IMG/VR virus record: IMGVR_UViG_2882649382_000014
Strand: one strand, 5' to 3'
Source of the DNA: an uncultured virus (IMG/VR IMGVR_UViG_2882649382_000014)
Lineage: Duplodnaviria; Heunggongvirae; Uroviricota; Caudoviricetes
Length of the DNA stretch: 64,000 bases
The translations under genes were made by a program, and so were the position numbers. Numbering within the stretch: position 1 is the stretch's first letter; every line of letters begins with the position of its first letter. Positions 1 through 64,000 of the stretch are shown piece by piece. A model generated the notes under the pieces. The model saw nothing but the letters and a program-made list of their open reading frames with translations. It did not search any database and was not told the origin of the DNA.

Positions 1-8
1 ATGAATGC

Positions 9-190
9 TTTATTCTCGCGTATGCAACGAGTCAAAAGCAATGCTTGCAAGGAACTGAAAGTTCCTTTGCACTTAGCGGCTGCGAGCGGGTCAAATATCC
101 CGCCCCTCTGGGGCGAAACTTGCCAAGGAACCGGAGGTTCCTTTAGAGAAACTAGGTCATGCCCCATTGCTCTGCAGAGGAGTGTTTGTC
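9..190. repeat. Palindromic MITE/REP-like repeat, copy A
   Basis: Shares TTATTCTCGCGTATGCAACGAG, GTCAAATA.CCCGCCCCTCTG and CTAGGTCATGC.CC.TTGCTCTGC with 20180-20323. Confidence 0.7.
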
Positions 191-1263
191 TAATGTAATG
201 AGAGTCTAATTACTTCAAAATTAAAATAGTATCCTTTTGGAATAGAGACATGAATTCGCAAACATCCATCACCTAAATCTTTGTCTTTCATATAAGCTGC
301 AAATGATTCTGATGTGAAATGTGTTACTAGTGAAGTGTATTCAGTGGAATTTTTAAATTCTTCTGAAGAAAATATAGGGATATTTCCTAACGACATAGTA
401 ATAATATCATCCTTTAATGGAAGATTTGTTTCAAGTGTATAGACCAATTCAATATTGGAATATTTTTTAGCTATTAATTCGGAATATCCGAATCCGTAAT
501 ATATCAAAATACCATTGCCATCATTATCTAAATTTGAATCTGATTTAAGTATATGGCATTGTGGGTTTTCTAAAGGGTGATTTATATCGGTAAGGTAGCA
601 TAGTGTACCATTTGGTACTGCATTGTCTTTAAGAAATAGAGAACATTCTTCTGATGTAGTTATTGATACAATATTAGAACCTTTTGATAGGAACTTTTTT
701 TCATTGTAATAATCATCGTAGACAATATATGCTCTAAAATAATATGTTGTTTTATTTGTTAATTCGGTTACTTCAACCATGTTGCCGATTATAGTAGCTA
801 TGTTATCAATAACAAATGGTGATAATCTGTAGTAACTGACGTATGACGAGTCAGAAACTGTTGGGGTTGTATTATAATAAATATAAAGGGATTTTATATA
901 TTGGTTTTCCTTATCAAAATCTGAAAAATTGGGGAAAGTAAATGTAAAAGTGGCGCTGTTAGAATTGTAGCAAACCGGGCTGCAATTTGCAATGATATTA
1001 GAATTGTTAATAAATATATTTAAGTCAGAGATAAATGGAATTTCATCCTTATCAGAATTATTTTCAGTTGGTTTTCTGTTAATTGCATCCAATATCTCTG
1101 CAATGCCACCGACTAAATCATCCACATATTTTTTTGTCGCTGGATTATAATCATCTGTTGGTGTGAAAGGAGTAGTATTTGTTTTTTGCAGACAGCCTTC
1201 ATGGCTTCTGTCTCCGCCATTTACACGGACAGTCTTACTATCTTTGGTTTTATATAGAATCAT
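190..1263 (-). CDS. Putative tail fibre/accessory protein; N-terminus shared with 3997..5049, FN3-like segment
   Basis: 357 aa; TPFTPTDDYNPATKKYVDD phage fibre-like motif; LTNKTTYYFRAY resembles fibronectin type III. Confidence 0.55.
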   Translation of the reverse strand: MILYKTKDSKTVRVNGGDRSHEGCLQKTNTTPFTPTDDYNPATKKYVDDLVGGIAEILDAINRKPTENNSDKDEIPFISDLNIFINNSNIIANCSPVCYNSNSATFTFTFPNFSDFDKENQYIKSLYIYYNTTPTVSDSSYVSYYRLSPFVIDNIATIIGNMVEVTELTNKTTYYFRAYIVYDDYYNEKKFLSKGSNIVSITTSEECSLFLKDNAVPNGTLCYLTDINHPLENPQCHILKSDSNLDNDGNGILIYYGFGYSELIAKKYSNIELVYTLETNLPLKDDIITMSLGNIPIFSSEEFKNSTEYTSLVTHFTSESFAAYMKDKDLGDGCLRIHVSIPKGYYFNFEVIRLSLH

Positions 1264-1303
1264 AATTTACCACCGCCTTTTTATTAAAAAGAAGTATTGC
1301 CTG
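1070..1303. repeat. ~235-bp direct repeat, copy 1 (leader plus first ~65 codons of 190..1263)
   Basis: Closely similar to 4856-5091. Confidence 0.9.
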
Positions 1304-1324
1304 ATTGTGTAAGCAATACTTCTT
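1289..1324. terminator. Inverted repeat, probable terminator after 1329..2195
   Basis: AAGAAGTATTGC...GCAATACTTCTT. Confidence 0.55.
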
Positions 1325-1328
1325 ATAT

Positions 1329-2195
1329 TTAGATACAAAACCCTGTTGCCACCCCTACAAAATCACTGCTGCTATCACAGAAATCAACCAGTCCATTATA
1401 TGTAATAATAGAGAATCCGATAGAAGAATCTTTAAGTGGAGACGCTGTCCAATAAGGCGCTCTTATCCCATTAGAACTTGAATTAAAACCATGGCCTTTA
1501 ATTCGATATCTTGATGAAAATTGATATAATGGCAATGGTCTTGTTCCTCGCTCAAAATAATCATCTGCTTTTATTGAATACCCATTTATTTCTGTTTCAG
1601 ATAGTAAAAATAAATTACGGGTAGCCCAGTCCGCTTTGCTTTTGTTATTTTCCAACCTATCAAGAGGACGTATAACATTTTTCCATTCTTCTGGGAACCT
1701 TTCAAATACTTTTTCCAAATATGTTGGCATGAGGGAAGCAGCATAGCCTCCTGTATTATCATCTGTTTCGTTCATTTTCATGGTTCCAAACATGCAATCA
1801 ACAGATGTCATGATAATATGATTATTTGTAAGAATGTTATTTTTTCCATAATTTAAGTATGTATTAAACCCGGAAATGACATATTTGATTGTTTCCCCAT
1901 CTCCCCATGGGTGATTGGTATTTTCTTCGTCTCCTGATAGAGTTATTTCGTAATAGTCGCCAAGTTCTAAGTTGGTAAAGTCACCATTTGATATTTTCTC
2001 CTTAAACTCTGTTGGTGTGTAAAAAGATTTTAGGTTTTTTCCATTATAATTTGCAAGTGATTTGGCAAGGTTTGTGTTAGAATTTTTTAAATCTGCAACA
2101 GACTGGTTTAGTTCAGATAATTCGGAATCTACAGCAGGTAATGTGTTTCCTGCAATTTGCAGTAATCCATTTTCTGTTTTTACATTTACGCTCAT
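1329..2195 (-). CDS. C-type-lectin-fold (DUF6273-like) tail protein, homologue of the DGR targets
   Basis: NTGGYAAS, LFLLSETEI, YWTASP and GVATGFCI align with 58135..59073 and 27962..28603. Confidence 0.7.
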   Translation of the reverse strand: MSVNVKTENGLLQIAGNTLPAVDSELSELNQSVADLKNSNTNLAKSLANYNGKNLKSFYTPTEFKEKISNGDFTNLELGDYYEITLSGDEENTNHPWGDGETIKYVISGFNTYLNYGKNNILTNNHIIMTSVDCMFGTMKMNETDDNTGGYAASLMPTYLEKVFERFPEEWKNVIRPLDRLENNKSKADWATRNLFLLSETEINGYSIKADDYFERGTRPLPLYQFSSRYRIKGHGFNSSSNGIRAPYWTASPLKDSSIGFSIITYNGLVDFCDSSSDFVGVATGFCI

Positions 2196-2226
2196 TTTGA
2201 TTGTTTGTTTCCTTTCCGGTTATAGT

Positions 2227-3894
2227 TTAATTGTATTTAAATAAACCTAATATTTCTATGTTATAGTTTGTACTTCCCATAATAGTAATTTTTCCAGTGG
2301 ATGGAGCATAATTCATTTGCCCAGCATTAGGAATTTGGCAGTTATTAGCGGATACAGATGGAGTCCATATAATTGTAGCAGTTTGATTTCCTCTTGTTTC
2401 CTTTGCATTTTTCCATGTTCCATTATAAGCGTTTATAATAAGAGCTGCATAATCAAGAAAGTGATAAACAGAATTGTCGTACGAATCTCCTCCGCTTAAC
2501 TGTTTATTTAATATGGTATAAATTGGAGCTGCTCCTACTATTGGACTTGAAACTGAAAGCCTATGATTAATATGGGCATTATTAGCAACTAAATCAGTCC
2601 AAATATTTCCATAATTTGCTTCATTTGATGGAGGCGTTGGTAATGGCATTACTGTTTCTCCATTAACTTCAAATTTGTCTGTAACTATTTGGATGTTGTT
2701 ATAGAATCTATATGATGTCCAAACAAAGTATTTTCCTCCGCCTCTCAAGTATAAAACAGGGTAAGAGGAATTATGAAGTTGTTTATATTTTACAGGAGGC
2801 TTATTATCTGATACAAATCTAAATTGGTCATCAAGATACATAACTTTGGCTGTAGTTGCACCCCAACCTCCACCAATTGTTAAAATGTCCAAATGGCATT
2901 GGAATCCTTCAACATGGTTTGACCATGATGGCACAGAAGCATTTCCGCCCCATACTCCAACTTCAATTCTTGATTGCCTATCAGTTGGAAGGTGTTCTAA
3001 AATGCAAGGATACCAAGTATTATTATCATATCCGGAAGAAAGATCTATTGTATGATGATAATCAGAAACGGCTGAAATATCATATGGATGTAATTCAACA
3101 TAACCCCTTCTATAAGAAGATTCTTTATCCCCCTTAAATCCATTTACTATATCTTCTGATAAATTTTCACTATTAAAGGGGCTTATCCATTCGCTCCAAG
3201 AATTACTACCATATTCTTTATGTCTTTTTTTTATTCCTGAACTTCCAAATGAATATTGACTTCCAAATGAGTAATTTCCATACTCAATTCCAAGAACTAC
3301 ATGGCTTCCTCCATTTTGCAGATAATCGCCTTCTGCGATAACTTTGGGGTGTATTGATAAGATGTAAGGTTTATTATCAGTCACGTTTAAGTCTTGGGCA
3401 ATAGTATCAAGTTCTGACTCGTAAATATTGAAAAATCCAAGATAAAGGACATTCTCTTTTAAATAATTAGTTATGATCTTATTTTGCACTGGGTTCTCAC
3501 TTTTAGATGATAGTATATTATCGATTTCCACATTTTTGTTTGAAATTTCTTGATAGTCATCTGTGATATTTACAATAGTCCCAACCTCAATTTCGCCAGC
3601 CAAAGAAGCAGCTTCAAATTCTTCCATTGTTCCGGTAAAACTAGAAGATGCACCTACGATTTCACCATCTTCACTTATCTTAATTGTTTTTCCATCTGGC
3701 TTAACAATTCCAGCTTTCTCAGTGGTTGCTATTTCTATTTCATTACCAGAACAAATTTTAATCTCACGGATTTTGTCACCGTAGTATCCAAGTTCAATAC
3801 TGTTATCTACTTCTATGCCTTTTTCGTTGATAGCGGTCTGGATATCATTTACTGCATTGCTTGTATATTGTAGTTTTTCTGCTATTGTTTCCAT
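2227..3894 (-). CDS. Putative tail fibre protein
   Basis: 555 aa; IATTEKAGIVKPDGKTI and LSSKSENPVQNKII motifs typical of Firmicutes phage fibres; GDKESSYRRG. Confidence 0.6.
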   Translation of the reverse strand: METIAEKLQYTSNAVNDIQTAINEKGIEVDNSIELGYYGDKIREIKICSGNEIEIATTEKAGIVKPDGKTIKISEDGEIVGASSSFTGTMEEFEAASLAGEIEVGTIVNITDDYQEISNKNVEIDNILSSKSENPVQNKIITNYLKENVLYLGFFNIYESELDTIAQDLNVTDNKPYILSIHPKVIAEGDYLQNGGSHVVLGIEYGNYSFGSQYSFGSSGIKKRHKEYGSNSWSEWISPFNSENLSEDIVNGFKGDKESSYRRGYVELHPYDISAVSDYHHTIDLSSGYDNNTWYPCILEHLPTDRQSRIEVGVWGGNASVPSWSNHVEGFQCHLDILTIGGGWGATTAKVMYLDDQFRFVSDNKPPVKYKQLHNSSYPVLYLRGGGKYFVWTSYRFYNNIQIVTDKFEVNGETVMPLPTPPSNEANYGNIWTDLVANNAHINHRLSVSSPIVGAAPIYTILNKQLSGGDSYDNSVYHFLDYAALIINAYNGTWKNAKETRGNQTATIIWTPSVSANNCQIPNAGQMNYAPSTGKITIMGSTNYNIEILGLFKYN

Positions 3895-3996
3895 TTGCTC
3901 ACCTCTTTTTGATTATTTTTCGTATTTATAAAGGCCGAAATAGAGGAGTTCGTTTCATTAAATTAAAAAGTTCAATTATCAAAGATTCTACAATTT

Positions 3997-5049
3997 TTAT
4001 GACTCCTCTGTGTTTTCTTCCTTAATCCATTCCAAACTTATTATTTTTAACTCTGTCTCTTTTTGGGAATTTGGCACTTTGAGATGGACTCCGATATGTC
4101 CATAGGGATCTTTATTGAAAGAAGAAGGGTTATAAAAGTCTGATAGCCGGATTTTCATTGTTTCCTCATGTCCACTGTTTTGGAAATAATATTGATCATG
4201 AAGGTATGCATGGCTTCTGCCACTGTCATGAAATCCAACATAGGCACAATATTTTGTATTATCATTTGATAATGCATATTGCAGATCGCCTTTATAAACA
4301 TATTTGATAACTAAATATCTTGTATAGGAATCTTCGGGTGAGTCAGGATACCATATGTCTTGTGTTGAATAAAAGTTTATTTCATTATATGGCAATGCGT
4401 CAATTCCGTTATGATAAATTCGTAATATATTATTTTCTGAATTTATTTCATAGTTTAATGTTGTTGAGGTGGAGTCGCTGCTGTCAATATTCCATTCAAT
4501 TTTTTTGCCAGGAGTTTCAAGTTCTACGATATTTGAGTGTCCAGTTGATATTATGGAAGGGTTTACTGAATCATTTACACCATATGCTGTGAAATAGATA
4601 TGCCCAAAGATAGGTACTGGTGATATACTGGTGCATGGATTTTTAGATAAAGTGTAATATAATATAGAAGTTGCATCATTTTTTGACACAGAATTGCTTG
4701 TCCCACAATATAAATCAGCACAGGTGACATCTGCACCAACTTTAGTATATGAAGCTGTTAATGAGCCTCTGTTATCTGGATTGTAAGAATATATTCTTAA
4801 ATCTTCTATTTTTAGGCTGTCATCTGTACTGTCTTCGCCGGAGTCTTCCCAGCTGGGTTTTCTGTTAATTACATCTAATATTTCTGCAATGTTTCCGACT
4901 GAATCATCCACATATTTTTTTGTTGCCGGATTATAATCATCTGTTGGTGTGAAAGGAGTAGTATTTGTTTTTTGCAGACAGTCTTCATGGCTTCCGTCTC
5001 CACCATCCACGCGGACAGTTTCACTATTTTTGGTTTTATATAGAATCAT
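3997..5049 (-). CDS. Putative tail fibre/accessory protein, paralogue of 190..1263
   Basis: 350 aa; first ~65 aa nearly identical to 190..1263, remainder divergent. Confidence 0.55.
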   Translation of the reverse strand: MILYKTKNSETVRVDGGDGSHEDCLQKTNTTPFTPTDDYNPATKKYVDDSVGNIAEILDVINRKPSWEDSGEDSTDDSLKIEDLRIYSYNPDNRGSLTASYTKVGADVTCADLYCGTSNSVSKNDATSILYYTLSKNPCTSISPVPIFGHIYFTAYGVNDSVNPSIISTGHSNIVELETPGKKIEWNIDSSDSTSTTLNYEINSENNILRIYHNGIDALPYNEINFYSTQDIWYPDSPEDSYTRYLVIKYVYKGDLQYALSNDNTKYCAYVGFHDSGRSHAYLHDQYYFQNSGHEETMKIRLSDFYNPSSFNKDPYGHIGVHLKVPNSQKETELKIISLEWIKEENTEES

Positions 5050-5091
5050 AATTTATCACCGCCTTTTTGATTGAAAAGAAATATTGTCTGG
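4856..5091. repeat. ~235-bp direct repeat, copy 2
   Basis: Closely similar to 1070-1303. Confidence 0.9.
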
Positions 5092-5106
5092 TCATATCTG
5101 TTTATT

Positions 5107-5224
5107 CCCACGAAGGCAAGGTGCAGACCAAATACCTTGTCTTCGTGGGGGACTTGTTAAGGAACCGAACGGTTCCTTTAGAGAGGTTAAGTTATGTTCT
5201 TCATTTTACAGAGGGATATTTGAT
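5107..5224. repeat. Hairpin plus degenerate copy of the palindromic repeat (copy C)
   Basis: CCCACGAAGGCAAGG...CCTTGTCTTCGTGGG hairpin; AAGGAACC...GGTTCCTTTAGAGA shared with 125-149. Confidence 0.5.
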
Positions 5225-5226
5225 TA

Positions 5227-7506
5227 TTATAAAATAGGAACCAGGACTTTATAACGTAACATGTCATGGTTTTCAGTGTAGTTTGAAACGTTTTTCCAAT
5301 TTACGATATCAGAGGACTTATATAGATTTGTACTAGTCCATGTATCTGATGCATATAATTCATTTTTAAATTCAATTAAATTTTGGAATTGGAGTTTACT
5401 TGGTGAAATACTGAGTAATGCTTTTATATTTGGCTCTATCCAGTTTAAAGAATTTGTATTTGTATCAAAAACCGCTAATTTAGGTAGTGTTCCGAAGACA
5501 ATTTTATTATTAATACATGCATAAATAGTGTCGGCTCTTCCTTCAAATAGAAATCTGTATCCGGATGCTGCTTCAAATATCTTATTCCAGGATATACCAT
5601 TGCTTGAACTGTATATCCTTATTTTTCCATCATCTATTTCATCATGATAATGCATTAAAAATCCAATTAAATAGAATGTTTCGTTAAAATATATGGCAAT
5701 GTATTGGTTGTTTTCATATATTCCAGCAATTGAGTTCCAATTTCTTCCGTTATAAGAATAATAGCAATGTCCGTGATATCCTCCTGTAACATACATGGAA
5801 TTATTTTTAGAAGTACAGAAATTTAAAATATTATATTCAGAAATAATAAATGAATTGTTGCCAATACTTAACCGCCTTTCTTTATCAGAAAAAGGTAAAT
5901 CTGTTTGATTCCATGTGTTTCCTCCGTCAATTGAATATAAAGAATTATTATTATATCCGCCGAGCAGCATTATGCCATTGCTATAATAGAATGTGTTCAT
6001 GTTTGAGAAAGAATTATTTTGGCATAATACTGTCCATTGCTTTAATGTCTTGCTTTGGTAAATGCTGGAATCTCTTTTCTCAAAGAATAAATAATTATCA
6101 TCACATAATTTTATTATATTAAATTTTTCATTATTAAATGGAGGGATAAACGAAATATTTTTTAATTTATTCCATGTTTGTCCATTATCAGTAGAATAGC
6201 AGGTAGGTGAAGTGTTGTTAAACTGTGTATCAGTATAGCCTAAAGCTACTAATGTGCCAGGTTCAAATGGAGTGTCTGTTTCGAGTGCTTCAATAACAAT
6301 TTCCACACTATCACTTGCATACAGGCTGTCAGTCTCTTTATACCTCACATACCATGTCCCGTCTGTTACTGTTGTATTCCCATCTGCACATCCTGTCCAG
6401 ACAGAAGCAGCAGGAGAGGAGGCGTATTCCATAGCTGCTGTTGTGCCATTAATTTTCAGTCCACCATCACTTAACCCTGTTGGTGGCTGCTGTGTTGATT
6501 TGGCTTTGGCTGGTGGCGCTAAAGTAATCTGTGTGTCAGCGGTTGGTGTCCCGGATATAGTAATCTGGCTGTCGCTGTTGCGTATGGTACTTATTCCATT
6601 CTGGCTGGCAATGTTATAGTCCGAAGGAAAATAATATCCGCTGTCTGCATGATAAATAACAGGAATCATAGCATTTTCAACGTTATTTTGGATTTCTTTT
6701 CCAGAAGAATTTTCCCAGGACATGTTATCCGCTATTGTAATTTTAACAGAAAAATACATTTTTGATTCCTTAATACAAATCAAAGTTTCATCCGGGATAT
6801 TCCCTGCATCCAAGTCAGCTTTAAATTCCCCATAGGTATCATAATACAATATATTAGAGCTGCCTGTTCCGCCGCTGGCAGAGCTGTTGTTAATTAAATC
6901 CTGGATTTGTTCATAATATTCTTTGGAGTCATCAGCATAATTTTTGGAGTCGTCGGCGTGGCTTTTAGAATCGTCAGCAGATTTTTTGGACTGTTCATAA
7001 TAATATTTGGAGTTGTCGGTTTTATCACCGTCCCGCACTTCATTGTCTGTGCCGACAGCATAGGATTTTGACTGCATTGCCCATTTTTTTGCTTCCTCTA
7101 CCAGGGCGGATACAGTTTTAATATCATCTGCTGTATTGCCTCCCGGGGAGTTGATTACTTTAATGACAAATGGGAACGTGGTAAGCTGTGTGCTGCTTTC
7201 TGCAAATACAAGGACAAGTTTTAGAAGCCCGTCATACATAAGCATATCTTCTGTCAATGTAAAGGCAACTGTATTTGCTGTATGGCTGTCCACATTTTTT
7301 TGGATTGTCAGGCCAGCGGGGTTTTCCCCTTTGATTTTGATGTTATCTGTATTAATGGTATATAATTTATTGGTGTCATACAATGTGGCAGTGATTTCAA
7401 ATGATTTGTTGTCCCCCTGCATGGCGCAGAGGAGCTCAAAGTTATTCGGCTGCCCGACATTTAAGGATATCTCTTTTTTTACAGTTGTTAATGCCAATTT
7501 TTTCAC
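5227..7506 (-). CDS. BppU-like baseplate upper protein with C-terminal BNR/Asp-box beta-propeller
   Basis: N-terminal AMQGDNKSFEITATL; AKKWAMQSKSYAVG; Asp-boxes YSTDNGQTW, YSIDGGNTW, YSSSNGISW. Confidence 0.7.
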   Translation of the reverse strand: MKKLALTTVKKEISLNVGQPNNFELLCAMQGDNKSFEITATLYDTNKLYTINTDNIKIKGENPAGLTIQKNVDSHTANTVAFTLTEDMLMYDGLLKLVLVFAESSTQLTTFPFVIKVINSPGGNTADDIKTVSALVEEAKKWAMQSKSYAVGTDNEVRDGDKTDNSKYYYEQSKKSADDSKSHADDSKNYADDSKEYYEQIQDLINNSSASGGTGSSNILYYDTYGEFKADLDAGNIPDETLICIKESKMYFSVKITIADNMSWENSSGKEIQNNVENAMIPVIYHADSGYYFPSDYNIASQNGISTIRNSDSQITISGTPTADTQITLAPPAKAKSTQQPPTGLSDGGLKINGTTAAMEYASSPAASVWTGCADGNTTVTDGTWYVRYKETDSLYASDSVEIVIEALETDTPFEPGTLVALGYTDTQFNNTSPTCYSTDNGQTWNKLKNISFIPPFNNEKFNIIKLCDDNYLFFEKRDSSIYQSKTLKQWTVLCQNNSFSNMNTFYYSNGIMLLGGYNNNSLYSIDGGNTWNQTDLPFSDKERRLSIGNNSFIISEYNILNFCTSKNNSMYVTGGYHGHCYYSYNGRNWNSIAGIYENNQYIAIYFNETFYLIGFLMHYHDEIDDGKIRIYSSSNGISWNKIFEAASGYRFLFEGRADTIYACINNKIVFGTLPKLAVFDTNTNSLNWIEPNIKALLSISPSKLQFQNLIEFKNELYASDTWTSTNLYKSSDIVNWKNVSNYTENHDMLRYKVLVPIL

Positions 7507-7512
7507 CTCGCT

Positions 7513-7595
7513 AAAAGAGGGCTGTTTCTGAGACAGCCCGTCATGGACTGCCCATAAATTACTTGAACAGTTTGTTCAGTTCATTTATGGGCAGT
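7513..7595 (-). terminator. Two hairpins between the Tal and BppU genes
   Basis: ACTGCCCATAAAT/ATTTATGGGCAGT (7547-7595) and GGGCTGT/ACAGCCC (7519-7539) followed by TCTTTT on the minus strand. Confidence 0.55.
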
Positions 7596-7597
7596 TT

Positions 7598-10500
7598 TTA
7601 ATTTAAAATAAGTTTCTCCAGTTTTTCAAGCCTTTGTGTTAAACCGTCAATTTTCCTGCTTTGTTCACGGATGATTGTTTCTTTTTCTTCCAAAGCCTTC
7701 CACTGTTCTGTTACCATTTCATGGAGGGACTGGATGGCCGCTATGGCAGGTGCTTCAAATTCGTTATATTTCAGGCACCAGGACAGGTTTTCATCCCCAA
7801 TATTTTCCCTGTAATAGCCTTCACTTCCATCATCTTTTACAACAGAAGCTTCGTACAGTGCAAGGTCGCCCATATTAAGGTCTTTCGCTGTCTGCGCGAC
7901 ATGCTGTGCGCCGAACCCCATGTGTACCCTTGTGCCACTGCCTTTGAAGGTATACCTGATTGGGTTCAATGCAAGTATGAAATCCAGGGATTTCTTTTTG
8001 TCCAGTGTGCCAATCACATTTTTCTTTTTCAGGTCGGAAGTTGTCACGTAATCCCTTGCAAATGCTGCCTCCCATGGGAAAGTTGATGTCCCGAGCACCC
8101 CGCAGTCGCACGGTTCATTATCTATGCCGTTTTCAAAATCATCATTTTTTACGTCGAAGCTCCTAAAAACCATCCTCCGTTTCCGCTTCCCGGAGTAGTC
8201 GTGCTCGTCCTCTTCGCCAAATACGGCGATGTGGTGGGAGGAGCCGTCCCCGGTAAACACTTTGCAGTGGAGGGCATTATTGTGCTTCCCGATATATTTA
8301 TTTTCACAGAACAGTGCGTCACCTGAGCCGTGGTTTATAAGCTTTAAGGACGGGGTGTCCGTATGCCCTGTTATTTCCACGTCGTCGTGGATGGTGTCAA
8401 CTTTTAACAGGTATCTTGATTCCCCTGCTTCCTGTGCAGGTTTGCTTGCAGCATAAAAACCTGCCTGTGAGATATCAATGTACCCGTGGTTTTCCACAAA
8501 ATTATGGCTGGTGTCGTCATACAGCCCGAAAATATACTTCCCGTCCAAAAGCCTTGCCGCATAGTTCTCCATCAAGTTACCAGTGCCGGACATATAGCTG
8601 TGGATATTGCCGTCTGCTGTAAGCTCCACATGCCTTGTGCCGGGGTTCTGTGGGGTGGAAGAGTATATTCTGTCCTTTGAGATATTCCATCCGCCAATCC
8701 TCATGAGCTGGTTCCCGCCAAGGTTAAAGCTGAGCAGTTCCTCAGATTTGTCGTTATATATTTCCATGGATTTATTTTCCAGGTTGATGCACATGCCACG
8801 GCTTCCGCTTACATAATCCGCTGACTTTAAGATGCCGGTAATGATTCCTGTCGTGATTTTCAGGAAGCCGAGGCCGTCGGAGTTAAAGTCAAAAATATTT
8901 TCGCCATTTTTACGGATTACCATGGAAGGGTTTGCAGGGTCAAGCTTGATATGGTTTCCGGATTCATTTCCAACAAGCACAAAGCCGGAGAACCTGCCTG
9001 TGCCGTCAATAATGAGGCCGTCTGCAGGAGAGTAGCGCAGGTAAATGTGTCTGCTGCCGTTTACCATTTTTGACATGGTGACGGATGGCTCCATTGCATT
9101 GATTTCAATTGTATTGTCCTTATAGTTAATAAAAAAACCCTTGTCTGTAATGCTGTATGTGCCTGACTTATTATAGATTTTTAACATTTCGGACATGATT
9201 AAATTGGCAATCAAAACTTCTGCATTCAGCCCGTATGCCCATTCCCACTGGCTTGCTTCATCGTTATAATAAAAGATTTTCCCAAGCGCAAGGCGGGTAT
9301 GTTTCCAGCCGTCGGAAGTGAAGCAGAGGAGGTTATTGATGATGCGGAGCTGTTCATCATCAAATGCATTTTTCACATCATCCCACATACGCCCGGTCAG
9401 GCCGTACTGGTTTATGACGAAATCCTGGTTATCTGCGTTGGTAATCATGGTGTTTGCCACATCCAGGCCGGCTTCTTTCATTATGGAAAATTCCTGGTTT
9501 GTCATATACCCTTTTTCAGCCTGGCGCGATACGGAATTAAAATTGGAAGAGATGGAAGCCGCCTGCTGGAAGATGCTTTTTAAGTCTGCCACGGCACTGT
9601 TTGTTTTTGTAACATCTGAAAACTCCACATCAATATGGGAAACATCCGTGTAGTCAAATGATACAGAAATCAGGCGGAGGCGGTAAATATCCCCGTCTAT
9701 CTGTATCCGGAGCCAGTTGCCGATGCAAAAATCATCCCAGAGCGGTTTAAATTCCTCCATTGTCAGCAGGTTTCCAATAGTTGTATTGATGGAATAATGG
9801 ACTTCACAGGCGTCTGCCAGTTCTTCTTCTGCCCGCTTGATTAAGCCTTCTACATTTTCTGTGACAGTGGCGTTGTCATACCCATCCCCGGCGTAATTGT
9901 CATTCTTATAGGTGTCCTCGCGTTTAAAGGAGCAGAGCTCATTCCACAGCCCGTTCCCATAAGCCCCGTTTTGGTAGTTTTTGAGAAAATTTTCCATGCT
10001 GCACAAATTTTTGATTTCCTGTATCTGTGCTCCATAAGTTTCTATCTGCTGTTTTAATCCAGAAACCTTACTTTTCAGGTATGCCATCCTTGCATCAATA
10101 CAGGCAATATATTTGTAATATTTCCAAAGCAGGTCTTCATAAATATTGGAAGTGCCGCCGCTGCTGTTGATATACTTTAAAATTTTGCTTGTGTTCCCAT
10201 TGCTGTATTTTGGCGCGCCATCCTCCCCGTTAATAATCTTGTCGGCATCGGAGACAATGCCGGAGTTTAATTTTGCAACGATCTGGCTGCATGCTTCATA
10301 GGCGTCCCGGAATGACTGCAGCCTGTTGATACAGTACATGGTATAATGCGTTTGAGGGAGTTTCTGCGGGTTTGCTTCATTGTCATATTGTGCATATGCC
10401 AATGGGTTATATGGGGCGGAAGGGCTGGTGACTGGCGGGTCAAAGGAAATAATGCTTTCAGATGCCTCGCTGTTTTCCAGCGATAGTTCAAGCTGTTGCT

Positions 10501-11923
10501 TTAGGTATAGGAAATAATCATTTGTAAAGACAGGGTTTTCCTTTGTACTGGTGCTTGCATAGATAATGTTTCCATATACATTTTTTAAAGGCAGCGTTTT
10601 TGTGGCGGCATATTCATCCTTTAATGTTACATTATCTTTTTCATAGGCGTTTTTCAGGTAAATATGGACAGAAAAAGTTATGGAAGAATTACTTGAGCCA
10701 GATAATGACATTTCAACAGAATATGTTTTTGGCGCGGCCATTCCGGCAAGCCTGTTAACAGAGCGGAGTATGCTGTCGGCAGTCTGGTGCTCTGTTGTTT
10801 TGCATGCAAACGTTATTTTGGTGAAGATTTCATGGAATACAGATTGGGCTGCTGTCTTATTTTCTTTTTCTTCTGGCATCAGTCCGGATTCATAATATAA
10901 CTTTTTTTCCAGGGATGAAGTGTAGCTGTCCCACAGGCTGTTATATCTGCCCTGGTAAGAGGAAACCAGGCGTTCCCTGTCCTGCAATGCTTTCTGTAAA
11001 GACAGCGACATCTGCGATACCTGGTGGCTGGAAAATTTCCAGATATAGTTCCCGTCCATCAGTCGGATATTTAGCAGGTTGGTAATCAGCTCATCTGCCC
11101 CTTCAATTTTAAAGCAGTTTTTCACAGAATCTTTATTTCCTGACAAGGTAACAGATTCTGTAAGGTTATAATGGTCTAAGAATATCCCGGTATCTTTCCC
11201 ATAGCCATAAGATACATAATCAGAGGAATTGCAGTGTCTGCATACCCCATTTTCAACATTCCTGTAATCGCTGCTTTGTATGCAGGAAGCACGGCTGCAG
11301 TGGTCTTTTAAATCATAGCAGTTGATTTCCCTTTTAAAATTGTCAAAAATAAAAATACATTCCAATTCTTCAGCAACAGTCTGCAGGAAATCATATACTG
11401 TTTGGCCGTCACAGGAAAATGTCCTTTGTATGCACGCTACGGATGCATCTACATGTCCGATTGTATAATGCGGCATGGATTGGAAGATTCTGTGGAGCAG
11501 GGAACCTTCATGGTTTGAAGGGTTATATAAAATAGTTTCTGCATAATCATCCCGTGCAATGTCTTCTTCTGTATTGATTTGCAAGGTAATATTTGTCTGG
11601 GAAGTTTCTGCTTCCCCCAGAGAGATTCCGGTTACTTGTTTGTAAGTACATTCTTCTGTAGTAACAGGGGCGGCGATTTCAAAATATCCTTTCCCTTCTA
11701 CAAGGATAACCTGGATATTGTCTATTTGCGTCCAAAATGGGTTTTCTTCCCCATTATTGTATTTGTATATTTTAAAGTTTACTTCGTCGTTCTGGTTTAA
11801 CCGCATAATCGTATGCAAATCTTCAACAGGATATAATTCGCCCAGCCTGTGTAATGACCTGTCGCAGATAAATATTTTATCCTGTTCCACAGAACCGTCA
11901 ATATTTACTATAAATTGGCTCAT
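7598..11923 (-). CDS. Tail spike/Tal-like protein with C-terminal intramolecular chaperone (peptidase S74-like)
   Basis: 1441 aa after Dit; C-terminal TSDLKKKNVI...LNPIRYTFK...HMGFGAQHV...LKYNEF..coiled coil. Confidence 0.8.
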   Translation of the reverse strand: MSQFIVNIDGSVEQDKIFICDRSLHRLGELYPVEDLHTIMRLNQNDEVNFKIYKYNNGEENPFWTQIDNIQVILVEGKGYFEIAAPVTTEECTYKQVTGISLGEAETSQTNITLQINTEEDIARDDYAETILYNPSNHEGSLLHRIFQSMPHYTIGHVDASVACIQRTFSCDGQTVYDFLQTVAEELECIFIFDNFKREINCYDLKDHCSRASCIQSSDYRNVENGVCRHCNSSDYVSYGYGKDTGIFLDHYNLTESVTLSGNKDSVKNCFKIEGADELITNLLNIRLMDGNYIWKFSSHQVSQMSLSLQKALQDRERLVSSYQGRYNSLWDSYTSSLEKKLYYESGLMPEEKENKTAAQSVFHEIFTKITFACKTTEHQTADSILRSVNRLAGMAAPKTYSVEMSLSGSSNSSITFSVHIYLKNAYEKDNVTLKDEYAATKTLPLKNVYGNIIYASTSTKENPVFTNDYFLYLKQQLELSLENSEASESIISFDPPVTSPSAPYNPLAYAQYDNEANPQKLPQTHYTMYCINRLQSFRDAYEACSQIVAKLNSGIVSDADKIINGEDGAPKYSNGNTSKILKYINSSGGTSNIYEDLLWKYYKYIACIDARMAYLKSKVSGLKQQIETYGAQIQEIKNLCSMENFLKNYQNGAYGNGLWNELCSFKREDTYKNDNYAGDGYDNATVTENVEGLIKRAEEELADACEVHYSINTTIGNLLTMEEFKPLWDDFCIGNWLRIQIDGDIYRLRLISVSFDYTDVSHIDVEFSDVTKTNSAVADLKSIFQQAASISSNFNSVSRQAEKGYMTNQEFSIMKEAGLDVANTMITNADNQDFVINQYGLTGRMWDDVKNAFDDEQLRIINNLLCFTSDGWKHTRLALGKIFYYNDEASQWEWAYGLNAEVLIANLIMSEMLKIYNKSGTYSITDKGFFINYKDNTIEINAMEPSVTMSKMVNGSRHIYLRYSPADGLIIDGTGRFSGFVLVGNESGNHIKLDPANPSMVIRKNGENIFDFNSDGLGFLKITTGIITGILKSADYVSGSRGMCINLENKSMEIYNDKSEELLSFNLGGNQLMRIGGWNISKDRIYSSTPQNPGTRHVELTADGNIHSYMSGTGNLMENYAARLLDGKYIFGLYDDTSHNFVENHGYIDISQAGFYAASKPAQEAGESRYLLKVDTIHDDVEITGHTDTPSLKLINHGSGDALFCENKYIGKHNNALHCKVFTGDGSSHHIAVFGEEDEHDYSGKRKRRMVFRSFDVKNDDFENGIDNEPCDCGVLGTSTFPWEAAFARDYVTTSDLKKKNVIGTLDKKKSLDFILALNPIRYTFKGSGTRVHMGFGAQHVAQTAKDLNMGDLALYEASVVKDDGSEGYYRENIGDENLSWCLKYNEFEAPAIAAIQSLHEMVTEQWKALEEKETIIREQSRKIDGLTQRLEKLEKLILN

Positions 11924-11924
11924 A

Positions 11925-12806
11925 CTATGGCAACACGCTCCTTATCGTCCGATAACTGAAAGACAGGCGGCAGCTTCCGCCTGATACAGTGTAAGTGTTT
12001 TTCCTGGTTTCATTGGTTTCTGAAAAATTTATCAGCCTTGGGTATTTAAAATTAAAGTCGTTATTAATATTTTCCCGTGTGTGGCTTGTATTTTTAGAAG
12101 TGCTGATCATATGGCTGGCGATGGTGATATGTTCCCCGTTTTTGCAGTTTTTAATTTGCGTGGTATATTGGATAGTGGGAGAGTAGAGGGCGTCCAGGCT
12201 GTTTTGTATCTGGAGGTTTGCAGCGTCAGAAGCCATTACAATGTCAATTTCGTCAAAATATAGCGCGCCGGGCCTGTCGCTGTCATCATAAATTGTGAAA
12301 GAACCTCCGTTGCTGCAGGAAGTTTCAAAAACCTGCATATCACTATACCCAAAGGGCGCATCGCAGGTAATGTCAAGCTGCGCGCCAACAATCATCCCGC
12401 TGTTGCGGATCCATTGTAATGTATTCTGCGTTCGGAAATAGGTGTGTTCGTATTCTTTATATCCGTCCAGCAGAAAACGCAGCAGCTTGTAGCCGTCGGA
12501 CCGTACCAGCCATCTAATCAGAAAGGCGCAGTCCTGTTGTGACAATTCATAATTCCTGTCCCTGTTTTTTTGGCAGTCAAATTTCCCAATCTGGAAACTT
12601 GCCGTTAGCGGGTTTTCATATTTGCTCCCATGGAAATTCCACCGGGATGTATTGGGCGGCTTGGAAGTGGTAAATGTAATCTCATTTCCTGCTGTGCCAA
12701 CGCCATCATTTGAAAATCCATCAAAATTCATAATGTAGTATCCGATATCTGAGGATTTTATTCCGTTAAATTCAAAGCTATCAGCATACATTGGTATTAC
12801 CTCCAA
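11925..12806 (-). CDS. Distal tail protein (Dit-like); start may be 12791
   Basis: Position after TMP; FEFNGIKSSDIGY and ITCDAPFGYS motifs. Confidence 0.7.
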   Translation of the reverse strand: MEVIPMYADSFEFNGIKSSDIGYYIMNFDGFSNDGVGTAGNEITFTTSKPPNTSRWNFHGSKYENPLTASFQIGKFDCQKNRDRNYELSQQDCAFLIRWLVRSDGYKLLRFLLDGYKEYEHTYFRTQNTLQWIRNSGMIVGAQLDITCDAPFGYSDMQVFETSCSNGGSFTIYDDSDRPGALYFDEIDIVMASDAANLQIQNSLDALYSPTIQYTTQIKNCKNGEHITIASHMISTSKNTSHTRENINNDFNFKYPRLINFSETNETRKNTYTVSGGSCRLSFSYRTIRSVLP

Positions 12807-12891
12807 TCTTTAAGGGAATTATAATGCTAAAAAAGCAGGGATTCCCCTGCTTATGATATATGTTTAATGCTTTCTTAGGAACTGTTAATCA

Positions 12892-13152
12892 TTAATGCAT
12901 TAATAGTTCCTTAACTTTTAGTTTCCAGAGCATTAGCCTGTATTTTAAATGGCTTTGTATTCCAATGAATTTCAGCTTGTTTAGCTCCTGGTATTTTTCA
13001 TGTAATTTCTCAATAATATCAGAATATTGCCCCATTAATGCAAGCATTTTTTTATTGATTTCTTCATTGTTAATGGCATGCAGCATTTTGTTTTCATCTA
13101 TTAGCCGTTTATTCTCTATGGTTAATAATTTAATTTTTCTGCTTTTTGTCAT
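12892..13152 (-). CDS. Hypothetical coiled-coil protein
   Basis: 86 aa with AAGGAGG RBS. Confidence 0.6.
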   Translation of the reverse strand: MTKSRKIKLLTIENKRLIDENKMLHAINNEEINKKMLALMGQYSDIIEKLHEKYQELNKLKFIGIQSHLKYRLMLWKLKVKELLMH

Positions 13153-13166
13153 TGTGCCTCCTTATA

Positions 13167-13450
13167 TTATTTTTTGTACAAATCTGAATGAGTCCCTGTA
13201 TCAATTAACGTCAGTGTTAATATATCATCTTCAATAAGATATATTAGCAGCCAATCTGGTTTTGAATGTGACATTCTTTAAATCCATCCCAGTTTCCCTT
13301 TAATGGATGTTCTTTGTATTTTTCTTCAAGTGGGATTCCTTGAAGTAATTTATTCACAACAAAATCTAACAGAGAAATATCTAACCCCCGTTTTTTTGCA
13401 ATTTTTAAACTTTTTTTAAACTTTCCAGATAAGATTAATTTATATTTCAT
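13167..13450 (-). pseudogene. yafQ: YafQ-family toxin, frameshifted
   Basis: HPLKGNWDGFKECHIQ in frame 1; PDWLLIYLIEDDILTLTLIDTGTHSDLYKK continues in another frame after the A-run at 13260-13263. Confidence 0.85.
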
Positions 13451-13722
13451 ATGTCTAAATCCTCCAGTGCTTCTGAAAAGCTGTTATAGCGTTTTGTATT
13501 GGGATCTCTGCTAATTTGTTTTGCTTCTTCCATAGCTTCTATAACCTCTGGTTTAAGTGAAGGATATTTTATTTCAAAAGGAATTCCATTGTGCAAAATT
13601 ACTTGTCTAAGAAACATGTTCACTGCATCAGATAAATTAAGCCCTAATCCTTCTAAAAGTTCCACGGCTTGTTTTTTTGTGTTTTCTTCTATTCTGATTT
13701 GGGTTGGTGTAGTAGTTGCCAT
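13447..13722 (-). CDS. dinJ: RelB/DinJ-family antitoxin
   Basis: TQIRIEENTKKQAVELLEGLGLNLSDAVNMFLRQVILHNGIPF; overlaps the yafQ start. Confidence 0.9.
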   Translation of the reverse strand: MATTTPTQIRIEENTKKQAVELLEGLGLNLSDAVNMFLRQVILHNGIPFEIKYPSLKPEVIEAMEEAKQISRDPNTKRYNSFSEALEDLDI

Positions 13723-13826
13723 AGTATTACCTTCTTTCATTTTTTCCTTATATTACTACGGATGGTATACAATGTCAATTGTTTTATAGAAGGGGCAGTA
13801 GGGCAGCAGTAGCTGCCCTGTAATTC

Positions 13827-16800
13827 CTAAAACCTTCCCAATGTATTAGAGTATGCTTTTGTCATTCCTTTGGCTACGGATTCGTCAATAGCGCTCTGGA
13901 TCATGGTGGATCTTTTAAAGGTATCAACAAATGAGTGTTCATCTACAATTCCACTTCCATCAAGGTGGATTGAAATGCCGCCAACGTTTACATTTTGGGA
14001 GTTGGTGAATGAATTGGTTATTTCTGGCGTCTGTGCCAGTTTTGTGGCATTTTTCATGATATGGCTGGCAGCAGGTGTGATTTCCAGGAATTTACGGAAC
14101 TGCTTTGTCTGTTCAGATGTAAGGACGCTTTCGCCTCTCTGTAATGTGGCGATGCCATCGTCCCCGTTTTGGATGGCGGCTTCATTCAAAACAGAGGCAA
14201 TCCCTCCATTTGCAAAGCCAGCATTTTTCAGCGCATCGCGGATTTTCTTCGCTTCTTTTGAGGTAGGTTTTTTCCCAGAGACTTTTACGCCAAGTATTTT
14301 TGCAAGTTCTTTCATATCAGCCCATGAGGTATAAACCTTGCCGTATTTTTCTGCAAGGTATTGGTTTAATTCGTTTCCATATTCCCCAAAGGTATATTTA
14401 TTGATAAAAGTTGTGGACTGGTTTTTCAGTGACTTACATTTGCTCAGGCTTCCTTTGATTTGGAGGTTTAGTGATTTCAAATAGGCGCCGCTTAGGTCTG
14501 CGTTCTTATCTATTTTGGAAGCATTCGTTCTGTCAGGGGTGTGCCCATTGATATTTTCTGTCAACAGAGGGTTTTTGTCAACGTAATGTGGGCTGCGCTC
14601 AGAACGGTTCATGGAATTTTTTACAGACTCAATGGTAAGTTCAGGCTGGGCAGGTGATTTTACCTGGCCTAGATTGCTGCCATATGCATCGGTAGTAATC
14701 TGATATTGTTTTCCGTTGTAATCTGTATAAGTGCTTGTATAAGTGCCGTCTCCATTCTCTTTTGTGCGAAAGGAGTCAGCATTCCCATAGCCGGTTTTTT
14801 CCAGGGTATCTGCAATGATATAGCCGTTTTCGTCAATTGTCTTGACAACTGCCTCTATCAGGCTGTCCGTATTTTGCAGTGCGTTTTCAAAAAAGTTTTC
14901 CATGTCTTCTGACAGGTTGTCAAGAAGGTCTTCCTGGTCAGAAATCCATTTATCATATTCCGTATCTTTTAGGTCCTGCTGTGCTTCCTCAAGGTTTACC
15001 TTTAGTTTCTGCAGCTTTGCACGGGCTTCCTCGCTGTTATCCCCTGTTAATGCGGCAATCTGCTTCTGGATGTTTGCGATTGATTTTGTCTGGCTTGCAA
15101 TTTTACGCTGGTAATCATATAAGTCTTTTTCCGTTTGCAGCGCCTTTTTGCGTTTTTCAATCAATTCATTCAGTGCGTCAAGCTGTACGTTAAATGCTTC
15201 CTCTACAAGGCTGACAATGGATTCTTTCAGTTCTTCGTCAGCAAGGGCTGCATCGCGGATGGTCTGAATCCATTCCTGCATTTTTTGGTTCTGTGTCTGG
15301 AAATCATCCCCGGTTGTGCCTGCTGCAATCTGCTTTTGGTATTCAGCCATTGCGTTTTGGGCATTTTCAATGGTCTTTTTATTGTTTTCCATCTTATCAA
15401 TCCATAGGGAAATGGAGGTCAGGCCTTCGTCCGTCAGCCCGCCGGCGTCTTTGCTGGTCAGCTTTTTGTGGGAGAGTATGTCAGTCAGGAAGTCAATTTG
15501 GCTGTTTGCGGATGCAATCTGGTCTGCAATGATCGAATATTTCTTTAAATCCAAAGCATTTAACGCCTTCTGCCACTCAATTGTCTGCTGTGTGCAGGAT
15601 TCTATCTGCTGGTCAATGGACAGTAAATCATTCTGCAGGCCGTACCATTCCGGGGAGTAGTATTCAAAACGTTTTCCTGCCTTTTCCAGTTCTGCACGCT
15701 TTTTAAGTAATTTCTTCATCGTATCGGAAGAGGATTCCATCATGTCAGCATACATTTCTTTTGCAGCGTTTTTTCCGGCTGCTTCCAGCGTTGCAATCTG
15801 TGCCTGGATTGTTGCTATTTTTGCATCATTTATGCCAGTTTTGTTGTCATATTCCGCCTGGATGTTGTCATACATTGTTTTGTATGATTCCGCGATTTTT
15901 GCCTGTTCTTCTGCCTGGAGCCGTTTTTGCTCCGCAGTGTTTCCTTCCAGTTCTGCAATTTTAATAAGATGCTCATATTGCTTTTTTAGGCAGTTGAGGC
16001 TTTCGGCTTCATATTTGTTTTTGGTTTTAGCATCTATAGCGTTTGCTTCATACTGCTGGTAAAGATTGTACCTTGCTTCGGCAGAATCTGCACGGTTTTG
16101 GTGGCGTTCCACATTTTTTTCCCGGATTTTAGAAATTCTTTCTTCCTTTGCAAGCTTTTTGTCTCGTAAAGCATCTGTTACAAAATCAACACTGTTGTTG
16201 TAATCCACAAGCTTCTGGTATACATATTTATCAATGTTTGATACCTTTTTTAAAAGGGATTTGGGGATTTCTTTCTTCTGTTTAATTTTATTAATAATTT
16301 TCTTTTTGACAGATTCCGGGATCTTTTTTGATTTATTTACAGACGTTTTTGCTTTTTTGCCGGCCTGATTTCGGAATCTTTTTGCCCGTGTATAATAATT
16401 GTTATATGCTTTGTCTTCAGCAGGGAATGTGTTTATTTCTTTTCGGAGGATTTTGTTCTTTTGGTCTGTGGTGGTGGCATTGGCGTACCGTGCTTCCAGA
16501 TAGGTGCGTTTCCTTTCATTGCTATCTAGCTGCATTTCTAATTTCTGTTTTGAAAGTTCCCTGATGGAAGCAGACAATTCAAGGGTTGCTTTTCTGGCAT
16601 CCTGTGCTTTATCATAGTATGCCTCATATGTCTGTATGATGTTGGCAATGCTTGATTTGTAAGATCTGATATTATATGAGCCGTTTTGGAGCATTTTAAG
16701 AGAAATGCCATTTTTAGTCAGAACTTTTTTGTTACTGTTATAATAACTGCCTGCTTTTTTTTGGTATCTTGCAGATGCTTTTTCTTGTGCTGTAAGAAGT

Positions 16801-19439
16801 TTTGAGGTTTCCTTTATCTGGTTGTTGAGGTTTCTATTCTTCTTTGGTGTTGAAAACAGGTTTTCAAATTTTGTTTTCAACATATCCACTTTATCTTGCA
16901 GGAAGGTAAGTTTTTGTGACAGCCAGTCAATTTCCTGTTTGGATTCCTTGACGGGCTCTGGTTTTATAGAAGAATTTTGGTTATTTGATTCGGGAATTTT
17001 TGGGGATTTTGGTGAAAAGACAGGTTTTTTAGATCTGGCAGCTTTTTCTCTGGCAGTTTCTATCTCCTTTTTGGATTTGCGTTGTGCTTCTGCAAGTTCT
17101 GAAGTGGAGACGCTGCTTGGATTTTCCATTAATTTACGATATGCAGAAAGGGCAGTTGTAGTTCCGCCGATTGCATCAACTAAAGCTATCAGGTTATCTA
17201 TGTCTGATAATGAGTCTAGAGAAACGCCATTTGCTATTTGCTTTTCAAGAGCCAGTCTGTATAATGCATTTGTGGTTTCATCGGACCATTTTTGTTCTTC
17301 TGCAAGTGCTGTGATTTCATTGTAAGTTGCATTTGCAAGGTCAAGTGTTGTTGCCTTTGCCCACTGTTTTTCTGCACTTAATTCTGCTTCCTTCTGTATT
17401 AGCATGCTTTTTACAATAATATCTGCATTTTCAATTCCCATTGCCTGCAATTCTGCAATATAGCATTCTTTATTAGAGCTAGTCAGATTGGCCAGGAAGT
17501 TATTGCTGTTTATATATGCATTTGCCAGTTGGCTTGCTGCTTCCCGACAGTCAGCCATAGTAGATGAACCGTTCCCCAATACTTCATAAAAGTTTTCATA
17601 TGCTTCTGTACAGGATTTAATATCGTCTGGCATAGAACTGAGTATATCAGAGCCAATGCCGTTTTTTTCGGTGCTTTTATCACTGAGGTTTTCCTGCTTC
17701 TGGCTTAATATATCGGAAATGGAAGAGATGCCTGTCTTCATGGAAGCCAACTGTTCAACAGAGGAAACTTCTTTTAGCTGGTTGATATGCTTAACGGTTT
17801 CTTTTGCAGAAAGGCCAACCTGGTTTAGCCATGACTTAGCGCCAGTAGTTTTATTAAATGATTCTTCTGTAAGTTTTCCTTGTTTTGCCAGGGCTAAGAG
17901 TTCATCTTTAAGATTTTGTAAGGCGGCATCCTCTGGATTGTCCAGGGCGTCCCAGGCTTTGTCAAACCCAATAGCGATGTCATTGTTAACGCCCTTTTTC
18001 CAGGCTTCGGCATACGCCTGCCCATATGCTTCTGCTGTTTGAAAATCATTGCGGTCCGGGAGCGGGAAATTAAAGTCAAAATCATAATATTCGCCTAAAT
18101 CTTCTTTTTGTATATTTTTTAGTACAGAGTCTGCTTCCTGCATTGTCAGCCCTTTTTCCATTAATTTATTATGGATAATAGAACGCTGCTGTTCTTCTGT
18201 TAACCCCTGGAATCTTTCTTTAGTCTGTTCAAGGGTGTAGGAATAGAGCAGGTAGGCATCCTGGGCTTTTAAGGCAGAGTTGTATTCTTTTTGTTGTTCA
18301 GATGTTAAAGTGATTCCTGCATCTGTAAGCGATTTGTATGCGTCTATAAGTTTGCCAACAATTTTTGCATCCTTGCTGACCTTTTTATTAAAGTTTTCTG
18401 CATTAAATCTATCTTCAGTTAAATCGCCATGGCTGGCCATATCCTGGTAGGCAGTAAGATTATCTTGCAGCCTGTCTATGGCATTGCCTTTTTTTGCTAC
18501 AGGATGTGTGTTTCCTTCATCGTCGTAACGGACATAAAAATACTGTGTTTTATTATCAACTTTTGTTTTTGCTTTTCGCAGCAGTTCTTCTGCATCATCT
18601 GCCCGCTCTTTTTCCCTTAATGCAATTTTCCGCTCCAATTCATCATTCGTTTTTTGCAGGGTTTTCAGTTCATTTTCCTCTGCTATGGAGATTGTGCCAT
18701 TATTGGCTAACTCTTGCAGTTCACTGATCCTGCTTTTTGTGGAATCTAACTGTGCCTGAAGGCTGTTGACTTCCTGTGTTGTCTGGTTAAACTTTTCCTG
18801 GGCGTCATCTAATGCCTCGTTTTCCTTTTCTTCTTTATGGATTAGGTAATCAATTCCAGAGATTAAGGCACTGATTGCTTCTCCAATTGCTATCATTGCA
18901 ATGGAGTTGAGCGTTGCAGAGAGTACCTTGGTTGCAACTGTGGCAGCTTTTGCACCAAGTGTCTGTTGTTTCAGGGCGTTGTTGTGGGCAATTGCTGATT
19001 CCCGGGCAGCTTTGTTGGCGTTGATAAGGTCTTCTACGCTGGCTTTTTGGAGGTCAGTCTTTTGGATAAAGTCAACAATGTATCTTTTGGCACCGTTGTA
19101 AGTTTTAAAATAGTTATTCCAACTAGTAGTGCCTGCATTTACTTGCGCCTGAATATCCTGCAATTCTTGTAATAGATTTTCAGCGTCAGGTTTTTCTAAT
19201 TTTTCAAGGTAGGAGTCTATATTGCTATTTGTAACAATTTCACCTGATGGTGTAGTTTTCCAGGACATATTATTTTGGGGTATAAGTGCTGTTGCAAATG
19301 CATTTTTAAACTTTAAAAGCAAGTTTTCTCCTTCGTTAAAGGATTCTTTTATTTGTGTCCACCATTCTGCAAAACTGCGTTTACTAAACCCAATTTTATG
19401 ATTAAGGTCATCCAAGTCACTGTTAAATGTTTTGATAAT
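13827..19439 (-). CDS. Tape measure protein, exon 2 (1870 aa)
   Basis: Long helical/coiled-coil ORF with C-terminal GFANGG...LQRGESVLT motif; upstream of Dit. Confidence 0.85.
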   Translation of the reverse strand: MIKTFNSDLDDLNHKIGFSKRSFAEWWTQIKESFNEGENLLLKFKNAFATALIPQNNMSWKTTPSGEIVTNSNIDSYLEKLEKPDAENLLQELQDIQAQVNAGTTSWNNYFKTYNGAKRYIVDFIQKTDLQKASVEDLINANKAARESAIAHNNALKQQTLGAKAATVATKVLSATLNSIAMIAIGEAISALISGIDYLIHKEEKENEALDDAQEKFNQTTQEVNSLQAQLDSTKSRISELQELANNGTISIAEENELKTLQKTNDELERKIALREKERADDAEELLRKAKTKVDNKTQYFYVRYDDEGNTHPVAKKGNAIDRLQDNLTAYQDMASHGDLTEDRFNAENFNKKVSKDAKIVGKLIDAYKSLTDAGITLTSEQQKEYNSALKAQDAYLLYSYTLEQTKERFQGLTEEQQRSIIHNKLMEKGLTMQEADSVLKNIQKEDLGEYYDFDFNFPLPDRNDFQTAEAYGQAYAEAWKKGVNNDIAIGFDKAWDALDNPEDAALQNLKDELLALAKQGKLTEESFNKTTGAKSWLNQVGLSAKETVKHINQLKEVSSVEQLASMKTGISSISDILSQKQENLSDKSTEKNGIGSDILSSMPDDIKSCTEAYENFYEVLGNGSSTMADCREAASQLANAYINSNNFLANLTSSNKECYIAELQAMGIENADIIVKSMLIQKEAELSAEKQWAKATTLDLANATYNEITALAEEQKWSDETTNALYRLALEKQIANGVSLDSLSDIDNLIALVDAIGGTTTALSAYRKLMENPSSVSTSELAEAQRKSKKEIETAREKAARSKKPVFSPKSPKIPESNNQNSSIKPEPVKESKQEIDWLSQKLTFLQDKVDMLKTKFENLFSTPKKNRNLNNQIKETSKLLTAQEKASARYQKKAGSYYNSNKKVLTKNGISLKMLQNGSYNIRSYKSSIANIIQTYEAYYDKAQDARKATLELSASIRELSKQKLEMQLDSNERKRTYLEARYANATTTDQKNKILRKEINTFPAEDKAYNNYYTRAKRFRNQAGKKAKTSVNKSKKIPESVKKKIINKIKQKKEIPKSLLKKVSNIDKYVYQKLVDYNNSVDFVTDALRDKKLAKEERISKIREKNVERHQNRADSAEARYNLYQQYEANAIDAKTKNKYEAESLNCLKKQYEHLIKIAELEGNTAEQKRLQAEEQAKIAESYKTMYDNIQAEYDNKTGINDAKIATIQAQIATLEAAGKNAAKEMYADMMESSSDTMKKLLKKRAELEKAGKRFEYYSPEWYGLQNDLLSIDQQIESCTQQTIEWQKALNALDLKKYSIIADQIASANSQIDFLTDILSHKKLTSKDAGGLTDEGLTSISLWIDKMENNKKTIENAQNAMAEYQKQIAAGTTGDDFQTQNQKMQEWIQTIRDAALADEELKESIVSLVEEAFNVQLDALNELIEKRKKALQTEKDLYDYQRKIASQTKSIANIQKQIAALTGDNSEEARAKLQKLKVNLEEAQQDLKDTEYDKWISDQEDLLDNLSEDMENFFENALQNTDSLIEAVVKTIDENGYIIADTLEKTGYGNADSFRTKENGDGTYTSTYTDYNGKQYQITTDAYGSNLGQVKSPAQPELTIESVKNSMNRSERSPHYVDKNPLLTENINGHTPDRTNASKIDKNADLSGAYLKSLNLQIKGSLSKCKSLKNQSTTFINKYTFGEYGNELNQYLAEKYGKVYTSWADMKELAKILGVKVSGKKPTSKEAKKIRDALKNAGFANGGIASVLNEAAIQNGDDGIATLQRGESVLTSEQTKQFRKFLEITPAASHIMKNATKLAQTPEITNSFTNSQNVNVGGISIHLDGSGIVDEHSFVDTFKRSTMIQSAIDESVAKGMTKAYSNTLGRF

Positions 19440-19510
19440 CATACTATTATTTATAGAAGTTGTGGAGTACTATAGAAGGCGGAGACTATTAAGATGAATT
19501 AGGGTATTAG

Positions 19511-19539
19511 TTGAAAAGTATGGTTATCTTTGGTATTAT
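19511..19539 (+). promoter_or_regulatory. Sigma70-type promoter of the intron passenger gene
   Basis: TTGAAA-17 bp-TATTAT with extended TG; AGGAGG RBS before ATG 19571. Confidence 0.7.
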
Positions 19540-19570
19540 TAGATTATATAATAAGAGGAGGAGATGTATT

Positions 19571-20035
19571 ATGGCGTTATATTATTGTGATAAATGTGGT
19601 CATTTATGGCAATATCATGGTGGAAAACAAGATGATATATGTGATATTTGTAAAAATCGGCTTAGGCCAGTGCCCGACGAATATTTTGAAAACCCTGATT
19701 TTAAAGTATTGCTTAGTAAAGATATGGAGCAAAAGCTAATTCGTGACCTTGTTCTGACATCCCCAAACTTTGATCAGTATTATTTTGATAATAAAGACGA
19801 TATACAACTTCAGCAATGGGAGGAATATAGGGCAATGATGGAACATGGCAGGGCGGTTCTGGAAGGCCGTGATATTGGCAACCAATATGGCGTGTCCTGT
19901 CCATATTGCCACGCGACTAATGTAAAGAGGATTTCGGTTGCTTCCAAAGCATTGCATACAGCAGTTTTTGGGATTTTCAGCATGGGCAGGAACAGTAAGC
20001 AGTGGCATTGTAACCATTGCAATAGTGATTTTTAA
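19571..20035 (+). CDS. Cys-rich double zinc-ribbon protein, antisense inside the intron
   Basis: 154 aa; four CxxC pairs (CDKC, CDIC, CPYC, CNHC); short hydrophobic segment ALHTAVFGIF. Confidence 0.8.
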   Translation: MALYYCDKCGHLWQYHGGKQDDICDICKNRLRPVPDEYFENPDFKVLLSKDMEQKLIRDLVLTSPNFDQYYFDNKDDIQLQQWEEYRAMMEHGRAVLEGRDIGNQYGVSCPYCHATNVKRISVASKALHTAVFGIFSMGRNSKQWHCNHCNSDF

Positions 20036-20115
20036 GATGCTGCCTGTTTTACATACCGATAAAATGTTCTCCGTTTTTTCCACGATGGCAAGGAGAAGTC
20101 CATACATTACCCTGT

Positions 20116-20185
20116 TTCTTCTTAGGTGCGGAGTCTTACCTGACGAGGTGTTTTAAGTCTGGAAAGGCTTCGCACCTTTTTTATT
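20116..20185 (+). terminator. ~70-bp hairpin/terminator, direct repeat copy 1
   Basis: AGGTGCG...CGCACCT followed by a T-run; similar to 20372-20446. Confidence 0.65.
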
Positions 20186-20323
20186 CTCGCGTATGCAACG
20201 AGCCAAACGCAAGCTTGCTTGCGCTTGGCGACTGCGCGTGGGTCAAATACCCCGCCCCTCTGAGTCGAACAAGCTAAAGAGAAGCTAGGTCATGCTCCGT
20301 TGCTCTGCGGCGGGGTATTTGAC
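20180..20323. repeat. Palindromic MITE/REP-like repeat, copy B
   Basis: Perfect 15-bp inverted ends GTCAAATACCCCGCC(20242-56)/GGCGGGGTATTTGAC(20309-23); similar to 9-190. Confidence 0.75.
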
Positions 20324-20371
20324 TTTATAGGAAATTGCGCTGATTTGAGAATGAAGAACGCTGGTTTTGCG

Positions 20372-20446
20372 TTCTTCTTAGGTGCGACAGTAGCCTTGCC
20401 TGGCGAGGTGTTTTCGAGCCTGGAAAGGCTTCGCACCTTTTTTATT
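20372..20446 (+). terminator. ~75-bp hairpin/terminator, direct repeat copy 2
   Basis: TTCTTCTTAGGTGCG...CTGGAAAGGCTTCGCACCTTTTTTATT shared with copy 1. Confidence 0.65.
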
Positions 20447-20957
20447 GCTATCAAGAAACAGGGGAGCAGTATCACTCTTTTGGTTTCTACCCAGTCACGG
20501 GCAAGTTTTCCTTCTTGGTTTGGACTGTCTTTTACAAGCCATTTCTGACTCAAAACCGTTTACAAAGTCTCTGGACACTTCCATATCTGGGTTACCAGAC
20601 TTAGGGTTTCCGCTGCTGATTGGTGGTTTAGCCTGAATCCAAAGAGGCGCGCCACTTAGGTTTCCCATATGGCCTGCCGTATATTTTCTTGCCATTGCTG
20701 GCATCCTTTCGGAGTGCATGTCACGCCCATCGTTTCCAATCACGTTGTAGCTATACGGCACTATATATTCACTATAATAAAGCTTCCCAGCACTGGGGGA
20801 TAGCAGCCCCAATTACGGTTTATTTTATAGAACACTGTGAGTTGACTAAGTTCACACATTCCTGCCTTTGAAACCCGGTCTGCCGGGTAACTTAGGTATG
20901 AAGGGCATATTCAAAACAAATAACAGTTTATGAAATCCGTACACTCATACGGCGTTT

Positions 20958-22457
20958 ACCAGTGTTCTTGAAGCTTGTATATAAACCAGCTTCTAATCCA
21001 AGTGTCCCTAATGGGGATAGGGCAGGGACAAGCTCTGAGGCATGCTGGATGATGTTGTCAATCAAAACAGAGCCTGTCTTGAGTGCATCGGAATGTATTA
21101 TGCTGTTGACAAACTCTGTCCAGCTATTGGACAGCCTATTGAGCGTCCCGGTTAAATTCTGGGCGGACTGCCCTGCCGTTTCTATTGCAGAGCTCTTTCC
21201 TCTGGAATATTCTGCAAGCATGTTTTCATACTCCTGCCAGCCAGCCAGGAGCGCCGCCAGCTGTTCCGGGTGGTTCTGCCCAATGTTTTCTGTAATCTCA
21301 TTTTTTAATGGAGTCTTTTCTTCCAGCGCATTATATGCAATGGCCAAATCCTTTAAGATTTCGACGGGGGTTCGGAGATTTTCTGCGCTGCCGGCTGTTT
21401 CTGCCATGGCAGCATTGGCTTTTTGCAGCGTGTTTGCTATTTTATCAGAGGAAATGTCCTGCAGGGCAGAGATAATGGACTGGATGCCTTCGCCAATGGC
21501 TTCCCCGTCTTGCCTTGTATTTTCTGCGATTGTCCCCGCCAAGGCGGACAGTTCGTTGATTTTAATGCCTGCATTGGAGGCTGTAGAACCAGCTTTTTCC
21601 ATGACGGAAGCCATTGTCTTCAGGTTTACATGGTATTTGCCGGCAAGTGCGATCTGTCCGTCAAGGACGTCAGACAGCTTTTTGGCATCCTCTTTATATT
21701 TGTAGGCAGCGTTTGCGGCCAGCAGGTAGTTTTGCGCTGTTTCCGGACTTAGGCGGCCTGCCGTCTGGGCTTTTAAGGACAATTCTCCGAGGGAGTTTCC
21801 CTTTTGCCCGTAAATGCCTTGATTATTAAATCCATGGATGGCTGACAGGTAATCGGAAGAAAGCATGCCGTATTTTGATGCAGCGCCATAAGAAGCGCTG
21901 CCTAAGCTTTTTGTTTCACTTTCCGTAAAATGGTTTGCTTCTGAAATCTTTGCAAGGGTTGAATTGTTTTTTTGGATTGTCTTTAAGCTTTTCTGGAAGC
22001 TTCCGGCTGTCATCCTAACCATTTGAAAGGCAGAACTTAACCTGTCAAAAAAGTTTTCCAGGCTGTCCAATTTTAAATTGAGATTCAGGGGCACAGGGGC
22101 GTCCTGGATAGCTTTTTTGGCATCTGCAATTAATTTCTGGATTTTCAGCTTTGTTTTCCCGCTGTTAAACCCTGTTTCAATTTCTTTGAAAGAAAGGCTG
22201 TTGAAAGCCTTATCTATCTCAGTTTTTAACTCCCTTTTGTCAATTTTTGCCTTGAGCTTTATCTGCGTAAGCTGGCTTTCAAGCTGTCTGGCGTACTGTT
22301 TTAGCTGCTGCCGGCTTTCACCCCTGGCAAGTATGGCGGTCAGGCGGATGGTATGGACTGCTTTTTCCAGTTCTTTGATGCTGGAATTAATTTGCTTTTT
22401 GCTGGATTGTTTGTTTAACAGCCCGGTTAATTTTAGAATAGGTTCGTTATTTTCCAA
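20958..22457 (-). CDS. Tape measure protein, exon 1 (500 aa; the unspliced ORF stops at 20928)
   Basis: TP901-like TMP core (ELSALAGTIAENTRQDGEAIGEGIQSI; LRTPVEILKDLA); GGAGG RBS, TTG start. Confidence 0.85.
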
Positions 22458-23138
22458 TGATTTTACCTCCTTGGCTTTATATTTATATATATAAAGAGAG
22501 ATTACTGAAATAATCTCTCAGAGTTCCGAATTTTTAAAATATCTTCATCAAATGTGTTGCGGCATTCATTGTATAAGATAGTACTTCCCATGTTTTCCGC
22601 CTGCCTTCATAAAAGCAAATGGATGGCAGTCAACAGTTCTGCTGCAGAATAGTGGGATTGCTGGTTTAACGTTTTTTTGCAGAAGTATAACAGACAGGCG
22701 TTCCCTTTATGGCATTTTGTGTTAGTTGGGAAGATAGGAAAGATAGCTGGGAGTTCCCGATTTTAGCGCATGTGTCAAATTTTTGAAGAGTTTTATGTAA
22801 CGGGGGCTGAGAAATTTGTTTATGGAGAAGGGGTTCCTGCACCTTTTGCCTTAAAGCCGAACCAATCAACTGTATTGCTTACGGAATCTCCAACACTGTA
22901 AAGTCTGTGACGGTTGGATAAAATGTCAAGAAGATTGGAACTAAGGCTTTTTATGGTTGTAAAAAAATAAAAAATAATTAATAACTCAACTTTCCCATAG
23001 GGATTTCAACCTGAAATCCTTATAAATCTTAATATATTTAAGACAAAAAATGTCCTGTTGACATAGAAAAAAGCATCTGCCTCTGGTATCATAAAGTTAA
23101 CCCATAAACTCAAAAAACCGAGAGGAGATGCTAACTTT

Positions 23139-23890
23139 ATGATATTACAAAACAGTACAAATGAAAATACTTTACCTGAAATAAATATACAATTTATCAA
23201 AGCCATCCGGGAATTGAAAATCAGCGCCCTGCTCAAACAGTCTAACATATGCAAAGCCAGCTGTTCCAGGAATGGGGATGGCGGGAAGAAGCGTACCGCG
23301 TTTGAAATCTTCCAGTTCCTCCTCATGCTGGTGTTCGAAGGTACAGACCTGTTCCGGTTTCCTGGTTCAAAAAAGCAGGAAACCGCGTGTGCGAAAAGTA
23401 CATATTACCGTTTCCTGTCCAACTGCCATTACAGCTGGAGACGGTTTGTGCTGTTGCTTTCTGGAAAGGCCGCCGCATATTTCAGCACGCTTACACACCC
23501 GGAAAGGGTTAAATGTTTTGTTCTGGATGATTCTGTCATTCCACGCGGAAAAAGTAAAAAGGCTGGGCTGCTTTCTTTCGTCCATGGTCATGTCATCCAT
23601 AAAACCGTCAAGGGCTTCAGCCTCCTGCTGTCCGGCTGGATGGACGGTTGCAGTTTCTTGCCTGTTTCATTCAACATGCTGGCGTCCGCCAACGGGGAGA
23701 AGCGTATAAACCATGCAAACGAATCTATTGACAGGCGGACCAATGGCGCAAAAGCGCGGGAAGATGCCATAATGAAGAAGCCGGGGGCTGCAGCTGCTCT
23801 GATCCACAGTGCGCTTGAAGCGGGCATCGAAGCATCCTGTGTACTGATGGATACGTGGTTCACCAGCGAACCTTTCATATCCAGAGCCTT
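23139..23890 (+). pseudogene. Truncated IS4/IS701-like DDE transposase
   Basis: FVLDDSVI and VLMDTWF DDE motifs; the C-terminal half is replaced by integrase sequence. Confidence 0.75.
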
Positions 23891-24790
23891 TATTATGAAG
23901 AAACGGCTGTTTCGGCTTCTATTGCAAGGCTGGTAAAAACGGTGATGAATACGTCCATGCAGTATGCTGTGAATAAAAAAATCATTTCCATAAACCCAAC
24001 GATTGATGTGGCTCTGCCAAAGCAGGTAGAGAATAAAGCCTATCACACCCGGAACATTGATATACAAAAGACGTTGAATATGGAGCAGGTTTTAACGCTC
24101 ATTGAAGCGAGCAGGGAAACGCCAATCCATATGCAGGTATTATTTGCAGTGCTGTTAGGATTGAGGCGGTGTGAAATCAATGGGGTAAAATATTCGGATA
24201 TAGATTATATCAACCGGACATTGAAAGTGCAGCGGCAGTTAGGCAAGAAGCCAAACACGACTGCCGGGGACTTCCCGGCTAAGACGTTTACAAAACAGGA
24301 AATTGGGTTGAAAACGCCGTCCAGCTGCCGAACCATCCCCATACCGGATTATGTATTTGAAGCCATTCTGGAAGAAAGAAAAGTGTATGAGAAGAACCGC
24401 AGAAGGCGGTCAGGAACATTTCAGGATTTGGATTATATCTGCTGTTCCACCTATGGGCGTCCGAGAAGCAAGGATTTTCACTGGAGGCATTATAAAAAGC
24501 TGCTGGAGGACAATGGACTGCCCGATATAAGATTGCATGATTTGAGAAGTACCTTCTGCACTATCTTATTAAGGAACAATTTCAATCCTAAAGCGGTATC
24601 ACAGCTAATGGGACATGCGGAAGAAATCATTACCATAGATGTTTACGGAGATACCGCCGAAATCATTGAGGACTGCTTAGACGATCTCCAGCCGTTTATT
24701 GATGAAGTAATCCCGAAGGAAGAAAGTGAAGGCGGTACAGATTTTTCAGAAGACAATTATATAGAACAAATCAGTGAATTTCTTGCATGA
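23891..24790 (+). pseudogene. Tyrosine recombinase/integrase, N-terminally truncated
   Basis: GLRRCEI, HDLR, LMGH and DVY catalytic motifs; no native start, abuts the transposase fragment. Confidence 0.8.
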
Positions 24791-24821
24791 AAATTAGATA
24801 CTGGCATAATCAAATCGCATG

Positions 24822-24866
24822 AAAAAAGCACAGAACAAAAGTTCGGTTTTGGTCTGTGCTTTTTTT
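24822..24866 (+). terminator. Bidirectional intrinsic terminator
   Basis: AAAAAAGCACAGA...TCTGTGCTTTTTT. Confidence 0.75.
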
Positions 24867-25011
24867 GACTTATGTGTTATAATGAAAAACCAAATGACTG
24901 GATAATACTATCTGTACTGGCTGGTGTTATTCAGTGTTGTTTCGTTTTAAAAATATGGTTTTGTGACCTGCATTCGTGTAATTGCTATTTTAATGCTTAT
25001 TCGCCAGCTTT

Positions 25012-25260
25012 GCAAGCCCACAGGCGACCAGCCGCAGGCCATTGCCGAACTGGTCAAAGGCTTCAAGGAGGGCAATCAATTCCAGACTTTACTGGGGGTT
25101 ACGGGTTCCGGCAAGACATTTACGATGGCGAATGTCATTCAGGAATTGCAGAAGCCGACGCTGGTCATCGCCCACAACAAGACGCTTGCGGCGCAGCTTT
25201 ACGGAGAATTCAAGGAGATGTTCCCGGAGAATGCGGTGGAGTATTTTGTGTCCTATTACG
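25012..25260 (+). pseudogene. uvrB: Fragment of the 5' part of excinuclease ABC subunit B
   Basis: [10 protein letters not shown]...[12 protein letters not shown]...[29 protein letters not shown], then a stop; GC-richer than its flanks. Confidence 0.9.
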
Positions 25261-25459
25261 AAACCTGAAATTTGAATCTACATATAGTGTCTTCCTGTGC
25301 TGCTTTGTCCATATTTTGTGGAATATGTGGTATGGGTGGACTGGGTAACACATTATAGAAGGGGTGCAACAGGTGACGCTCATTCGTCCAGATGATGTTC
25401 GTAAAAGTAATGTGTGATACTGTTTTAAGTGTAGCGCATGGAGGCAAAGTTTTAGAATT

Positions 25460-25561
25460 AAATGCGAAAAGAGTTAAATAAACTCTATTTCGCATTTTTC
25501 TTTTATATCGGACAAACCTAGAAAAAATGCGGTAGAGCGTAAAAACTCTACCGCATTTTTT
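25460..25561. promoter_or_regulatory. Two related inverted repeats at the prophage left end
   Basis: AAATGCGAAAAGAGTT...AACTCTATTTCGCATTT and AAAAAATGCGGTAGAG...CTCTACCGCATTTTTT. Confidence 0.55.
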
Positions 25562-25594
25562 ATTTTACACATTTCCACGAGAGGAGGTAAGAAA

Positions 25595-25783
25595 GTGAGA
25601 AAACAGTACAAAAAATTGACCTATAGCGATAGGAAGAAAATTGAAATCATGTTAAAAGATGGAGCGACGCCAAAAGAACTAGCAAAAGAAACAGAAGTGC
25701 ATATTACAACGATTTACAGAGAATTAGAGAGAGGCGGCAGACCATACAAGGCAGACGAGGCACAAAAAACATTGTTTTGCTAG
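25595..25783 (+). CDS. Stand-alone IS30-type helix-turn-helix protein
   Basis: YKKLTYSDRKKIE...HITTIYRELERG; GGAGG RBS. Confidence 0.8.
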   Translation: MRKQYKKLTYSDRKKIEIMLKDGATPKELAKETEVHITTIYRELERGGRPYKADEAQKTLFC

Positions 25784-25795
25784 GGGGTAGAGAAC

Positions 25796-25939
25796 ATGGA
25801 AAATGAATTAGAAAAATTTAACGAATATATAAACGATTTAATAGACTTTTTTAACGGAAAAAAGACAGAGGAGGAAATAAACATCAGACCTATATCGTCA
25901 GAAGTAGATCAAGAAATGCAAAGAGATAGTTTTTATTGA
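25796..25939 (+). CDS. Small hypothetical protein (47 aa)
   Basis: MENELEKFNEYINDL...; GGGGG RBS; read directly from the sequence. Confidence 0.5.
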   Translation: MENELEKFNEYINDLIDFFNGKKTEEEINIRPISSEVDQEMQRDSFY

Positions 25940-25960
25940 GGCGGCAACGACCGCCAATAT

Positions 25961-26032
25961 GCGCCCTTAGTTCAACGGTTAGAACGCACGTCTTATAAAC
26001 GTGTAACACGGTTTCGACTACCGTAGGGCGTA
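25961..26032 (+). tRNA. tRNA-Ile, anticodon UAU
   Basis: Acceptor GCGCCCT/AGGGCGT; D stem GTTC/GAAC; anticodon stem CACGT/ACGTG with loop CTTATAA; T stem ACGGT/ACCGT with loop TTCGACT; no encoded CCA. Confidence 0.85.
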
Positions 26033-26251
26033 TTTGATAAAGGATCGGCAACCTTTACAAAGATATGCAGCAGGTCAATAGCTGCTATCTGAATACCATT
26101 GAAAAATGACGGTGGGCACACCATACCAGAGAGCGTGTAGTTGTTTGACAGGTTTTAGCAATTTTTAATGTGAAAATTGCAAGGTGGTATTACATCATGC
26201 CGGAAAGTTGGGATTGTTTGAAAAATAAGGATCCGCCGGAGGAGGCAGAAA

Positions 26252-26542
26252 ATGAAATTAAGAGATCATTTAGAGATAATAGACAATTCAGTAATGTTAG
26301 AAGTTTTAGACGGTTCAAAAGTGGTTTACAAGGGTTGGAAAGGCTGCTTTGAGCACAACAAAGAGGCAGTAAAGGTGTTAGACAGAGAAATAATAGGATT
26401 TGCATTGAGAGTTGACGCCAGAGGCAGACGCGAACCAGACACCGGGAAAAGAACCGTGATAACAGAATTGAATTGTGGGAAATTCAACTATTGCGACTTG
26501 TATATAGAATTAGTCTACTCATACAAATTAGCAAATAAATAA
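26252..26542 (+). CDS. Hypothetical phage protein
   Basis: 96 aa, GGAGG RBS. Confidence 0.65.
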   Translation: MKLRDHLEIIDNSVMLEVLDGSKVVYKGWKGCFEHNKEAVKVLDREIIGFALRVDARGRREPDTGKRTVITELNCGKFNYCDLYIELVYSYKLANK

Positions 26543-26724
26543 CCGATAGCCCCGCAATGGCTACCGGTTAGATACAAAGTGCAAAACACATTTAACTTTA
26601 ATAAAATTATACCATTTTTGCGCTTTGTAGTCAAGGGAGAAAAGCGGCTAAAAGTGCCGTTTCGGGCTTGTTCAAACTATTAACTTTAGGATCCCTACAA
26701 AGCGAAAAAGGGGGCGTAATTTTA

Positions 26725-27474
26725 TTGGCATATTTTAAGACAACAGTAAAAGCAGGAGCAACGATTGAGGTAACAAAAAGTTTCACAAAGAGAGTAGGGG
26801 TAAAAAATAAAAGGGATAAGGAGAAACCCGCTACAGAGGAAATGGAAAAGGTAAACGAGAAAAACGCAGAAAGAACATTGAGGCTAAAAATCAATGCTAA
26901 TTTTGGAGTAGATGATCTCTTTACCACATTGACATACAGAAAAGACGAGCGACCGACACCAGAGCAGGCAAAGAAGAATGTTAAAAAACTCATAGACAGC
27001 TTGCGGAAAGAGTTTAAGAAGATCGGGGAGGAATTAAAGTACATCAACGTAACAGAGTACAAAAACAAGGCGATACACCACCACTTAATCATTAACCATA
27101 TTGAGGGGCAGGACGTAGCAAGAATGGTTAGGCGACTATGGAAGTTTGGCAGACCGGATTTTAAGTTTCTGGACGACACCGGGCAATATAAAGATCTTGC
27201 GGCATATCTGATAAAAGAAACGTCAAAGACTTACAAGGAAAATGACGGAGGACACAAACAAAGATATAGTTGCAGCCGTAATTTGATTATACCAACGCCA
27301 AAGACAGAGATTGTAAAAAGGGCTACTAAATGGCTACCAGATCCAAAGCCAATAAAAGGCTACTACATAGATCAAGACACAGTATATAACGGCGTGGATC
27401 CATTCACAGGTAGAGAGTACCAACGCTACACAATGGTTAAGTTAGATTACGGAGGAGGCGGCAAGCATGGTTAG
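26725..27474 (+). CDS. Rolling-circle-type (HUH) replication initiator-like protein
   Basis: FTTLTY, IHHHLII and LAAYLIKE resemble RCR motifs 1-3; start uncertain (ORF opens at 26668). Confidence 0.7.
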   Translation: MAYFKTTVKAGATIEVTKSFTKRVGVKNKRDKEKPATEEMEKVNEKNAERTLRLKINANFGVDDLFTTLTYRKDERPTPEQAKKNVKKLIDSLRKEFKKIGEELKYINVTEYKNKAIHHHLIINHIEGQDVARMVRRLWKFGRPDFKFLDDTGQYKDLAAYLIKETSKTYKENDGGHKQRYSCSRNLIIPTPKTEIVKRATKWLPDPKPIKGYYIDQDTVYNGVDPFTGREYQRYTMVKLDYGGGGKHG

Positions 27475-27530
27475 TATATCAAAATACCCGGAACGCCTAA
27501 TAAATATTAGGTGGAGAGGGGGGTAAGGCG

Positions 27531-27950
27531 GTGGAATATTTGAAAGTGGATATTTATATACACGCAAAACACAAAGGAAATCCGAGAGGCGCAGGCGAGG
27601 CAACAGCAATATTGGAATTTATCAGCCGGAAGAATGAGGCACACATAAGGAAAGCGACGGCAGCAGTTGAGAATGACACAAAAAACGCATTAACCCTAAA
27701 AGTGATTGTTACGGCTTTGAAAATGCTTATCAAGCCTTGCGAGGTAGTGTTACATACGGATAACGAGTATATAAAATCATGCGTTGCGCTTGGGTGGTTG
27801 GAAACATGGCGGCAGCAGGATTGGAGGAAAGCAAACGGAAAGCAACCGGCAAATATGGAATTGTGGAAAGGTTTTTATATTTCCATGCAGATACACAAAA
27901 TTACATTCATGCCATACGAGGATAGGCAAGAATTTAACAACGAAAATTAG
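27531..27950 (+). CDS. RNase HI-like protein, probably degenerate
   Basis: KGNP, PCEVVLHTDNEY and WRKANGKQPANMELW; the first catalytic Asp and Glu are not evident. Confidence 0.7.
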   Translation: MEYLKVDIYIHAKHKGNPRGAGEATAILEFISRKNEAHIRKATAAVENDTKNALTLKVIVTALKMLIKPCEVVLHTDNEYIKSCVALGWLETWRQQDWRKANGKQPANMELWKGFYISMQIHKITFMPYEDRQEFNNEN

Positions 27951-27961
27951 GAGGTAGAGAA

Positions 27962-28603
27962 ATGGAGATTACAACAAAAGTAATGCAGCAGACAACATGG
28001 CAGCAGATTTTAGAGGACGTAAAAGCAGGCGAGGCGGTAAAGTACGCCGGGACAGAAACAGAAATCACATTAAAGGACGGCACAACAGCAGTTTTGGCAG
28101 TGGCAGCAGTAAACCATTACAAAGACAATGAGTTAGTGTTTGTGTTCAGAGATTATTTGAGCGACAAGAAACCAATGAATGAGGACGGAGGCAACGCCGG
28201 AGGTTGGAAAAAATCAGATCTTAGAAAATGGCTTAATAAAGAGTTTATTAAACTGCTGCCAGATGATTTACAAGAAGTGATCCACAAGAAAAAGACAGTG
28301 CAGGTAATTAACGGAGAGTGTTATAAATGCAAAGATTATCTGTTTTTACCGTCAGAAATGGAAATGTTTGGAGAGTGCAAATATTCAGAGGAGCAGGAGG
28401 GAGAAAAGCAGTTCCCTTATTACGCAGACAAGCATAACCGCAGCCGCACGATTGGTAAAAGTGGTTGTTGGGAATTTGGGTGGCTTTCGTCGCCGTCCGC
28501 GTCGTACACTACCAGCTTTTGCGGTGTCAACGGCGACGGCAGCGCCAGCTACACCGACGCGCGCGGCAGCTTTGGCGTAGCCCCGGCTTTCGTAATCCGT
28601 TAA
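27962..28603 (+). CDS. Remote DGR target protein (C-type-lectin-fold, DUF6273-like)
   Basis: GGWKKSDLRKWLN, LFLPSEMEMFG, WLSSP..GVAPAF; 3' end matches the TR. Confidence 0.9.
   Translation: MEITTKVMQQTTWQQILEDVKAGEAVKYAGTETEITLKDGTTAVLAVAAVNHYKDNELVFVFRDYLSDKKPMNEDGGNAGGWKKSDLRKWLNKEFIKLLPDDLQEVIHKKKTVQVINGECYKCKDYLFLPSEMEMFGECKYSEEQEGEKQFPYYADKHNRSRTIGKSGCWEFGWLSSPSASYTTSFCGVNGDGSASYTDARGSFGVAPAFVIR
28479..28593 (+). repeat. DGR variable region VR2
   Basis: 115 nt colinear with TR 59753-59867; 16 mismatches, all at TR adenines. Confidence 0.95.
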
Positions 28604-28614
28604 TCTTGCAATCC

Positions 28615-28633
28615 GCGCCGCCGTGTGCGGCGC
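28615..28633 (+). promoter_or_regulatory. GC-rich hairpin downstream of VR2 (candidate retrohoming cruciform)
   Basis: GCGCCGC-CGTGT-GCGGCGC. Confidence 0.7.
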
Positions 28634-28657
28634 ATACATAGAAAGGACTAGAACAAT

Positions 28658-29041
28658 ATGGAGAATTTGAACACGCAGGGAAGATATAAAAGAGGACAAA
28701 TATATTTTGTCAAATCAACGCATAAAGAGGTTGGCACGGAACAATGGGCAGATAGACCGGCGGTAATTGTCAGCAATGACGAAAATAACAAATGCAGTAC
28801 GGCAGTAGAAGTTTGCTATATGACAACAAGACCAAAAACAGATTTACCGACGCATTTTATTACAAATCAAGCGTTGCGACCGTCTACCGTGATTTGCGAA
28901 CAGGTAACAACGGTTTATAACGAGCGTATAGGGGAATGGATCGGAGAGTTAAGCCCGGAGGAAATGCAGCGGCTTGACAAATGTTTAGAAATTTCTTTAG
29001 GGCTTGAAAAGACAAAGCCAAAAGAACCCCCCGGAAATTAA
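28658..29041 (+). CDS. PemK/MazF-like protein; a C-terminal coiled coil (to 29132) is out of frame at a C6 tract
   Basis: KRGQIYFV, GTEQWADRPAVIVSND, TVICEQVTTV. Confidence 0.8.
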   Translation: MENLNTQGRYKRGQIYFVKSTHKEVGTEQWADRPAVIVSNDENNKCSTAVEVCYMTTRPKTDLPTHFITNQALRPSTVICEQVTTVYNERIGEWIGELSPEEMQRLDKCLEISLGLEKTKPKEPPGN

Positions 29042-29143
29042 AAGCCGGGCAGAATTTGAAAAGGTGCAGCGGGAAAGAGATTTATACAAAGATCTTTATG
29101 AACGCCTCAACAAAGAATTACTTAACGGATAGGAGGCGGCAGA

Positions 29144-29401
29144 ATGGATAAAGCAACATGGAGGGTAAAAGAAAGTAAAAATACCTATCGCGCTACTTAT
29201 TCGGGAGATTTGCAGGAGGCTTTAGACAAAGCAAAGAAAGACTTAGAGAGATACCAAAACAATAAGGATATAGCACACTGGTATTGGATAAGAGCAAAGG
29301 CAGAGGCAGCAATAAAAGCAAATGAAAGAGCGATAAATAGAGCGAACATATTTATTCAGCTTGCAGAAAAGGAATTAAAGGCAGGTGGAAAAAGTGATTA
29401 A
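29144..29401 (+). CDS. Hypothetical phage protein
   Basis: 85 aa, AGGAGG RBS. Confidence 0.6.
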   Translation: MDKATWRVKESKNTYRATYSGDLQEALDKAKKDLERYQNNKDIAHWYWIRAKAEAAIKANERAINRANIFIQLAEKELKAGGKSD

Positions 29402-30380
29402 AATTTTAGAGTTATTCGGCGGGATCGGATCGCCGCGCTGTGCTTTGCGGAATATTGGAATACCAGTAAAAGCTATCGACTATGTAGAAATAGATGAAAA
29501 TGCAGTTAGATCATACAATGCTATGTTTCAAAATGAATTGAAATACAAAACACAGTCAGTAGTACAGTGGAATCTAAAGCCGGACATATTGATACATGGT
29601 AGCCCATGCCAAGATATGAGCATAGCCGGACATCAAGGGAAAGCAACAGCGGATAAAGGAAGAATAAACCGAGGGAAAGGCGCAGACGAGGGAACCGGAA
29701 CGCGATCAAGTCTGATGTGGGAAACGATAAACATAATTAAACAAATGGGCGAATGGCGTCCAAGATATGTTATTTGGGAAAATGTAAAGAATGTTACATC
29801 AAAACACATGATACACAATTTCAATCGCTATTTATCGGAAATGCAAAAATTGGGTTACAAGAACAGTTTCCAGACATTAGACGCTAGAGAATTTGGTTTA
29901 CCGCAGGCTAGGGAAAGAGTATTCACAATATCAGTATTGAACGGAGAACCGTTTAACTTTGATGATTTAATAAAAACGCCTATGCGAAACCTAAAAGAGT
30001 TTTTGGAGGATAATAACGACGTTCCAGAAGTCTATAACGTGACACAACCAAGCGTATTAAGTGCCATTGGCAAAAAAGGAATAAGGAGAGCGACAGTTAT
30101 AACGGATTTTGCATATACAATCACAACACGGCAAGACAGGACACCGGCGCAAGTCATTGATAGAGGAAACGGAAAGTACAGATATTTGACAGAGCGCGAA
30201 TGTTGGAGGTTGCAAGGCTACACCGACGCAGATTTCGAGGCAGCGGCAGCAGTACAAGAAAAGTCCGGGCGTTACACAATGGCACTTTACAAACAAGCAG
30301 GAAATAGCATAGCAGTACCGATTTTTGAAAGCATTTTCAAAAAGATTATTCTAGGACAGACGGAAGAAAGGAGTTTGTAG
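29385..30380 (+). CDS. DNA (cytosine-5) methyltransferase
   Basis: LELFGGIG, GSPCQD, WENVKN, QARERVF, YKQAGNS. Confidence 0.95.
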   Translation: MEKVIKILELFGGIGSPRCALRNIGIPVKAIDYVEIDENAVRSYNAMFQNELKYKTQSVVQWNLKPDILIHGSPCQDMSIAGHQGKATADKGRINRGKGADEGTGTRSSLMWETINIIKQMGEWRPRYVIWENVKNVTSKHMIHNFNRYLSEMQKLGYKNSFQTLDAREFGLPQARERVFTISVLNGEPFNFDDLIKTPMRNLKEFLEDNNDVPEVYNVTQPSVLSAIGKKGIRRATVITDFAYTITTRQDRTPAQVIDRGNGKYRYLTERECWRLQGYTDADFEAAAAVQEKSGRYTMALYKQAGNSIAVPIFESIFKKIILGQTEERSL

Positions 30381-30383
30381 TAT

Positions 30384-30879
30384 ATGGATAAGGTTTTAAT
30401 GAGTACCGGTAAAGACGATTGGGGAACACCACAAGCGATATACGACACACTCAATAAGGAGTTTGGTTTTACATTGGACGCTTGCGCAGATGAAAGCAAC
30501 TATAAACATGAGAATTATTACACGGCAGCAGTTGACGGCTTAAAAATGAATTGGGGGGGGGCAAATCGTGTTTTGCAATCCACCATATAGCAAGAAAACA
30601 AAGAAAAATCCGGGGCAGGAGGCTTGGATCAAGAAATGTTTTGAGGAAAGCAGCGAGCATGGCGCAACTGTTGTTATGTTAATACCGTCCAGAACAGACA
30701 CAAAGGCTTTTCATAATTTCATTTTAGGAAAAGCAAAAGAAATACGGTTTGTAGAGGGGCGGTTAAAGTTTGAGATTGCCCGGCAGCAGTGCAAAGAGGC
30801 GGCACCATTCCCAAGCATGGTAGTAATTTATGATGGTACGCCGGGAGGCAGCGGGACAACGAAAGTAAAAAGATATTAA
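30384..30879 (+). pseudogene. Phage DNA N6-adenine methyltransferase split at a G9 tract
   Basis: DDWGTPQ and FTLDACA in frame 1; VFCNPPY, LIPSRTDT and GRLKF in frame 2; G9 at 30553-30561, G8 would fuse the frames. Confidence 0.85.
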
Positions 30880-30892
30880 GGAGGAAAAGAAA

Positions 30893-31252
30893 ATGCAGAT
30901 ATGCGAAGTAGAGGGGTGTAAATGTGTAGGACAGAGGCACCATATAGTATTTAGATCACAGGGCGGCTTAGATATTGATTTGAATTATAAATATCTATGC
31001 GCGGAACATCACAACATGGGAAACCGCAGCCCGCACATGAGCCGGGAAATAGATGTAGGTTATAAAATCGAATTGCAAAGAAAGTTTTACAAACTTTTCC
31101 GTGAGGCAAGATACACCATAGGAGAGATTGCAGAATTATTGGGCTGCCAAAAGAAAACATTAGAGAAACGATTTAAGGCGGTGCCAAACCGTGCCGGAAC
31201 GTATGAAAAAGAGGACATTATAAGGGCACTTATGGGAGGGAAACTATATTGA
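30893..31252 (+). CDS. HNH-like protein with C-terminal HTH-like segment
   Basis: HHIVFRSQGG...LCAEHH...H. Confidence 0.65.
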   Translation: MQICEVEGCKCVGQRHHIVFRSQGGLDIDLNYKYLCAEHHNMGNRSPHMSREIDVGYKIELQRKFYKLFREARYTIGEIAELLGCQKKTLEKRFKAVPNRAGTYEKEDIIRALMGGKLY

Positions 31253-31554
31253 GTTTAACAGCATTAGTAGCAGAATTGGAGAGGGAGGTAAGGGAGTGGC
31301 GACAGCAGGAACAAAATACATTACAGATGATAGCTGCTATTACGTCGCCAGAGTTTGCAGAGCAGGCGGCAGACGTTTTAGACAGCAAGAAACATTCATA
31401 CAGCTTTGAGGCGTATTTGGTTTTGCTTGGACGGCTACAAGAGTTAATAAGTGCAGGTATGCCAAACTGTTTAGCACTGGACGCGGTACAGACGTGCGAA
31501 ACAGCAGAAACGATTATAAACGCATGGAGATTAGCAAACGCAGGCGACAAGTAA
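31249..31554 (+). CDS. Hypothetical phage protein
   Basis: 101 aa, coupled to the upstream stop. Confidence 0.55.
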   Translation: MSLTALVAELEREVREWRQQEQNTLQMIAAITSPEFAEQAADVLDSKKHSYSFEAYLVLLGRLQELISAGMPNCLALDAVQTCETAETIINAWRLANAGDK

Positions 31555-31598
31555 CGGCGGGAAACAAATTATTTTACGAACAGAAAGGAGCAAACGCA

Positions 31599-32378
31599 AT
31601 GAGAGTTATTTCAATTATCAGCCTCAAAGGAGGCGTGGCGAAAACGACAACAAGCGTAAACATGGCTTACATATTATGCAAGCAGGGATTTAGAGTTTTG
31701 CTTATTGACAATGACAAGCAGGGGAACGCCTCAAAGACATTCGGGCTATACAATCCAGAGGACGAAAACACCGTAGCCCGGATTATGCTTGAAAGAGGCT
31801 TAGACGTCCGGGAGATCATAAACAAAACGCCATACAGTGACAGCGAGGCAGGCACATTGGATATTATAACAGCAAATATGGAACTGTTAGAGGCTAACAT
31901 GAGGACGATTGTAGACACTGGACGGCAGCAGCAGACGAGATTTAAGAAAGCATTAACAGCAGTGAGCGATCAATATGATTTCTGCATAATTGACAATGCA
32001 CCAGATATAAACATGAGCATTATTAACGCCCTTGTGGTGTCAGATGATCTAATCATTCCAATTATGATAGATCAGTACAGCTTTGACGGCTTGGAAATTC
32101 TCATAGAACAGATAGAACAGACAAAAGAGGATTTTAACCCGGCATTAACTTTTAGAGGCTGCCTTGTAACACAGTACCGAAAAGCCGACGTGCAGGAGCA
32201 GGGAACGGAAGTATTAGACAGTGGCTACCCGATTTTTGAAAGCAGGATCAGACGGACGGAAAACAAAGTAAATGAAAGTACGTTTGCAGGAAAGCCGGTT
32301 GTTGAGTATTCGGTAAGATGTGGAGCGTCGCAGGATTATAAAAAATTTGTGCGTGAATATTTGGAGGCGATCAAATGA
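31599..32378 (+). CDS. parA: ParA/Soj-family ATPase
   Basis: KGGVAKTT deviant Walker A, DNDKQGN, IIDNAP. Confidence 0.9.
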   Translation: MRVISIISLKGGVAKTTTSVNMAYILCKQGFRVLLIDNDKQGNASKTFGLYNPEDENTVARIMLERGLDVREIINKTPYSDSEAGTLDIITANMELLEANMRTIVDTGRQQQTRFKKALTAVSDQYDFCIIDNAPDINMSIINALVVSDDLIIPIMIDQYSFDGLEILIEQIEQTKEDFNPALTFRGCLVTQYRKADVQEQGTEVLDSGYPIFESRIRRTENKVNESTFAGKPVVEYSVRCGASQDYKKFVREYLEAIK

Positions 32379-32590
32379 GATCAAAGAAAATCAAGGTAAA
32401 AGCCTATTGCCCATACGAAATTGGCGACAAGGTACAGTTTGAAAAGGGCGGCAATGTTAAGACAATGGAAATTACGGACGTAATCACAGAAACAAGCGCG
32501 AAAAACGGTACAAGCAAGTTTCGGCTAGAGTTAGACGGTTGGTATATGTTAGATACAAATTTGCATGAAATCAAAATACAGAAACCGTAA
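32375..32590 (+). CDS. Hypothetical phage protein
   Basis: 71 aa, ATGA overlap. Confidence 0.6.
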   Translation: MRSKKIKVKAYCPYEIGDKVQFEKGGNVKTMEITDVITETSAKNGTSKFRLELDGWYMLDTNLHEIKIQKP

Positions 32591-32639
32591 AAAATAGGCG
32601 AAAAGTGCCCAACAAGGGCACAAGAAAGGAAGTGACAAA

Positions 32640-33998
32640 ATGGCATTTAACATTAAAGATTTTCTGAATGAGGAAAGCAAAAAAGAGGTAATAGACGATT
32701 TCCCGATAAAGAAAATTTCCGTAAAAAAGCTGCACCCAAGCAAGCAGAATTTTTATAACATTGATCCGAAAGAGATTGAGGCATTAAAAGATACTATTGA
32801 GTTAGTGGGCGTCCAAGAAAATTTAGTTGTGAGGGAGATAAAAGAGGGCGAGTTTGCCGGGGAATATGAAATTATTGTAGGACACAAACGCCACCTTGCA
32901 GTATCGGAATTGGCAGCAGAGGGGAAAGTAACGGAGTTTGTACCATGCAAGATTGATTACAGCGGGAATAGTGCATTGCGCGAGTTGATATTGATATTTA
33001 CAAACTCTACGCAGCGGGAGCGGTCAGACTATGAGAAAATGCACGAGATCCAAAGAGTGCGGGAGTTGTTGGAGGATTACGCAAAGAATAATGATTTGCC
33101 GGGAAGAAAGAGGGACATTATAGCCGGGATCCTTAATACATCAAAAAGCACTATTTCAAGATTGGATAACATCAGACGGCATATTATACCGGAGTTTATG
33201 CAGGAATATAAAGCCGGGAAGATACCAACGGCAACCGCCAACGAAATTGCAGGCATAAGCGACGAGGGGCAGCAGGAATTGTGGCAGCAGTACAGAGAAA
33301 CCGGTAGCATTAAGAAAAAAGAGGCGGCAGCAGTAAAGCAGGAAGAAAAGCCGCAGCCGGAGGCAAAAGAAGAAACACAGACGCAACCGGAGAAAAGAGA
33401 AGAAAAACCGGAGCAGATAAAACAAGAGGAACCAAGACAAGAGGAGCCGGAAAACATACCGGAGCAGGAGCCACAGGAGGAAACGACCGTAACAGTAACA
33501 AGGACGCAGGACAACACAGACAGAAAGACGCTTATTATTGCCGGACGGATCAACCCAAACAAAGAATACAACGGCATGAATATAAAATATTTCATGGACG
33601 CGGTAACAAATAGTGATTTATTTGATACGGAGTTTTGGGAAAAGTGGCAAAACCCGGATATACACCAACCGAGCCTTTTAACAGAGTATGCCGGAGTGAT
33701 CGAAACATTCAGCAGCGGCACCGGGGAATTGTGCGAATGTAGTTTTAATGAGGGATTTACAGTAACTAGACAGGAGGCGCACCAGACAGCAAATATTACC
33801 TCAATGGAACTTGTAGAGTTGATCGACGCACTTATATACACAAAGGTAATAGAAATCAAAACAGAGAGAGTAGACGTTGCGTATTGGGGAAAAGAAACAG
33901 CAAGGGAGTTGGCGAGGTTATCAATGTGGCTTACAGAGCAGGAATTAGCAGTAATGCAGGATATAGCCTTAAAACTGAAAGAGAGGGCGGGAAAATGA
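32640..33998 (+). CDS. parB: ParB/Spo0J N-terminal domain protein with acidic linker
   Basis: LHPSKQNFY, GVQENLVV, YEIIVGHKRHLA. Confidence 0.85.
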   Translation: MAFNIKDFLNEESKKEVIDDFPIKKISVKKLHPSKQNFYNIDPKEIEALKDTIELVGVQENLVVREIKEGEFAGEYEIIVGHKRHLAVSELAAEGKVTEFVPCKIDYSGNSALRELILIFTNSTQRERSDYEKMHEIQRVRELLEDYAKNNDLPGRKRDIIAGILNTSKSTISRLDNIRRHIIPEFMQEYKAGKIPTATANEIAGISDEGQQELWQQYRETGSIKKKEAAAVKQEEKPQPEAKEETQTQPEKREEKPEQIKQEEPRQEEPENIPEQEPQEETTVTVTRTQDNTDRKTLIIAGRINPNKEYNGMNIKYFMDAVTNSDLFDTEFWEKWQNPDIHQPSLLTEYAGVIETFSSGTGELCECSFNEGFTVTRQEAHQTANITSMELVELIDALIYTKVIEIKTERVDVAYWGKETARELARLSMWLTEQELAVMQDIALKLKERAGK

Positions 33999-34195
33999 GC
34001 AGATACGACAAAGACATAGAAGAAAACCGGTATTTAAGCGAAAGCGGGAAATACGCAGCGCAGTTTGCAAGAAACCATAATATTTCTTTAGGCGAGGCGT
34101 TTCAAAACCCGACAGTACAAGCATACAAAGAGGCAATAAACCATTTAAGGGAGTGTTATGAATTTGCAAACGGAATAACACCGAGGGAAGTATAA
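33995..34195 (+). CDS. Hypothetical phage protein
   Basis: MSRYDKDIEE..., ATGA overlap with the parB stop. Confidence 0.55.
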   Translation: MSRYDKDIEENRYLSESGKYAAQFARNHNISLGEAFQNPTVQAYKEAINHLRECYEFANGITPREV

Positions 34196-34206
34196 GGGGG
34201 GATCGC

Positions 34207-34530
34207 ATGGAATGTTGTTATATTTGCAGCCCATACCGAGGAAATGTTTTTGAACGGATCCGCAATAGAAAATATGCACGGTATTTAACGGCAAAGGCTA
34301 TAAAAATGGGATATGCACCCATTGCGCCGCATTTATACATAACGCAGGTATTAAATGACAAAATCCCGGAAGAAAGAAAACAGGGTTTAGAGGCAGGATT
34401 AAAACTATTAAGACCATGCAAGTATATTATGATTGGCGGGAAATACGGAATAAGCGAGGGAATGAAAGCGGAAATAGAGGCAGCGAGGGCAGCAGGAAAG
34501 AAAATAATAACGATAGGAGGTAGGAAATGA
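34207..34530 (+). CDS. Nucleoside deoxyribosyltransferase-like (DUF4406-like) protein
   Basis: YICSPYRG, PIAPHLY, ISEGMKAEIEAA. Confidence 0.7.
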   Translation: MECCYICSPYRGNVFERIRNRKYARYLTAKAIKMGYAPIAPHLYITQVLNDKIPEERKQGLEAGLKLLRPCKYIMIGGKYGISEGMKAEIEAARAAGKKIITIGGRK

Positions 34531-34757
34531 AAAACAAAGAAAAAATAGACAAAATTATCAATACAGTAGCGATAATAGCAATCATTTCTTTCTTTGTCGG
34601 GGCTATGGTTGCAATATGGATAGGGTTTGTTGGGGTAAAGGTTTTATTAAGTGCAGTTGTATTGTTTATTGGAGATTATGCAACATTCTTTTGGATCAGT
34701 ACCGTAAATAAAGAAAAGCAGCGGAAAGAAAGCGAGAGAGGGAGGCGGCAGGCATGA
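34527..34757 (+). CDS. Small membrane protein
   Basis: Two hydrophobic helices. Confidence 0.6.
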   Translation: MKNKEKIDKIINTVAIIAIISFFVGAMVAIWIGFVGVKVLLSAVVLFIGDYATFFWISTVNKEKQRKESERGRRQA

Positions 34758-35221
34758 GGAAACCAGAGGAATTATTTGACGGAATATTTATAACGCCGGA
34801 AACAAGGGAAAAGATACACGAGGCAGCAGGGGAACGCAGCGAAAAGGATATAAGCCAGTATGTAGACGATTTTTACAATGCACTGGATAAAGCATTAAAG
34901 ATGATCGCGGTATCAATCCCGGACACAAAAGAGTACATCATATACACACCGGAACGACGAATAGGAAAAAGCCGGGCACTACTCAAATTAGCGAATGATT
35001 ATAATGCAGTGATTATAGCAACGGCACACGAGCGGGATCATTTGCGGCAAATGGCAAAGGAATTAGGATATACGGAACAATGTATAGTTTCGCTATCAGA
35101 GTTACAAAGCAAACTACCGGGAAACAGAGTTAGAACAGTTATAAAGACAGAAACAGTAAGAATGGCAGACATAAGAAAGCGGACAAGCGATTACTACATA
35201 GTAGGCATAGAGGAGGTATAA
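34754..35221 (+). CDS. Hypothetical protein with a P-loop-like segment
   Basis: ERRIGKSRAL. Confidence 0.55.
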   Translation: MRKPEELFDGIFITPETREKIHEAAGERSEKDISQYVDDFYNALDKALKMIAVSIPDTKEYIIYTPERRIGKSRALLKLANDYNAVIIATAHERDHLRQMAKELGYTEQCIVSLSELQSKLPGNRVRTVIKTETVRMADIRKRTSDYYIVGIEEV

Positions 35222-35256
35222 CACAACAAAGTAAAAAGTGGAGGAGGGAAAAAAGA

Positions 35257-35595
35257 ATGAAAGCTATATGCGTACATTACAGCGAAGAAAGAAAAGATTG
35301 CACAATAGGCAGATTTCCACCATGTTGTAAATGTCCGGCTTTTTATCAGCGGGCAGCTAATGAAACAGAGGAAAAATTAAACGATCTTGCAAGCGCAATA
35401 CAGAAAAATTATAGGGCATTTGCAAGGTGGCGCAGCGGTTATAGCGGATATTCGCTAATGGTTGATTTACCATGTAATTTTAGAATTGATTTTGCAATAG
35501 ATGAAACAGCAATGCGGGAAAATTGGAGGAAATACAAAAACATGGTAATAAAAAAGGTAAAGGAAAACTTTTTAGAGGGCGTATTATTAAAATAA
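35257..35595 (+). CDS. Hypothetical Cys-containing phage protein
   Basis: 112 aa. Confidence 0.55.
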   Translation: MKAICVHYSEERKDCTIGRFPPCCKCPAFYQRAANETEEKLNDLASAIQKNYRAFARWRSGYSGYSLMVDLPCNFRIDFAIDETAMRENWRKYKNMVIKKVKENFLEGVLLK

Positions 35596-35611
35596 ACAGG
35601 AGGCAGCAGAA

Positions 35612-35866
35612 ATGGCAAAGAAAGCAGGAATAACACGGCAGCAGTACAAAGATATAAAGAAAAAGGATCATCAGCAAATGAACGCCTTTTTAATCAGATT
35701 TTGGCAGGACGGTTATAACGACGGATTAGCAGCAGCAAAGAAAGCGAATATTTCCCCGGCAGATATTGAAAACGCCATAAGCGGAATTAAAGGAATGGGA
35801 GAAACGAAAGTAAAAGCAGTAATGCAGAGAATCTATAAATTATATGAGGAGGCGGCAAAATGTTAA
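35612..35866 (+). CDS. Hypothetical protein with a helix-hairpin-helix-like motif
   Basis: IKGMGETKVKAV. Confidence 0.6.
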   Translation: MAKKAGITRQQYKDIKKKDHQQMNAFLIRFWQDGYNDGLAAAKKANISPADIENAISGIKGMGETKVKAVMQRIYKLYEEAAKC

Positions 35867-36295
35867 TAAACGATATTGAGCGGGCAGAAAAAAACAATTC
35901 GGGGGGGGGTTGTAACCGGTTACGGTTCATGTAGATTTTGCGGGCAGCAGGCAACAAGAAAAGTTTTAGAAGATTGGACGCAGGAGGAAAAAGACGAATT
36001 AGTAACAGAAACTTGCGAATGTTTAGAGGCTAGATTATACGCAGCAGAAAAAGGACAGAAAGAAAGAGCACACAAGCGTATAGAAATGCTTTTCGGAGAG
36101 AGTAACGGAGTAGTGACTTGCAATGTAGCAGTATTGGAATTACTTCATAGTATCATTAACCCGGTTTGCGAGGGAAACATAGCAGCGGCAACGGTTGACA
36201 TTGGAAATGGAGTAAAAGCAAAGATCAATATAACAAATAAAGGAAATATTAAAGTAGGGCGCACAAAGACAGATACAAGCACCTACGAGGCATAG
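35860..36295 (+). pseudogene. Phage protein (CxxC...CxC) frameshifted at a G9 tract
   Basis: GAGGAGG then ATG 35860; G9 at 35901-35909; G8 would join it to the GSCRFCGQ frame. Confidence 0.7.
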
Positions 36296-36393
36296 GAGGC
36301 GGCAAATGAACATGACAGCGATTATTATTACAGCAATTATTTGTATCACAGTAGCATACATTTCTACACATTCAGACGGAGGCAAAGGAGGAA

Positions 36394-36960
36394 ATGAGAA
36401 AAAGTAAAATTATCTGCTTAGACATTGAAACAACAGGATTAGACATAATGCAAGATGAAATATTGCAGGTGTCTATTATCAATGGCAGAGGCAGGACGCT
36501 TTACAATTCCTATATAAGACCAGAGCGAAAGCGGGAATGGAAAGACGCGGAAAAGATCAATAAAATTTCGTGGCAGGCAGTAAGAAACGCGCCCTCATTA
36601 AAACACGAAAAGAAAAAAATAGAGCGGATCTTGCAGAAAGCAGGCTTGATTGTAGGGTACAATCATAAAGCCTTTGATTTGCCGTTTATGGCAGCGAGAG
36701 GAATAAACACAGCGGTAAAAGCGGAAATTTACGACGTTATGTTAGAGTTTTCCTATATAGCCGGAGAATACGACGAGGAGCATAACGGTTACAAGTGGAA
36801 ACCTTTGACATATTGCGCAAAATACTATGGTTACGTTAATTATAAAGCGCACGACGCATTAGAGGACGTAAGAGCAACACTACATTGCTATTTTTCAATA
36901 CGCAGGGACAAAAGAGGGCGCAGGGCGGCAGAGAGAAGAAAGGAGGCGTTACATGAATAA
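36394..36960 (+). CDS. DEDDh 3'-5' exonuclease
   Basis: LDIETTG, GYNHKAFD, AHDALED. Confidence 0.9.
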   Translation: MRKSKIICLDIETTGLDIMQDEILQVSIINGRGRTLYNSYIRPERKREWKDAEKINKISWQAVRNAPSLKHEKKKIERILQKAGLIVGYNHKAFDLPFMAARGINTAVKAEIYDVMLEFSYIAGEYDEEHNGYKWKPLTYCAKYYGYVNYKAHDALEDVRATLHCYFSIRRDKRGRRAAERRKEALHE

Positions 36961-37273
36961 GAGGCAAAGAAAGAAGAAATTCAAAAAGAAATATGGCTAC
37001 AATCCACCACAGAGTATGCCAATACACAAAGCGGAACAAATAGCAGCAGTGATAGAACAGTATAAAAAGGCTTGGGAGTGCTTGAAAAACACATTATTAG
37101 AAATTGTAAAGGTATTGCAGCCACACTTTGAAAGAATGGTTATACCAGAATATTTCACAGATACAAGATTTAAGAAAATAGAAAAGTTGCAGCAGGCGTG
37201 GCAGGAGGAACACAAAAAAGAAAATGAGGAGGTAGAGCGTTGGGAACAATTTACACGGCAGCAAAAACAATAG
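36953..37273 (+). CDS. Hypothetical phage protein
   Basis: MNKRQRKK start, AAGGAGG RBS. Confidence 0.6.
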   Translation: MNKRQRKKKFKKKYGYNPPQSMPIHKAEQIAAVIEQYKKAWECLKNTLLEIVKVLQPHFERMVIPEYFTDTRFKKIEKLQQAWQEEHKKENEEVERWEQFTRQQKQ

Positions 37274-37578
37274 CTTTAATTTTATTTGCAATATTAGTGG
37301 TGGCAGAATTATTTACAAAGGGCGCAGAGATTTACCATTATGAATACATCAAAAAGAAACAACAAAAACAGTATCAGTTAATGCAGCAGGCGTTAGAAGT
37401 AATGGCAGATCAAATAGACGCTATGAGGAGGCAAAAAGAATACACAGAAAGGATCCTAAACGCTACCAAACTAAAACATTTTGCAATTAACGATCAGTTA
37501 AAGAGATTACAAAAAATAACAGAGGAGGCAGAAAGACTTGAAAGCAGTTTTAACGGTGTTGCGAAAAGACGGCGATAA
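37240..37578 (+). CDS. Membrane-anchored coiled-coil protein
   Basis: N-terminal hydrophobic helix. Confidence 0.55.
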   Translation: MGTIYTAAKTIALILFAILVVAELFTKGAEIYHYEYIKKKQQKQYQLMQQALEVMADQIDAMRRQKEYTERILNATKLKHFAINDQLKRLQKITEEAERLESSFNGVAKRRR

Positions 37579-37816
37579 TACAACAGAAGAAAGTTTGATG
37601 TTTGACACGGACAAAAGCAAGAAAATATGTGACGTGAAAAATCAGTTTAATTATGCAGTGCAGGAAATGTATTTAAGTCCGGGTGGTATTATTTTTATAA
37701 AGAACACCAAACCGGAAAGTCTGGAAATGATAGACCAAAGGCAGGCGAGGAAATATATAGGCGAAAATTACCCGGAAACATATATAGAATTTTTCGGAGA
37801 AGTCAAGGAGGCATAA
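37538..37816 (+). CDS. Hypothetical phage protein
   Basis: 92 aa. Confidence 0.55.
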   Translation: MKAVLTVLRKDGDNTTEESLMFDTDKSKKICDVKNQFNYAVQEMYLSPGGIIFIKNTKPESLEMIDQRQARKYIGENYPETYIEFFGEVKEA

Positions 37817-37817
37817 C

Positions 37818-38390
37818 ATGAGTGTGACAAAGGAAACTAAGGAAACGATAATTACAACCATTGACGAGGTATTCGAGAAAATGAATAGCATTTCTTGGGT
37901 AGATCGTCAAAGAGCAATGAAAGAGGAGGCATTTAAGAATACAGAAAAGATATTGTATTGCTACCAGACGTTAAAAGAGCATATAGCAGATGAAAAAGAA
38001 TATTTGGAAATGGCGTTGCATGGAAAAAGTACAAGTTTTGTTACATATTCCAAAAATAAGGCAGCCCCCACGGACGAAGAAACCATATTAAGAGATCGCA
38101 AAGCGTCTTATGAGCGCAGCTTAAACGACGTAGAACGCATTGAAAAGGCGTTAAAGAAGATTAAGGATAGAAAAGGTTATGAGGTTATCGAATTGCGGTA
38201 TTTGAGCCGCAAACAGCGCAAGGAGGGCGGCAAACTTATAGAGGACACATACACCTATGAGGAAATTACAGAAATGTTAGCCGGAAAGAACGGATATAAC
38301 GACAACCTCAACGAAAAGACAGTAAGAAACTATAAAAATGCACTCATTAAAGAAATGGCGGTGTTACTTTTTGGATCAGACGCAATATAA
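37818..38390 (+). CDS. RinA/ArpU-like late transcriptional activator
   Basis: VIELRY...TYEEI...EKTVRNYKNALIKEMAVLLFG; position near the end of the early region. Confidence 0.7.
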   Translation: MSVTKETKETIITTIDEVFEKMNSISWVDRQRAMKEEAFKNTEKILYCYQTLKEHIADEKEYLEMALHGKSTSFVTYSKNKAAPTDEETILRDRKASYERSLNDVERIEKALKKIKDRKGYEVIELRYLSRKQRKEGGKLIEDTYTYEEITEMLAGKNGYNDNLNEKTVRNYKNALIKEMAVLLFGSDAI

Positions 38391-38677
38391 TACAAAAATC
38401 AATGGTTGCGACATAGGAAGTTATAGCAGAATGTCAAAAAAGTGTAGGAATTGCGATAAAAAGGATTATTGCGATCACAAGAGGTTAGAGAAATTGGCTT
38501 ATATAATTCCTAGAGAAACAACAATAGGCATAGATTTAGCAAGCGGGAAAGACTTTTCAGCCAATGCAGCAGGTGTGGTAGGTTGGACGACAGCAGAGGC
38601 AGCGGAGGCACTTACTAAAGCAGTGAAAGCGGCAGCAGCACAAATGGCAAAACCAAACGAGATTAGGAGGTTATGCA

Positions 38678-39037
38678 ATGTTGACACTACCAATAAAGAA
38701 TAAATGGTTTAATATGATCTTGTCGGGAGAGAAGAAAGAGGAATACCGGGAGGTTACACCCTATTACACGTCGAGATTATCAAATTTATTTTGCGTATGG
38801 ACGAAAAATGCAGAGTATCACAGCGGAAACATGAGGCGTTTTCTGCAATCTGAAAATGCAAGGAAAAATATTACACAAGAAATCATGTTCCGCAATGGCT
38901 ATAGCAAAAATTCCCCGTCGTTCATTGCGAAGTGTACGCTTTCGGTAGGCACAGGAAAGGAAGAATGGGGAGCAGAGCCGGGGAAAGAATATTACACATT
39001 AAAGATACTTGAAATAAAAGACAAGTTTAACTGTTAG
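38678..39037 (+). CDS. ASCH/PUA-like domain protein
   Basis: LTLPIKNKWFNMILSGEKKEEYRE, FRNGY. Confidence 0.8.
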   Translation: MLTLPIKNKWFNMILSGEKKEEYREVTPYYTSRLSNLFCVWTKNAEYHSGNMRRFLQSENARKNITQEIMFRNGYSKNSPSFIAKCTLSVGTGKEEWGAEPGKEYYTLKILEIKDKFNC

Positions 39038-39047
39038 GAGGGGCGAA

Positions 39048-39533
39048 TTGCTTACTATGATGATACCACTTGATACACCGGAGCAAATAAAGCAGTATCA
39101 AGAGAAAATGAAAAGCGGCAAGGCAATAAAGTATAATGGGTTGGAATGTTCGATAACAGAAGTAATAGCGCATGGAGATATAGGAACGGCATTTTGCACA
39201 CAGATAAAAAAATACAACGACGAACACGAAATAGGAGGCAAGCAGCAGTTGACGGACGAAAGAATACACTTAACAAAAGAAGATAAAAAGAAATTTGCAG
39301 AGGGGATAAAAACCGCAAATGCAATAGAATTTCTGATTATAAAAGATATTATTGCAGAGTGCGAGAACAAATTGACAGCGCAGGATCTTAAATTTATCCA
39401 TTCTCATTTAGGGCGGCGGGCAGAGCGATTATTGAGGAATGTATTGACGGAAAAGCAAGAGGGTTGGCACTTTTCAGAGTGGTTAAAAGAGGCACAGACA
39501 GCACTTGACAACACGCCCGATTTGACACCCTAG
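39048..39533 (+). CDS. Hypothetical phage protein
   Basis: 161 aa. Confidence 0.55.
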   Translation: MLTMMIPLDTPEQIKQYQEKMKSGKAIKYNGLECSITEVIAHGDIGTAFCTQIKKYNDEHEIGGKQQLTDERIHLTKEDKKKFAEGIKTANAIEFLIIKDIIAECENKLTAQDLKFIHSHLGRRAERLLRNVLTEKQEGWHFSEWLKEAQTALDNTPDLTP

Positions 39534-39592
39534 ACAAGTCCGTTTAACTATGTTAAGATAATTACAATGAAAATTTTGAAAAGTTACAAACG

Positions 39593-39635
39593 GCGGCAGC
39601 TATCATTATTGCATGGTAGTAGCCGCTTTTTTTTT
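39593..39635 (+). terminator. Hairpin with T-run before the late operon
   Basis: GCGGC..CTATCAT...ATGGTAG..GCCGC followed by T9. Confidence 0.55.
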
Positions 39636-39649
39636 GGGCAGGTGGAGGA

Positions 39650-40099
39650 ATGGCATATAAAAAATATTGTGCCCGGTGTGGGTGCAACAAACTGATAGAC
39701 GCAACAAAGACATATTGCGAGGCACACGCCAGAACAAACGCAGAACGAAACGCAGAGTACGACAGAACACAGAGAGATAGAAAGGCAAAGACGTTTTACA
39801 ATTCTGCCGAGTGGCAAACAGCGAGGGCAGCAGCGTTGGCAAGGGACACCGGAATAGATGTTTATATATACATGACAGAACATAGAGTAGTACCGGCTAC
39901 AATGGTACATCATATCGTAGAGTTGAGAGAGGACTACAGCAAGCGCAGCACACTTAGCAATCTGATAAGCATAAGTGAGGCGACACATGAGGGAGTGATC
40001 CGGCAGGCGTACAGCAGCCCGGACACAAAGCGGACAATGCAGCAGGCATTGAGGAAAGCGGTCAAGGACTATCAAAAGATAGTGGTAGGGGGTGGCTAG
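39650..40099 (+). CDS. HNH packaging endonuclease (HK97 gp74-like)
   Basis: FYNSAEW, ATMVHHIVEL, NLISISEATH; upstream of terS. Confidence 0.8.
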   Translation: MAYKKYCARCGCNKLIDATKTYCEAHARTNAERNAEYDRTQRDRKAKTFYNSAEWQTARAAALARDTGIDVYIYMTEHRVVPATMVHHIVELREDYSKRSTLSNLISISEATHEGVIRQAYSSPDTKRTMQQALRKAVKDYQKIVVGGG

Positions 40100-40191
40100 A
40101 AAGTTTTAGCCTAAATCTCCAAGACCGCAGCCCCCCTTTTTTCACGCAAAAACTCCCTAAATGAAATTTTTTTTGAGAGGAGGCAGAGGGC

Positions 40192-40692
40192 ATGGCAAGA
40201 CCAAGAGAGCCAATAGCACTTATTGAGGCTAAAGGAAAAAAACACCTAACCAAAGCAGAACGCGACGCAAGGAAAAAAGCAGAAATTACCGCGCCTTGCG
40301 ATAATGTAACGCCCCCGGCTTGGTTATCAAAAAAGGAAAAAGAAAAATTTAATGAAATTGCAAAACAGTTGTTAGATATTGGGATTATGTCAAACTTGGA
40401 TTGCGACATATTAGCGCGGTATGTAAGGAGCCAAACAGAGTATGAGAAGATTACACGGCAGTTAAGCAAAATAAAGTTTACGCCAGATAAAAAGAGCCGG
40501 GTTAGCGCAGAGGAGCAGATCGCAGAGCAGACCGGGCAGTATAATTATTTGCAAAAAATCCAAGTGAGGTTAGAAAAACAATGCAACGCAGACGCAAGGG
40601 AATTGGGACTAACAATTTCAAGCCGTTGCAGGCTAGTAATGCCAAAGAAAGAGGAAACGCCGCCGGAAAATAAATTTTTGAAACACGCATAG
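40192..40692 (+). CDS. terS: Terminase small subunit, P27 family
   Basis: PPAWLS, ELGLTISSRCRL. Confidence 0.9.
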   Translation: MARPREPIALIEAKGKKHLTKAERDARKKAEITAPCDNVTPPAWLSKKEKEKFNEIAKQLLDIGIMSNLDCDILARYVRSQTEYEKITRQLSKIKFTPDKKSRVSAEEQIAEQTGQYNYLQKIQVRLEKQCNADARELGLTISSRCRLVMPKKEETPPENKFLKHA

Positions 40693-40699
40693 GCAGAAT

Positions 40700-42436
40700 A
40701 TGACAGATCGAGTTACAGAATTTGCCCGGAAAAATCTAAAAAATAAAAAGGATTTCGGCGAGGACGCACGATTAGCATTTAGACGCCACTTGGACGACTT
40801 AAAGCGATCAAAAAAGAAAGATCCCAATTTCCCATATACTTTTAATGTGGAAAAATCAGAGGATATAATAGAGTTAGCAAATAAATTAACAATAGCAGAG
40901 GGCGAGGGAAACGAGAGTTTTACTTGCGTGGGGTTCCAAGAGTTTATTTTGGGATCCCTTTTTGGTTGGGTACACAAAGAAACAGGCAAGCGCAGGTTTA
41001 CGGATAGTTACGTTCAAGTATCAAGGCAGCAGGGAAAGAGTGTACTAAATGCTATTTTAGGCATAAAGTGTAGCAATTTTGATAATTACAATTACGGTCA
41101 AATCTATTGTACGGCTACAAAGGCAGATCAAGCGCGGATTGTGCTAAACGAGATAACAAAATTCATAAGAGCCGACAAAGATTTAGAGGAATTGTTTGAC
41201 ATAAAAGACTATAAAAATGAGATTACCGGAAAAATTACAAGCACGGTAATTAGGGCATTGGGCAGAGATACACACACGATTGACGGCTTTAGACCGTATT
41301 TAGGAATTGTTGACGAGTACCACGCGCATAAAGATAACCAGATGTATAAATTGCTAAAAGGTGGTACAAGAAAATTAAAACAATCGTTAGTATCAGTTAT
41401 CACAACAGCAGGTTTTAACCTAAATGCACCATGCTATGAATTGTATAAATATTGTCGGCGCGTGTTGAGGAAAATTGACAACAACGACCGGCAGTTTATT
41501 TATATAGCGCAAATGGATAAGGGCGACGATATTTGGAACCCGGAAAACTGGATTAAATGCTGCCCGCTGACAGGCAAGGATCCAGAATTGCTTGCAGCAA
41601 TGATTGAGGACGCAAAGAAAGCACAAAGCATGGGCGGCGCAGAAATGAGGGACTTTTTAACAAAAGCCCTTAATATATGGGTAACAAATGCAGAAACAGC
41701 ATTTATAGACCTTGCGGAGTGGGAGAAATGCGGAACCGGCAGAACATTAGAAGATTTTGCGGGAAAGCAAGTAGTTGTCGGCTTGGATTTATCGAGCGGA
41801 GGCGACCTAACAAGTTATTGTTTGGAATTTCCCTATGAGGACGAAAATACCGGCGACCGCCGGTATTTTTTGCATAGTCACAGCTTTATACCAAAAAACC
41901 GTATGCAAGAACACATGGACTTAGAGGACAACGCACCGTATGTAATATGGCAGCAGCAAGGACTTTTAACAGTGACAACAGCAGCCGGAGGCATAAAAAC
42001 GGATTACAAAACTATTTTAGGCAGCTTACATGAGGTTATAGACAAATATAGCCTTGATGTTATTGCTATTGGTTATGATCCGCACAATGCAAGTGCGTTT
42101 CTGTCTGATTTAGAGGATTTTGGTTGTGATTTAATTGAAATCAAGCAAAGCGCAAGAAGTCTTAACGACGCTACTATAGATTTTCAGCTAGAAGTAAAGG
42201 CACACAACATGGAATACAACGAAAACAACGTATTACTAACACGGTCAATGAATGACGCTATTTTATCAGAGCCTAACAGTTTTGGAGAAATAAAGATAGA
42301 TAAGATGTTACAGAAAAACCGTATAGATCCATGCGACGCCGCAATTTGCAGCCACAAAGTAGCAATGGGGGCAGATTTAGACACGGTAGACATTAACGAC
42401 AGCGTAGCAGCGTTTTTGGATTTGTACGACGAGTAA
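40700..42436 (+). CDS. terL: Terminase large subunit
   Basis: SRQQGKS, IVDEYH, ITTAG, GLDLS, RIDP. Confidence 0.95.
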   Translation: MTDRVTEFARKNLKNKKDFGEDARLAFRRHLDDLKRSKKKDPNFPYTFNVEKSEDIIELANKLTIAEGEGNESFTCVGFQEFILGSLFGWVHKETGKRRFTDSYVQVSRQQGKSVLNAILGIKCSNFDNYNYGQIYCTATKADQARIVLNEITKFIRADKDLEELFDIKDYKNEITGKITSTVIRALGRDTHTIDGFRPYLGIVDEYHAHKDNQMYKLLKGGTRKLKQSLVSVITTAGFNLNAPCYELYKYCRRVLRKIDNNDRQFIYIAQMDKGDDIWNPENWIKCCPLTGKDPELLAAMIEDAKKAQSMGGAEMRDFLTKALNIWVTNAETAFIDLAEWEKCGTGRTLEDFAGKQVVVGLDLSSGGDLTSYCLEFPYEDENTGDRRYFLHSHSFIPKNRMQEHMDLEDNAPYVIWQQQGLLTVTTAAGGIKTDYKTILGSLHEVIDKYSLDVIAIGYDPHNASAFLSDLEDFGCDLIEIKQSARSLNDATIDFQLEVKAHNMEYNENNVLLTRSMNDAILSEPNSFGEIKIDKMLQKNRIDPCDAAICSHKVAMGADLDTVDINDSVAAFLDLYDE

Positions 42437-42442
42437 AGGCAG

Positions 42443-43711
42443 GTGGAAAAAGTGAATGTTTTTGAAATGATACAAAACACAGCGGCAGGACGGAGGAAAA
42501 ACCATACAGCAGTAGGCTTGAATGACGAAAAATTATTGCAGTGGTTAGGAATATCCGCACCATTTAACAAGCCGATCCAAGAAATTACTTACTTTACTTG
42601 CCTAAAGATGTTATCAGAAACAGTAGGGAAAATGCCTATTAAGTTTTACGCAAGGGGCAGGCAGGAGGCAGAGCCGAACAGGGTATATTATCTGCTAAAG
42701 CACAGACCAAACCAGCTTATGACGCCTACAACATTTTGGACGGCGGTAGAAAATAACCGTAATCATTTTGGAAATGCCTATGTTTGGATCCAGAGTGAAT
42801 TTAATAAAAAGAAATATGGCGGGGATTATTCCGTAAAAGGCTTGTGGATTATGCCGAGCAGCGACGTAACCGTAATTGTTGACGATAAGGGCGTATTTGG
42901 AGGCAAGGGAGATATTTATTATTGGTATTCTGACAAATACAGCGGGGAAAGTTATTTTTTCAAAAGCCACGAGGTATTACATTTTAAGACCTCTACAACA
43001 TTTGACGGAATAACCGGCGCAAGCGTCCGAGAAATACTGAAAAGCAGCATTGACGGAGCAATAGCGGCACAGAATTTCAAAAACAATTTGTATGAGGGAG
43101 GTTTGACGGCAAGGGCAGCATTGCAGTACACCGGGGATCTTGATCCCAAAAAAGAAAAGAAACTGATAGAAAAATTTGAGAAGTACGCAACCGGCGTAAA
43201 CAACGCGGGGAAATTTATCCCGGTTCCTATTGGAATGAAAATCGAGCCGTTAAGTATCAGCTTGACAGACAGCCAGTATTACGAATTGGCAAAATATACA
43301 GCATTACAAATAGCCGGGGCTTTTGGAATAAAGCCAAACCAGATTAACGATTACGAGAAAAGCAGCTACAGCAATTCAGAAATGCAGCAACTTTCTTTCT
43401 ACGTCGATACCGAGTTATACATACTCAAACAGTACGAGGAGGAAATTAACTATAAGTTGTTGGATCCCGCAGAGGAGGAGGCAGGGTTATATTACAAATT
43501 CAATGAAAATGTAATATTGAGAACCGACACCAAGAGCCAAGCCGAGATCTTGAGTAAGTATGTGCAGAATGGGATCAGAACACCAAACGAGGCAAGGGCT
43601 TTACTGGACGCGCCAGACAAACCGGGCGGGGACGACCTAATGTGTAATGGAAATTACATTAAATTGACACAGTTAGGAGAAAATTACAAAAAGAAAGGGG
43701 GAAAACAGTAG
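42443..43711 (+). CDS. Portal protein, HK97 family
   Basis: HFGNAY, EVLHFK, IAGAFGIKP, TPNEAR. Confidence 0.95.
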   Translation: MEKVNVFEMIQNTAAGRRKNHTAVGLNDEKLLQWLGISAPFNKPIQEITYFTCLKMLSETVGKMPIKFYARGRQEAEPNRVYYLLKHRPNQLMTPTTFWTAVENNRNHFGNAYVWIQSEFNKKKYGGDYSVKGLWIMPSSDVTVIVDDKGVFGGKGDIYYWYSDKYSGESYFFKSHEVLHFKTSTTFDGITGASVREILKSSIDGAIAAQNFKNNLYEGGLTARAALQYTGDLDPKKEKKLIEKFEKYATGVNNAGKFIPVPIGMKIEPLSISLTDSQYYELAKYTALQIAGAFGIKPNQINDYEKSSYSNSEMQQLSFYVDTELYILKQYEEEINYKLLDPAEEEAGLYYKFNENVILRTDTKSQAEILSKYVQNGIRTPNEARALLDAPDKPGGDDLMCNGNYIKLTQLGENYKKKGGKQ

Positions 43712-44553
43712 TGCCAATCTTAGAATTAAAGAAACGCGACCGAAACAACAAATTTCGGAAAGTGGGCAGCATAGAAATAAGGAACCAGACAGAAAACACA
43801 GCGGATCTTTGTTTTTTTGGAGATATAAACAGCGAAAGTTTAGGCGAATGGCAAAAATATTATCCAGAGGACAAAGCCCCAAGCGACGTGCAGGACTTCT
43901 TAGACCAGTTAGAAAACGTGTCAAAGATCAATGTGCATATAAACAGCGGGGGAGGCAGTGTTTTTGGTGGCATTGCCATATACAATATTTTATTGCGGTA
44001 TGACGCAGAAATTACAGTATATGTTGAGGGTTTGGCGGCTAGTATCGCGTCTGTTATCGCTATGGCAGGCGATAAAATCATTATACCGAGAAACGCGCAA
44101 ATGATGATACATAAGCCGTCAAGTATTGCGTGGGGCGACGCGGACGAAATGAGAAAAGAGGCAGATATATTGGACGGCTGCCAGAAAGTAATTTTAAGTA
44201 CCTATATGCGCCACACAAAGGAGGGTGTTACAGAGGAACAAATTAACGACCTCATTAACGCGGAAACATGGAAAAATGGCGACGAGTGGCAGGAATATTT
44301 TGATATTGAAGTATCAGAGGCAAACACAGCCGCAGCCGCAACAAGTGAATATTTCGGCAAATATCTTAATTTGCCCGAAAACTTAAAAGAAAACCCGGAT
44401 CAACACGAAAACGCATACACAATGGAGCGGTTAGCCGACGTTGTAGCGGATCGAGTGTTGGAACGGATCAAGCAGCAGGAAAAACAAAAAGAGCCGCAGG
44501 ACGATTACGAGCGGCAGGCAGCAGAAATATTAGAGGACTTAGACTTAATCTAA
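43711..44553 (+). CDS. ClpP-like head maturation protease
   Basis: HINSGGGSVFGG, AASIASVIAMAG, MMIHKP. Confidence 0.95.
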   Translation: MPILELKKRDRNNKFRKVGSIEIRNQTENTADLCFFGDINSESLGEWQKYYPEDKAPSDVQDFLDQLENVSKINVHINSGGGSVFGGIAIYNILLRYDAEITVYVEGLAASIASVIAMAGDKIIIPRNAQMMIHKPSSIAWGDADEMRKEADILDGCQKVILSTYMRHTKEGVTEEQINDLINAETWKNGDEWQEYFDIEVSEANTAAAATSEYFGKYLNLPENLKENPDQHENAYTMERLADVVADRVLERIKQQEKQKEPQDDYERQAAEILEDLDLI

Positions 44554-44596
44554 GTTCTTTTTTTATTTTATAAAAGAAAAAATGGAGGGTTAGAAC

Positions 44597-45970
44597 ATGA
44601 GCAAAGAGTTAAGGGCATTGCTAAATGCAATCAACGCAAAAAAAACAGAGGTAAGAGAATTGGTAGCAAGTAAAAAGTTGGAGGACGCAAAAGCAGCCAA
44701 AGAGGAGTTGCGCGACTTGCAGGTGCAATTTGATATTTTGGCAGACTTGGAGGACGACGACGCAGAACAGGCGCAGCAGGACGCGGAAAAAGGAAAAGGA
44801 AAGGTTGCAGGCACTATTGACGCAGCGAAACAGCAGATCACAGCATTTGTAAACGCGATTAAAGCGGCACACAAAAAACAGCCAGTTTCTAAAGAGGACG
44901 CAGAGATCCTTAATGCAATGTCAGAGGGCAGCGACGAGGACGGCGGCTTGACAGTGCCAAAAGATGTTAAAACGAAAATAAAAGAATTGCGACGCAGCGA
45001 GGACGCATTGGAAACTTTGGTAAATGTGGAGCGCGTAAGCACAAACAGCGGCAGCAGGGTAATTGAGCGCGAGGCAGACCAGACACCGTTTGACAATGTA
45101 GAGGAGGCGGCAGAGTTCCCGGAGGTATCTACACCGCAGTTTGATAATATCGAGTACAAAATCCACAAAAAAGGCGGTATCTTGAAAGTAACAAGGGAAT
45201 TGCTACAAGATACCGCAGAAAACCTTATGAGTTATCTCAAAAAGTGGATTTCAAAGAAAGCGAAAGCAACAAGAAATTTTTTGATTATCAAGAAGATCAA
45301 GGAGATTTGCGGGGGCTTAGAGGTTCCAGTGAAAGGATTTGACGACCTCAAAGACATTTTTAATGTAATGTTGGATCCGGCAATTACAGCAGGCGCGGTA
45401 GTGCTGACAAATCAGAGCGGCTTTAATTTCCTTGATAAGTTAAAAGACGAGAGAGGGGACTATATCTTACAGAAAGATCCTACGCAGTCTACAAGGCGGC
45501 TTTTATTTGGTGTTTATCCGGTCAAGGTGGTATCAAACAAAACTTTTCAGAATATCGCAGGCAAAGCACCTATTGTATGCGGAGATTTGAAAGAGGCAAT
45601 TACAATATTTGACCGCGAAACACTGACAATCGACATTACAGACCTTGCAGCGGGAGCATGGGAAAAAGATCAGACGAGCATTAAAGTAAGAGAACGCTTA
45701 GACATTCAGACCGTGGATCCAGACGCAATTATTATGGGATTGGCAGATATTGGACTTTCTACCGGCGACAGCAACAATGACGGAGTAAAAGACGACATTA
45801 ACGGCGACGGCGAATACAGCGAGGCAGAGTTAAACAAGTTGAGCCGGGAAAATATTATTAAATTGGCAGAGGAGAACGGCTACACAATGACAAAGACGGC
45901 AGAGGACAAGAAAGCAGAGGTTATAGAGGACTTTTTGACGCAGCAGGAGGCAGCAAAGGCAAAGGAATAA
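44597..45970 (+). CDS. Major capsid protein, HK97 fold, with C-terminal extension
   Basis: Coiled-coil delta domain, DGGLTVP, LKDERGDYIL, GDLKEA. Confidence 0.95.
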   Translation: MSKELRALLNAINAKKTEVRELVASKKLEDAKAAKEELRDLQVQFDILADLEDDDAEQAQQDAEKGKGKVAGTIDAAKQQITAFVNAIKAAHKKQPVSKEDAEILNAMSEGSDEDGGLTVPKDVKTKIKELRRSEDALETLVNVERVSTNSGSRVIEREADQTPFDNVEEAAEFPEVSTPQFDNIEYKIHKKGGILKVTRELLQDTAENLMSYLKKWISKKAKATRNFLIIKKIKEICGGLEVPVKGFDDLKDIFNVMLDPAITAGAVVLTNQSGFNFLDKLKDERGDYILQKDPTQSTRRLLFGVYPVKVVSNKTFQNIAGKAPIVCGDLKEAITIFDRETLTIDITDLAAGAWEKDQTSIKVRERLDIQTVDPDAIIMGLADIGLSTGDSNNDGVKDDINGDGEYSEAELNKLSRENIIKLAEENGYTMTKTAEDKKAEVIEDFLTQQEAAKAKE

Positions 45971-46017
45971 GGTAAGAGCGGCGGTAAAACCGCCGCCAGT
46001 AACCGGAAAGGCGAATT

Positions 46018-46326
46018 ATGATATTAACACTAGATGAAGTTAAAAACTATCTTAGGGTTGATCTGGACGACGACGACGCACTCATACAGTCTTTTATTGT
46101 TGCGGCAGAGGCATACTTAAAAAATGCGACAGGAAAAGAATACCCGGAAACAGATAGCGCGGGCAATACAGCAGAGTATGAGTTAGAAAAGGTATATCTT
46201 AATTTGCTTATTGCCTATTGGTACGAAAACAGATCGGCGGCACCGAGAAATAAAAGCCTTAACGGAGCAGTGCCGGACGAATTTACCTTTTCTACGCGTT
46301 CACTGTTATTACAATTACAGTTATGA
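46018..46326 (+). CDS. Head-tail connector (gp6-like)
   Basis: LDEVKNYLRVD...DDALI...WYENR. Confidence 0.9.
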   Translation: MILTLDEVKNYLRVDLDDDDALIQSFIVAAEAYLKNATGKEYPETDSAGNTAEYELEKVYLNLLIAYWYENRSAAPRNKSLNGAVPDEFTFSTRSLLLQLQL

Positions 46327-46338
46327 GGAGGCGGCAGC

Positions 46339-46689
46339 GTGGATATTGGAAGATTAAATAAAAGAGTTACATTTTGCCGCTATAGCGAGGAGGAAAACGA
46401 GTTAAAGCAGTTGCAGCAGCGGTTAAAGCCTATAAAAACAGTTTGGGCGACCGTAGAACCGAAAAGCGGCAGAGAGTATATAGAGGCAGACAAGGAACGC
46501 CCGGAATTAACCTATATCATCACTGTAAGATACCAGAAAGACATAACGCCGGATATGTTTATACAGTTCAAAGGACGGTTATTTAATATTAAGTCAATCC
46601 GCAATATAAGGGAGGCTGACGAAATGTTAGAAATATCGTGTACGGAGAAAATAGACGAGAAACGAGAAATAGAAAAAGAGGAACGGTAA
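46339..46689 (+). CDS. Head closure protein
   Basis: GRLNKRVTF, TVWA, GREY. Confidence 0.85.
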   Translation: MDIGRLNKRVTFCRYSEEENELKQLQQRLKPIKTVWATVEPKSGREYIEADKERPELTYIITVRYQKDITPDMFIQFKGRLFNIKSIRNIREADEMLEISCTEKIDEKREIEKEER

Positions 46690-46697
46690 ATTATGGG

Positions 46698-46726
46698 TAG
46701 AAAAAAAGAGAAAAAGGAGGTATAAT
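46698..46726 (+). promoter_or_regulatory. Putative promoter of the moron
   Basis: TAGAAA-17 bp-TATAAT; AGGAGG RBS before ATG 46753. Confidence 0.45.
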
Positions 46727-46752
46727 GTAAAGAAAAACATAGGAGGTAGGTA

Positions 46753-47387
46753 ATGAAAGATGTGTCAGACAGAAATCAAAAAACCGAACAAAAGTTCGGG
46801 GGGGGGGGGTAAAATTTCCCTTATTAAAAAAATGGTGGTTTTGGGTAATTGTTGTTGTAGCAGTAGCGGCAATAGCATTTACTGATACACCAGAGGATAA
46901 GCCAGAGAGTGAACCGGTAGCCAATACAGCAACAGAACAACCAAAGGAAACAGGCAAGGCAGAGGAGAGCGAAAAGCCGACACAAGAGCCGACCGAACAA
47001 CCGGAGGTAACGGAACACCGAAAAGGAATGTATGGTGTCAGTGACAAAAATATAAAGGACACTGATATTTATTTCGGGGCTACTAAGGTCAGAAATGACG
47101 TAACAGAAAAATGGAGAATATCAACAATATCCGAAAACATAGAAATTCTTGACTATGCGCTAAGTTATTACAAAGAATACTTTTCAGATGATTCGGAAGT
47201 ACACGCAATAGTGAATTTTGCAAATAAAACAACAACCAAAATAACGGTTGTCGCAGATCAAATTGACGTAAGTATTTTCGAGTATGTAGACAAGGAGGAA
47301 CACGACGCGAAAGTATTATTTAGTGGAAGTCTACTAAAAGAGTATTCAATATACACGGATAACGGAGATATTGAGGAAATAAAATAA
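46753..47387 (+). pseudogene. Moron: membrane-anchored protein, out of frame at a G12 tract
   Basis: ATG 46753...TTC G12 TAA; G13 or G10 opens KKWWFWVIVVVAVAAIAF, a Pro/Glu/Thr linker and the 47028..47387 domain. Confidence 0.8.
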
Positions 47388-47391
47388 TTTT

Positions 47392-47430
47392 GATTGCCGC
47401 GCTTAACAAATGGTTAAGGCGGCAATTTTT
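47392..47430 (+). terminator. Moron terminator
   Basis: ATTGCCGC.CTTAAC...GTTAAGGCGGCAAT followed by TTTT. Confidence 0.65.
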
Positions 47431-47446
47431 GATTGGAGGCGATAAA

Positions 47447-47872
47447 ACGGCGAATTTTAATTTTACTATGGAGGGCATAGACGAATTAGAAAAGGATTTG
47501 ACGGAGGCAATAGGGGAATACCCGGTAACTATGAGGGCAGGGCTTAAAGATATTGCCAAAGACTTTAGAAAGTCCGTGAGGGCTAGGACGCCAGACGGAA
47601 ACAACCATAAAGGCGACGCCTCTATAAAATTGCGGCGAAAGTTCGGCATTAAAATGTTAGAGGACGGAGTAGCAAGCGTAGCACTTGTATATAACAGCGC
47701 AAGGCATTTTCATTTAGTAGAGAACGGTCATAACCTTGTAAGGGGCGGTCAGACAGTGGGGTTTGTTCCGGGTAAACACATGATGGAACAAACAAGAAAT
47801 GAGTATGAAAGTAAAGTGCCGGAACGCTTTGAAAAATTATGCGACGAGGCATTAAGGAGGCATGATTTATAA
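47447..47872 (+). CDS. HK97 gp10-like tail completion protein (apparent ACG start; next ATG at 47468)
   Basis: HFHLVENGH, GFVPGKHMM. Confidence 0.85.
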   Translation, partial: TANFNFTMEGIDELEKDLTEAIGEYPVTMRAGLKDIAKDFRKSVRARTPDGNNHKGDASIKLRRKFGIKMLEDGVASVALVYNSARHFHLVENGHNLVRGGQTVGFVPGKHMMEQTRNEYESKVPERFEKLCDEALRRHDL

Positions 47873-48315
47873 TGTTATCCCAAGCAGCAATAAAAACGGC
47901 AGCAAATGAGTTGTTAAAAAACGCTACCGGATTGAAAATATACGGCAAAGAGATTACAGAGGGCTATACAACGCCCTCTTTATTTATTGAAATTATATCA
48001 AAGCCATTTCAGAGAGAAACAAGAGATTTTGCAAAATCGGGTTTTACACTGAAAATAACATATTTTCAAGAGGCACCAGACGAATTGCAGCAACTACAGC
48101 TTGTAGACACGGTAAAAGAGGCTTTCGGCATGGTTTTTACTGTGCAGGACAGGAGATTAACAGTAGGAGAAATAACCAACGATTATATAGGGCAAAAAGA
48201 AGATATTTTGCAAATATCAGTTGATTTTGAGTTTTACGAAAACACAACCACAGAACCGGAGGGAGAAACAGCCGGGGAAATGGATTTTAATTTATCAAAG
48301 ACAGAGGAGGCATAA
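47872..48315 (+). CDS. Tail terminator-like protein
   Basis: Gene order; EGYTTPSLFI. Confidence 0.7.
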   Translation: MLSQAAIKTAANELLKNATGLKIYGKEITEGYTTPSLFIEIISKPFQRETRDFAKSGFTLKITYFQEAPDELQQLQLVDTVKEAFGMVFTVQDRRLTVGEITNDYIGQKEDILQISVDFEFYENTTTEPEGETAGEMDFNLSKTEEA

Positions 48316-48316
48316 C

Positions 48317-49459
48317 ATGAGCGATATTAAAGCACCGGAAATTAACATTTCCTTTACCGAGAGGGCTAAAAGCGTAATCGAGAGAGGATCCAGAGGCATT
48401 GTATTATTGGGCGTAAAAGACACCTTTGTAATGCCTATGGTAAACCCTATCACGATTACAAGCCCCGGCGATATTCCAAGCGGGATAGCGGACGTTACAA
48501 AGGAGCAGATTAAGTTAGCACTTATCGGCTACCAGACGACGCCTATTAAAGTTTTGGTGTATGGCATGGGCGTAGACGAGGAGGGAGCGAATGTAGATGA
48601 GGCATACACAGCCGCGTTAAAAGCATGGGAAACAATCAAATTTGATTATTTGGCAATTCCCACCGTGTCAACAGACGGAAAGGCGCAGGAGATCGCCGCA
48701 TGGATTAAAACCATGAGGGAAAAGAAAAAGAGAATTAAGGCAGTGTTGCCGCATACACCGGCAGACCATGAGGGGATTATCAATTACACGATTGATAAAA
48801 ATGTGTTCGCAGAGGACATTACACAGAAAGACGGAAGTGTAGAGCGGATCACGACAGAATATAATTGTGAACAGTATTGCGGCAGAATTGCCGGGCTTAT
48901 TGCCGGGACACCGTTACAGATTTCGGCGACGTATGCGCCAATGTCAGAATTGGACGATTGCACAAGATTAGAAGATATTGACACGCCGGTAAGCAAAGGC
49001 GAATTTATTATTTTCTACGACGGCGAAAAAGTCAAAACGGTAAGAGCGGTAAACAGCTTTGTAACGACGGTGCAAGGAAAAGGCGACAGCTACAAAAAGA
49101 TTAAAATTGTAGACGCTATGGATCTAATAGCAGACGACATTACAAAGACGGCGCAGGACAGCTATTTAGGAAAATTCCCAAACAGCTACGATAACAAATG
49201 CGTGCTGATTACAGCAATTAAAGGTTATCTCAAACAGTTATCTATGGACGAAATCATAGATACGGATTACGAGGTAACTTTTGATATAGACGCTTTGAGG
49301 ACGTACCACATCAGCAGGGGAAAATATACCGAGGAGCAGTTAGCGGCAATGGACGACACAGCAATAGCAAAGTTAGGAACCGGATCTAAAGTGTTCTTAA
49401 AAGGCAATGTAACCATATTAGACGCTATGGAAGATGTTGACTTGCCTATTGCAATCTAA
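48317..49459 (+). CDS. Tail sheath protein (XkdK-like)
   Basis: ADHEGIIN, RIAGLIAG, VRAVNS, KKIKIVDAMD, DAMED. Confidence 0.9.
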   Translation: MSDIKAPEINISFTERAKSVIERGSRGIVLLGVKDTFVMPMVNPITITSPGDIPSGIADVTKEQIKLALIGYQTTPIKVLVYGMGVDEEGANVDEAYTAALKAWETIKFDYLAIPTVSTDGKAQEIAAWIKTMREKKKRIKAVLPHTPADHEGIINYTIDKNVFAEDITQKDGSVERITTEYNCEQYCGRIAGLIAGTPLQISATYAPMSELDDCTRLEDIDTPVSKGEFIIFYDGEKVKTVRAVNSFVTTVQGKGDSYKKIKIVDAMDLIADDITKTAQDSYLGKFPNSYDNKCVLITAIKGYLKQLSMDEIIDTDYEVTFDIDALRTYHISRGKYTEEQLAAMDDTAIAKLGTGSKVFLKGNVTILDAMEDVDLPIAI

Positions 49460-49476
49460 AAGGAGGTAACGACAAA

Positions 49477-49905
49477 ATGAAAGAATTTAAGCCAGAACAG
49501 GTAATTAGCGGCACATGGGGGCAAATTTGGTATGACGGCGAGTACATGGCAGAAACGATCTCATGTAAAGCGGAGGTAAGTTATAAGAAAACGGCAGTGC
49601 AGCAGGTTTGCAAGATGATTGAGGGGCAAAAAATTACCGGCTTGGAGCCAAAGGGAGAATTTAAGATCCACCACATTAACAGCACTGTTATGAAAAAGGA
49701 GCAGGAGGCGTTAAAAGCAGGAAAAACAGCGACACATACAATTATTACCAACGTAGACGATCCCGACGCAATCGGAGCGGAAAGAATAGCGTTTTATAAT
49801 TGCGTTCTTGATAAGATGATTTTGACGGATTTTGAGAGCGGTAAAATGGGCGAGCGTTCTTATGGGTTTACGTTTGACAGTTGGGAGCTTTTGGAAACTA
49901 TTTAA
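49477..49905 (+). CDS. Tail tube protein (XkdM-like)
   Basis: ISGTWGQIWYDG, DDPDAIGAERI, GFTF. Confidence 0.9.
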   Translation: MKEFKPEQVISGTWGQIWYDGEYMAETISCKAEVSYKKTAVQQVCKMIEGQKITGLEPKGEFKIHHINSTVMKKEQEALKAGKTATHTIITNVDDPDAIGAERIAFYNCVLDKMILTDFESGKMGERSYGFTFDSWELLETI

Positions 49906-49919
49906 TAAACAAATCAACG

Positions 49920-49952
49920 AAAGGGCTACGCGGCAGGCATAGCCCTTTTTTT
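49920..49952 (+). terminator. Terminator-like hairpin after the tube gene
   Basis: AAAGGGCTA...TAGCCCTTTTTTT. Confidence 0.65.
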
Positions 49953-49976
49953 AATGCAAAAAACGGAGGTAGAACA

Positions 49977-50566
49977 ATGAATTTAGTAGAAAAGTTAATG
50001 AAAATCGACAGCGGAGAATTTAACAAAAAGAAAACAAAGGAAATGACAAGTAAAATGCTGTCTGAAATCTTGGGAGAAAAAGCAACCGTTACAATACAGA
50101 GCGTCGATCCGCAGGAAATCTTAGAGTTATCCGCAAGCGGATTGGACGACGACGGAAACCCGATTATCACAAAGACGCTTGAAACAAACAGCTTGATTGT
50201 GGCAGCAGCAGTTGTGGATCCGCCGTTAAAGGACGCAGATTTAATGAAACATCTTGGAGTGGCGACACCGGCGCAGGCAGCACTAAAACTTTTCAAAGGA
50301 GAAACAAACACCATTGCAGCGGAAGTTAATAAAATGGCGGGCTTTAACATTGACGCAGACGAGGTAGACAAGGAAGTAAAAAACTAATTGAAACCGATAG
50401 CGAGGTACAGTTTGATTACCTACACTATCGGTTTTTACATTGGAAAATAGGGGAGTACATCAATTTACCCTATGGAAAAAAGCGGATCGCACACGCCTAT
50501 ATGCTGCAATACTTGGAAGATCGCAATGAGGAAATTAACGCAATATTCGGAGGAGAGGAGGGTTAA
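49977..50566 (+). CDS. Tail assembly chaperone (XkdN-like, stop 50387) with a -1 frameshift extension to 50566
   Basis: A-AAA-AAC at 50378-50384 just before the stop; the -1 frame is open to TAA 50564-66, next to the TMP start. Confidence 0.8.
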
Positions 50567-50569
50567 GGC

Positions 50570-53476
50570 ATGGGCAGAGTAATAAGTACCTGCATACAGT
50601 TCATTGACGCGTTTAGTAATCCGTCAAAACAAACGATTGCAAATATGCGGAAAATGGCAAATGAGGCGAAAGCAGCGGGAAAAAGCATACAGAGCGCAGG
50701 AAATACCATACAGAACGCAGGGAAAAGCCTAACCAAGACCGTAACCGCCCCGATTGCAGGAGTAGGAATTGCAGCAGTAAAAACGGCGGCAGACTTTGAG
50801 GCGGGAATGTCAAATGTCGGCGCAATTTTAGGTACTGTATCAAAAGATGATATTCCAGAGGCAATAAAAGCGGCAGAAGAAATGAGCCTATCTTTCAAAA
50901 AAGGTAGCAATGCGACAGAAACCGCAATGAATATACTGAAAGCGCAGGCAAAGGAATTGGGCGCAACAACGGCATGGAGCGCAAAAGAAGTGTCGGAGGC
51001 TATGCAATATACCGGCATGGCGGGTTGGACGGCAGCAGACAATGTAAGAGGCTTAAAAGGTATCTTAGACCTTGCCAGTGCAAGCGGTACAGACCTTGCG
51101 AGAACGTCAGATATTATGACGGACGCAATCAGCGCGTTTGGAGATACGGCGGGAGATAGTGCGCGGTATGCCGACGTAATGACAAAGGCGTGTACGTCTG
51201 CCAATGTATCAGTAGAAACACTGGGAGAAAGTTACAAGTATTGCGCTGCTATATGCGGCACAATGAATTATTCCGTTGAGGAAATAACAACGTCGTTAGC
51301 GGCAATGGGAAATATGGGCATTAAAGGCAGCCAAGCAGGAACGACGCTAAAAAATGCTATATCGAATATGGCAGCCCCAACAAAAAATATGAAAGCGGCT
51401 ATGGACGATTTGAAAATAAGCATTACAAATCAAGATGGCAGCATGAAATCATGGGGCGACGTTATTAAAAATCTGCAAACCTCATTCAAAGGATTAACGC
51501 AGGATCAGCAGGCGGCATACGCAAAACAGCTTTTCGGAAAAGAGAGCATGGCGGGTATGCTTGCCATTATCAATACATCAACAAAAGACTATAATGCACT
51601 ATCAGACGCAATAAAGAACAGCGGAGGAGCAGCAAACGAGGCAGCGCAAACACAGCTTGATAACTTAAACGGTCAATTAACCCTCTTAAAGTCTGCATTA
51701 GAGGGCGCAGCAATCACGATAGGGGACAAACTGACACCATACGTCAAAACGGCGGTAGGTTGGGTGCAAAAGGCTACAGACTGGTTTAACAGTCTATCAG
51801 ACGCACAAGTAACCTCAATAATGAAATGGGCAGGGATAGCCGCAGCCATTGGACCGTGTATATTGATTTTTGGAAAGATAGTAACCGGAGTAGGCGCAGC
51901 AGTAAGTATTTTTGGAAGAATAAGCGGAGCGATAGCAAAAGCGGGTTCAGTTATGGCACTAATCACAAGCCCGGCGGGTATTGTAATAGGTGTATTAGCA
52001 GCTATCGCAGTAGCAGCCGTGTTGGTTGTTAAGAATTGGGATAAGATAAAGCCGGTTATTATGAATGTGAAAGCATGGTTTGTTGACACATTCGGAGGAA
52101 CAATTAAGCAGGCAATCAACGGATTTAAGACGGTATTCACGGCTGCAATGAACGGCGTCAAAGCAATTATGCCGAGCGTGGGGCAGTTTATTAAAAACGG
52201 AATTGCCGCAGCAATGCCCGCAGTGCAGGCTATTGTATCGGCACTAAAAACTATGCTGCCCGCAGCCGTCGGAACGATAAAAACAGTTATTCAAGCAGTT
52301 ATACCGATCATACAGACAATCATTGCGACGCTAGCAAAAATATTGCCAAAAGCAATAGAAACCGTAAAAGCAGTAATAAAGTCAATTACACCAGTAATTC
52401 AGACGGTTATAGGGGTTGTAGTGAAAGTTGCGCCTATTATAGCGTCTACATTCGTGAGCGTACTACAAAAACTCAATCCGGTTATTAAAACAATAGGAAA
52501 TGCAATAAAAGCAGTAATACCGATTATCGGTAAGCTATTTTCTAATGCGTTTACTTTTGTAGGAAAGACAATTACAAAAGTAATGCCGAGCATAAACAAA
52601 ATTGCAAAGACAATAGGCAGCGTACTTGTGTTTGCAATACGAAAAGTTTCGCCAGTTGTTACAAAATTGGCGGGGACATTCTCAACTGTATTTGCAAAAG
52701 TGTTTAGCGTCGTAAGCGGCGCAGTAAAGAAATTACAGCCAGTATTTAATGTGATAGGAACTATCGTAAAAACGGTAATGAATGTTGTAGGAAAAGTAAT
52801 TAGTACAACATTTAGCACAGCGGCTAACGTAATATCATCAGCAGCAGGGAGCATTAAACAGATCATAGGCGGCGTGATAAAGGTATTTGACGGAGTTATA
52901 GACTTTGTAGGCGGCGTATTTACTGGAAATTGGAGCAAGGCTTGGGAGGGCGTTAAAAACATATTCGGAGGCGCATTTGAGGCATTAGGCGGCTTGTGCA
53001 AGGTTCCAATCAATGCAGTTATTGGACTAATCAACAGTGCGATCAATGGAATTAACAGTATTTCCGTAGATATTCCAGAGGGGATCCCGCTTGTCGGAGG
53101 CAAGCATATAGGTTTTAGCATACCGACAATACCGACACTTGCAAAAGGTACGCCAGACTGGAAAGGTGGCATTGTTCAGATCAGCGAAAAAGGCGGCGAA
53201 ATTGTAGACTTGCCGAAAGGTTCAAGGGTTTACCCTCACGATCAGAGCGTACAAATGGCGCGAAAATCGGCAAATGGAAAGTTGGCGGCGGCAGATCGGA
53301 GAGTAGCCAACTTAGAGAAATCCGCAGCCGACAAGAAAGGAAAAGGCGATATTACAATAACCATTCCGAAACTTGCAGAGCAGATTATAGTAAAAGACAC
53401 AAAGGACATTGACAAAATAGCGGAGGAAATAGCAACAAAACTAAGAGATACCGCAATAAATATGGGGGTAGCATAA
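50570..53476 (+). CDS. Tape measure protein (TP901-type core)
   Basis: AADFEAGMS, GIKGSQAGT, LDNLNGQL, amphipathic repeats, GNWSKAWEG. Confidence 0.95.
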   Translation: MGRVISTCIQFIDAFSNPSKQTIANMRKMANEAKAAGKSIQSAGNTIQNAGKSLTKTVTAPIAGVGIAAVKTAADFEAGMSNVGAILGTVSKDDIPEAIKAAEEMSLSFKKGSNATETAMNILKAQAKELGATTAWSAKEVSEAMQYTGMAGWTAADNVRGLKGILDLASASGTDLARTSDIMTDAISAFGDTAGDSARYADVMTKACTSANVSVETLGESYKYCAAICGTMNYSVEEITTSLAAMGNMGIKGSQAGTTLKNAISNMAAPTKNMKAAMDDLKISITNQDGSMKSWGDVIKNLQTSFKGLTQDQQAAYAKQLFGKESMAGMLAIINTSTKDYNALSDAIKNSGGAANEAAQTQLDNLNGQLTLLKSALEGAAITIGDKLTPYVKTAVGWVQKATDWFNSLSDAQVTSIMKWAGIAAAIGPCILIFGKIVTGVGAAVSIFGRISGAIAKAGSVMALITSPAGIVIGVLAAIAVAAVLVVKNWDKIKPVIMNVKAWFVDTFGGTIKQAINGFKTVFTAAMNGVKAIMPSVGQFIKNGIAAAMPAVQAIVSALKTMLPAAVGTIKTVIQAVIPIIQTIIATLAKILPKAIETVKAVIKSITPVIQTVIGVVVKVAPIIASTFVSVLQKLNPVIKTIGNAIKAVIPIIGKLFSNAFTFVGKTITKVMPSINKIAKTIGSVLVFAIRKVSPVVTKLAGTFSTVFAKVFSVVSGAVKKLQPVFNVIGTIVKTVMNVVGKVISTTFSTAANVISSAAGSIKQIIGGVIKVFDGVIDFVGGVFTGNWSKAWEGVKNIFGGAFEALGGLCKVPINAVIGLINSAINGINSISVDIPEGIPLVGGKHIGFSIPTIPTLAKGTPDWKGGIVQISEKGGEIVDLPKGSRVYPHDQSVQMARKSANGKLAAADRRVANLEKSAADKKGKGDITITIPKLAEQIIVKDTKDIDKIAEEIATKLRDTAINMGVA

Positions 53477-54048
53477 TGGAAATTTGGTTAAAGCAGGGAA
53501 AGAAACAATTAAGGCTGCCTATATTACCGCAGGAGGTAGGAGAGAGCGGCGAGCAGGATAACAAAACAGAGATTGTAAATGCCTTGGGAGAGGTAAACTT
53601 ATTAGGCTTGCCAAAACTGGAAACAGTGCCTTTGGAGGCGCATTTTCCAGAAAAGCCCATGTATTACGACCAATACAGCGGCTACCCAAGTCCTAAAAAG
53701 TGCGTAAAGTTAGTAAAAAAAATGAAAAAGAACGGCGTGATTAGATTTGTAGTCACGCCGTTAATCAATTATGAGGCAACCATAGAACAATTTGAATGGA
53801 AGTATGTTGACGGCACCGGGGATATTCACTATACAATGCAAATAAAGAGGTATAGACGACCGGTTAAAAAGCGCAGCACAAAGAAAGCAAAAAAGGTTAC
53901 TGTTACAGTAAAGAAAGGCGACACATGGGCAAAATTAGCCAAAAAGTACACAGGTTCAAGCAAGAACGCCAAAAAGATTGCAAAACAAAACAAAATGGCT
54001 AATAAGAAAAAGCCCCCGGTTGGAAAAAAGGTAACAATAAAACCATGA
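53476..54048 (+). CDS. LysM-domain tail protein (XkdP-like)
   Basis: TVKKGDTWAKLAKKY. Confidence 0.85.
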   Translation: MEIWLKQGKKQLRLPILPQEVGESGEQDNKTEIVNALGEVNLLGLPKLETVPLEAHFPEKPMYYDQYSGYPSPKKCVKLVKKMKKNGVIRFVVTPLINYEATIEQFEWKYVDGTGDIHYTMQIKRYRRPVKKRSTKKAKKVTVTVKKGDTWAKLAKKYTGSSKNAKKIAKQNKMANKKKPPVGKKVTIKP

Positions 54049-55022
54049 TTATAAAATGGACGAAGAAAAGCAATAAAAAAACCTACAACATAACAAAAGC
54101 AGTAGGTACAGTTACTTGGAGCGGATCCGTAGAGCAGGCGGCGAGGCAGGCAAGCATAACTGTATTAAACGCGCCGAACGATCCGAACATAAAGAAATTA
54201 AAATTAAATTTGGCGGTTGGCGACGTGATCGCACTTTATGAGGACGGAAAAAATATTTTTTATGGAGAAATACAGACAAGCGAAAAAAAGGGGGAGATAG
54301 GGACAGTTACATATAATGCAACAGACTTATTGGGGCACCTTTTAAGGATCATGCACAAAGGAAAATACAAGAAAAAAACAGCAGAGCGGATAACTCAATT
54401 AGTGTGTAAAAAATACGGAATACAGACCGGAACCATTGTAAAGACAAAAAAAGCCATAAACAAGATTATCATAGACGGCAGCAGCATTTACGATACAATT
54501 ATGATTGCATATACAAAGGCAGCGAAAAGCACAGGAAAAAAATATATGTGCTACATGAAAGGAAAGAAATTTTGCACAAAGGTAAAAGGTACAGTGGTAA
54601 GCGGCTATTCACTGGACGAAAAGAAAAATATTGTTTCGTCCTCATACGAGGAAACTATAGAAAACATGGTAGATCAAGTTAGGATATACAATGACAAGGG
54701 TAAACAGATAGGAGTAGTAAAAAATGCAGGGCACCTAAAACGCTATGGGCTTTACCAAGAAATATACACAAAAGAAAAGGGAGTGAACGCCAAAAAAGCC
54801 GCTAAGAATATGCTTGCGGGAGTAGAGAAAAAAGTAAATGCAGAAATCATAAACGGAAACATCAAATGCACCGCCGGATCCGGCGTAAAAGTGCATGATA
54901 AGGCTACCGGGCTAGACGGTTTATTTTGGATTGACAGCGATACACACACATGGGAGGGAGGAAAACACACTATGAGTTTGGAATTGAATTTTAAGAATAT
55001 TATGGATAAGAAAACAACGTAG
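54045..55022 (+). CDS. Baseplate hub protein (XkdQ-like)
   Basis: TWSGS..QAAR; FWIDSDTHTW..HTMSLEL. Confidence 0.85.
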   Translation: MIIKWTKKSNKKTYNITKAVGTVTWSGSVEQAARQASITVLNAPNDPNIKKLKLNLAVGDVIALYEDGKNIFYGEIQTSEKKGEIGTVTYNATDLLGHLLRIMHKGKYKKKTAERITQLVCKKYGIQTGTIVKTKKAINKIIIDGSSIYDTIMIAYTKAAKSTGKKYMCYMKGKKFCTKVKGTVVSGYSLDEKKNIVSSSYEETIENMVDQVRIYNDKGKQIGVVKNAGHLKRYGLYQEIYTKEKGVNAKKAAKNMLAGVEKKVNAEIINGNIKCTAGSGVKVHDKATGLDGLFWIDSDTHTWEGGKHTMSLELNFKNIMDKKTT

Positions 55023-55033
55023 GAGGCGATAAA

Positions 55034-55279
55034 ATGAACGGTTACGAACAGATCATAAAACTAATGAGGCAGCAGGGGGAAGTTAATAACTTGCCAGTAC
55101 CGAGGCTTGCGGAAATGACAGCACCGGCAGAGTGCGACATTGGAGATCTGATTTTAGACAGCGACGATCTTTTAGTAGCCGATCACTTAAAGGGAGAATT
55201 AAAAAAAGGCGATACGGTTTTAGTGCAGCGTGTCAATGATGAAACCTACGCAATTATAGAAAGGTTGGTGGAGTTATGA
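55034..55279 (+). CDS. XkdR/DUF2577-like protein
   Basis: Gene order; LKKGDTVLV. Confidence 0.75.
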   Translation: MNGYEQIIKLMRQQGEVNNLPVPRLAEMTAPAECDIGDLILDSDDLLVADHLKGELKKGDTVLVQRVNDETYAIIERLVEL

Positions 55280-55704
55280 GCCTTTTTCCGGCATACATTG
55301 AGGACGACGAAGTATTAGAGGATTTGGAGGAGGAATTAGAAACACCAAGAGAATTTGGAATAGATTTTACAACAGGACAATTAACCGGGGAAATTGTAGA
55401 GGGTATAGAGGCAATCAAGGTATGGTGTTATTTGGCATTAAGGGTAGCACGATACCATTTTTTTATTTGTAGTTGGGACTATGGCAGCGAAATAGAAGAT
55501 TTATACGGTCAAGGGTTCAGCGCAGAACATATAGAGAGCGAGGCGGCAAGAATGATAGAGGAGTGCTTGCTTGAAAACGATTATATAGAGGCGGTGGACG
55601 TTTCGGACGCAAAATATCAGAATGGGCGTTTTAGTGCCACGGTAACAATAGAAACAATTTACGGAGATAGCGATAGCGACACATACGAAACGGAGGTAGC
55701 GTAA
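55276..55704 (+). CDS. XkdS/DUF2634-like baseplate protein
   Basis: EAIKVW, SWDYGSE, ETIYG. Confidence 0.85.
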   Translation: MSLFPAYIEDDEVLEDLEEELETPREFGIDFTTGQLTGEIVEGIEAIKVWCYLALRVARYHFFICSWDYGSEIEDLYGQGFSAEHIESEAARMIEECLLENDYIEAVDVSDAKYQNGRFSATVTIETIYGDSDSDTYETEVA

Positions 55705-56778
55705 ATGTACGATAACAAAGATTACGACACTATATTAGGGGATATGTGCGCGAGAGTAAACGGCAGCATAAACACCGGAGAGGGAACACTTGTAAATTTC
55801 GCATTAGCACCCGCAGCGGCAGAGTTAGAGGAGGCATATAACAATCTGGAAGTAGCAGACTTAAACGGAAGTGCCCTAACTTGCGACAGAGAGCATTTAA
55901 TTATCTTTGGAAACGAAAATAATATACCAATCAAGACCGCCACAAATGCTAAATGGCTTGCAGAATTTAATGTAGATTTTGAAGTGGGGGAACGCTTTGA
56001 GGCGGGAGAATTAACATATATCAGCATAGAAAAGGTGGCAGAGAAAAAATATTATCTGGAATGTGAAACAGCGGGCACAGAGGGAAACACGAAACCGGAC
56101 GACGAGTTATTACCAATAGAATTTATTGACGACTACGAAACCGGCGATTTGATAGAACTTGTAGAGGAGGCAACGGACGACGAGGAAACAGAAGTATATA
56201 GGGAAAGATACCTTGCAGAGAGAAAGCAAGAATACACCATGAGCGGAAACAGGGCAGACTACAAGAAATTCATTAAAGAGTTGATCGGAGTAGGAGGAGT
56301 AAAGCAAGAAAGGGTAAAAAAAGAGCATAAACGCATAAACACCTATATAATATCGTCCTTGTGGGGAAAACCGAGCGACGATATTATAGCACAGGTGCAG
56401 CAGGCGGTAGATCCGAAAGACAATCAAGGGGACGGAGAGGGGAAAGCCCCTTTTTGGCACGTTGTAGACGTTTACCCGGTGGAAACAGAGGAAATAAACA
56501 TAAGCGCAAAATTTGAATTATCACCGGGGGCGAATTTTGAAACAGTGCTACCGAGTATAGAGGAGGCAATAAGTAGATATTTTACCGAACTTAACAAAAC
56601 ATGGGAGGACACAGGAAAAAACGGATTGATTGTAAGGGCGTTAAAGGTGGCAGAGGCTATGGCGAGTGTGGAGAATGTAATTGATATTCAAGATTTGTTG
56701 CTAAACAGTTCAGAGGACAATATAACGCTACACAGAAACACAATACCGGTCAAGGGGGCGATAGCAAATGTTGATTGA
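55705..56778 (+). CDS. Baseplate J-like protein (XkdT)
   Basis: CETAGTEGN, EETEVYRER, GNRADY, GEGKAP. Confidence 0.9.
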   Translation: MYDNKDYDTILGDMCARVNGSINTGEGTLVNFALAPAAAELEEAYNNLEVADLNGSALTCDREHLIIFGNENNIPIKTATNAKWLAEFNVDFEVGERFEAGELTYISIEKVAEKKYYLECETAGTEGNTKPDDELLPIEFIDDYETGDLIELVEEATDDEETEVYRERYLAERKQEYTMSGNRADYKKFIKELIGVGGVKQERVKKEHKRINTYIISSLWGKPSDDIIAQVQQAVDPKDNQGDGEGKAPFWHVVDVYPVETEEINISAKFELSPGANFETVLPSIEEAISRYFTELNKTWEDTGKNGLIVRALKVAEAMASVENVIDIQDLLLNSSEDNITLHRNTIPVKGAIANVD

Positions 56779-57733
56779 TTATTACCCAAGAGTAGTAGGA
56801 CAAATCCGGGAAATGAAAGAAATATGCAAAGCAGAGCAGCCGGAATTTGACAATATAAATAAAGAGGTAGATCGGTTATTAGCGAATATGTTTATCACTA
56901 CATCAGATGAACACGGAATAGCGAGATTTGAGGAGGAACTAGGGATAGTACCAACACCGGAACAAAGCATAGAGGAACGCCGCATAGTGGTACTAATAAG
57001 AGTTGCAAAGAAAAATCTTAGCTTTAAGGATATTTTAAATCTGATACAAAACTATTCGAGTGAGATTGATTTAGCACCAGATTACGACAATGACGAATTG
57101 AGCGTTATTGTTGGCGACGCAGTGAATAATGTAGGGACAATATATAAAACTCTGGACGGAATTTTAGGATTAAACATCTATATATATTTTGCGTATGAGG
57201 CTACGGCATTTCTTGAAATGATAGAAACGCCAAAAGCACTTGACTTGGAAACAACAGTTAATTGGTGGGGAAACCGAAAAGACGCATGGTACTTAGACGG
57301 TTCTGTAAAGTTAGATGGCAGCAGGCTATTAAATGCGGCAATATGGCGGCAGAATATAGCATTAGAATTAGAAACGAAAGCGAAAACGGCAGAGCAGTTT
57401 AAGTTAGAGGCTATAGAAAATGAAATAACGACATTTCTTGAAATGAAAGAAACGAAAGGGGAAACGGAGTTAGAAACAACTGTTAATTGGTGGTTGAGCA
57501 ATCCTAAAATATGGTGCTTAAATGGTTCCGTAAAATTGGACGGTAGCAAAAAACTTGACGCCGTTTTGTGGGAACAAACAGCGGCGGTAGAGTTGGAAAC
57601 GTCAGTAAAAACGACGGAAACTTTTGAGGATATAACCGTAACAATGCGGCGGGATTTATGGTATTTGGACGGTTCCGCGAAATTGGACGGTAGCAAAAAA
57701 CTTGACGCAAAGGAAATAAAGGAGGAAATTTAG
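56768..57733 (+). CDS. XkdU/DUF2313-like baseplate protein with three C-terminal repeats
   Basis: GIARFEEELGI...EERR; W(Y/C)L(D/N)GS(V/A)KLDGS occurs three times. Confidence 0.8.
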   Translation: MLIDYYPRVVGQIREMKEICKAEQPEFDNINKEVDRLLANMFITTSDEHGIARFEEELGIVPTPEQSIEERRIVVLIRVAKKNLSFKDILNLIQNYSSEIDLAPDYDNDELSVIVGDAVNNVGTIYKTLDGILGLNIYIYFAYEATAFLEMIETPKALDLETTVNWWGNRKDAWYLDGSVKLDGSRLLNAAIWRQNIALELETKAKTAEQFKLEAIENEITTFLEMKETKGETELETTVNWWLSNPKIWCLNGSVKLDGSKKLDAVLWEQTAAVELETSVKTTETFEDITVTMRRDLWYLDGSAKLDGSKKLDAKEIKEEI

Positions 57734-57736
57734 AAA

Positions 57737-58120
57737 ATGGCAACAAAAGCAATCACAACAACGATAGCAAAAAAGAAAATGCTACTTGCGAGAGCCGGGC
57801 AGCAGGAGTTACCGCAAATTACGAAAATGGCTTTTGGAATTGGCGGCGTTAATGTCGCCGGGGAAGTATTAGAACCAAGTGAGGGGCAGCAGGAGTTAGG
57901 AGAGGAGGTTTACAGAAAAGATATTGATAAATTTGAAATTATAAGCGACACACAAATTAAATACTACTGTACGTTAGATGAAAACGAATTAGTAGACAAG
58001 GATATTAGCGAAATTGCGCTTGTAGACGCCGACGGAGATTTAGTTACTATCAAAAACTTTAAGGCAAAAGGAAAAGATAGCGATTTCGAGATGACATTCA
58101 AGATCAACGATACCATGTAA
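57737..58120 (+). CDS. Tail collar/fibre attachment protein
   Basis: ITKMAFG, ISEIALVDADGDLV. Confidence 0.7.
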   Translation: MATKAITTTIAKKKMLLARAGQQELPQITKMAFGIGGVNVAGEVLEPSEGQQELGEEVYRKDIDKFEIISDTQIKYYCTLDENELVDKDISEIALVDADGDLVTIKNFKAKGKDSDFEMTFKINDTM

Positions 58121-58134
58121 GGAGGGCATAAGAA

Positions 58135-59073
58135 ATGGCAAAATTACCACTTGCGGATAATCCAGTATTTAATTTAGTCATGGAGGCTATGACAAAGGAC
58201 ACGCCGGGATCATACGAAGAATTTAACCCGCGATATATTCAACTTTTGGAAAATTTGTTATATCTGAAGAACAGTAAATTTGACGCGGAAAAGATCGTAG
58301 AAAGCCTAAATATTACAGAAAATGGCTACATACCAGACGGAGTTGTAATTGCCGAGGCAATACAAGATTTACGAGATCGAACCGGGGCGGGGTATGACGG
58401 AGTTAATTTGAATATGACTTTTGCGCAGCTTAAAGCAAAAGTGGCAGCAGGGGATTTTAGCGGGCTACATTTGTATGATTATATCGACTTTTCGACAACG
58501 AGCGGCGAGGCGGTACGCGCAGAGATTATGGGATTTAACACCATGCTTTATTTTGGCGATACGGCAATAATGAAACCTCATGTTTTAATGCAAACAAGGG
58601 ATTGTTTGGCTACAACTTATTCTTACAACGATAATCCAGACAATACCGGCGGCTTTAATGCGTCAAAATTAAAAACGAGTTTAGAAACTATCCTAACGAC
58701 ATTCCCGGCAGACTTAAAAAACGCAATATTGGAGTGTAGACGCTTGGAAAGTACAAAGGGTGGTTGGAGTTGGTACGGCAGAAAATTATTTTTGCCTACC
58801 GAGGTAGAAGTATTTGGAAATGTAGCGTGGAGTGAGGCGGGGCACGGTTCCGGCGGCAGCAAACAATGGGAGGGCTACCAGAGATCCTATAAACACGTTA
58901 TTAAAGGGCTTGGAAAAGGAAAAGCAGACAGCGGATCGCGTTACTACTGGTGGCTTTCGTCGCCGTCCGCGTCGCACGCTACCTACTTTTGCTATGTCAT
59001 CAACAGCGGCTACGCCAGCTACGACGACGCGCGCAGCGGCTATGGCGTAGCCCCGGCTTTCCTTATCGGTTAA
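58135..59073 (+). CDS. DGR target: tail/receptor-binding protein with C-type-lectin-fold C-terminus
   Basis: Last gene of the tail module; 3' end matches the TR. Confidence 0.9.
   Translation: MAKLPLADNPVFNLVMEAMTKDTPGSYEEFNPRYIQLLENLLYLKNSKFDAEKIVESLNITENGYIPDGVVIAEAIQDLRDRTGAGYDGVNLNMTFAQLKAKVAAGDFSGLHLYDYIDFSTTSGEAVRAEIMGFNTMLYFGDTAIMKPHVLMQTRDCLATTYSYNDNPDNTGGFNASKLKTSLETILTTFPADLKNAILECRRLESTKGGWSWYGRKLFLPTEVEVFGNVAWSEAGHGSGGSKQWEGYQRSYKHVIKGLGKGKADSGSRYYWWLSSPSASHATYFCYVINSGYASYDDARSGYGVAPAFLIG
58932..59061 (+). repeat. DGR variable region VR1
   Basis: 130 nt colinear with the TR; 15 mismatches, all at TR adenines. Confidence 0.97.
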
Positions 59074-59083
59074 TCTTTAGATC

Positions 59084-59102
59084 CCGCCCCTTTATGGGGC
59101 GG
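59084..59102 (+). promoter_or_regulatory. GC-rich hairpin downstream of VR1 (candidate retrohoming cruciform)
   Basis: CCGCCCC-TTTAT-GGGGCGG. Confidence 0.7.
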
Positions 59103-59120
59103 CAGGGAGGAATAAAGAAA

Positions 59121-59714
59121 ATGGCAGTATTGAAGAATGAGCGGGGAATTTCCGAAATGGAGGCATATAACACAGCGGCAAAACTTAGGGCAGAATTAAC
59201 CAGAATTTTGTTGCGGAATTTTGGGATTAAGACGACCAAAGGGAAATATTTAGGAAGTTTTACCGAGGAGGAAATAAAGAAAATCACAGAGGAAAACCCG
59301 CGAATAGGTAAGTTTATACGCAGGGCGTACAAGTTGGAGGAGGAATTAGAAACACATGAAATTTTAAGAGAGTACCCGGCATGGGTTACGGAAATGTTAC
59401 GAGAAAAAGTAATTACAACATTAAACAATCTTGTAGACCATGTAGTAAGAGCAAACGGTTATCCGGTAAATTTTCACGAGTTGGAAATAAGGAGGGACTA
59501 CCAGAACGCAGCAATAAAAGACTGTGAAATATTACTACAAGATTTACAATACGCTATGCAAATCCTACCAATAGACGTAAACAAACTATTACCCTATGTG
59601 GATAAGGTAGAGTTTGAAATTGCAGTATTAAAAGGTTGGAGAAAAGCAAATGGGAAAATAGCAAAGAGGATTAGGAAACAGGAGGCGAGCAAACAAAAAG
59701 CAGAGGGAAAATAA
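59121..59714 (+). CDS. avd: DGR accessory variability determinant (Avd-like four-helix protein)
   Basis: Lies between VR and TR; RANG...RRDYQNAAI...LKGWRK. Confidence 0.85.
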   Translation: MAVLKNERGISEMEAYNTAAKLRAELTRILLRNFGIKTTKGKYLGSFTEEEIKKITEENPRIGKFIRRAYKLEEELETHEILREYPAWVTEMLREKVITTLNNLVDHVVRANGYPVNFHELEIRRDYQNAAIKDCEILLQDLQYAMQILPIDVNKLLPYVDKVEFEIAVLKGWRKANGKIAKRIRKQEASKQKAEGK

Positions 59715-59735
59715 TACTATGGGTTATTTACTGTA

Positions 59736-59867
59736 CGGATCGCGTTACAACTGGTGGCTTTCGTCGCCGTCCGCGTCGAACACTACCAACTTTTGCAATG
59801 TCAACAACAACGGCAACGCCAACAACAACGACGCGCGCAACAGCAATGGCGTAGCCCCGGATTTCGT
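59736..59867 (+). ncRNA. DGR template repeat (TR)
   Basis: AAC-rich master copy of VR1 and VR2, between avd and the RT gene. Confidence 0.97.
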
Positions 59868-60074
59868 CAGAGTAATTAAAAGGTTTGTGAACCGCTTTAC
59901 TCACAGAGGAAAGGAGTAGATAACCCACCCGGCAAGGGTAAATAGTCACTTTGATACAATCGGGTGGACGCTACTTGCATGGTAAGCCGCAGACGTGCGC
60001 GGCTTATTTCATACCCGGTATTGTCACGCAGTTAGTAGGTACGTCAAAATTTTACTGTACGGAGTGAATTTATA

Positions 60075-61361
60075 ATGAATAGCAAAGAAAGGCATGAGGC
60101 TAGATACCAAAGAAGAAAGGCGGCGCGGGAAGAAAAACGACGTGCGCGGCTAGGGAAATACGACAATTTCAACAATCTTTTAGACGCCAATAATTTAATT
60201 GGTGCCTTTGAGCGTTCACAAAAAGGCGTGTCGTGGAAATCAAGCGTACAACGGTATGAAATGAACCTATTACAGCAAACAAACGATAGCCGAAAGAAAC
60301 TAGCCGCAGGGGAGCCAGCGGCACAAGGGTTTATTGAGTTTGATTTGAGGGAACGCGGGAAAATGAGGCATATTAAAAGCGTCCACATAAAGGAGCGTTG
60401 CATACAAAGGGTACTATGCGATCATGCGTTAGTACCGGTATTATCTAACAGTCTGATATATGATAATGGCGCAAGTCTTGAAAACAAGGGCATACATTTT
60501 TCACTAAACAGACTGGATAAACATTTACACTGGTATTATAGGCACAACGATTTCAGTAACGAGGGCTATATTTTATTGATTGACTTTAGTAGTTATTTTG
60601 ATAACATACGCCACGAGCATTGCTACAACATAATTAACAAGAGTTTTGAGGATCAGCGTATTAAGAATTTAACAAAAGAACTGATAGAGCCATTCAGAGG
60701 AAAAGACGGATCCGCAAAATCTTTGGGAATAGGCAGCCAGATTTCGCAGATTTTGGCAATTAGTTATCCAAACACTATAGATCATTTCATTAAAGAAGAA
60801 TTAGGGATTAAATGCTATGGTAGATACATGGACGACAGCTATATTATTCACAGAGATAAAAAGTATTTAAGAAAATGCTTAGATATTTTGCGGGAAAAGT
60901 ACAAAGAGTTGGGAATTGTGGTAAACGAAAAGAAAACACAGATTGTAAAAATAAGCCGCGGCTTTACTTTTCTTAAAACGCGCCACTATCTGACAGAGAG
61001 CGGAAAAATAATAAAGAAACCGTGCAAGGCGTCAATAACCAGAGAGCGCAGAAAGCTAAAGAGGCTTAAAAAGAAAGAATTAGAGGGCTTAGTATTGTTC
61101 AAAGAGATACATACACAGTACAAGTCTTGGAGAGGGCACATAAGCCACACAAACGCATATCAGACAATACAAAATATGGATAAGCTATTTAATTCCTTAT
61201 TTGTATTCAATAAAGAAAATGGAGGTATAGAGCATGGAAACACTACGTTTCGCAGGTTCCAAGAGAACCTACCCGGCAGGGTTCGTAAAATTATGCGAGA
61301 ACAGAATATTGATTATATCCCCGGATTTGAAAGCGGATATAGTCAATACGGAAAAAATTGA
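60075..61361 (+). CDS. DGR reverse transcriptase
   Basis: ERCIQR, IDFSSYFDNI, LGIGSQISQ, YGRYMDD. Confidence 0.95.
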   Translation: MNSKERHEARYQRRKAAREEKRRARLGKYDNFNNLLDANNLIGAFERSQKGVSWKSSVQRYEMNLLQQTNDSRKKLAAGEPAAQGFIEFDLRERGKMRHIKSVHIKERCIQRVLCDHALVPVLSNSLIYDNGASLENKGIHFSLNRLDKHLHWYYRHNDFSNEGYILLIDFSSYFDNIRHEHCYNIINKSFEDQRIKNLTKELIEPFRGKDGSAKSLGIGSQISQILAISYPNTIDHFIKEELGIKCYGRYMDDSYIIHRDKKYLRKCLDILREKYKELGIVVNEKKTQIVKISRGFTFLKTRHYLTESGKIIKKPCKASITRERRKLKRLKKKELEGLVLFKEIHTQYKSWRGHISHTNAYQTIQNMDKLFNSLFVFNKENGGIEHGNTTFRRFQENLPGRVRKIMREQNIDYIPGFESGYSQYGKN

Positions 61362-61542
61362 ATTGCTTAACAAGCAGGGCAAAGCATACGGAGTATATGA
61401 AAACTATACTACAGTATGGAAAGAAGTTGAGGGCGGTTTTATCCTATCAAATGACGGTTCAGTGTATGAGGAGCCAGTTATTGAGGAGCCGCAGGAAATG
61501 TTAGATCCGTCAGTTAAGCAGGGAGAGGAGGAAACAGAATGA
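61234..61542 (+). CDS. Hypothetical phage protein
   Basis: GGAGG RBS; FILSNDGSVY; overlaps the RT 3' end. Confidence 0.65.
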   Translation: METLRFAGSKRTYPAGFVKLCENRILIISPDLKADIVNTEKIELLNKQGKAYGVYENYTTVWKEVEGGFILSNDGSVYEEPVIEEPQEMLDPSVKQGEEETE

Positions 61543-62087
61543 AAGAAACATTGTTAAAATTTGATATTGGAGGGTTAAAATTGAGCATATCGGCAGCATT
61601 TACAGCAGCGGCGGCACTTTTCAATAAAGTACCAACGCTGCTTATTTTATTTATGGCAGCAGTAGTGATTGATTATTTAACAGGTTGGGTAAAAGCAGCC
61701 TTTTTCTTGAAAGAATGGAATAGCCAGACAGGGTTACAAGGGATCATCAAAAAAGCTATGTATTTTGTGCTAATCGGCGTGGCGTTTTTGATTGGTTACG
61801 GAATAAAGACCATAGGGACACAGATAAGCCTTGATCTGGATTTTTCTATCTATATTGGTTGGTATGTAACGGCAGTTATGTTAATCAATGAATTTACAAG
61901 CATATTAGAAAATCTATATGTTATCATGCCGGAAAAAGTGCCTACATGGTTAGTAAAGGTGTTAAGGGTTACGGATAACAAATTAGATAATACGATCAAT
62001 GGTATTGTGTGCAAAAATCAGAATTGCGAAATTTGCAGTATCAAAGATCGGTGCAACCACTACAAAACAAAAGAAATGGAGGGCTAA
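61539..62087 (+). CDS. Holin (toxin secretion/phage lysis family)
   Basis: IDYLTG, GIIKK, NEFTSILEN. Confidence 0.9.
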   Translation: MKETLLKFDIGGLKLSISAAFTAAAALFNKVPTLLILFMAAVVIDYLTGWVKAAFFLKEWNSQTGLQGIIKKAMYFVLIGVAFLIGYGIKTIGTQISLDLDFSIYIGWYVTAVMLINEFTSILENLYVIMPEKVPTWLVKVLRVTDNKLDNTINGIVCKNQNCEICSIKDRCNHYKTKEMEG

Positions 62088-62090
62088 AAC

Positions 62091-62972
62091 ATGAGCGTAA
62101 AAATCGGACACGCAAGCATTGACGAACGCGGGAAAGCAAGAGGAGGAGCAGCAGGAGATCAGACCGGCAGGGAGGTTTGCACAAGAAACTGGTATAATAA
62201 ACCGTGGATAGCGGTTATTAGACCGAAAAGCAGCACAGCAGCCGAGAAAATCGCAAAAGCTATGGAGGCGGCTTGCGCAAATAACAATATCGGCTACGAC
62301 CAGAACGAAAGGACGACGCTTTACATAAAGGCAAAGGCTAATAACTGGAATATCGCAGGCATTAAAAGCAAGTGCGAAACAGATTGTAGCGCGTTGGTTG
62401 CAGTATGCGTAAACGCAGCCGGAATAAGCGTAAGCAAAGACATATACACCGGGAACGAAAAAAGCGCACTGGTGGCGACCGGGAAATTTACAGCGCACAC
62501 GGAAAGTAAGTATTTGACGACTGATAATTATTTGAAACGCGGCGACATTTTATTAGCAAGCGGTCATACGGCGGTAGTGTTGAGCAACGGATCCAAAGCA
62601 ACAGCGGGAGGAAATGCAAATGCAGACGCAAGCGCGCCGGATAAATACAAAGAAATCATTAGATCATTGCAAACGGCATTAAACAGCGAGTATAAAGCAG
62701 GTTTGGTGGTTGACGGAGTACCGGGTAGCAAGACTTTTGGGGCAACGCCAACGCTTAATAAGAAAACAAGGGCGAAGAAACCAAAGACGGTTAAGGCATT
62801 GCAGAGCCTTTTAACCTATTATGGTTATAAATGTGATGTAGACGGAGATTTTTACACAGCCACAGAAAAAATGGTTAAGAGTTTCCAGAGGGAAGTTGTA
62901 GGACAGAAAAACCCGGACGGAGAAGTAACGGCTAAAAATGCCACATGGAAAAAGTTGTTAAAGTTATCATAA
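62091..62972 (+). CDS. Endolysin (CHAP/NlpC-P60-like plus peptidoglycan-binding domains)
   Basis: CETDCSA, GHTAVV, LVVDGVPG, VDGDF. Confidence 0.9.
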   Translation: MSVKIGHASIDERGKARGGAAGDQTGREVCTRNWYNKPWIAVIRPKSSTAAEKIAKAMEAACANNNIGYDQNERTTLYIKAKANNWNIAGIKSKCETDCSALVAVCVNAAGISVSKDIYTGNEKSALVATGKFTAHTESKYLTTDNYLKRGDILLASGHTAVVLSNGSKATAGGNANADASAPDKYKEIIRSLQTALNSEYKAGLVVDGVPGSKTFGATPTLNKKTRAKKPKTVKALQSLLTYYGYKCDVDGDFYTATEKMVKSFQREVVGQKNPDGEVTAKNATWKKLLKLS

Positions 62973-62991
62973 TCAGAGGAGGTAAAGGAAA

Positions 62992-63258
62992 ATGGCAGCA
63001 GCAAAGAACGCTACAGCGGCGAAAGAGGCAGCAAAACCGGCAAAGGAGTATAAAGTTACCGGTAAAGGTTTTAAGAGCAAATCAGAGGCAAATACAGAAC
63101 TTAAAAAGGTATTTGAAAAAGGTTTTAAGAGTGCCGGGCTTATGGTGCAGGGCAGCGAATTTGTTATATTATTCGGGACATATACCACAGCGCAGATCGC
63201 AAAAGCAAACGCGGCAGCAGTAGAAAAGGCAGGATTTACAGCGACAGTAACAGAGTAA
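62992..63258 (+). CDS. SPOR-domain protein
   Basis: Two SPOR-like repeats (FKSKSEA; FGTYTTAQIAKA...AGF). Confidence 0.7.
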   Translation: MAAAKNATAAKEAAKPAKEYKVTGKGFKSKSEANTELKKVFEKGFKSAGLMVQGSEFVILFGTYTTAQIAKANAAAVEKAGFTATVTE

Positions 63259-63293
63259 AGGAAATGAAATACAGAAACGAAATTGAAAGAGTA

Positions 63294-63322
63294 GCCGGGG
63301 CAGACGCCCCGGCACTTTTTTT
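63294..63322 (+). terminator. Late operon terminator
   Basis: GCCGGGGC...GCCCCGGC followed by ACTTTTTTT. Confidence 0.8.
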
Positions 63323-63340
63323 ATTGGGAAAATTTATAAA

Positions 63341-63386
63341 ATATTACAGAATATGTATTGACATATTACAGAATATGTTATAAAAT
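63341..63386 (+). promoter_or_regulatory. Promoter with a tandem operator-like repeat
   Basis: TTGACA(63358)-17 bp-TAAAAT(63381); ATATTACAGAATATGT at 63341 and 63363. Confidence 0.75.
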
Positions 63387-63430
63387 AATAATGTAATCAG
63401 TTAAGGGGCTACACCGTAAAGGAGTAGCAA

Positions 63431-63556
63431 ATGATAATAATAAAAGTGCTTTTGGAAATAGCCATTGTAACAGTGACAATCTTAGAAGTGATAAAGGAAA
63501 TTAAAAAAGGGGCTGACACCGACCAAGACGACAACCCCAAAGACCGTAAAGAGTAA
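63431..63556 (+). CDS. Small hydrophobic peptide, type I toxin-like (41 aa)
   Basis: MIIIKVLLEIAIVTVTILEVIKEIKKGADTDQDDNPKDRKE; AAGGAG RBS. Confidence 0.65.
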   Translation: MIIIKVLLEIAIVTVTILEVIKEIKKGADTDQDDNPKDRKE

Positions 63557-63581
63557 CTTGTAAACCAAGCCCCTTAACTTG
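63503..63581 (-). ncRNA. Putative antisense antitoxin sRNA
   Basis: Minus-strand TTGACT(63615-10)-17 bp-TAAAGT; terminator GGGGTTG...CAGCCCC-TTTTTT. Confidence 0.55.
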
Positions 63582-63632
63582 GTTACACTTTATCACAGAA
63601 AGATAATAAAGTCAAGACAGGAGGTTTTGGAA

Positions 63633-63824
63633 ATGAGGACGAGCAAAGACGGAAAGGAATTTAATCAGATTGCCTACCAGAATGACTATAAACGAGAAAA
63701 GTATGATCGTATGGAATTGCTACTACCAAAGGGGAGAAAAGAAATATTGAAGAAAAAAGCAAAAGCAGCGGGGGTAAGTATGAGCGAATATATAAATAGC
63801 TTATTGGAAAAAGAATTAGGGTAA
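63633..63824 (+). CDS. Ribbon-helix-helix (Arc-like) DNA-binding protein
   Basis: YDRMELLLPKGRKE...GVSMSEYI. Confidence 0.75.
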   Translation: MRTSKDGKEFNQIAYQNDYKREKYDRMELLLPKGRKEILKKKAKAAGVSMSEYINSLLEKELG

Positions 63825-63913
63825 ATTTGCACATGATACAACGCCATAGAAAACGCCGCAGGCTACCGAAATGGGATAGCCTACGGCGTTTTCTTGTGAG
63901 AGGAGGGTACACA

Positions 63914-64000
63914 ATGAGAACATTCAAGCAATTAACATTTAACGACCGCTTGAAAATAGAGGTATTATTAAAGGCGGGGCATAAGAAAAAGGAAATAGCG
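63914..64000 (+). CDS. N-terminus of an IS30-family transposase-like protein (runs off the window)
   Basis: MRTFKQLTFNDRLKIEVLLKAGHKKKEIA; AGGAGG RBS. Confidence 0.65.
   Translation, partial: MRTFKQLTFNDRLKIEVLLKAGHKKKEIA

Follow-up and report, generated by a model that had tools for sequence, protein, structure and literature searches.

A group I-type intron carrying an antisense zinc-ribbon gene in a prophage tape measure gene

The DNA analysed here, called the window, is a stretch of 64,000 nucleotides from an uncultured Caudoviricetes virus (IMG/VR record IMGVR_UViG_2882649382_000014). On its minus strand lies a tape measure gene of 2370 codons, which is cut in two by the segment 19440–20957 (1518 nt). 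Exon 1 (20958–22457, minus strand) comprises 500 codons up to ...FKNTG, with the true start possibly a few codons inside, and is listed as an open reading frame of 509 aa at 20928–22457. Exon 2 (13827–19439, minus strand) comprises 1870 codons from IIKTFNSD... and is listed as a frame of 1871 aa at 13827–19442. Exon 1 matched PhageMin_Tail with an E-value of 1.8e-14 and the tape measure PHROGs with 7.6e-32 (phrog_4211). An uninterrupted homologue of 2446 aa, P0004, is 55% identical over its first 511 residues to exon 1 residues 13–500, and the C-terminal 761 residues of exon 2 are 91% identical to it. Both reading frames are thus present, as the initial annotation had described in reporting a gene split into parts of 500 and 1870 codons.

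At the 5′ boundary the sequence reads ...AAC ACT GGT|AAACGCC... (20958|20957), and at the 3′ boundary ...AGTATG|ATTATC... (19440|19439), so that a group I-type intron on the minus strand would follow a U at position −1 and have G as its last base. The junction was compared with 28 uninterrupted homologues. In 27 of them the alignment is gap-free across FKNTG|IIKTF, inside the conserved motif NK[DN]YG-I[TS][KQ], and removal of the intron therefore gives a continuous conserved reading frame, with the boundaries and in-frame joining exactly as first proposed. U(−1) was present in all nine copies of the intron in which it was compared. The 3′ site was located in the window and in L022, L023, L024, L025, L027, L028 and L029, though not in L026, L113 and L114, and in all eight located cases the last intron base is a G. 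All copies are inserted after AAGAAY NNN GGT and before ATH TTY.

The fold of the intron RNA was assessed on eight aligned copies. A group I fold consisting of P1, P3–P9 and the P3/P7 pseudoknot had 96.7% of its cells paired, and 44 of its 108 pairs showed changes on both sides, i.e. were compensatory. None of 500 shuffles scored as high, and slid controls yielded 6–14 compensatory pairs. The model was built by hand; RNAalifold cannot represent the pseudoknot, and the fold it returned was rejected, with P4 and P6 mispaired to 3′ segments. The internal guide sequence CAGUGUUCU (20829–20837, minus strand) forms P1 with exon 1 positions −11 to −3 (20960–20968). All nine pairs of P1 are standard in all eight copies (72 cells), four of the nine are compensatory, and the helix also covaries in a ninth copy, L029. 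G(−2) and U(−1) lie outside this covarying helix. The canonical U-G wobble remains a proposal, for instance as a tandem wobble of these two bases with the U and G of AUGU (20856–20859) 5′ of hairpin B, a motif that is invariant among the copies except for an A in L028 and hence carries no covariation signal. A pairing of U(−1)AAA with an invariant GUUUUG block was considered as a further candidate. Another candidate for P1, near the 5′ end of the intron (UGGU with GCCG), was discarded, since L023, L026 and L028 do not preserve the pairing and its bases are part of hairpin A, which covaries.

Between the splice site and the guide sequence lies a 5′ domain (20838–20952, minus strand) made of hairpin A (20937–20952), a branched hairpin (20859–20902), the AUGU motif and hairpin B (20838–20854). 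These are helices 2–5 of the fold model, with 3, 1, 1 and 3 compensatory pairs, respectively. Group I introns usually have the P1 loop alone at this place, and a structure of about 120 nt before the guide sequence is unusual. The catalytic core (20464–20821, minus strand) contains P3, an extra hairpin, P4, P5, P6, P7, P8, P9, P9a and P9b. P3 (AAACCGU/ACGGUUU, 20815–20821 and 20553–20559) has seven pairs, two of them compensatory, with a C-G to U-A covariation in four of the eight copies. P4 (UGCUGG/UCAGCA, 20787–20792 and 20614–20619) consists of six invariant pairs, P5 carries a large extension with GNRA loops and CCUAAG/UAUGG receptor motifs, and P6, P6a and P6b are present in the model. P7 (G(A)GACU/AGUCC, 20562–20571 and 20522–20528) shows compensatory changes in four of seven pairs, and P8 (20536–20551) in one of six. 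In P3, P4, P7 and P8, the helices that had been recognised from the single sequence, 97.9–100% of cells are paired, and the comparison of eight copies thus supports a group I core on the coding strand. An unpaired A (alignment column 576) followed by a G-C pair (577–623) was found in P7 of all eight copies; by analogy with known group I introns, this pair would be the guanosine-binding site. The extra hairpin, placed between P3 and P4, is atypical for group I.

A covariance-model match had been named as a check, and here the search did not deliver: scanning the window against Rfam at gathering scores gave no match to the intron. The group I model RF00028 reached 21.5 bits with an E-value of 0.011 in the window, which is below the gathering score of 50 bits, a cut-off for classification rather than a structural criterion, and the alignment is partial, covering P4-P6-P7 only (20566–20792, model positions 60–147). 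The same model gave 24.1 bits (E 0.022) for L011 and nothing even at E ≤ 1 for the other six of the eight copies. Could the segment be something other than an intron, i.e. a mobile element or a moron that sits between two independent genes or disrupts one gene? Apart from the missing gathering-level match, this idea can draw on the exon 2 frame, which happens to start with ATG (19442–19440), and on exon 1, which reads on for nine codons to a stop. However, no ribosome-binding site precedes that ATG, the insertion is base-exact inside a conserved motif, the group I fold of the insert covaries and includes a pairing to the upstream exon, and the same arrangement recurs in ten other genomes. We regard this explanation as extremely improbable.

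Downstream of the core, a peripheral hairpin (20110–20463, minus strand) is closed by the arms 20448–20463 and 20110–20125 (inverted repeat I4). Two host repeat elements lie in its loop, both terminating in a hairpin and a T-run on the plus strand, and direct repeats D1–D3 lie in the same region. Homology of the window intron to the other introns ends at intron position 512, and positions ~513–780 have matches at 44 other places in the nearest genome, G001. A conserved block AUGUAUGGACUUCUCC...GUGGAAAAAACGGAGAAC (20066–20107, minus strand) is common to all seven ORF-bearing introns examined (the window, L022, L023, L024, L025, L027 and L028). The motifs UCUCCG and ACUCCACAAC (19459–19485, minus strand) precede AGUAUG| at the 3′ splice site, and YYCACA and the final G recur in related introns. 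The block likely pairs with these terminal motifs; in L025 both sides of the pairing are changed (GUGGG with CCCAC). Contigs from four metatranscriptome runs cover 20411–20940, 20601–20850 and 19778–20114, with the exons almost without cover and no contig joining exon 1 to exon 2; the contigs may derive from either strand, and DNA carry-over is possible. One contig from an RNA library joins 20114 to 20371 and represents a variant lacking 256 nt.

As part of the overall explanation given below, the intron-bearing gene probably belongs to a prophage of a Lachnospiraceae-like gut bacterium, or to the remnant of one. Upstream of the tape measure gene the window contains two small ORFs, followed by an integrase on the opposite strand and a tRNA. 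The window lacks the genes that normally precede a tape measure gene, and the sequence upstream does not resemble its counterparts in four related prophages. Searches of phage records with the region (blastn) and with the start of exon 2 (tblastn) returned no match, tblastn with the end of exon 1 returned distant tape measure genes only, and the provirus record G002 is without this region. The absence of the upstream neighbours within the window raises the possibility of a defective prophage in which the gene has fallen out of use. The window copy might then have ceased to splice, leaving the gene permanently split as a fossil in a decaying prophage remnant. Several features of the window copy would fit such decay: UU is inserted beside P7 and a C stands in J6/7, both private to this copy, hairpin B contains an A-C mismatch, and host repeats account for a 322-nt insertion. 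Yet the copy has only five private changes, the fewest of the eight aligned, and the insertion is confined to the loop of a hairpin whose stem measures 16 nt. No stop interrupts the 500 codons of exon 1 or the 1870 of exon 2, and P1, P3, P4, P7, P8, U(−1) and the terminal G are all intact. Loss of splicing is thus improbable. The outer U-C pair of P7, which had been taken as a possible sign of decay, lost that meaning in the alignment, where P7 pairs fully around the usual bulged A.

The arrangement was compared among the related introns. The ribozymes are 76–86% identical between copies at the nucleotide level, whereas the 150 codons flanking the intron on the two exons have a mean amino-acid identity of 33.5 and 30.8%. 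For this comparison only the amino-acid values are meaningful, as the nucleotide identities of the exon flanks (~70%) are near the floor set by alignment scoring. Conservation is thus higher in the intron than in the gene around it, and the insertion site is the same in tape measure genes that have diverged widely. An antisense homologue of the gene described below is present in ten of the 11 introns located through the ribozyme, always antisense, while one member is ORF-less. The intron of L028 is 4246 nt long and contains five extra ORFs. A resemblance of one of these to ToxN/AbiQ was considered and dropped when Pfam and PADLOC lent it no support.

The antisense gene of the window (19571–20035, plus strand) encodes 154 aa, with its ATG at 19571 and its stop at 20035. 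GGAGGAG is found at 19557–19563, 8 nt upstream of the ATG, and motifs resembling a Shine-Dalgarno sequence also precede the gene in L022, L025, L027 and L028. A promoter-like site (19511–19539, plus strand) consists of TTGAAA, a 17-nt spacer and TG-TATTAT, i.e. ten of 12 consensus positions; it is a consensus match only. These signals support the earlier view that the gene is real. The hairpin and T-run elements on the plus strand, at ~20116–20185 and 20372–20446, were read from the sequence and the repeat listing; the motif scan did not list them, their loops being long.

The encoded protein has an N-terminal zinc ribbon, a helical hairpin and a C-terminal zinc ribbon ending in ...HCNHCNSDF, and its AlphaFold2 model has a pLDDT of 89.8. 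A profile search retrieved 1449 cluster representatives at E ≤ 1e-10, and the Protein Atlas returned unnamed clusters only, mostly viral. Ten intron proteins, encoded in one or two copies per intron and differing in their N-termini, gave zinc-ribbon matches only when searched against Pfam, NCBIfam and PHROGs. The C-terminal ribbon resembles the N-terminal zinc-binding domains of transposases: IS256_N_4Cys was matched by seven of the ten (best E-value 5.5e-6), and IS1/IS1595 domains by three. In a profile search against solved structures the best E-value was 0.029, with zinc ribbons of RNA polymerase subunits and Nop10. Foldseek against the PDB, run with protein models of pLDDT 79.3 and 89.8, gave no matches at E ≤ 0.001, which is still compatible with a nuclease fold, and the best Z-score of a wide VIA-align search was 3.0.

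One explanation for such a gene is that the zinc-ribbon protein is the intron's own homing endonuclease, or the DNA-recognition subunit of one, from an unrecognised family that cleaves the intron-less KNxG|IFKT site. An intron conserved above its host genes at one site in divergent genes points to horizontal spread, and the zinc-ribbon gene is the sole ORF that the introns share. The protein family also follows the site across at least two ribozyme types, the second represented by L032, L057 and L064, for which an Rfam scan gave nothing at E ≤ 0.1. Members with and without an ORF occur side by side as in a homing endonuclease cycle, the C-terminal ribbon is like that of transposases, and Didymium introns are documented to contain homing endonuclease genes in antisense orientation (PMC9548176). 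Against it, none of the ten intron proteins matched a LAGLIDADG, GIY-YIG, HNH, His-Cys box or PD-(D/E)XK catalytic domain, and neither Pfam, NCBIfam, PHROGs nor PADLOC gave any nuclease family beyond the zinc ribbons. Conservation at ≥ 90% among 99 family members is restricted to eight Cys, two Lys, one Ile and one Gly, and includes no His, Asp, Glu or Asn that could hold a catalytic metal. No fold match to His-Me or other nucleases was found, and tandem duplicates and swapped N-terminal domains are unusual for such enzymes. We consider an endonuclease role unlikely. Two weak matches were not counted towards a nuclease: a PHROG named HNH endonuclease in one of the ten proteins (E 0.0011) and PADLOC HEase (E 0.0016), which spans 20 residues of one ribbon. 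The initial annotation had held that the passenger is not a homing endonuclease, and this stands in so far as no known family was matched.

Next, 79 loci were collected by means of the protein. In 57 of them the strand opposite to the protein gene contains tape measure coding sequence, and in none does the same strand; the present ribozyme was found on the opposite strand in 17 of the 79. A gathering-score Rfam scan of 20 of the protein-found loci returned one tRNA only. Temperate-phage morons are promoter-gene-terminator units in late operons, and the initial annotation had viewed the ribozyme as a neutral landing pad for exchangeable cargo of this kind, a gene expressed in the lysogen that would differ between relatives. 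The part about tolerance of foreign DNA held up, since the ORF region accepts host repeats in the window and five additional ORFs in L028. The anatomy, with a promoter-like site, a ribosome-binding site and terminator-like hairpins, also resembles that of a moron, and the region is far more variable than the ribozyme, the intron proteins being 28–49% identical to that of the window. The part about interchangeable cargo fared worse. Related loci had been expected to show different cargo at the same site; instead, the same protein family occupies ten of 11 introns. A free moron would be scattered rather than lie opposite tape measure genes, and known defence proteins in PADLOC were not matched by the antisense protein. 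Exchangeable cargo on a neutral ribozyme is thus a decidedly improbable account. The recurrence of one cargo family and the opposite-strand linkage indicate instead that the antisense gene is a long-standing part of the intron lineage, and on these sequence comparisons we conclude that it belongs to that lineage, being neither interchangeable cargo nor an accidental passenger.

Taken together, we favour, with a probability of roughly 80%, the explanation that 19440–20957 is a genuine group I-type intron with a lineage-owned antisense zinc-ribbon gene, which would act in phage competition or mobility by some route other than that of a classical endonuclease. The comparisons establish the boundaries, the fold, the conservation of the antisense gene and its tie to tape measure genes; the splicing activity, the timing of antisense expression and the role of the protein are inferred as follows. 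Upon late transcription, the 9-bp P1 would form between exon positions −11 to −3 and the guide sequence just 5′ of P3, and the core P3–P9 would fold with the P3/P7 pseudoknot and a G-binding P7. Cleavage after the invariant U(−1) and after the terminal G would join GGU|AUU, giving the predicted ligated junction ...AACACUGGU|AUUAUCAAA and one protein of 2370 residues. The 3′ kilobase of the intron would be a loop, probably closed by long-range pairing. This loop would carry an autonomous cassette on the opposite strand, with promoter, ribosome-binding site, the 154-codon ORF and terminator-like hairpins. Transcribed from its own promoter and independently of the late operon, the protein would be made in the lysogen too. 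With two zinc ribbons and no nuclease signature it is most likely a nucleic-acid-binding protein. It may serve the intron-bearing phage in competition with, or exclusion of, intron-less relatives, or help mobility, presumably without acting as a classical homing endonuclease.

In a more specific and speculative form of this explanation, which we think rather unlikely, the antisense zinc-ribbon proteins would form a previously unseen class of factors that introns carry for competition or mobility. Produced from their own promoter both in lysogens and in the course of infection, they would recognise the uninterrupted KNxG|IFKT site in intron-less relatives and either block the gene or recruit a host nuclease. 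Its split site would make the intron allele immune, and neither its spread nor the exclusion of rivals would require a canonical homing endonuclease. If true, such a role would account for the association of a single protein family with a single site in thousands of prophages and with at least two types of ribozyme.

The persistence of group I introns in phage genes is generally attributed to sense-strand homing endonucleases or to passive inheritance. Those of T4 td, nrdB and sunY and of SPO1 carry sense-strand homing endonuclease genes, and the introns of SPO1 and of phage Moonbeam lie in DNA polymerase and terminase genes. Like these, the window intron interrupts an essential phage gene at a conserved site and has its ORF looped from a peripheral helix. 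Unlike theirs, its ORF lies opposite to the host gene, is preceded by a promoter-like site of its own and falls outside the LAGLIDADG, GIY-YIG, HNH, His-Cys and PD-(D/E)XK families. The cassette would share with morons its autonomy and an expression independent of the surrounding late genes, but it sits inside a gene by means of an intron and is inherited with the intron rather than scattered. For Moonbeam, a group I intron with a sense-strand homing endonuclease gene is described in PMC4299906.

In location the window intron resembles TMP-IVS1, IVS2 and IVS3, which interrupt tape measure genes in prophages of the Bacillus cereus group and are of the IA1/IA2 type (Tourasse and Kolsto 2008, PMC2504315). 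They too are group I introns at conserved sites in prophage tape measure genes, are shared between prophages and in some cases are without a complete homing endonuclease gene. By contrast, the window family lacks an insert like P7.1/P7.2 between P7 and P3′ and a P2 downstream of the guide sequence, which is preceded by a large 5′ domain; its P4–P6 region is Tetrahymena-like. Their description uses none of the terms “antisense”, “opposite strand” or “opposite orientation”. Antisense ORFs are found in some nuclear rDNA group I introns, which contain the His-Cys box homing endonuclease genes I-DirII and I-DsqI (PMC9548176, PMC3073962). There, the ORF is opposite to the host gene and has its own promoter, to which the promoter-like site of the window would correspond; those introns are eukaryotic, reside in rRNA genes, are driven by Pol II and encode proven His-Cys endonucleases. 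The window intron lies instead in a protein-coding gene of a bacterial virus, and its protein has neither conserved His or acidic residues nor a nuclease match. The combination of a group I intron with an antisense gene for a small zinc-binding protein is not known to have been described for phage introns.

A whole lineage of introns in prophages of gut Lachnospiraceae thus keeps an antisense zinc-binding gene without a nuclease signature. If the protein drives spread or exclusion, it would represent a novel means by which an intron earns its keep; were it an accessory expressed in the lysogen, introns could stably embed independent genes in essential virion genes. With its unusual arrangement, which the Rfam model misses, this ribozyme would improve the detection of introns in gut phage genomes. 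Split tape measure genes in gut phages are otherwise annotated as two genes.

The tape measure gene is split into exon 1 of 500 codons (20958-22457, minus strand) and exon 2 of 1870 codons (13827-19439, minus strand), separated by 1518 nt (19440-20957). In the ORF scan, exon 1 is part of a 509-codon ORF (20928-22457, minus strand) that matches Pfam PhageMin_Tail (E 1.8e-14) and tape measure PHROGs (phrog_4211, E 7.6e-32), and exon 2 appears as a 1871-codon ORF (13827-19442, minus strand). The 5′ boundary (20958/20957) reads ...TTCAAGAACACTGGT/AAACGCCGT..., and past it the frame of exon 1 stays open for nine codons before a TAA. The 3′ boundary (19440/19439) reads ...AATAATAGTATG/ATTATCAAAACA..., and there is no ribosome-binding site 5′ of the ATG at 19442-19440. 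A homologue search with the exon 1 protein returned 92 longer relatives of 892-2545 residues. Residues 1-511 of the best relative, P0004 (2446 aa), are 55% identical to exon 1 residues 13-500, and its last 761 residues are 91% identical to the end of exon 2. The end of exon 1 and the start of exon 2, joined by an X, were aligned to the corresponding segment in 28 homologues. All except P0046 run without a gap across the junction (27 of 28), NK[DN]YG being followed directly by I/L-[TS]-[KQ], where the window has FKNTG/IIKTF. The boundaries and the in-frame joining proposed in the initial annotation are thus borne out by uninterrupted homologues, and the 1518 nt interrupt, to the exact base, a conserved motif in a protein that is otherwise unbroken. 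Exon 2 also has an insertion of ~68 residues (residues ~40-107, window ~19120-19320) that none of the 28 homologues shares; it lies some 40 residues past the junction and has no relation to it.

The Rfam scan of the region returned no intron at gathering score. A partial match to RF00028 at 20566-20792 (21.5 bits against a cut-off of 50; E 0.011 in a 2-kb scan) spans model positions 60-147, i.e. P4-P6 and the 5′ strand of P7. Among seven related copies, a similar match was obtained in one only (24.1 bits, E 0.022). The covariance-model check suggested earlier was therefore borderline, positive in the partial match and negative at the gathering score, and comparative evidence was sought.

Related copies were searched at the DNA level with the first 458 intron bases. 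Ribozyme matches occurred in 9 of 301 same-family and 5 of 401 same-order genomes, both sets including the nearest genome, G001, whose intron copy is identical. A substantial ribozyme is present in eleven genomes (G001, G170, G208, G163, G017, G164, G268, G169, G019, G597 and G558), a count that leaves out two genomes with 44-nt matches each (G526 and G634). The 5′ exon context is the same in every copy examined, AAGAAY NNN GGT before the splice site, and the 3′ end, where located, reads ...AGTATG/ATHTTY or a near variant, with a final G. Intron lengths are 637, 1164, 1239, 1258, 1518, 1737, 2030 and 4246 nt, and the homology of the relatives with the window intron ends at intron position 512. 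The shortest member (locus L029, 7403-8039, minus strand) lacks an ORF, lies in a shorter tape measure gene and has its own covarying guide sequence and P3.

Eight ribozymes were aligned over 705 columns (alignment A2), and the group I model was written by hand because RNAalifold cannot represent the pseudoknot. In this model, standard pairs fill 96.7% of 860 cells, and in 44 of 108 pairs both partners change. Neither value was reached in any of 500 column shuffles, a control that overstates significance because the eight copies are kin. The safer measures are the per-pair compensatory counts and a control with the 3′ partners slid by 1-3 columns, which left 33.6-41.7% paired and 6-14 compensatory pairs. 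The P3, P4, P7 and P8 helices first recognized on the coding strand are all present in the eight-copy model. P3 (AAACCGU/ACGGUUU) changes from C-G to U-A in four copies, P4 is invariant, and P8, P9, P9a and P9b also covary. P7 is formed by G(A)GACU.../...AGUCC with an unpaired A, an invariant G-C next to it and covariation in four of seven pairs. The U-C pair that had cast doubt on this helix arose because the bulged A was left out, and it vanishes once the bulge is allowed. The P5 extension contains GNRA loops and two CCUAAG/UAUGG motifs, which we take to be the 11-nt tetraloop receptor, and an additional covarying hairpin lies between P3 and P4. Taken as a kind, a group I intron is well supported, with a probability of about 0.9. 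In this family nothing is inserted between P7 and P3′, and the P4-P6 region is alignable to the Rfam consensus. By both features it looks different from the Bacillus cereus prophage introns, which PMC2504315 assigns to IA1 and IA2.

The guide sequence CAGUGUUCU (20829-20837, minus strand) is located directly 5′ of P3, and its partner in P1 is exon positions -11 to -3. The nine P1 pairs are standard in every one of the eight copies, and four of them track synonymous and non-synonymous exon changes (ACU, AUC, CUU, GCC, AUU, GUG); the ORF-less L029 copy pairs GAUGCUC with GAGCAUC. The 5′ splice site is separated from the guide sequence by ~120 nt of conserved structure, in which two hairpins and a branched one all covary. 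This family lacks a P2 3′ of the guide sequence. Outside the P1 helix, G(-2) and U(-1) are invariant and may pair as a tandem wobble with the U and G of AUGU, also invariant, directly 5′ of hairpin B. If so, P1 would be a helix broken by a hairpin in the guide strand.

The gene of opposite orientation reported inside the intron encodes 154 residues (ATG at 19571 to stop at 20035, plus strand), with GGAGGAG upstream and a promoter-like TTGAAA-17-TG-TATTAT at 19511-19539 (plus strand). Together with terminator-like hairpins on the plus strand, these signals would fit expression outside the late programme, as first proposed. The idea of exchangeable cargo in a neutral ribozyme fares worse: the gene is conserved along with its intron, a homologue being present in 10 of the 11 ribozyme genomes and G019 having no ORF. 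Every ORF-bearing relative has one or two antisense ORFs ending in ...CPYC[HTK]..N..KI...FG.F...K..[HY]CN.C..[DN]F. Six of ten proteins share the N-terminal zinc ribbon and an LVKTSPEFD helical region; two are short forms and two have other N-terminal domains. In G558 (L114:2087-2552, minus strand) the gene is broken across two frames, a frameshift or an assembly error. The longest intron (~4246 nt, L028:4141-8386) carries the zinc-ribbon gene and five more ORFs of 70-162 codons on both strands. None of these five has a usable Pfam or PADLOC match, the one of 70 aa giving sub-threshold coiled-coil-type matches only. In the window, a conserved block on one side of the gene (20066-20107) can pair with 3′ terminal motifs on the other (19459-19485; CGGAGA/UCUCCG and GUGGA/UCCAC, both sides changed in one copy), so the cassette probably forms a closed loop in the 3′ domain of the ribozyme.

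Searches of Pfam, NCBIfam and PHROGs with the ten proteins returned zinc-ribbon families only: Zn_ribbon_PaaD in ten (best E 5.4e-7), IS256_N_4Cys in seven (best E 5.5e-6) and IS1/IS1595 in three (9e-7). PADLOC gave nothing usable for the intron proteins. A profile search of 1.84 billion representatives found 3372 at E <= 0.001, 1449 at E <= 1e-10 and 35 at E <= 1e-30. In a 99-member alignment, conservation reaches 90% only at eight Cys and at K120, I121, G134 and K143, and no His, Asp, Glu or Asn able to bind a catalytic metal is conserved. The AlphaFold2 model from the 99 sequences is confident (pLDDT 89.8) and shows a ribbon at each terminus, joined by a helical hairpin, with a helix inserted in the C-terminal one. 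In PDB, Foldseek found nothing at E <= 0.001, the best VIA-align score over 48,161 chains was Z 3.0, the best PDB-sequence profile match had E 0.029, and the protein Atlas returned solely unnamed, mostly viral clusters. We conclude that the product is a zinc-dependent binding protein, whose ligand is probably nucleic acid and which is probably not a nuclease on its own. Since no catalytic residues are conserved, we loosely favour a binding role in competition or mobility over a classical endonuclease.

With one genome per species scanned, relatives of this protein were found at 79 loci, most of which bear titles naming Lachnospiraceae or other Clostridia of the animal gut. Tape measure-like coding sequence flanks the gene on the opposite strand in 57 loci and on the same strand in none. 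The window ribozyme occurs in 17, always on the opposite strand directly downstream of the gene; 18 loci, several of them short, lack tape measure sequence, ribozyme and 5′ motif. Loci with the same exon context (...KNVG/ and /IFKTF), such as L032:3960-4420, L057:3945-4520 and L064:3930-5650 (all minus strand), carry a second ribozyme type with the same antisense zinc-ribbon gene, present in two copies in L064. This type shares only the 5′ block UUGUUUUGAAUAUGCC with the window intron, differs in the core (AUGCGGGAA...AAUCCGCAGGG) and has no Rfam match at E <= 0.1. As judged from these loci, one protein family accompanies one site across at least two ribozyme types. In L034 and L038, a transposase-like ORF, with a C-terminus that looks IS256-like to us, lies 3′ of the zinc-ribbon gene, in the place expected for exon 1 and the ribozyme; an insertion sequence seems to have struck these introns or genes. 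The ribozymes are 76-86% identical in nucleotides (mean 81.7), and the 150 codons flanking each side average 33.5% and 30.8% amino-acid identity, a contrast that marks the intron as far younger or far more constrained than its host genes. Combined with intron-less close relatives (P0004) and the ORF-less member, it points to horizontal spread.

For prophages of the Bacillus cereus group, PMC2504315 describes tape measure genes with group I introns; the words antisense, opposite strand and opposite orientation are absent from it. In Didymium, nuclear rDNA introns are described with antisense homing endonuclease genes that have promoters of their own (PMC9548176; PMC3073962). A full-text search of papers outside subscription journals found no report of an antisense ORF in a group I intron of a phage or bacterium.

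Where the seven relatives are otherwise identical, the window copy differs at five positions, the fewest among the eight copies. The changes affect hairpin B (an A-C mismatch), J6/7 (a C), the neighbourhood of P7 (a UU insertion) and the 3′ flank of P9b (one base). A 322-nt insertion lies between 20125 and 20448, in the loop of a hairpin with 16-nt arms (20448-20463 and 20110-20125, 88% complementary), and other introns have a short hairpin at the corresponding place. Intron positions ~513-780 comprise two elements that match 44 other places in G001 at 67-96% identity and belong to two nested repeat families of ~120 and 148 nt (window 20115-20445), with no Rfam match. The first element is present in two copies, both closed on the plus strand by a long hairpin and then the T-run TTTTTTATT; in the second element, GTCAAATACCCCGCC/GGCGGGGTATTTGAC form a perfect inverted repeat of 15 nt. 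These repeats appear to be small elements, intergenic or carrying a terminator, of a family spread across the genome. In four RNA libraries, with unstranded contigs and exons uncovered, one contig connects 20114 with 20371, so a variant without 256 nt of the insertion exists. The window copy probably still splices.

Directly downstream of the tape measure gene, before the distal tail genes, lie a RelE-like toxin ORF (phrog_7251, E 5.2e-16) and its upstream partner ORF (phrog_2737, E 3.8e-23), at 13244-13740 on the minus strand. Upstream (22458-26032) are two small ORFs on the minus strand, a tyrosine integrase (23855-24790, plus strand; phrog_1, E 1.3e-39) and a tRNA (25961-26032). This region and its counterparts in four related prophages show no similarity. 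As head and tail-tube genes are absent upstream within the window, the tail module may come from a truncated or rearranged, incomplete prophage. The provirus record G002 corresponds to a second prophage (~26-64 kb), not to the tape measure region. In this second prophage, an RT-2 RNA (RF03077, 119 bits) adjoins a 428-codon ORF (59858-61361, plus strand), probably forming a reverse-transcriptase-associated element.

Follow-up and report, generated by a model that had tools for sequence, protein, structure and literature searches.

The window, that is, the whole stretch of 64,000 nt that was analysed, contains a prophage tape-measure (TMP) gene split on the minus strand by an element that resembles a group I intron. 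A small ORF lies inside this element on the opposite strand to TMP, between the ribozyme block and the 3′ end, with about 130 nt separating it from the 3′ splice site. The following features were assigned, with positions numbered along the window.

13827..19439, minus strand: TMP exon 2, 1870 codons plus stop codon (ORF list)
19440..20957, minus strand (read from 20957 to 19440): predicted group I-type intron of 1518 nt that splits the prophage TMP gene
20960-20958 and 19440, minus strand: splice sites; the 5′ splice site follows GGU (20960-20958), and the last intron base is G (19440), after which exon 2 begins
19452..19475, minus strand: 3′-terminal intron hairpin with a CUCCACAA loop, directly before the 3′ splice site (fold)
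19511..19563, plus strand: promoter and ribosome binding site (RBS) of the ORF; TTGAAA, 17 nt, TGgTATTAT; GAGGAGGAG
19571..20035, plus strand: 154-aa ORF (P0001); zinc ribbon at the N-terminus, two helices and, at the C-terminus, a zinc-ribbon module interrupted by a hydrophobic helix
20060..20125, minus strand: distal arm of a peripheral stem in the intron, with AAGAAACAGG paired to CCUGUUUCUU (20448-20463; inverted repeat I3)
20115..20370, strand unassigned: secondary insertion at the tip of the peripheral stem; mosaic of host interspersed repeats (repeats D1-D3 and I2)
20124..20185, plus strand: terminator-like hairpin and U-run downstream of the ORF (fold, direct repeats); member of a host repeat family
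20446..20957, minus strand: conserved ribozyme block, P1 to P9 with a P3/P7 pseudoknot (identity, nhmmer, covariation)
20958..22457, minus strand: TMP exon 1, 500 codons; PF10145 PhageMin_Tail, 1.8e-14 (ORF list)

The exon 1 reading frame as listed extends 9 codons inside the intron to a stop codon at 20928. An in-frame ATG at 19442-19440 precedes exon 2; inspection of the sequence revealed no Shine-Dalgarno sequence upstream of it, and in 12 of 22 relatives a codon other than ATG has the 3′ splice-site G as its last base. The junction was placed by colinearity with uninterrupted TMP homologues, by the invariant U.G at the 5′ site, by a G that is conserved at the 3′ site, and by covariation in P1, P3 and P7. 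The uninterrupted homologues read ...NKD[YV]G/[IL]T[KQ].. where the window reads ...FKNTG/IIKTFNS (a slash marks the junction), and the exons would be ligated in frame as ...KNTG/IIKTF..., colinear with the uninterrupted proteins. The intron-less TMP junction is ...AAGAACACTGGT/ATTATCAAAACA..., and the predicted ligated junction after splicing is ...AACACUGGU/AUUAUCAAA.... No contig of four public RNA-library runs, in which the exons were barely covered, joined 20958 to 19439; 18 runs were candidates, and none contained half of the sequence words.

Judged from sequence and covariation, the element that carries the ORF is a group I-type intron. P1 consists of GGU/GCC, and its U.G pair at the cleavage site was present in all 20 distinct rows; three covarying pairs occur in the 8-bp exon-guide helix next to it. 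A second ribozyme lineage has GUCGGU/GCCGAC as P1, with compensation in L031 and C.A in L007 and L026. The terminal intron G, before AU(A/U)UUCAAAAC, was found at 22 of 25 aligned loci; L011 is without the G, and L009 and L013 are not covered by the alignment. A pseudoknotted P3-P7 core with P4-P6 and P8 is present, and the Rfam alignment spans P4-P6/J6-7. Both P3 and P7 were 100% paired, each with two pairs changed on both sides (in 10 and 3 sequences for P7), and P4 and P8 showed invariant pairs or one-sided changes only. In the covariation analysis 96.5% of cells were paired, compared with 31-45% when the partners were slid, and 21 pairs were changed on both sides, compared with 3-6 in the slid controls. 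The match to the Rfam model RF00028 (Intron_gpI) was weak in the window, 21.5 bits (E 0.022) against a gathering score of 50, and this model found nothing in 11 loci at the gathering threshold or in 7 loci at E≤0.1.

The ribozyme block is 74-84% identical in nucleotide sequence to that of 7 other loci, and nhmmer matched it in 11 of 46 loci plus 15 further loci. The arm at 20060..20125 is kept in relatives, including L053, an intron without the zinc-ribbon ORF, and is followed by a conserved hairpin (UUCUCC...GGAGAA). Relatives have one to three of the 3′-terminal hairpins each, and L053 again has one. We considered the repeated CUCCACA hairpins near the ORF promoter as operators for the zinc-ribbon protein; this idea was rejected because L053 keeps one without having the ORF. 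The hexamer was not enriched within the window (30 matches compared with 22.5 ± 4.7). Pairing of UGUUUUGA with exon-2 UCAAAACA is a candidate P10 that is compatible with the variants seen, with no compensating change found among the aligned variants.

The first-pass annotation had described the intron ORF as a self-contained expression unit for a four-CxxC protein, with a promoter, a strong RBS and a terminator. The first two signals were confirmed. A scan identified TTGAAA (19511-19516) and TATTAT (19534-19539) separated by a 17-nt spacer, with 10 of 12 consensus matches and a TG before the −10 element. Promoter-like sites numbered 8 across the scanned region, compared with 3.7 ± 1.8 in shuffled sequence, and 26 of 30 homologues have an extended −10 element (TGnTAnnAT) in their upstream sequence (shuffles: mean 3.9, maximum 9). 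The RBS, GAGGAGGAG (19555-19563), lies 7-9 nt upstream of the ATG at 19571. The ORF has the four cysteine pairs that had been proposed (C6/C9, C24/C27, C110/C113 and C147/C150), which make up two Cys4 sites, and all eight cysteines are invariant across 31 aligned relatives; the only other invariant residues are P111, I121, G134 and K143, and the candidate histidines 114 and 146 vary. Full-length homologues numbered 154 at E≤1e-3 (of 160 candidates), most of them 140-190 aa long, and the median dN/dS of the family was 0.32 over 58 pairs. From the homologues, the invariant cysteines and the dN/dS value we conclude that the ORF is a real gene under purifying selection. Nearly all of its homologues are intact, and signs of decay were not seen. 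Contigs from two of the four RNA-library runs cover 19778-20114, and one contig spans the 3′ end of the ORF into the ribozyme block; these libraries are unstranded and may contain carried-over DNA.

A terminator-like hairpin exists at the proposed place in the window, but it is not a property of the family. RNA folding of 20124-20177 gave a stem closed by 14 bp followed by UUUUUUAUU (−29.5 kcal/mol, z −3.2), a hairpin that a simple terminator scan had not reported, and a second terminator-like copy lies at 20380-20446. Both hairpins belong to host interspersed repeat families, for which G001, the nearest genome, gave at least 55 matches, and they flank the 256-nt insertion at 20115..20370. This insertion includes an element of about 150 nt (20176-20326) with a 15-nt perfect inverted repeat, and an RNA-library contig from a relative joins 20114 directly to 20371, skipping all 256 nt. 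Alignments showed no such hairpin at the equivalent place in relatives. Thus the terminator belongs to the window copy alone, and the idea of a complete promoter-gene-terminator unit holds for this copy only.

The first-pass annotation had recognised no LAGLIDADG, GIY-YIG or HNH motif in the protein, and we examined it for nuclease features. The AlphaFold2 model of P0001 has a whole-chain pLDDT of 85.0 and is least confident at the helix of residues 123-142 (block 58-65). No match to LAGLIDADG, GIY-YIG, HNH, His-Cys box or PD-(D/E)xK motifs was found, and the EDxHD homing-endonuclease family gave no profile match in Pfam at E≤1 or in the PDB profile search. Pfam at E≤1 returned 9 families, all zinc ribbons below the cut-off and none of them a nuclease family. 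The PDB profile search likewise returned only ribbons, among them a weak resemblance of the N-terminal ribbon to ribbons of RNA polymerase subunits, and influenza PA endonuclease at E 0.31, which we regard as noise. Structure comparison gave a best E of 1.3 with Foldseek against the PDB and a best Z of 2.4 with VIA-align, whose wide list contained no nuclease. Both comparisons showed only zinc ribbons, and no nuclease fold was recognised in them. A PD-(D/E)xK reading of PxFD68 ... E98-G-[RK] was rejected, as in the model long helices end at these residues, which are not part of a beta sheet. Named relatives were absent among the homologue searches: PHROGs gave nothing below E 0.017, PADLOC-DB 2.0 gave no family at E≤1e-3, ESM Atlas matches were unnamed and mostly viral clusters, and the single BFVD match (E 5e-7) was an uncharacterised siphovirus protein of 180 aa. 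Longer forms of the family (275-286 aa) have only another ribbon-plus-helix module as extra sequence.

The short hydrophobic segment noted previously (ALHTAVFGIFSMG) is present and falls in the modelled helix of residues 123-142, which splits the C-terminal zinc ribbon. A transmembrane helix was rejected, as the hydrophobic stretch of about 13 residues was judged too short to span a membrane. The C-terminal module is found in 3657 cluster representatives, which are small proteins of phages and prophages, and it is C-terminal in all of the best 150 of these 3657. The N-termini of the proteins vary and include transmembrane helices, and some of the proteins are encoded outside TMP contexts or introns. 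When compared with the zf-LITAF-like family PF10601, 10 of 13 members matched (best E 0.0087) and none reached the 23.8-bit cut-off, the window module scoring 12.5 bits. The module shares with LITAF the CPxC and (H/K)CxxC knuckles with a hydrophobic stretch between them, but the membrane hairpin of LITAF-type proteins has a longer stretch. It also shares the flanking motif CPxC..N..K(K/R)IS ... WxCxxC...F with the ribosomal protein eL43 (L37ae), a weak match below threshold (E 0.008), and its matches to InsA and IS1595 ribbons were sub-threshold as well.

We then asked where homologues of the ORF are found. The ORF nearly always adjoins the 3′ splice site of the same TMP intron site in Lachnospiraceae prophages. 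Part of a TMP gene lies alongside in 34 of the 43 loci identified via P0001; exon 2 begins no more than 600 nt away, on the other strand, in 21 loci, and the end of exon 1 lies beyond the ORF in 17. In three viral contigs (G003, G004 and G005) a TMP exon-2 homologue adjoins an antisense P0001 homologue; the exon-1 homologue is 6.2 kb off in G004, weak in G005 and was not found in G003. The 3′ splice site is 1-6 kb from the ribozyme core. Starting from the ribozyme, P0001 or a paralogue was found in 9 of 15 loci, and at a tenth (L047, in G004) the ORF is about 5 kb away, the cargo slot of G004 containing about 5 kb of other ORFs. P0001 is the only ORF common to most copies of the intron, and it is found alongside two ribozyme lineages that share the site. 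A blastn search of INPHARED with 19300-21100 and a tblastn search with the exon 2 start gave no match; the nearest virus record (G002) had no match to this region either and thus covers another part of the window.

The cargo slot is variable in several ways. Tandem antisense P0001 paralogues occur within the intron, five in G235 and two in G170, and the members of these arrays have just the C-terminal module in common; a second paralogue is also present at L014. At L049 and L053 the ribozyme, the 3′ hairpin and the site are the same and a sense ORF of 255 aa replaces P0001. Two Rfam RNAs, TwoAYGGAY and Clostridiales-1, occupy the slot in other copies. The intron itself is mobile. Median nucleotide identity was 84% for the ribozyme and 54% for the exon beyond 10 codons from the splice site, L051 and L061 agree at 94% in the ribozyme but at 47% in the N-part, and L047 has the N-part closest to that of the window and the most distant ribozyme. 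This incongruence indicates that the intron moved between divergent TMP genes. As a separate observation, AbiQ/ToxN (L044) and GmrSD_N (L019) genes adjoin a P0001 homologue at loci whose intron boundaries could not be placed.

The reading that fits these results best, to which we give an even chance, is that the ORF is a genuine, independently transcribed, moron-like passenger, carried as cargo by a mobile group I-type intron of TMP. The neighbourhood of the homologues argues for it: the ORF runs antisense to the late operon, tandem arrays of paralogues exist, the cargo is exchangeable and the module is widespread. Introns without P0001 at the same site speak for its dispensability. The proposal of a moron-like lysogeny gene is partly supported, by the location in intron cargo, the conserved promoter, the translation signals and the paralogue arrays. 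Host RNA polymerase would recognise the sigma-A/sigma-70-type promoter and transcribe the ORF independently of the late operon, so that the protein could be made in the lysogen. The intron would be a safe harbour for such cargo because inserted material is spliced out of the TMP mRNA, and the antisense orientation would keep the signals of the ORF off the late transcript. The product would be a zinc protein without catalytic activity, with nucleic acid, a protein partner or a membrane as its binding target, and would serve the prophage or its host in phage-host or phage-phage conflict, for example by superinfection exclusion or host modulation; it would not cut DNA for homing.

Against a passenger stands the constancy of the ORF, which is far greater at the intron site than that of a casual passenger should be, and the lack of a PADLOC match or named relative also counts against this reading. 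The only ORF common to most copies has the position expected of a homing gene. A new kind of endonuclease encoded in the intron, or a subunit that recognises the site and recruits a nuclease, could cut intron-less TMP alleles and spread the intron, and when expressed from the prophage it could also damage incoming intron-less relatives. We regard this as unlikely. The mobility of the intron, the association of the ORF with both ribozyme lineages the DNA-binding common among zinc ribbons and the sub-threshold matches to InsA and IS1595 ribbons would suit homing; the lack of any homing-endonuclease motif, the few invariant residues besides cysteine, the varying histidines, the arrays joined only by the C-terminal module and the wide occurrence of that module outside introns would not. 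A homing cycle should also leave decayed ORFs, and these are intact nearly everywhere.

Two further explanations place the function at the intron itself. The unit might act chiefly in cis, the protein being secondary, if convergent antisense transcription, starting at the conserved promoter and running through the ribozyme into exon 1, damped TMP expression or splicing in the lysogen. The promoter of 26 of 30 homologues is always directed at the ribozyme, relatives have no terminator between the two, and the unstranded RNA-library contig runs from the 3′ end of the ORF into the ribozyme block. However, selection has preserved the protein and its cysteines, the two terminator-like hairpins of the window would stop such transcription, and introns without P0001 exist, and we consider a chiefly cis-acting unit quite improbable. 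Alternatively, the protein could be a maturase-like splicing cofactor that binds the intron RNA and brings the distant 3′ splice site, 1-6 kb away, to the core, for which the weak resemblances to the rRNA-binding eL43 ribbon and to RNA polymerase subunits might be cited. None of these matches comes near a threshold, the family is common outside introns, and L049 and L053 keep the ribozyme, the 3′ hairpin and the site without P0001; a cofactor of this kind is very improbable.

If the passenger reading is correct, introns are a further place for the accessory genes of temperate phages, one that leaves the operon undisturbed, and an unnamed module found in thousands of gut phage protein clusters would gain a first genomic handle. 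More tentatively, and with well under an even chance in our estimate, the TMP intron of Lachnospiraceae phages may be a safe-harbour slot for host-transcribed conflict genes and structured RNAs that are spliced out of the late operon. The zinc-ribbon protein would then be its founding occupant and, in a very large family of small phage proteins with a C-terminal split zinc ribbon, the first member to be characterised, acting either as an exclusion or defence factor made by the lysogen or as a new nuclease-free homing or targeting factor. Introns have been reported in phage tail and tape-measure genes (e.g. PMC3706429), and the titles and opening lines of abstracts covered by a literature search describe no antisense zinc-ribbon ORF in such an intron. 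TwoAYGGAY is a multi-copy RNA element of unknown function (bioRxiv 10.64898/2026.09.22.753630); the passages on it in that article make no mention of introns.

The same slot takes paralogue arrays, unrelated ORFs and these two orphan RNAs, and its constant cargo is an antisense, self-promoted zinc protein with no nuclease signature. The usual picture of group I introns in bacteria and phages is, in contrast, a ribozyme plus a homing endonuclease. An intron without a recognisable endonuclease that moves between TMP genes sharing only about 30-47% of residues would provide a testable case.

An ORF in a peripheral loop is also found in phage group I introns such as those of T4 (td, nrdB and nrdD/sunY), SPO1 and Twort. 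The TMP intron is like them in that an essential phage gene is split by a group I-type ribozyme, in that the intron is more conserved than the exons and incongruent with them, and in that the ORF is peripheral, between the core and the 3′ splice site, with its own expression signals. In the TMP intron, however, the ORF is on the opposite strand, has no homing-endonuclease signature and occurs in tandem arrays, the cargo includes non-coding RNAs and unrelated ORFs, and the Rfam model matched weakly. Morons, a concept of Hendrix and colleagues, are autonomous promoter-gene-terminator units inserted in the late operons of temperate phages. The ORF resembles them in its host-type promoter and RBS, in the terminator-like hairpin of the window copy and in its location within the tail region with independent orientation and signals; unlike morons, it lies inside an intron and not between genes, at one site conserved across very divergent phages. 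Antisense genes are also known from nuclear rDNA group I introns, which carry His-Cys box homing-endonuclease genes. Although P0001 has no His-Cys box or beta-beta-alpha-metal signature and is found in bacterial prophages, it shares with those genes an orientation opposite to that of the host gene and a cysteine-rich zinc protein as product.

The tape-measure gene of the window is carried on two minus-strand reading frames separated by a gap of about 1.5 kb:

20928-22457, minus strand, PhageMin_Tail ORF on the exon 1 side (PF10145, 1.8e-14)
13827-19442, minus strand, 1871-codon ORF on the exon 2 side (from the ORF list)

Tape-measure proteins without such an interruption exist (P0122, P0128, P0130 and P0142, 2054-2486 aa). 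They can be aligned with the terminal part of the first ORF as far as ...KNTG, after which they read I/L-T-K/Q-V/I..., a match to IIKTFNS... of the second. Because these proteins align colinearly across both ORFs, the intron limits could be fixed: GGU (20960-20958) precedes the 5′ splice site and G 19440 the 3′ splice site, giving an intron of 1518 nt and a ligated frame of 500 + 1870 residues. The Rfam Intron_gpI model matched weakly over P4-P6/J6-7 (minus strand, 20566-20792), scoring 21.5 bits (E 0.022) against a gathering score of 50, and gave no match at threshold in the loci of relatives. The structure was therefore assessed comparatively.

The 480 nt adjoining exon 1 were 74-84% identical in seven loci located via the protein encoded within the intron (P0001), and nhmmer found this ribozyme block in 11 of 46 loci. 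Further copies came from a pattern scan of metagenome contigs (13) and from viral contigs (two). The comparison comprised 21 aligned copies, 20 of them distinct, and covered P1, the P1 extension, P3, P4, P6a, P7 (the pseudoknot), P8 and the P9 hairpins. In the named structure 96.5% of cells were paired, compared with 31-45% when the partners were slid by 1-3 columns, and 21 pairs were changed on both sides, compared with 3-6 in the slid controls. In none of 500 shuffles was the covariation score as high as that observed. All 20 rows have U.G at the cleavage site, and two compensated pairs were found in each of P3 and P7. Three pairs covaried in the 8-bp helix that the last exon codons (AGAACAYY) form with the internal guide, this covariation tracking synonymous or conservative changes of the exon codons. 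In L004, L007, L010, L026, L031, L032 and L034 the site is taken by a second ribozyme lineage. Its P1 is GUCGGU/GCCGAC, with compensation in L031 (GUGGGU/GCCCAC). Two of its members, L007 and L026, have C.A rather than U.G as the 5′ splice-site pair (GUCGGC with ACCGAC; alignment A3, columns 43-48 and 87-92), a double change that would keep the wobble geometry.

At the 3′ splice site, a G precedes AU(A/U)UUCAAAAC in 22 of 25 aligned loci, and directly ahead of the site are between one and three hairpins whose loop is CUCCACA. The codon ending in this G is not ATG in 12 of the 22 G-bearing loci; exon 2 therefore lacks a start codon of its own. No Shine-Dalgarno sequence precedes the exon 2 start in the window. 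The exon-exon joint was not found in four RNA-library runs, whose assembled contigs are strandless and barely cover the exons. From the comparative structure we conclude that the element is a group I-type intron.

The intron contains an antisense gene with its own signals:

19511-19539, plus strand, promoter TTGAAA, 17 nt, TATTAT, with TG two bases ahead of the −10 (scan, 10 of 12 consensus positions)
19555-19563, plus strand, RBS GAGGAGGAG
19571 (ATG) to 20033-20035 (stop), plus strand, 154-codon frame (from the ORF list)
20124-20185, plus strand, terminator-like hairpin with a 14-bp closing stem, followed by UUUUUUAUU (fold −29.5 kcal/mol, z −3.2)

The first-pass annotation had described these elements as a self-contained expression unit. 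Its promoter, its RBS and its 154-aa ORF are all in the sequence, including the four CxxC pairs (6/9, 24/27, 110/113 and 147/150) and, between pairs three and four, a short hydrophobic stretch, ALHTAVFGIFSMG. In 26 of 30 homologues an extended −10 box (TGnTAnnAT) is found 35-86 nt ahead of the start (mean 3.9 and maximum 9 in shuffles), and an RBS follows it, with L011 as the sole exception. Two minus-strand ORFs in the intron, one over the ribozyme block (20495-20812, 105 codons) and one antisense to the zinc-ribbon gene (19736-20107, 123 codons), were taken as chance frames; the former had no family match in Pfam or PHROGs.

The terminator fared differently. The hairpin and its U-run are present in the window copy, 89 nt past the ORF stop, but they belong to a host repeat insertion. 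A peripheral stem of the intron (CCUGUUUCUU/AAGAAACAGG, the inverted repeat 20110-20125 with 20448-20463) has a tip of 322 nt in the window compared with about 20 nt in relatives. The extra DNA (20115-20370 and 20380-20446) is a mosaic of two interspersed host repeat families that together have at least 55 matches in the nearest genome, G001. One is a hairpin of about 70 nt with a T-run, and its two copies here are the presumed terminator and 20380-20446; the other is an element of about 150 nt with a 15-nt perfect inverted repeat. Since these hairpins are scattered host repeats that relatives lack here, they were gained by repeat insertion in the window copy, and the zinc-ribbon gene family as such has no terminator at this place. 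One RNA-library contig, from a strandless assembly, joins 20114 to 20371, skipping 256 nt. In one metatranscriptome the interval 20178-20262 was covered to very high depth, its loose ends leading into many contexts.

A word-indexed search yielded relatives of P0001 at E<=1e-3 for 154 of 160 candidates; among the 120 matches listed, identity was 45-90% over nearly the full length, and almost all were unnamed. Among 301 genomes representing the family at roughly one for each genus, 27 had a match, and G001 holds one copy. The eight cysteines, P111, I121, G134 and K143 are invariant in the alignment. Median dN/dS was 0.32 (range 0.06-1.16; 58 pairs with dS 0.05-1.5). Part of the tape-measure gene adjoins the ORF in 34 of the 43 loci fetched with the protein. 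A match to exon 2 residues 1-2 starts less than 600 nt from the ORF start on the other strand in 21 of the 43, the end of exon 1 lies beyond the ORF stop in 17, and both signs are found in eight. The nine loci without a tape-measure match comprise two contigs of at most 1.6 kb, one with the 3′ part of the ribozyme and six distant or partial matches. Conversely, a search seeded with the ribozyme gave 15 loci, nine of which had the ORF or a paralogue downstream. Among the others, L047 has the ORF 5 kb away, the flanks of L054 and L059 are too short, L061 has a 1 kb flank without it, and the near-identical L049 and L053 carry a different ORF instead. The zinc-ribbon ORF is a genuine gene and is linked to this intron site.

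The protein family to which it belongs is unnamed. Nine Pfam families matched P0001 below threshold, nearly all of them zinc-ribbon or zinc-finger types, whereas PHROGs gave nothing below E 0.017 and PADLOC no match. The absence of a recognisable LAGLIDADG, GIY-YIG or HNH motif reported at first pass was thus borne out. An AlphaFold2 model built on a 31-sequence alignment (mean pLDDT 85.0, pTM 0.60) predicted a three-stranded ribbon (1-35), helices at 50-61 and 69-97, and a second zinc site of two knuckles with helix 123-142 in between. Foldseek against the PDB returned mostly rubredoxin-like pieces (best E 1.3), VIA-align against 48,161 chains reached a best Z of 2.4, and in BFVD a single siphovirus protein, itself uncharacterised, matched at E 5e-7 and a protein with a LITAF domain at E 1.1. 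Relatives of 275-286 aa have one further ribbon-plus-helix module and no enzyme domain. His114 and His146 are variable, and the only near-invariant acidic residues, D68 and E98, are both at helix ends; in the alignment and the model, no conserved residue of P0001 looks catalytic.

At E<=1e-3, 3657 cluster representatives matched a profile of the last 55 residues, and 2566 still did so at E<=1e-10. In the best 150 of the 3657 (58-286 aa) the module lies at the extreme C-terminus, except for one with 15 more residues, and the 60 module-bearing sequences inspected begin with other ribbons, helical domains or transmembrane helices. The module has the pattern CPxC-x3-N-x2-K-I-x(12-13)-FG-x(8-9)-K-x-[WYF]-[HK]-C-x2-C-x3-[FW]. 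It is similar to the eL43 ribbon with a hydrophobic insert added (E 0.008) and more weakly resembles LITAF-like ribbons, which 10 of 13 module members matched, all below the cut-off.

The intron's conserved RNA consists of a 5′ block from 20957 down to about 20060, the secondary insertion excepted, and the last ~130 nt, which hold the ORF promoter (other strand), a CUCCACA hairpin and the terminal G. The ORF occupies the space in between, and this space has other occupants. L014 has a second paralogue there; L077 (4873-6005, G170) has two tandem antisense paralogues downstream of exon 1, between ribozyme and exon 2; and L074 (5985-8932, G235) has five downstream of exon 1, which share the C-terminal zinc module alone, their N-termini being helical repeats of 'YIQTYCNCDE' units. 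Two Rfam RNAs, TwoAYGGAY (L025, 5290-5452, plus strand, 91 bits) and Clostridiales-1 (L031, 7106-7262, plus strand, 119 bits), lie on the ORF's strand between it and the ribozyme block, and thus inside the cargo region of the tape-measure intron. In the viral contig G004 (L045/L047/L068) the ribozyme block directly follows ...FKNIG| and exon 2 begins 6.2 kb further on, after eight unnamed ORFs and, last, the zinc-ribbon gene; if spliced, this would be an unusually long group I-type intron. L049 (6654-8280) and L053 (4823-6449) have the same ribozyme, site and 3′ hairpin, and in place of the zinc-ribbon gene a sense-strand ORF of 255 aa with an N-terminal hydrophobic helix, a coiled coil and a sub-threshold DivIC match. 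Beyond the zinc-ribbon ORF, L044 (864-2941) encodes AbiQ/ToxN (Pfam 1e-34, PADLOC 5e-30), PemK-like and DUF4145 proteins, and L019 (3212-4948) a GmrSD_N protein; a search of these two records for the other exon did not find it, and the defence-type genes are neighbours of the ORF there.

Comparison of 105 pairs of 15 copies shows plainly that the intron has moved. Ribozyme identity had a median of 84% (minimum 66%), whereas the last 300 residues of exon 1 shared a median of 46% (minimum 28%) in the same pairs. Exon nucleotide identity was 74% in the ten codons nearest the splice site and 53-56% farther away. L051 and L061 are incongruent, at 94% identity in the ribozyme and 47% in the protein, and L047 has the exon 1 closest to the window's (46.5%) yet the most distant ribozyme (72%). 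In L012 (5058-10078) a module of the zinc-ribbon ORF plus the first ~300 exon 2 codons is duplicated and a third ORF fragment is present, an arrangement suggestive of past recombination at the intron.

These data show that the intron houses an antisense, independently promoted gene for a conserved zinc protein of non-enzymatic appearance. Host RNA polymerase would read its promoter, so that the protein could be made with the late operon on or off. The antisense orientation would keep this promoter and any terminator off the late transcript, and the intron presumably tolerates the ORF and other cargo since the region is spliced out of the tape-measure message. We give about even chances to the ORF being an accessory gene in conflict with other phages or the host, and not a homing endonuclease, because its paralogues are tandem and diverging, the cargo is exchangeable, a huge family of small proteins shares the C-terminal module and nuclease features are lacking. 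The moron-like role suggested at first pass fits the paralogue arrays, swappable cargo and non-nuclease family, with function read from context. The strongest competing explanation makes the protein the mobility factor of the intron; the movement of the intron and the standing of the ORF as the sole gene common to most copies speak for this, and the lack of nuclease features leads us to consider it unlikely. A cis-acting antisense role is more doubtful, and a role as splicing cofactor would be the most surprising of these.

As an accessory gene, the zinc-ribbon gene would work like a moron, and the element would work like phage group I introns that carry an ORF between the core and the 3′ splice site, such as the T4 nrdD/sunY intron. 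In the parts of the literature that our search reached, we did not find in print an antisense non-nuclease ORF as constant intron cargo, nor an intron region in which arrays of paralogues accumulate alongside orphan ncRNAs and other ORFs. A scan of the ORFs upstream of the tape-measure gene identified no genes for head or packaging functions; another element may therefore cut the prophage short or break it up. The intervals 23139-24790 and 26668-33998 contain, immediately upstream of the tape-measure start, a fragment of a DDE_5 transposase and a tyrosine integrase, and further on genes for a Rep protein (ORF2/G2P), for a C5 DNA methylase and for ParA/ParB. Since the transposase fragment and integrase break the prophage context, the window copy may sit in a defective prophage.

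What the first reader, a model, noticed from the sequence alone, without database searches (positions are those of the whole stretch)
27962..28633. One DGR template diversifies a second, remote target in the early region
Seen: VR2 (28479-28593) matches the TR over 115 nt with 16 mismatches, all at TR adenines, and its pattern differs from VR1, so it was mutagenised independently. The 213-aa gene lies ~31 kb from the RT, between the RNase H-like and MazF-like genes, and lacks the N-terminal extension of the tail target. Established: phage DGRs typically diversify virion receptor-binding proteins, and multi-target DGRs are known. Inference: this target is a non-structural intracellular binder under hypervariation, for example an anti-defence or host-takeover factor.
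Basis: partly seen in the sequence, partly recalled or inferred. Interest (0 to 1): 0.85.

Follow-up and report, generated by a model that had tools for sequence, protein, structure and literature searches.

The report
Second, remote DGR target in prophage
A mouse-gut prophage uses one mutagenic retroelement to rewrite both its tail-fibre tip and a small free-standing lectin-like protein encoded among its replication genes; the site is real and active, but this layout is already published and what the small protein binds is still unknown.

Summary
VR2 (28479-28593) matches the template repeat (59753-59867) with 16 mismatches in 115 nt, and all 16 fall on the 30 template adenines (chance about 1e-11). 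It ends a 213-aa DUF6273 gene, is read in the same codon register as VR1, and is followed by the same target-recognition features as VR1. VR2 is hypervariable in nature: across 18 close relatives the 12 AAY template codons are exactly the variable columns, and the rest of the protein is nearly fixed.

The protein is a bare C-type-lectin-like domain with no signal peptide. It lacks the about 90-residue helical N-terminal extension of the tail target. It lies between RNase H and MazF-like genes in the replication and DNA-modification block.

I found the same layout in four other phage lineages. It is in print for Roseburia phage Shimadzu, Quimbyvirus, Faecalibacterium prophages and four human-gut prophages. 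Two of those papers already propose a role in phage-host conflict. This scan has also met it at least four times on other DNA.

An intracellular, non-virion role is plausible (about 0.45) but untested. A virion-bound role is not excluded. The "31 kb" separation is a prophage-map distance, roughly 8 kb on the circular genome.

Verdict: new member of a known kind.

The parts
27962..28603 (+). VR2 target gene: 213-aa stand-alone DUF6273 (C-type-lectin-like) protein with no signal peptide; an AGGAGG ribosome-binding site lies upstream
   Evidence: ORF. Pfam PF19789, residues 59-212, E 6e-21, 75.5 bits against a cut-off of 23.5. AF2 model pLDDT 80.7, pTM 0.84. Fold match to the IgAse N-terminal domain, Z 14.1, over model residues 14-213. 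Maximum Kyte-Doolittle (19) 0.91. RBS.
28479..28593 (+). VR2, variable repeat at the 3' end of the gene
   Evidence: 115 nt against the TR with 16 mismatches, all at TR adenines. P = 9.7e-12. The 12 AAY codons are the hypervariable columns in 18 relatives.
28594..28633 (+). Stretch behind VR2 that is shared with VR1 but not with the TR, ending in a GC hairpin (28615-28633): putative IMH and hairpin target-recognition element
   Evidence: Alignment of the three repeats. DNA fold: 7-bp GC stem, 5-nt loop, -11 kcal/mol, z -1.9. Position. Requirement known from BPP-1 (PMC3240598 abstract).
58135..59073 (+). VR1 target gene: 312-aa tail-tip protein with a helical N-terminal extension (about residues 1-88) followed by a DUF6273 domain; it directly follows a tail-collar-fibre N-terminal protein (57737-58120)
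   Evidence: Pfam DUF6273, residues 143-311. PHROG tail-collar fibre for 57737-58120. AF2 model.
58932..59063 (+). VR1
   Evidence: 132 nt against TR 59736-59867 with 16 mismatches, 15 at A.
59083..59102 (+). GC hairpin behind VR1
59121..59714 (+). Avd-like accessory gene
   Evidence: Weak PHROG match to 'Avd protein of DGR', E 2.7e-4. No Pfam match. The position between target and TR is the canonical one.
59736..59867 (+). Template repeat (TR). VR1 uses all 132 nt; VR2 matches from 59753 onward
60075..61361 (+). DGR reverse transcriptase (428 aa)
   Evidence: Pfam RVT_1, E 1.7e-16. phrog_1423 reverse transcriptase, E 2.1e-71. YMDD is present in the translation.
27531..27950 (+). RNase H-like gene, upstream neighbour, 11 nt before the VR2 gene
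   Evidence: Pfam RNase_H, E 1.6e-10.
28658..30380 (+). Variable cargo slot downstream of VR2: MazF-like gene (28658-29041), small ORFs, and a C5 cytosine methyltransferase (29385-30380). Relative L007 lacks both
   Evidence: Pfam. tblastn finds neither in L007. L007 carries other genes in that slot. A relative in run X17 skips 28636-30384.

Best explanation
SHOWN. The window holds a temperate myovirus-type prophage with one complete DGR: tail target with VR1, an Avd-like gene, the TR and the RT. The DGR's adenine-mutagenised cDNA homes into two sites. VR2 is a genuine target and is active in nature. It carries A-only mismatches and the same codon register as VR1. It has a VR-type 3' end that differs from the TR, and a GC hairpin behind it. 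Among close relatives the variation is confined to the A-bearing codons.

The VR2 protein is a bare DUF6273 / C-type-lectin-like domain whose variable residues come from 12 AAY codons. It has no N-terminal fibre-attachment extension and no signal peptide. The two targets are old paralogues (34% identity) whose C-termini are kept alike only by the shared TR.

INFERRED. The gene sits 11 nt behind RNase H in the replication, partition and DNA-modification block, upstream of the terminase. Homologous small targets hold the same kind of place in four other phage lineages. I therefore think it is most likely made early and acts inside the infected cell as a free hypervariable binder of a variable host or competitor molecule, as part of phage-host conflict. 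An intracellular site of action keeps each variant linked to the genome that encodes it, so selection can act on it.

The ligand, the timing and the location are not shown.
For: DGR anatomy and A-specificity:
- Anatomy.
- Chance of the A-only pattern: 9.7e-12.

Activity in nature:
- The 90%-identity cluster holds 171 distinct sequences on 81 contigs.
- I aligned 18 sequences: the window's own protein, 14 other members of that cluster (the 15 listed of 40 read) and 3 representatives of neighbouring clusters.
- The 12 of 12 AAY codons show 5-9 different residues.
- The 21 VR codons without A average 1.24 different residues.
- The 174 columns outside the VR average 1.37.
- Relative L007 differs in VR2 at 15 sites, 14 of them at TR-A.
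- In run X8 the contig starting at 28484 has 19 differences, against 0-1 in the other listed X8 contigs.

Target-recognition features: the segment shared by the two VRs, and the GC hairpins behind VR1, VR2 and the remote VRs of two other phages.

Single domain, no anchor.

No signal peptide. None in 114 of 114 relatives of 171-400 aa, among 148 of the 150 best representatives.

Early-block context.

Recurrence in other lineages:
- Fontainebleau: between DNA polymerase I and a helicase; 15 of 15 mismatches at TR-A.
- Shimadzu orf43: between a methyltransferase and Erf/SSB, with both VRs modified in 2% of virion reads (10.1101/575076, passages).
- Dulem virus 34: behind an adenine methyltransferase; 15 of 16 mismatches at TR-A.
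- A 261-aa IMG/VR lineage, 42 loci: between an integrase and a DNA polymerase/primase, with a hypervariable tail.

Variable cargo next door.
Against: No datum here shows expression time, cellular location or ligand.
- Every phage DGR target with a shown function is a virion protein.
- Virion proteins also lack signal peptides, so that feature does not separate the two readings.
- Elsewhere DUF6273 is extracellular. It occurs as 12 repeats with Listeria-Bacteroides repeats in a 3973-aa protein.
- The closest solved fold is the N-terminal domain of a secreted, sortase-anchored IgA peptidase.
- Sharing one TR and one codon register with the tail tip suggests a similar class of ligand.
- The five lineages share homologous genes, so they are not five independent events.
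- The 261-aa lineage is flanked by DUF6353 genes of unknown function, not by known counter-defence genes.
Confidence: 0.45

Rival explanations
1. Virion-bound accessory receptor-binding or decoration protein. The small lectin-like protein is assembled onto the particle (tail, baseplate or head) through a surface of its globular domain. It widens or tunes adsorption alongside the VR1 tail tip, even though it is encoded outside the late operon.
For: - The domain family is used at tail tips and in Hoc-like 'tentaclins' (PMC10743442, sections 2.1-2.5 read; 10.1101/2024.10.15.618418, passages).
- It has the same TR and codon register as VR1.
- DUF6273 is extracellular in cell proteins.
- Published authors favour receptor binding for small DUF6273 targets.
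Against: - It has no counterpart of the helical N-terminal extension of the VR1 target or of Mtd's attachment domains.
- It holds a conserved place among replication and modification genes in five lineages, while the structural genes form one tight block.
- Only 1 longer relative (470 aa, 32% identity) turned up among fused forms. That search is weak evidence.
Confidence: 0.3
2. A function expressed in the lysogen: a prophage-encoded binder made in the lysogenic state that benefits the host or excludes other phages.
For: - It lies beside accessory cargo of the moron type: a MazF-like gene and methyltransferases.
- Logan contigs of the RNA-library runs X15 and X17 lie across the region. That call notes that such contigs cannot show transcription or its level.
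Against: - The gene sits in the rightward early operon just behind the Rep and RNase H genes. No promoter-like site stands above the shuffled background (14 found, 14.1 expected).
- It has no signal peptide, so a role at the cell surface is unlikely.
Confidence: 0.1
3. A soluble lectin released at lysis that acts outside the cell, for instance by masking receptors on debris or binding mucus or host glycans.
For: It has a lectin-like fold, and the domain is used extracellularly elsewhere.
Against: A released public good is not linked to the genome that encodes the variant. Selection on DGR-made variants would then be weak. This is an inference. There is no direct evidence either way.
Confidence: 0.08
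4. A passenger target. VR2 is hit by the DGR only because it carries the recognition sequences, and the protein has no function of its own that benefits from variation.
For: In BPP-1, transplanting the IMH and hairpin is enough to target a foreign gene (PMC3240598 abstract).
Against: - The frame is intact in all 18 aligned variants.
- The scaffold is nearly invariant outside the VR.
- The small leaderless form is a large old family: 87 of 148 best representatives are 171-270 aa.
- It is kept in five lineages.
Confidence: 0.05

Closest known systems
Roseburia phage Shimadzu orf43 / VR2 (bioRxiv 10.1101/575076, passages read)
   Same: - A homologous small protein: tblastn 32% identity over residues 13-213, E 1e-15.
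- A myovirus of a gut Clostridia host.
- VR1 lies in a tail gene next to the RT, and VR2 lies in a protein of unknown function among methyltransferase and recombination genes.
- Both VRs were shown to be modified.
   Different: It is a different phage with a different host source (human-gut isolate against mouse-gut DNA). The neighbours differ: Erf/SSB there, Rep, RNase H and MazF-like here. Its activity was shown by reads; here it is shown only by comparing relatives.
Quimbyvirus second DGR target in a defence-related island (PMC8008677, passages read)
   Same: One DGR serves one structural target and one distal target judged non-structural. Methyltransferases lie nearby. A role in phage-host conflict is proposed.
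   Different: It is a Bacteroidota phage. The target is on the opposite strand and the RT is split over three frames. I did not test whether its target is homologous to this protein.
[quoted passage not shown]
   Same: [quoted passage not shown]
   Different: The text gives no protein family. I could not see Extended Data Fig. 3c or the supplementary tables, so I cannot say whether the targets are DUF6273.
Small DUF6273 targets of Faecalibacterium prophages Lelie and CP11 (PMC11792537), the FP_Toutatis second VR gene (10.1101/2024.10.15.618418) and nd4/nd12 tgt2 (PMC10743442)
   Same: A small single-domain DUF6273 protein with the VR at its C-terminus, diversified by the same TR as a larger target. 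Function is stated as unclear or guessed to be receptor binding.
   Different: The larger partner there is often a tentaclin (Hoc-like); here it is a tail-tip protein. The positions of the small genes in those genomes were not visible to me, because the figures are not held.
Bordetella phage BPP-1 Mtd, the prototype DGR target
   Same: C-type-lectin fold with the VR at the C-terminus, AAY-rich TR, and IMH plus hairpin behind the VR.
   Different: Mtd has an N-terminal beta-prism and a beta-sandwich for trimer formation and fibre attachment (as described in PMC10743442). The 213-aa protein has neither. The fold match is only Z 4.0.
N-terminal domain of the Thomasclavelia ramosa IgA peptidase (PDB 9qa6; PMC12237041, passages read)
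   Same: It is the closest solved fold: Z 14.1, rmsd 2.5 A, 170 residues aligned, model residues 14-213 against chain residues 32-283. It is described as an enlarged C-type-lectin-like domain.
   Different: It has 11% identity. It is part of a secreted multidomain peptidase, is not a DGR target, is dispensable for catalysis, and its function is unknown.

Membership tests
Diversity-generating retroelement (DGR) target site | A reverse transcriptase of the DGR type in the same genome | tested here: met
   RVT_1, E 1.7e-16. phrog_1423, E 2.1e-71. YMDD is in the translation. That a GxxxSQ-type motif marks DGR RTs is recalled, not tested here.
Diversity-generating retroelement (DGR) target site | A TR/VR pair that differs (almost) only at TR adenines | tested here: met
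   16 of 16 mismatches at A over 115 nt, P 9.7e-12.
Diversity-generating retroelement (DGR) target site | VR at the 3' end of an open reading frame, with AAY codons in frame | tested here: met
   VR2 ends 10 nt before the stop codon. There are 12 AAY codons in frame, in the same register as VR1.
Diversity-generating retroelement (DGR) target site | An IMH-like 3' end that differs from the TR, and a hairpin or cruciform behind the VR | tested here: met
   Both VRs share a C where the TR has A near the 3' end. They share about 20 nt beyond the TR match, then a GC hairpin. Each hairpin alone is only z about -1.9. The recurrence at four VRs is the evidence. Function was not assayed.
Diversity-generating retroelement (DGR) target site | An accessory gene (Avd) | tested here: inconclusive
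   Only a weak PHROG match, E 2.7e-4, and no Pfam match. The position is right.
Diversity-generating retroelement (DGR) target site | Evidence of ongoing diversification | tested here: met
   Variation among 18 relatives is confined to the A-bearing codons. L007 and the run X8 contig agree. Within-sample read variation could not be tested because only contigs were served.
Pfam DUF6273 (PF19789) | Score above the curated cut-off | tested here: met
   75.5 bits against a cut-off of 23.5, residues 59-212.
C-type-lectin-fold DGR variable proteins (Mtd, TvpA) | C-type-lectin-like fold with the VR on its surface | tested here: inconclusive
   TvpA 2y3c Z 5.8, Mtd 1yu0 Z 4.0 and many CTLDs at Z 4-5, all below the level the tool calls safe. 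The strong match (Z 14.1) is to a domain that its authors call C-type-lectin-like.
Mtd-like tail-fibre tip proteins | N-terminal domains for trimer formation and fibre attachment | tested here: not met
   The model is one globular domain from residue 14 to 213. The alignment to the tail target starts at its residue 123.
Tentaclins (PMC10743442) | [quoted passage not shown] | tested here: not met
   The VR is at the C-terminus, the only Pfam family is DUF6273, and no Ig domain is present.
Remote small DGR targets in early or counter-defence neighbourhoods (Shimadzu orf43 type) | Homology to orf43, a place outside the structural block, and the same TR as a tail target | tested here: met
Anti-defence protein | Shown inhibition of, or binding to, a host defence system | not testable with these tools
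   Only neighbourhood evidence exists. I ran no PADLOC or anti-defence library search on this protein.

The most novel reading that the evidence does not exclude
Small leaderless DUF6273 proteins in phage early regions would be a phage-side, antibody-like repertoire. The DGR would keep a population-wide library of intracellular binders against variable host immunity or competitor-phage proteins, mirroring the DGR-diversified sensors proposed for bacterial defence. They would form one old, widespread family: hundreds of 50%-identity clusters of about 200-260 aa with a shared N-terminus.
Probability: 0.3. Interest if true: 0.8.

Novelty: new member of a known kind. Interest (0 to 1): 0.3.

Why it matters
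If the small target acts inside the cell, DGRs in phages do more than switch receptors. They would give phages a programmable, hypervariable intracellular binder, and such proteins could be mined as evolvable scaffolds.

This window adds a clean example: an intact DGR, an intact target, a large natural allele series, and a cargo slot that varies next door. It also adds three general observations:
- The small leaderless form is a large family.
- It lies 8-15 kb downstream of the TR on the circular map in the four genomes where I could measure it.
- Its closest solved fold is the IgA-peptidase N-terminal domain.

The layout and the arms-race idea themselves are already published.

Tried and rejected
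- Expression from public RNA runs. All four runs laid were served as contigs, which cannot show level, strand or ends. Contigs of the RNA-library runs lie across both early and late genes, so nothing can be said.
- Within-sample VR2 variation. It was not testable for the same reason.
- att sites. There is no direct repeat of 12 nt or more between 22400-25700 and 62900-64000. The right end probably lies at or beyond the window's end. The provirus ends used for the circular distance come from a contig start and an IMG/VR call, not from att sites.
- Foldseek against PDB. No match at E <= 0.001. The best was 9qa6 at 8e-3. The wide VIA search then gave Z 14.1 for the same entry.
- Fused forms. One longer relative only (470 aa, 32% identity). 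That search is weak.
- VR2 protein as antitoxin of the MazF-like neighbour. Rejected: relative L007 keeps the target but lacks MazF.
- Recent duplicate of the tail target. Rejected: 34% identity outside the VR.
- Sec-secreted protein or lipoprotein. Rejected: no hydrophobic N-terminus here or in 114 of 114 relatives of 171-400 aa.
- A third target in the DUF6273 gene at 1329-2195. No TR-like match.
- Virion proteomics in the papers opened. None in PMC5883640 or 10.1101/575076: zero hits for 'mass spectrometry' and 'proteom'.
- TR of the 261-aa lineage. It lies outside the fetched flanks. An RT homologue was seen in 8 of 42 loci.
- Complex prediction was not used. I claim no specific partner.
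- Notes of this scan at this place: none.

Full report
**What is there**

A BLAST of 28400-28660 against the window finds two other matches, at 58949-59101 and at 59753-59867. A 23-nt core occurs three times against none expected.

The copy at 59736-59867 lies between an Avd-like gene (59121-59714; weak PHROG match) and a reverse transcriptase (60075-61361; RVT_1 and phrog_1423). It is rich in AAC and is the template repeat.

The copy at 58932-59063 ends a 312-aa DUF6273 protein that follows a tail-collar-fibre N-terminal protein. This is VR1.

The copy at 28479-28593 ends a 213-aa DUF6273 protein. This is VR2.

**The mismatch pattern**
- TR against VR2: 115 nt and 16 mismatches, all at the 30 TR adenines. 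The hypergeometric chance is 9.7e-12.
- TR against VR1: 132 nt and 16 mismatches, 15 at adenines.
- VR1 against VR2: 19 differences, 18 at TR adenines.

Both VRs are read in the same codon register, so the 12 AAY codons that VR2 shares with the TR are in frame. Near the 3' end both VRs carry a C where the TR has an A. Both share about 20 nt beyond the TR match, then a GC hairpin: 28615-28633 behind VR2 and 59083-59102 behind VR1. In phage BPP-1 such a sequence and hairpin behind the VR are needed for efficient homing (PMC3240598, abstract). Each hairpin alone is only about 1.9 sd below shuffles. The remote VRs of two other phages have one at the same place.

**Is VR2 active?**

The window's protein belongs to a 90%-identity cluster of 171 distinct sequences on 81 contigs. 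I aligned 18 sequences: the window's own protein, 14 other members of that cluster (the 15 listed of 40 read) and three representatives of neighbouring clusters. One search gives the counts:
- The 12 AAY codons show 5 to 9 different residues.
- The 21 VR codons without an A average 1.24.
- The 174 columns outside the VR average 1.37, and only one has four residues.

In IMG/VR relative L007 (88% identical protein) VR2 differs from the window at 15 sites, 14 at TR adenines, against 31 differences in the other 527 nt. In an independent mouse-gut run (X8) a contig begins at 28484 and carries 19 differences in 1318 nt. The other listed contigs of that run carry 0 or 1. Read-level variation within one sample could not be tested, because only contigs were served.

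**The protein**

The AF2 model (55-row alignment, pLDDT 80.7, pTM 0.84) is one globular domain. The VR-coded part has the lowest confidence.

[quoted passage not shown] C-type-lectin folds follow, among them TvpA (Z 5.8) and Mtd (Z 4.0). The authors of that structure call the domain an enlarged C-type-lectin-like domain that is dispensable for catalysis (PMC12237041, passages).

There is no hydrophobic N-terminus.

The tail target aligns to the small protein only from its residue 123 (34% identity). Its first 88 or so residues model as low-confidence helices before the same globular domain. It is an old paralogue, not a recent copy.

**Context**

From about 25.5 kb to the end of the window all genes run rightward:
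- an HTH protein, a rolling-circle Rep and RNase H;
- the VR2 gene;
- a MazF-like gene, a C5 methyltransferase, a split Dam and an HNH protein;
- ParA, a ParB-like protein, a deoxyribosyltransferase-like protein and an exonuclease;
- the terminase, portal, capsid, sheath, tube, tape measure and baseplate genes;
- the tail fibre with VR1, then Avd, the TR and the RT;
- holin and endolysin.

The VR2 gene starts 11 nt after RNase H and has a good ribosome-binding site. No promoter-like site stands above background.

The slot just downstream varies. L007 lacks the MazF-like gene and the C5 methyltransferase and has other genes there. A relative in run X17 skips 28636-30384.

The 31,160-nt separation is a prophage-map distance. 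With the provisional ends (24878 and 63823) the TR lies about 7.6 kb upstream of VR2 on the circle. Those ends are not defined by att sites.

**Recurrence**

I found the same layout in four other lineages.
- Acutalibacter phage Fontainebleau. A 189-aa homologue lies between DNA polymerase I and a helicase. Its VR matches the TR next to the RT with 15 of 15 mismatches at adenines, 13.8 kb away on the circle.
- Roseburia phage Shimadzu. orf43 lies between a methyltransferase and Erf/SSB.
- Dulem virus 34. A 221-aa homologue lies behind an adenine methyltransferase. 15 of 16 mismatches are at adenines, 14.7 kb from the TR.
- A 261-aa lineage in 42 IMG/VR loci (phrog_21980). It lies between an integrase and a DNA polymerase/primase, with an RT about 9 kb upstream in 8 of the 42 loci. 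Its C-terminus is hypervariable. Its TR lay outside the fetched flanks.

A full HMMER scan gives 3688 50%-identity clusters at E <= 1e-3 and 835 at E <= 1e-10. I analysed 148 of the 150 best; the other two were already held. Of these, 87 are 171-270 aa, and none of the 114 that are 171-400 aa has a hydrophobic N-terminus. Twelve are longer than 1000 aa. One of these has 12 DUF6273 repeats with Listeria-Bacteroides repeats, a cell-surface architecture.

**What is in print**
- Shimadzu. VR2 in orf43 is of unknown function, both VRs are modified in 2% of virion reads, and both are mutated in five ultravirulent isolates (10.1101/575076, passages).
- Quimbyvirus. [quoted passage not shown]
- Four gut prophage species. 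A distal second VR lies near counter-defence genes such as a DNA methyltransferase (PMC12629997, passages).
- Faecalibacterium prophages Lelie and CP11. They have large and small DUF6273 targets, with function unclear (PMC11792537, passages).
- FP_Toutatis. A second VR gene lies 17,480 nt from the TR (10.1101/2024.10.15.618418, passages).
- Phages nd4 and nd12. tgt2 is a single DUF6273 domain without Mtd's attachment domains (PMC10743442, sections 2.1-2.5).

The two papers I searched for proteomics terms, PMC5883640 and 10.1101/575076, report no virion proteomics. Figures, and the supplements of PMC12629997, were not seen. This scan's own notes list four earlier cases on other genomes with the same verdict.

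**How it most likely works**

Shown: the RT copies the TR transcript with errors at adenines, and the cDNA replaces VR1 or VR2 independently. Each VR brings its own recognition end and hairpin.

Inferred: the small protein is made with the early genes and acts free in the cytoplasm as a hypervariable binder in phage-host conflict. I put this at about 0.45. The reasons are the conserved early-block position, the missing anchor, and the link between variant and genome that an intracellular role preserves.

The main rival is a virion-bound accessory binder, at about 0.3. The extracellular use of the domain elsewhere and the shared TR register favour it.

Smaller rivals are a function expressed in the lysogen, a lectin released at lysis, and a passenger target.

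**Verdict**

This is a new member of a known kind, and interest is modest.

Noticed in passing
window 1-23300, minus strand: The left third of the window is not plain host DNA. It is the tail block of a second phage-like element. It holds a tape-measure-like protein (20928-22457), an 1871-aa protein (13827-19442), a DUF6558 tail protein (11925-12806), and a 1441-aa protein with the endosialidase-chaperone domain (7598-11923).
   Followed up: partly
window 1329-2195, minus strand: A third DUF6273 protein (288 aa) sits at the end of that second tail block. It has no match to the TR and no repeat in 1-2400. It is therefore not a target of this DGR, and its own template, if any, lies outside the window.
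   Followed up: partly
window 13447-13740, minus strand: A RelB-antitoxin-like gene lies inside the second element's tail block.
   Followed up: no
window 24963-25268: A 101-aa N-terminal fragment of a UvrB-like helicase lies between a tyrosine integrase (23855-24790) and the prophage's first genes. Contigs of other organisms carry on past about 25255-25258 with unlike sequence, and depth is about tenfold higher there. This may mark an integration site in uvrB.
   Followed up: partly
window 30384-30879: The Dam methyltransferase is split into two overlapping frames (30384-30590 and 30568-30879). Relative L007 has the same split. A relative in run X17 lacks one base at 30553. This could be a frameshift, a slippery site or a decayed gene.
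   Followed up: partly
window 28658-29041: A MazF/PemK-like toxin gene has no recognisable antitoxin gene in front of it. It is part of a cargo slot that differs between close relatives.
   Followed up: partly
window 26668-27474 and 31494-33998: A rolling-circle Rep, a ParA and a ParB-like protein occur in a prophage that also has an integrase nearby. These are features like those of a phage-plasmid.
   Followed up: no
L053 (G001:C207:39000-41497), just beyond the window's end: An IS30-type transposase (HTH_38 plus rve) follows the prophage's last genes. In the nearest held genome the contig with this phage starts exactly at window position 24878.
   Followed up: partly
L019 8274-13717: In the 261-aa lineage the small DGR target is flanked by three paralogous DUF6353 genes of unknown function. 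A cell-wall hydrolase gene follows, all between the integrase and the DNA polymerase.
   Followed up: no
run X17, joint 28269 to 28555: A more distant relative carries, in place of part of VR2, letters that look almost like the unmutated TR. This suggests a recent homing event with few adenine changes.
   Followed up: no
PDB 9qa6, chain residues 32-283: The IgA-peptidase N-terminal domain appears to be the first solved structure of the DUF6273 fold (Z 14.1). The word DUF6273 does not occur in the structure paper.
   Followed up: partly
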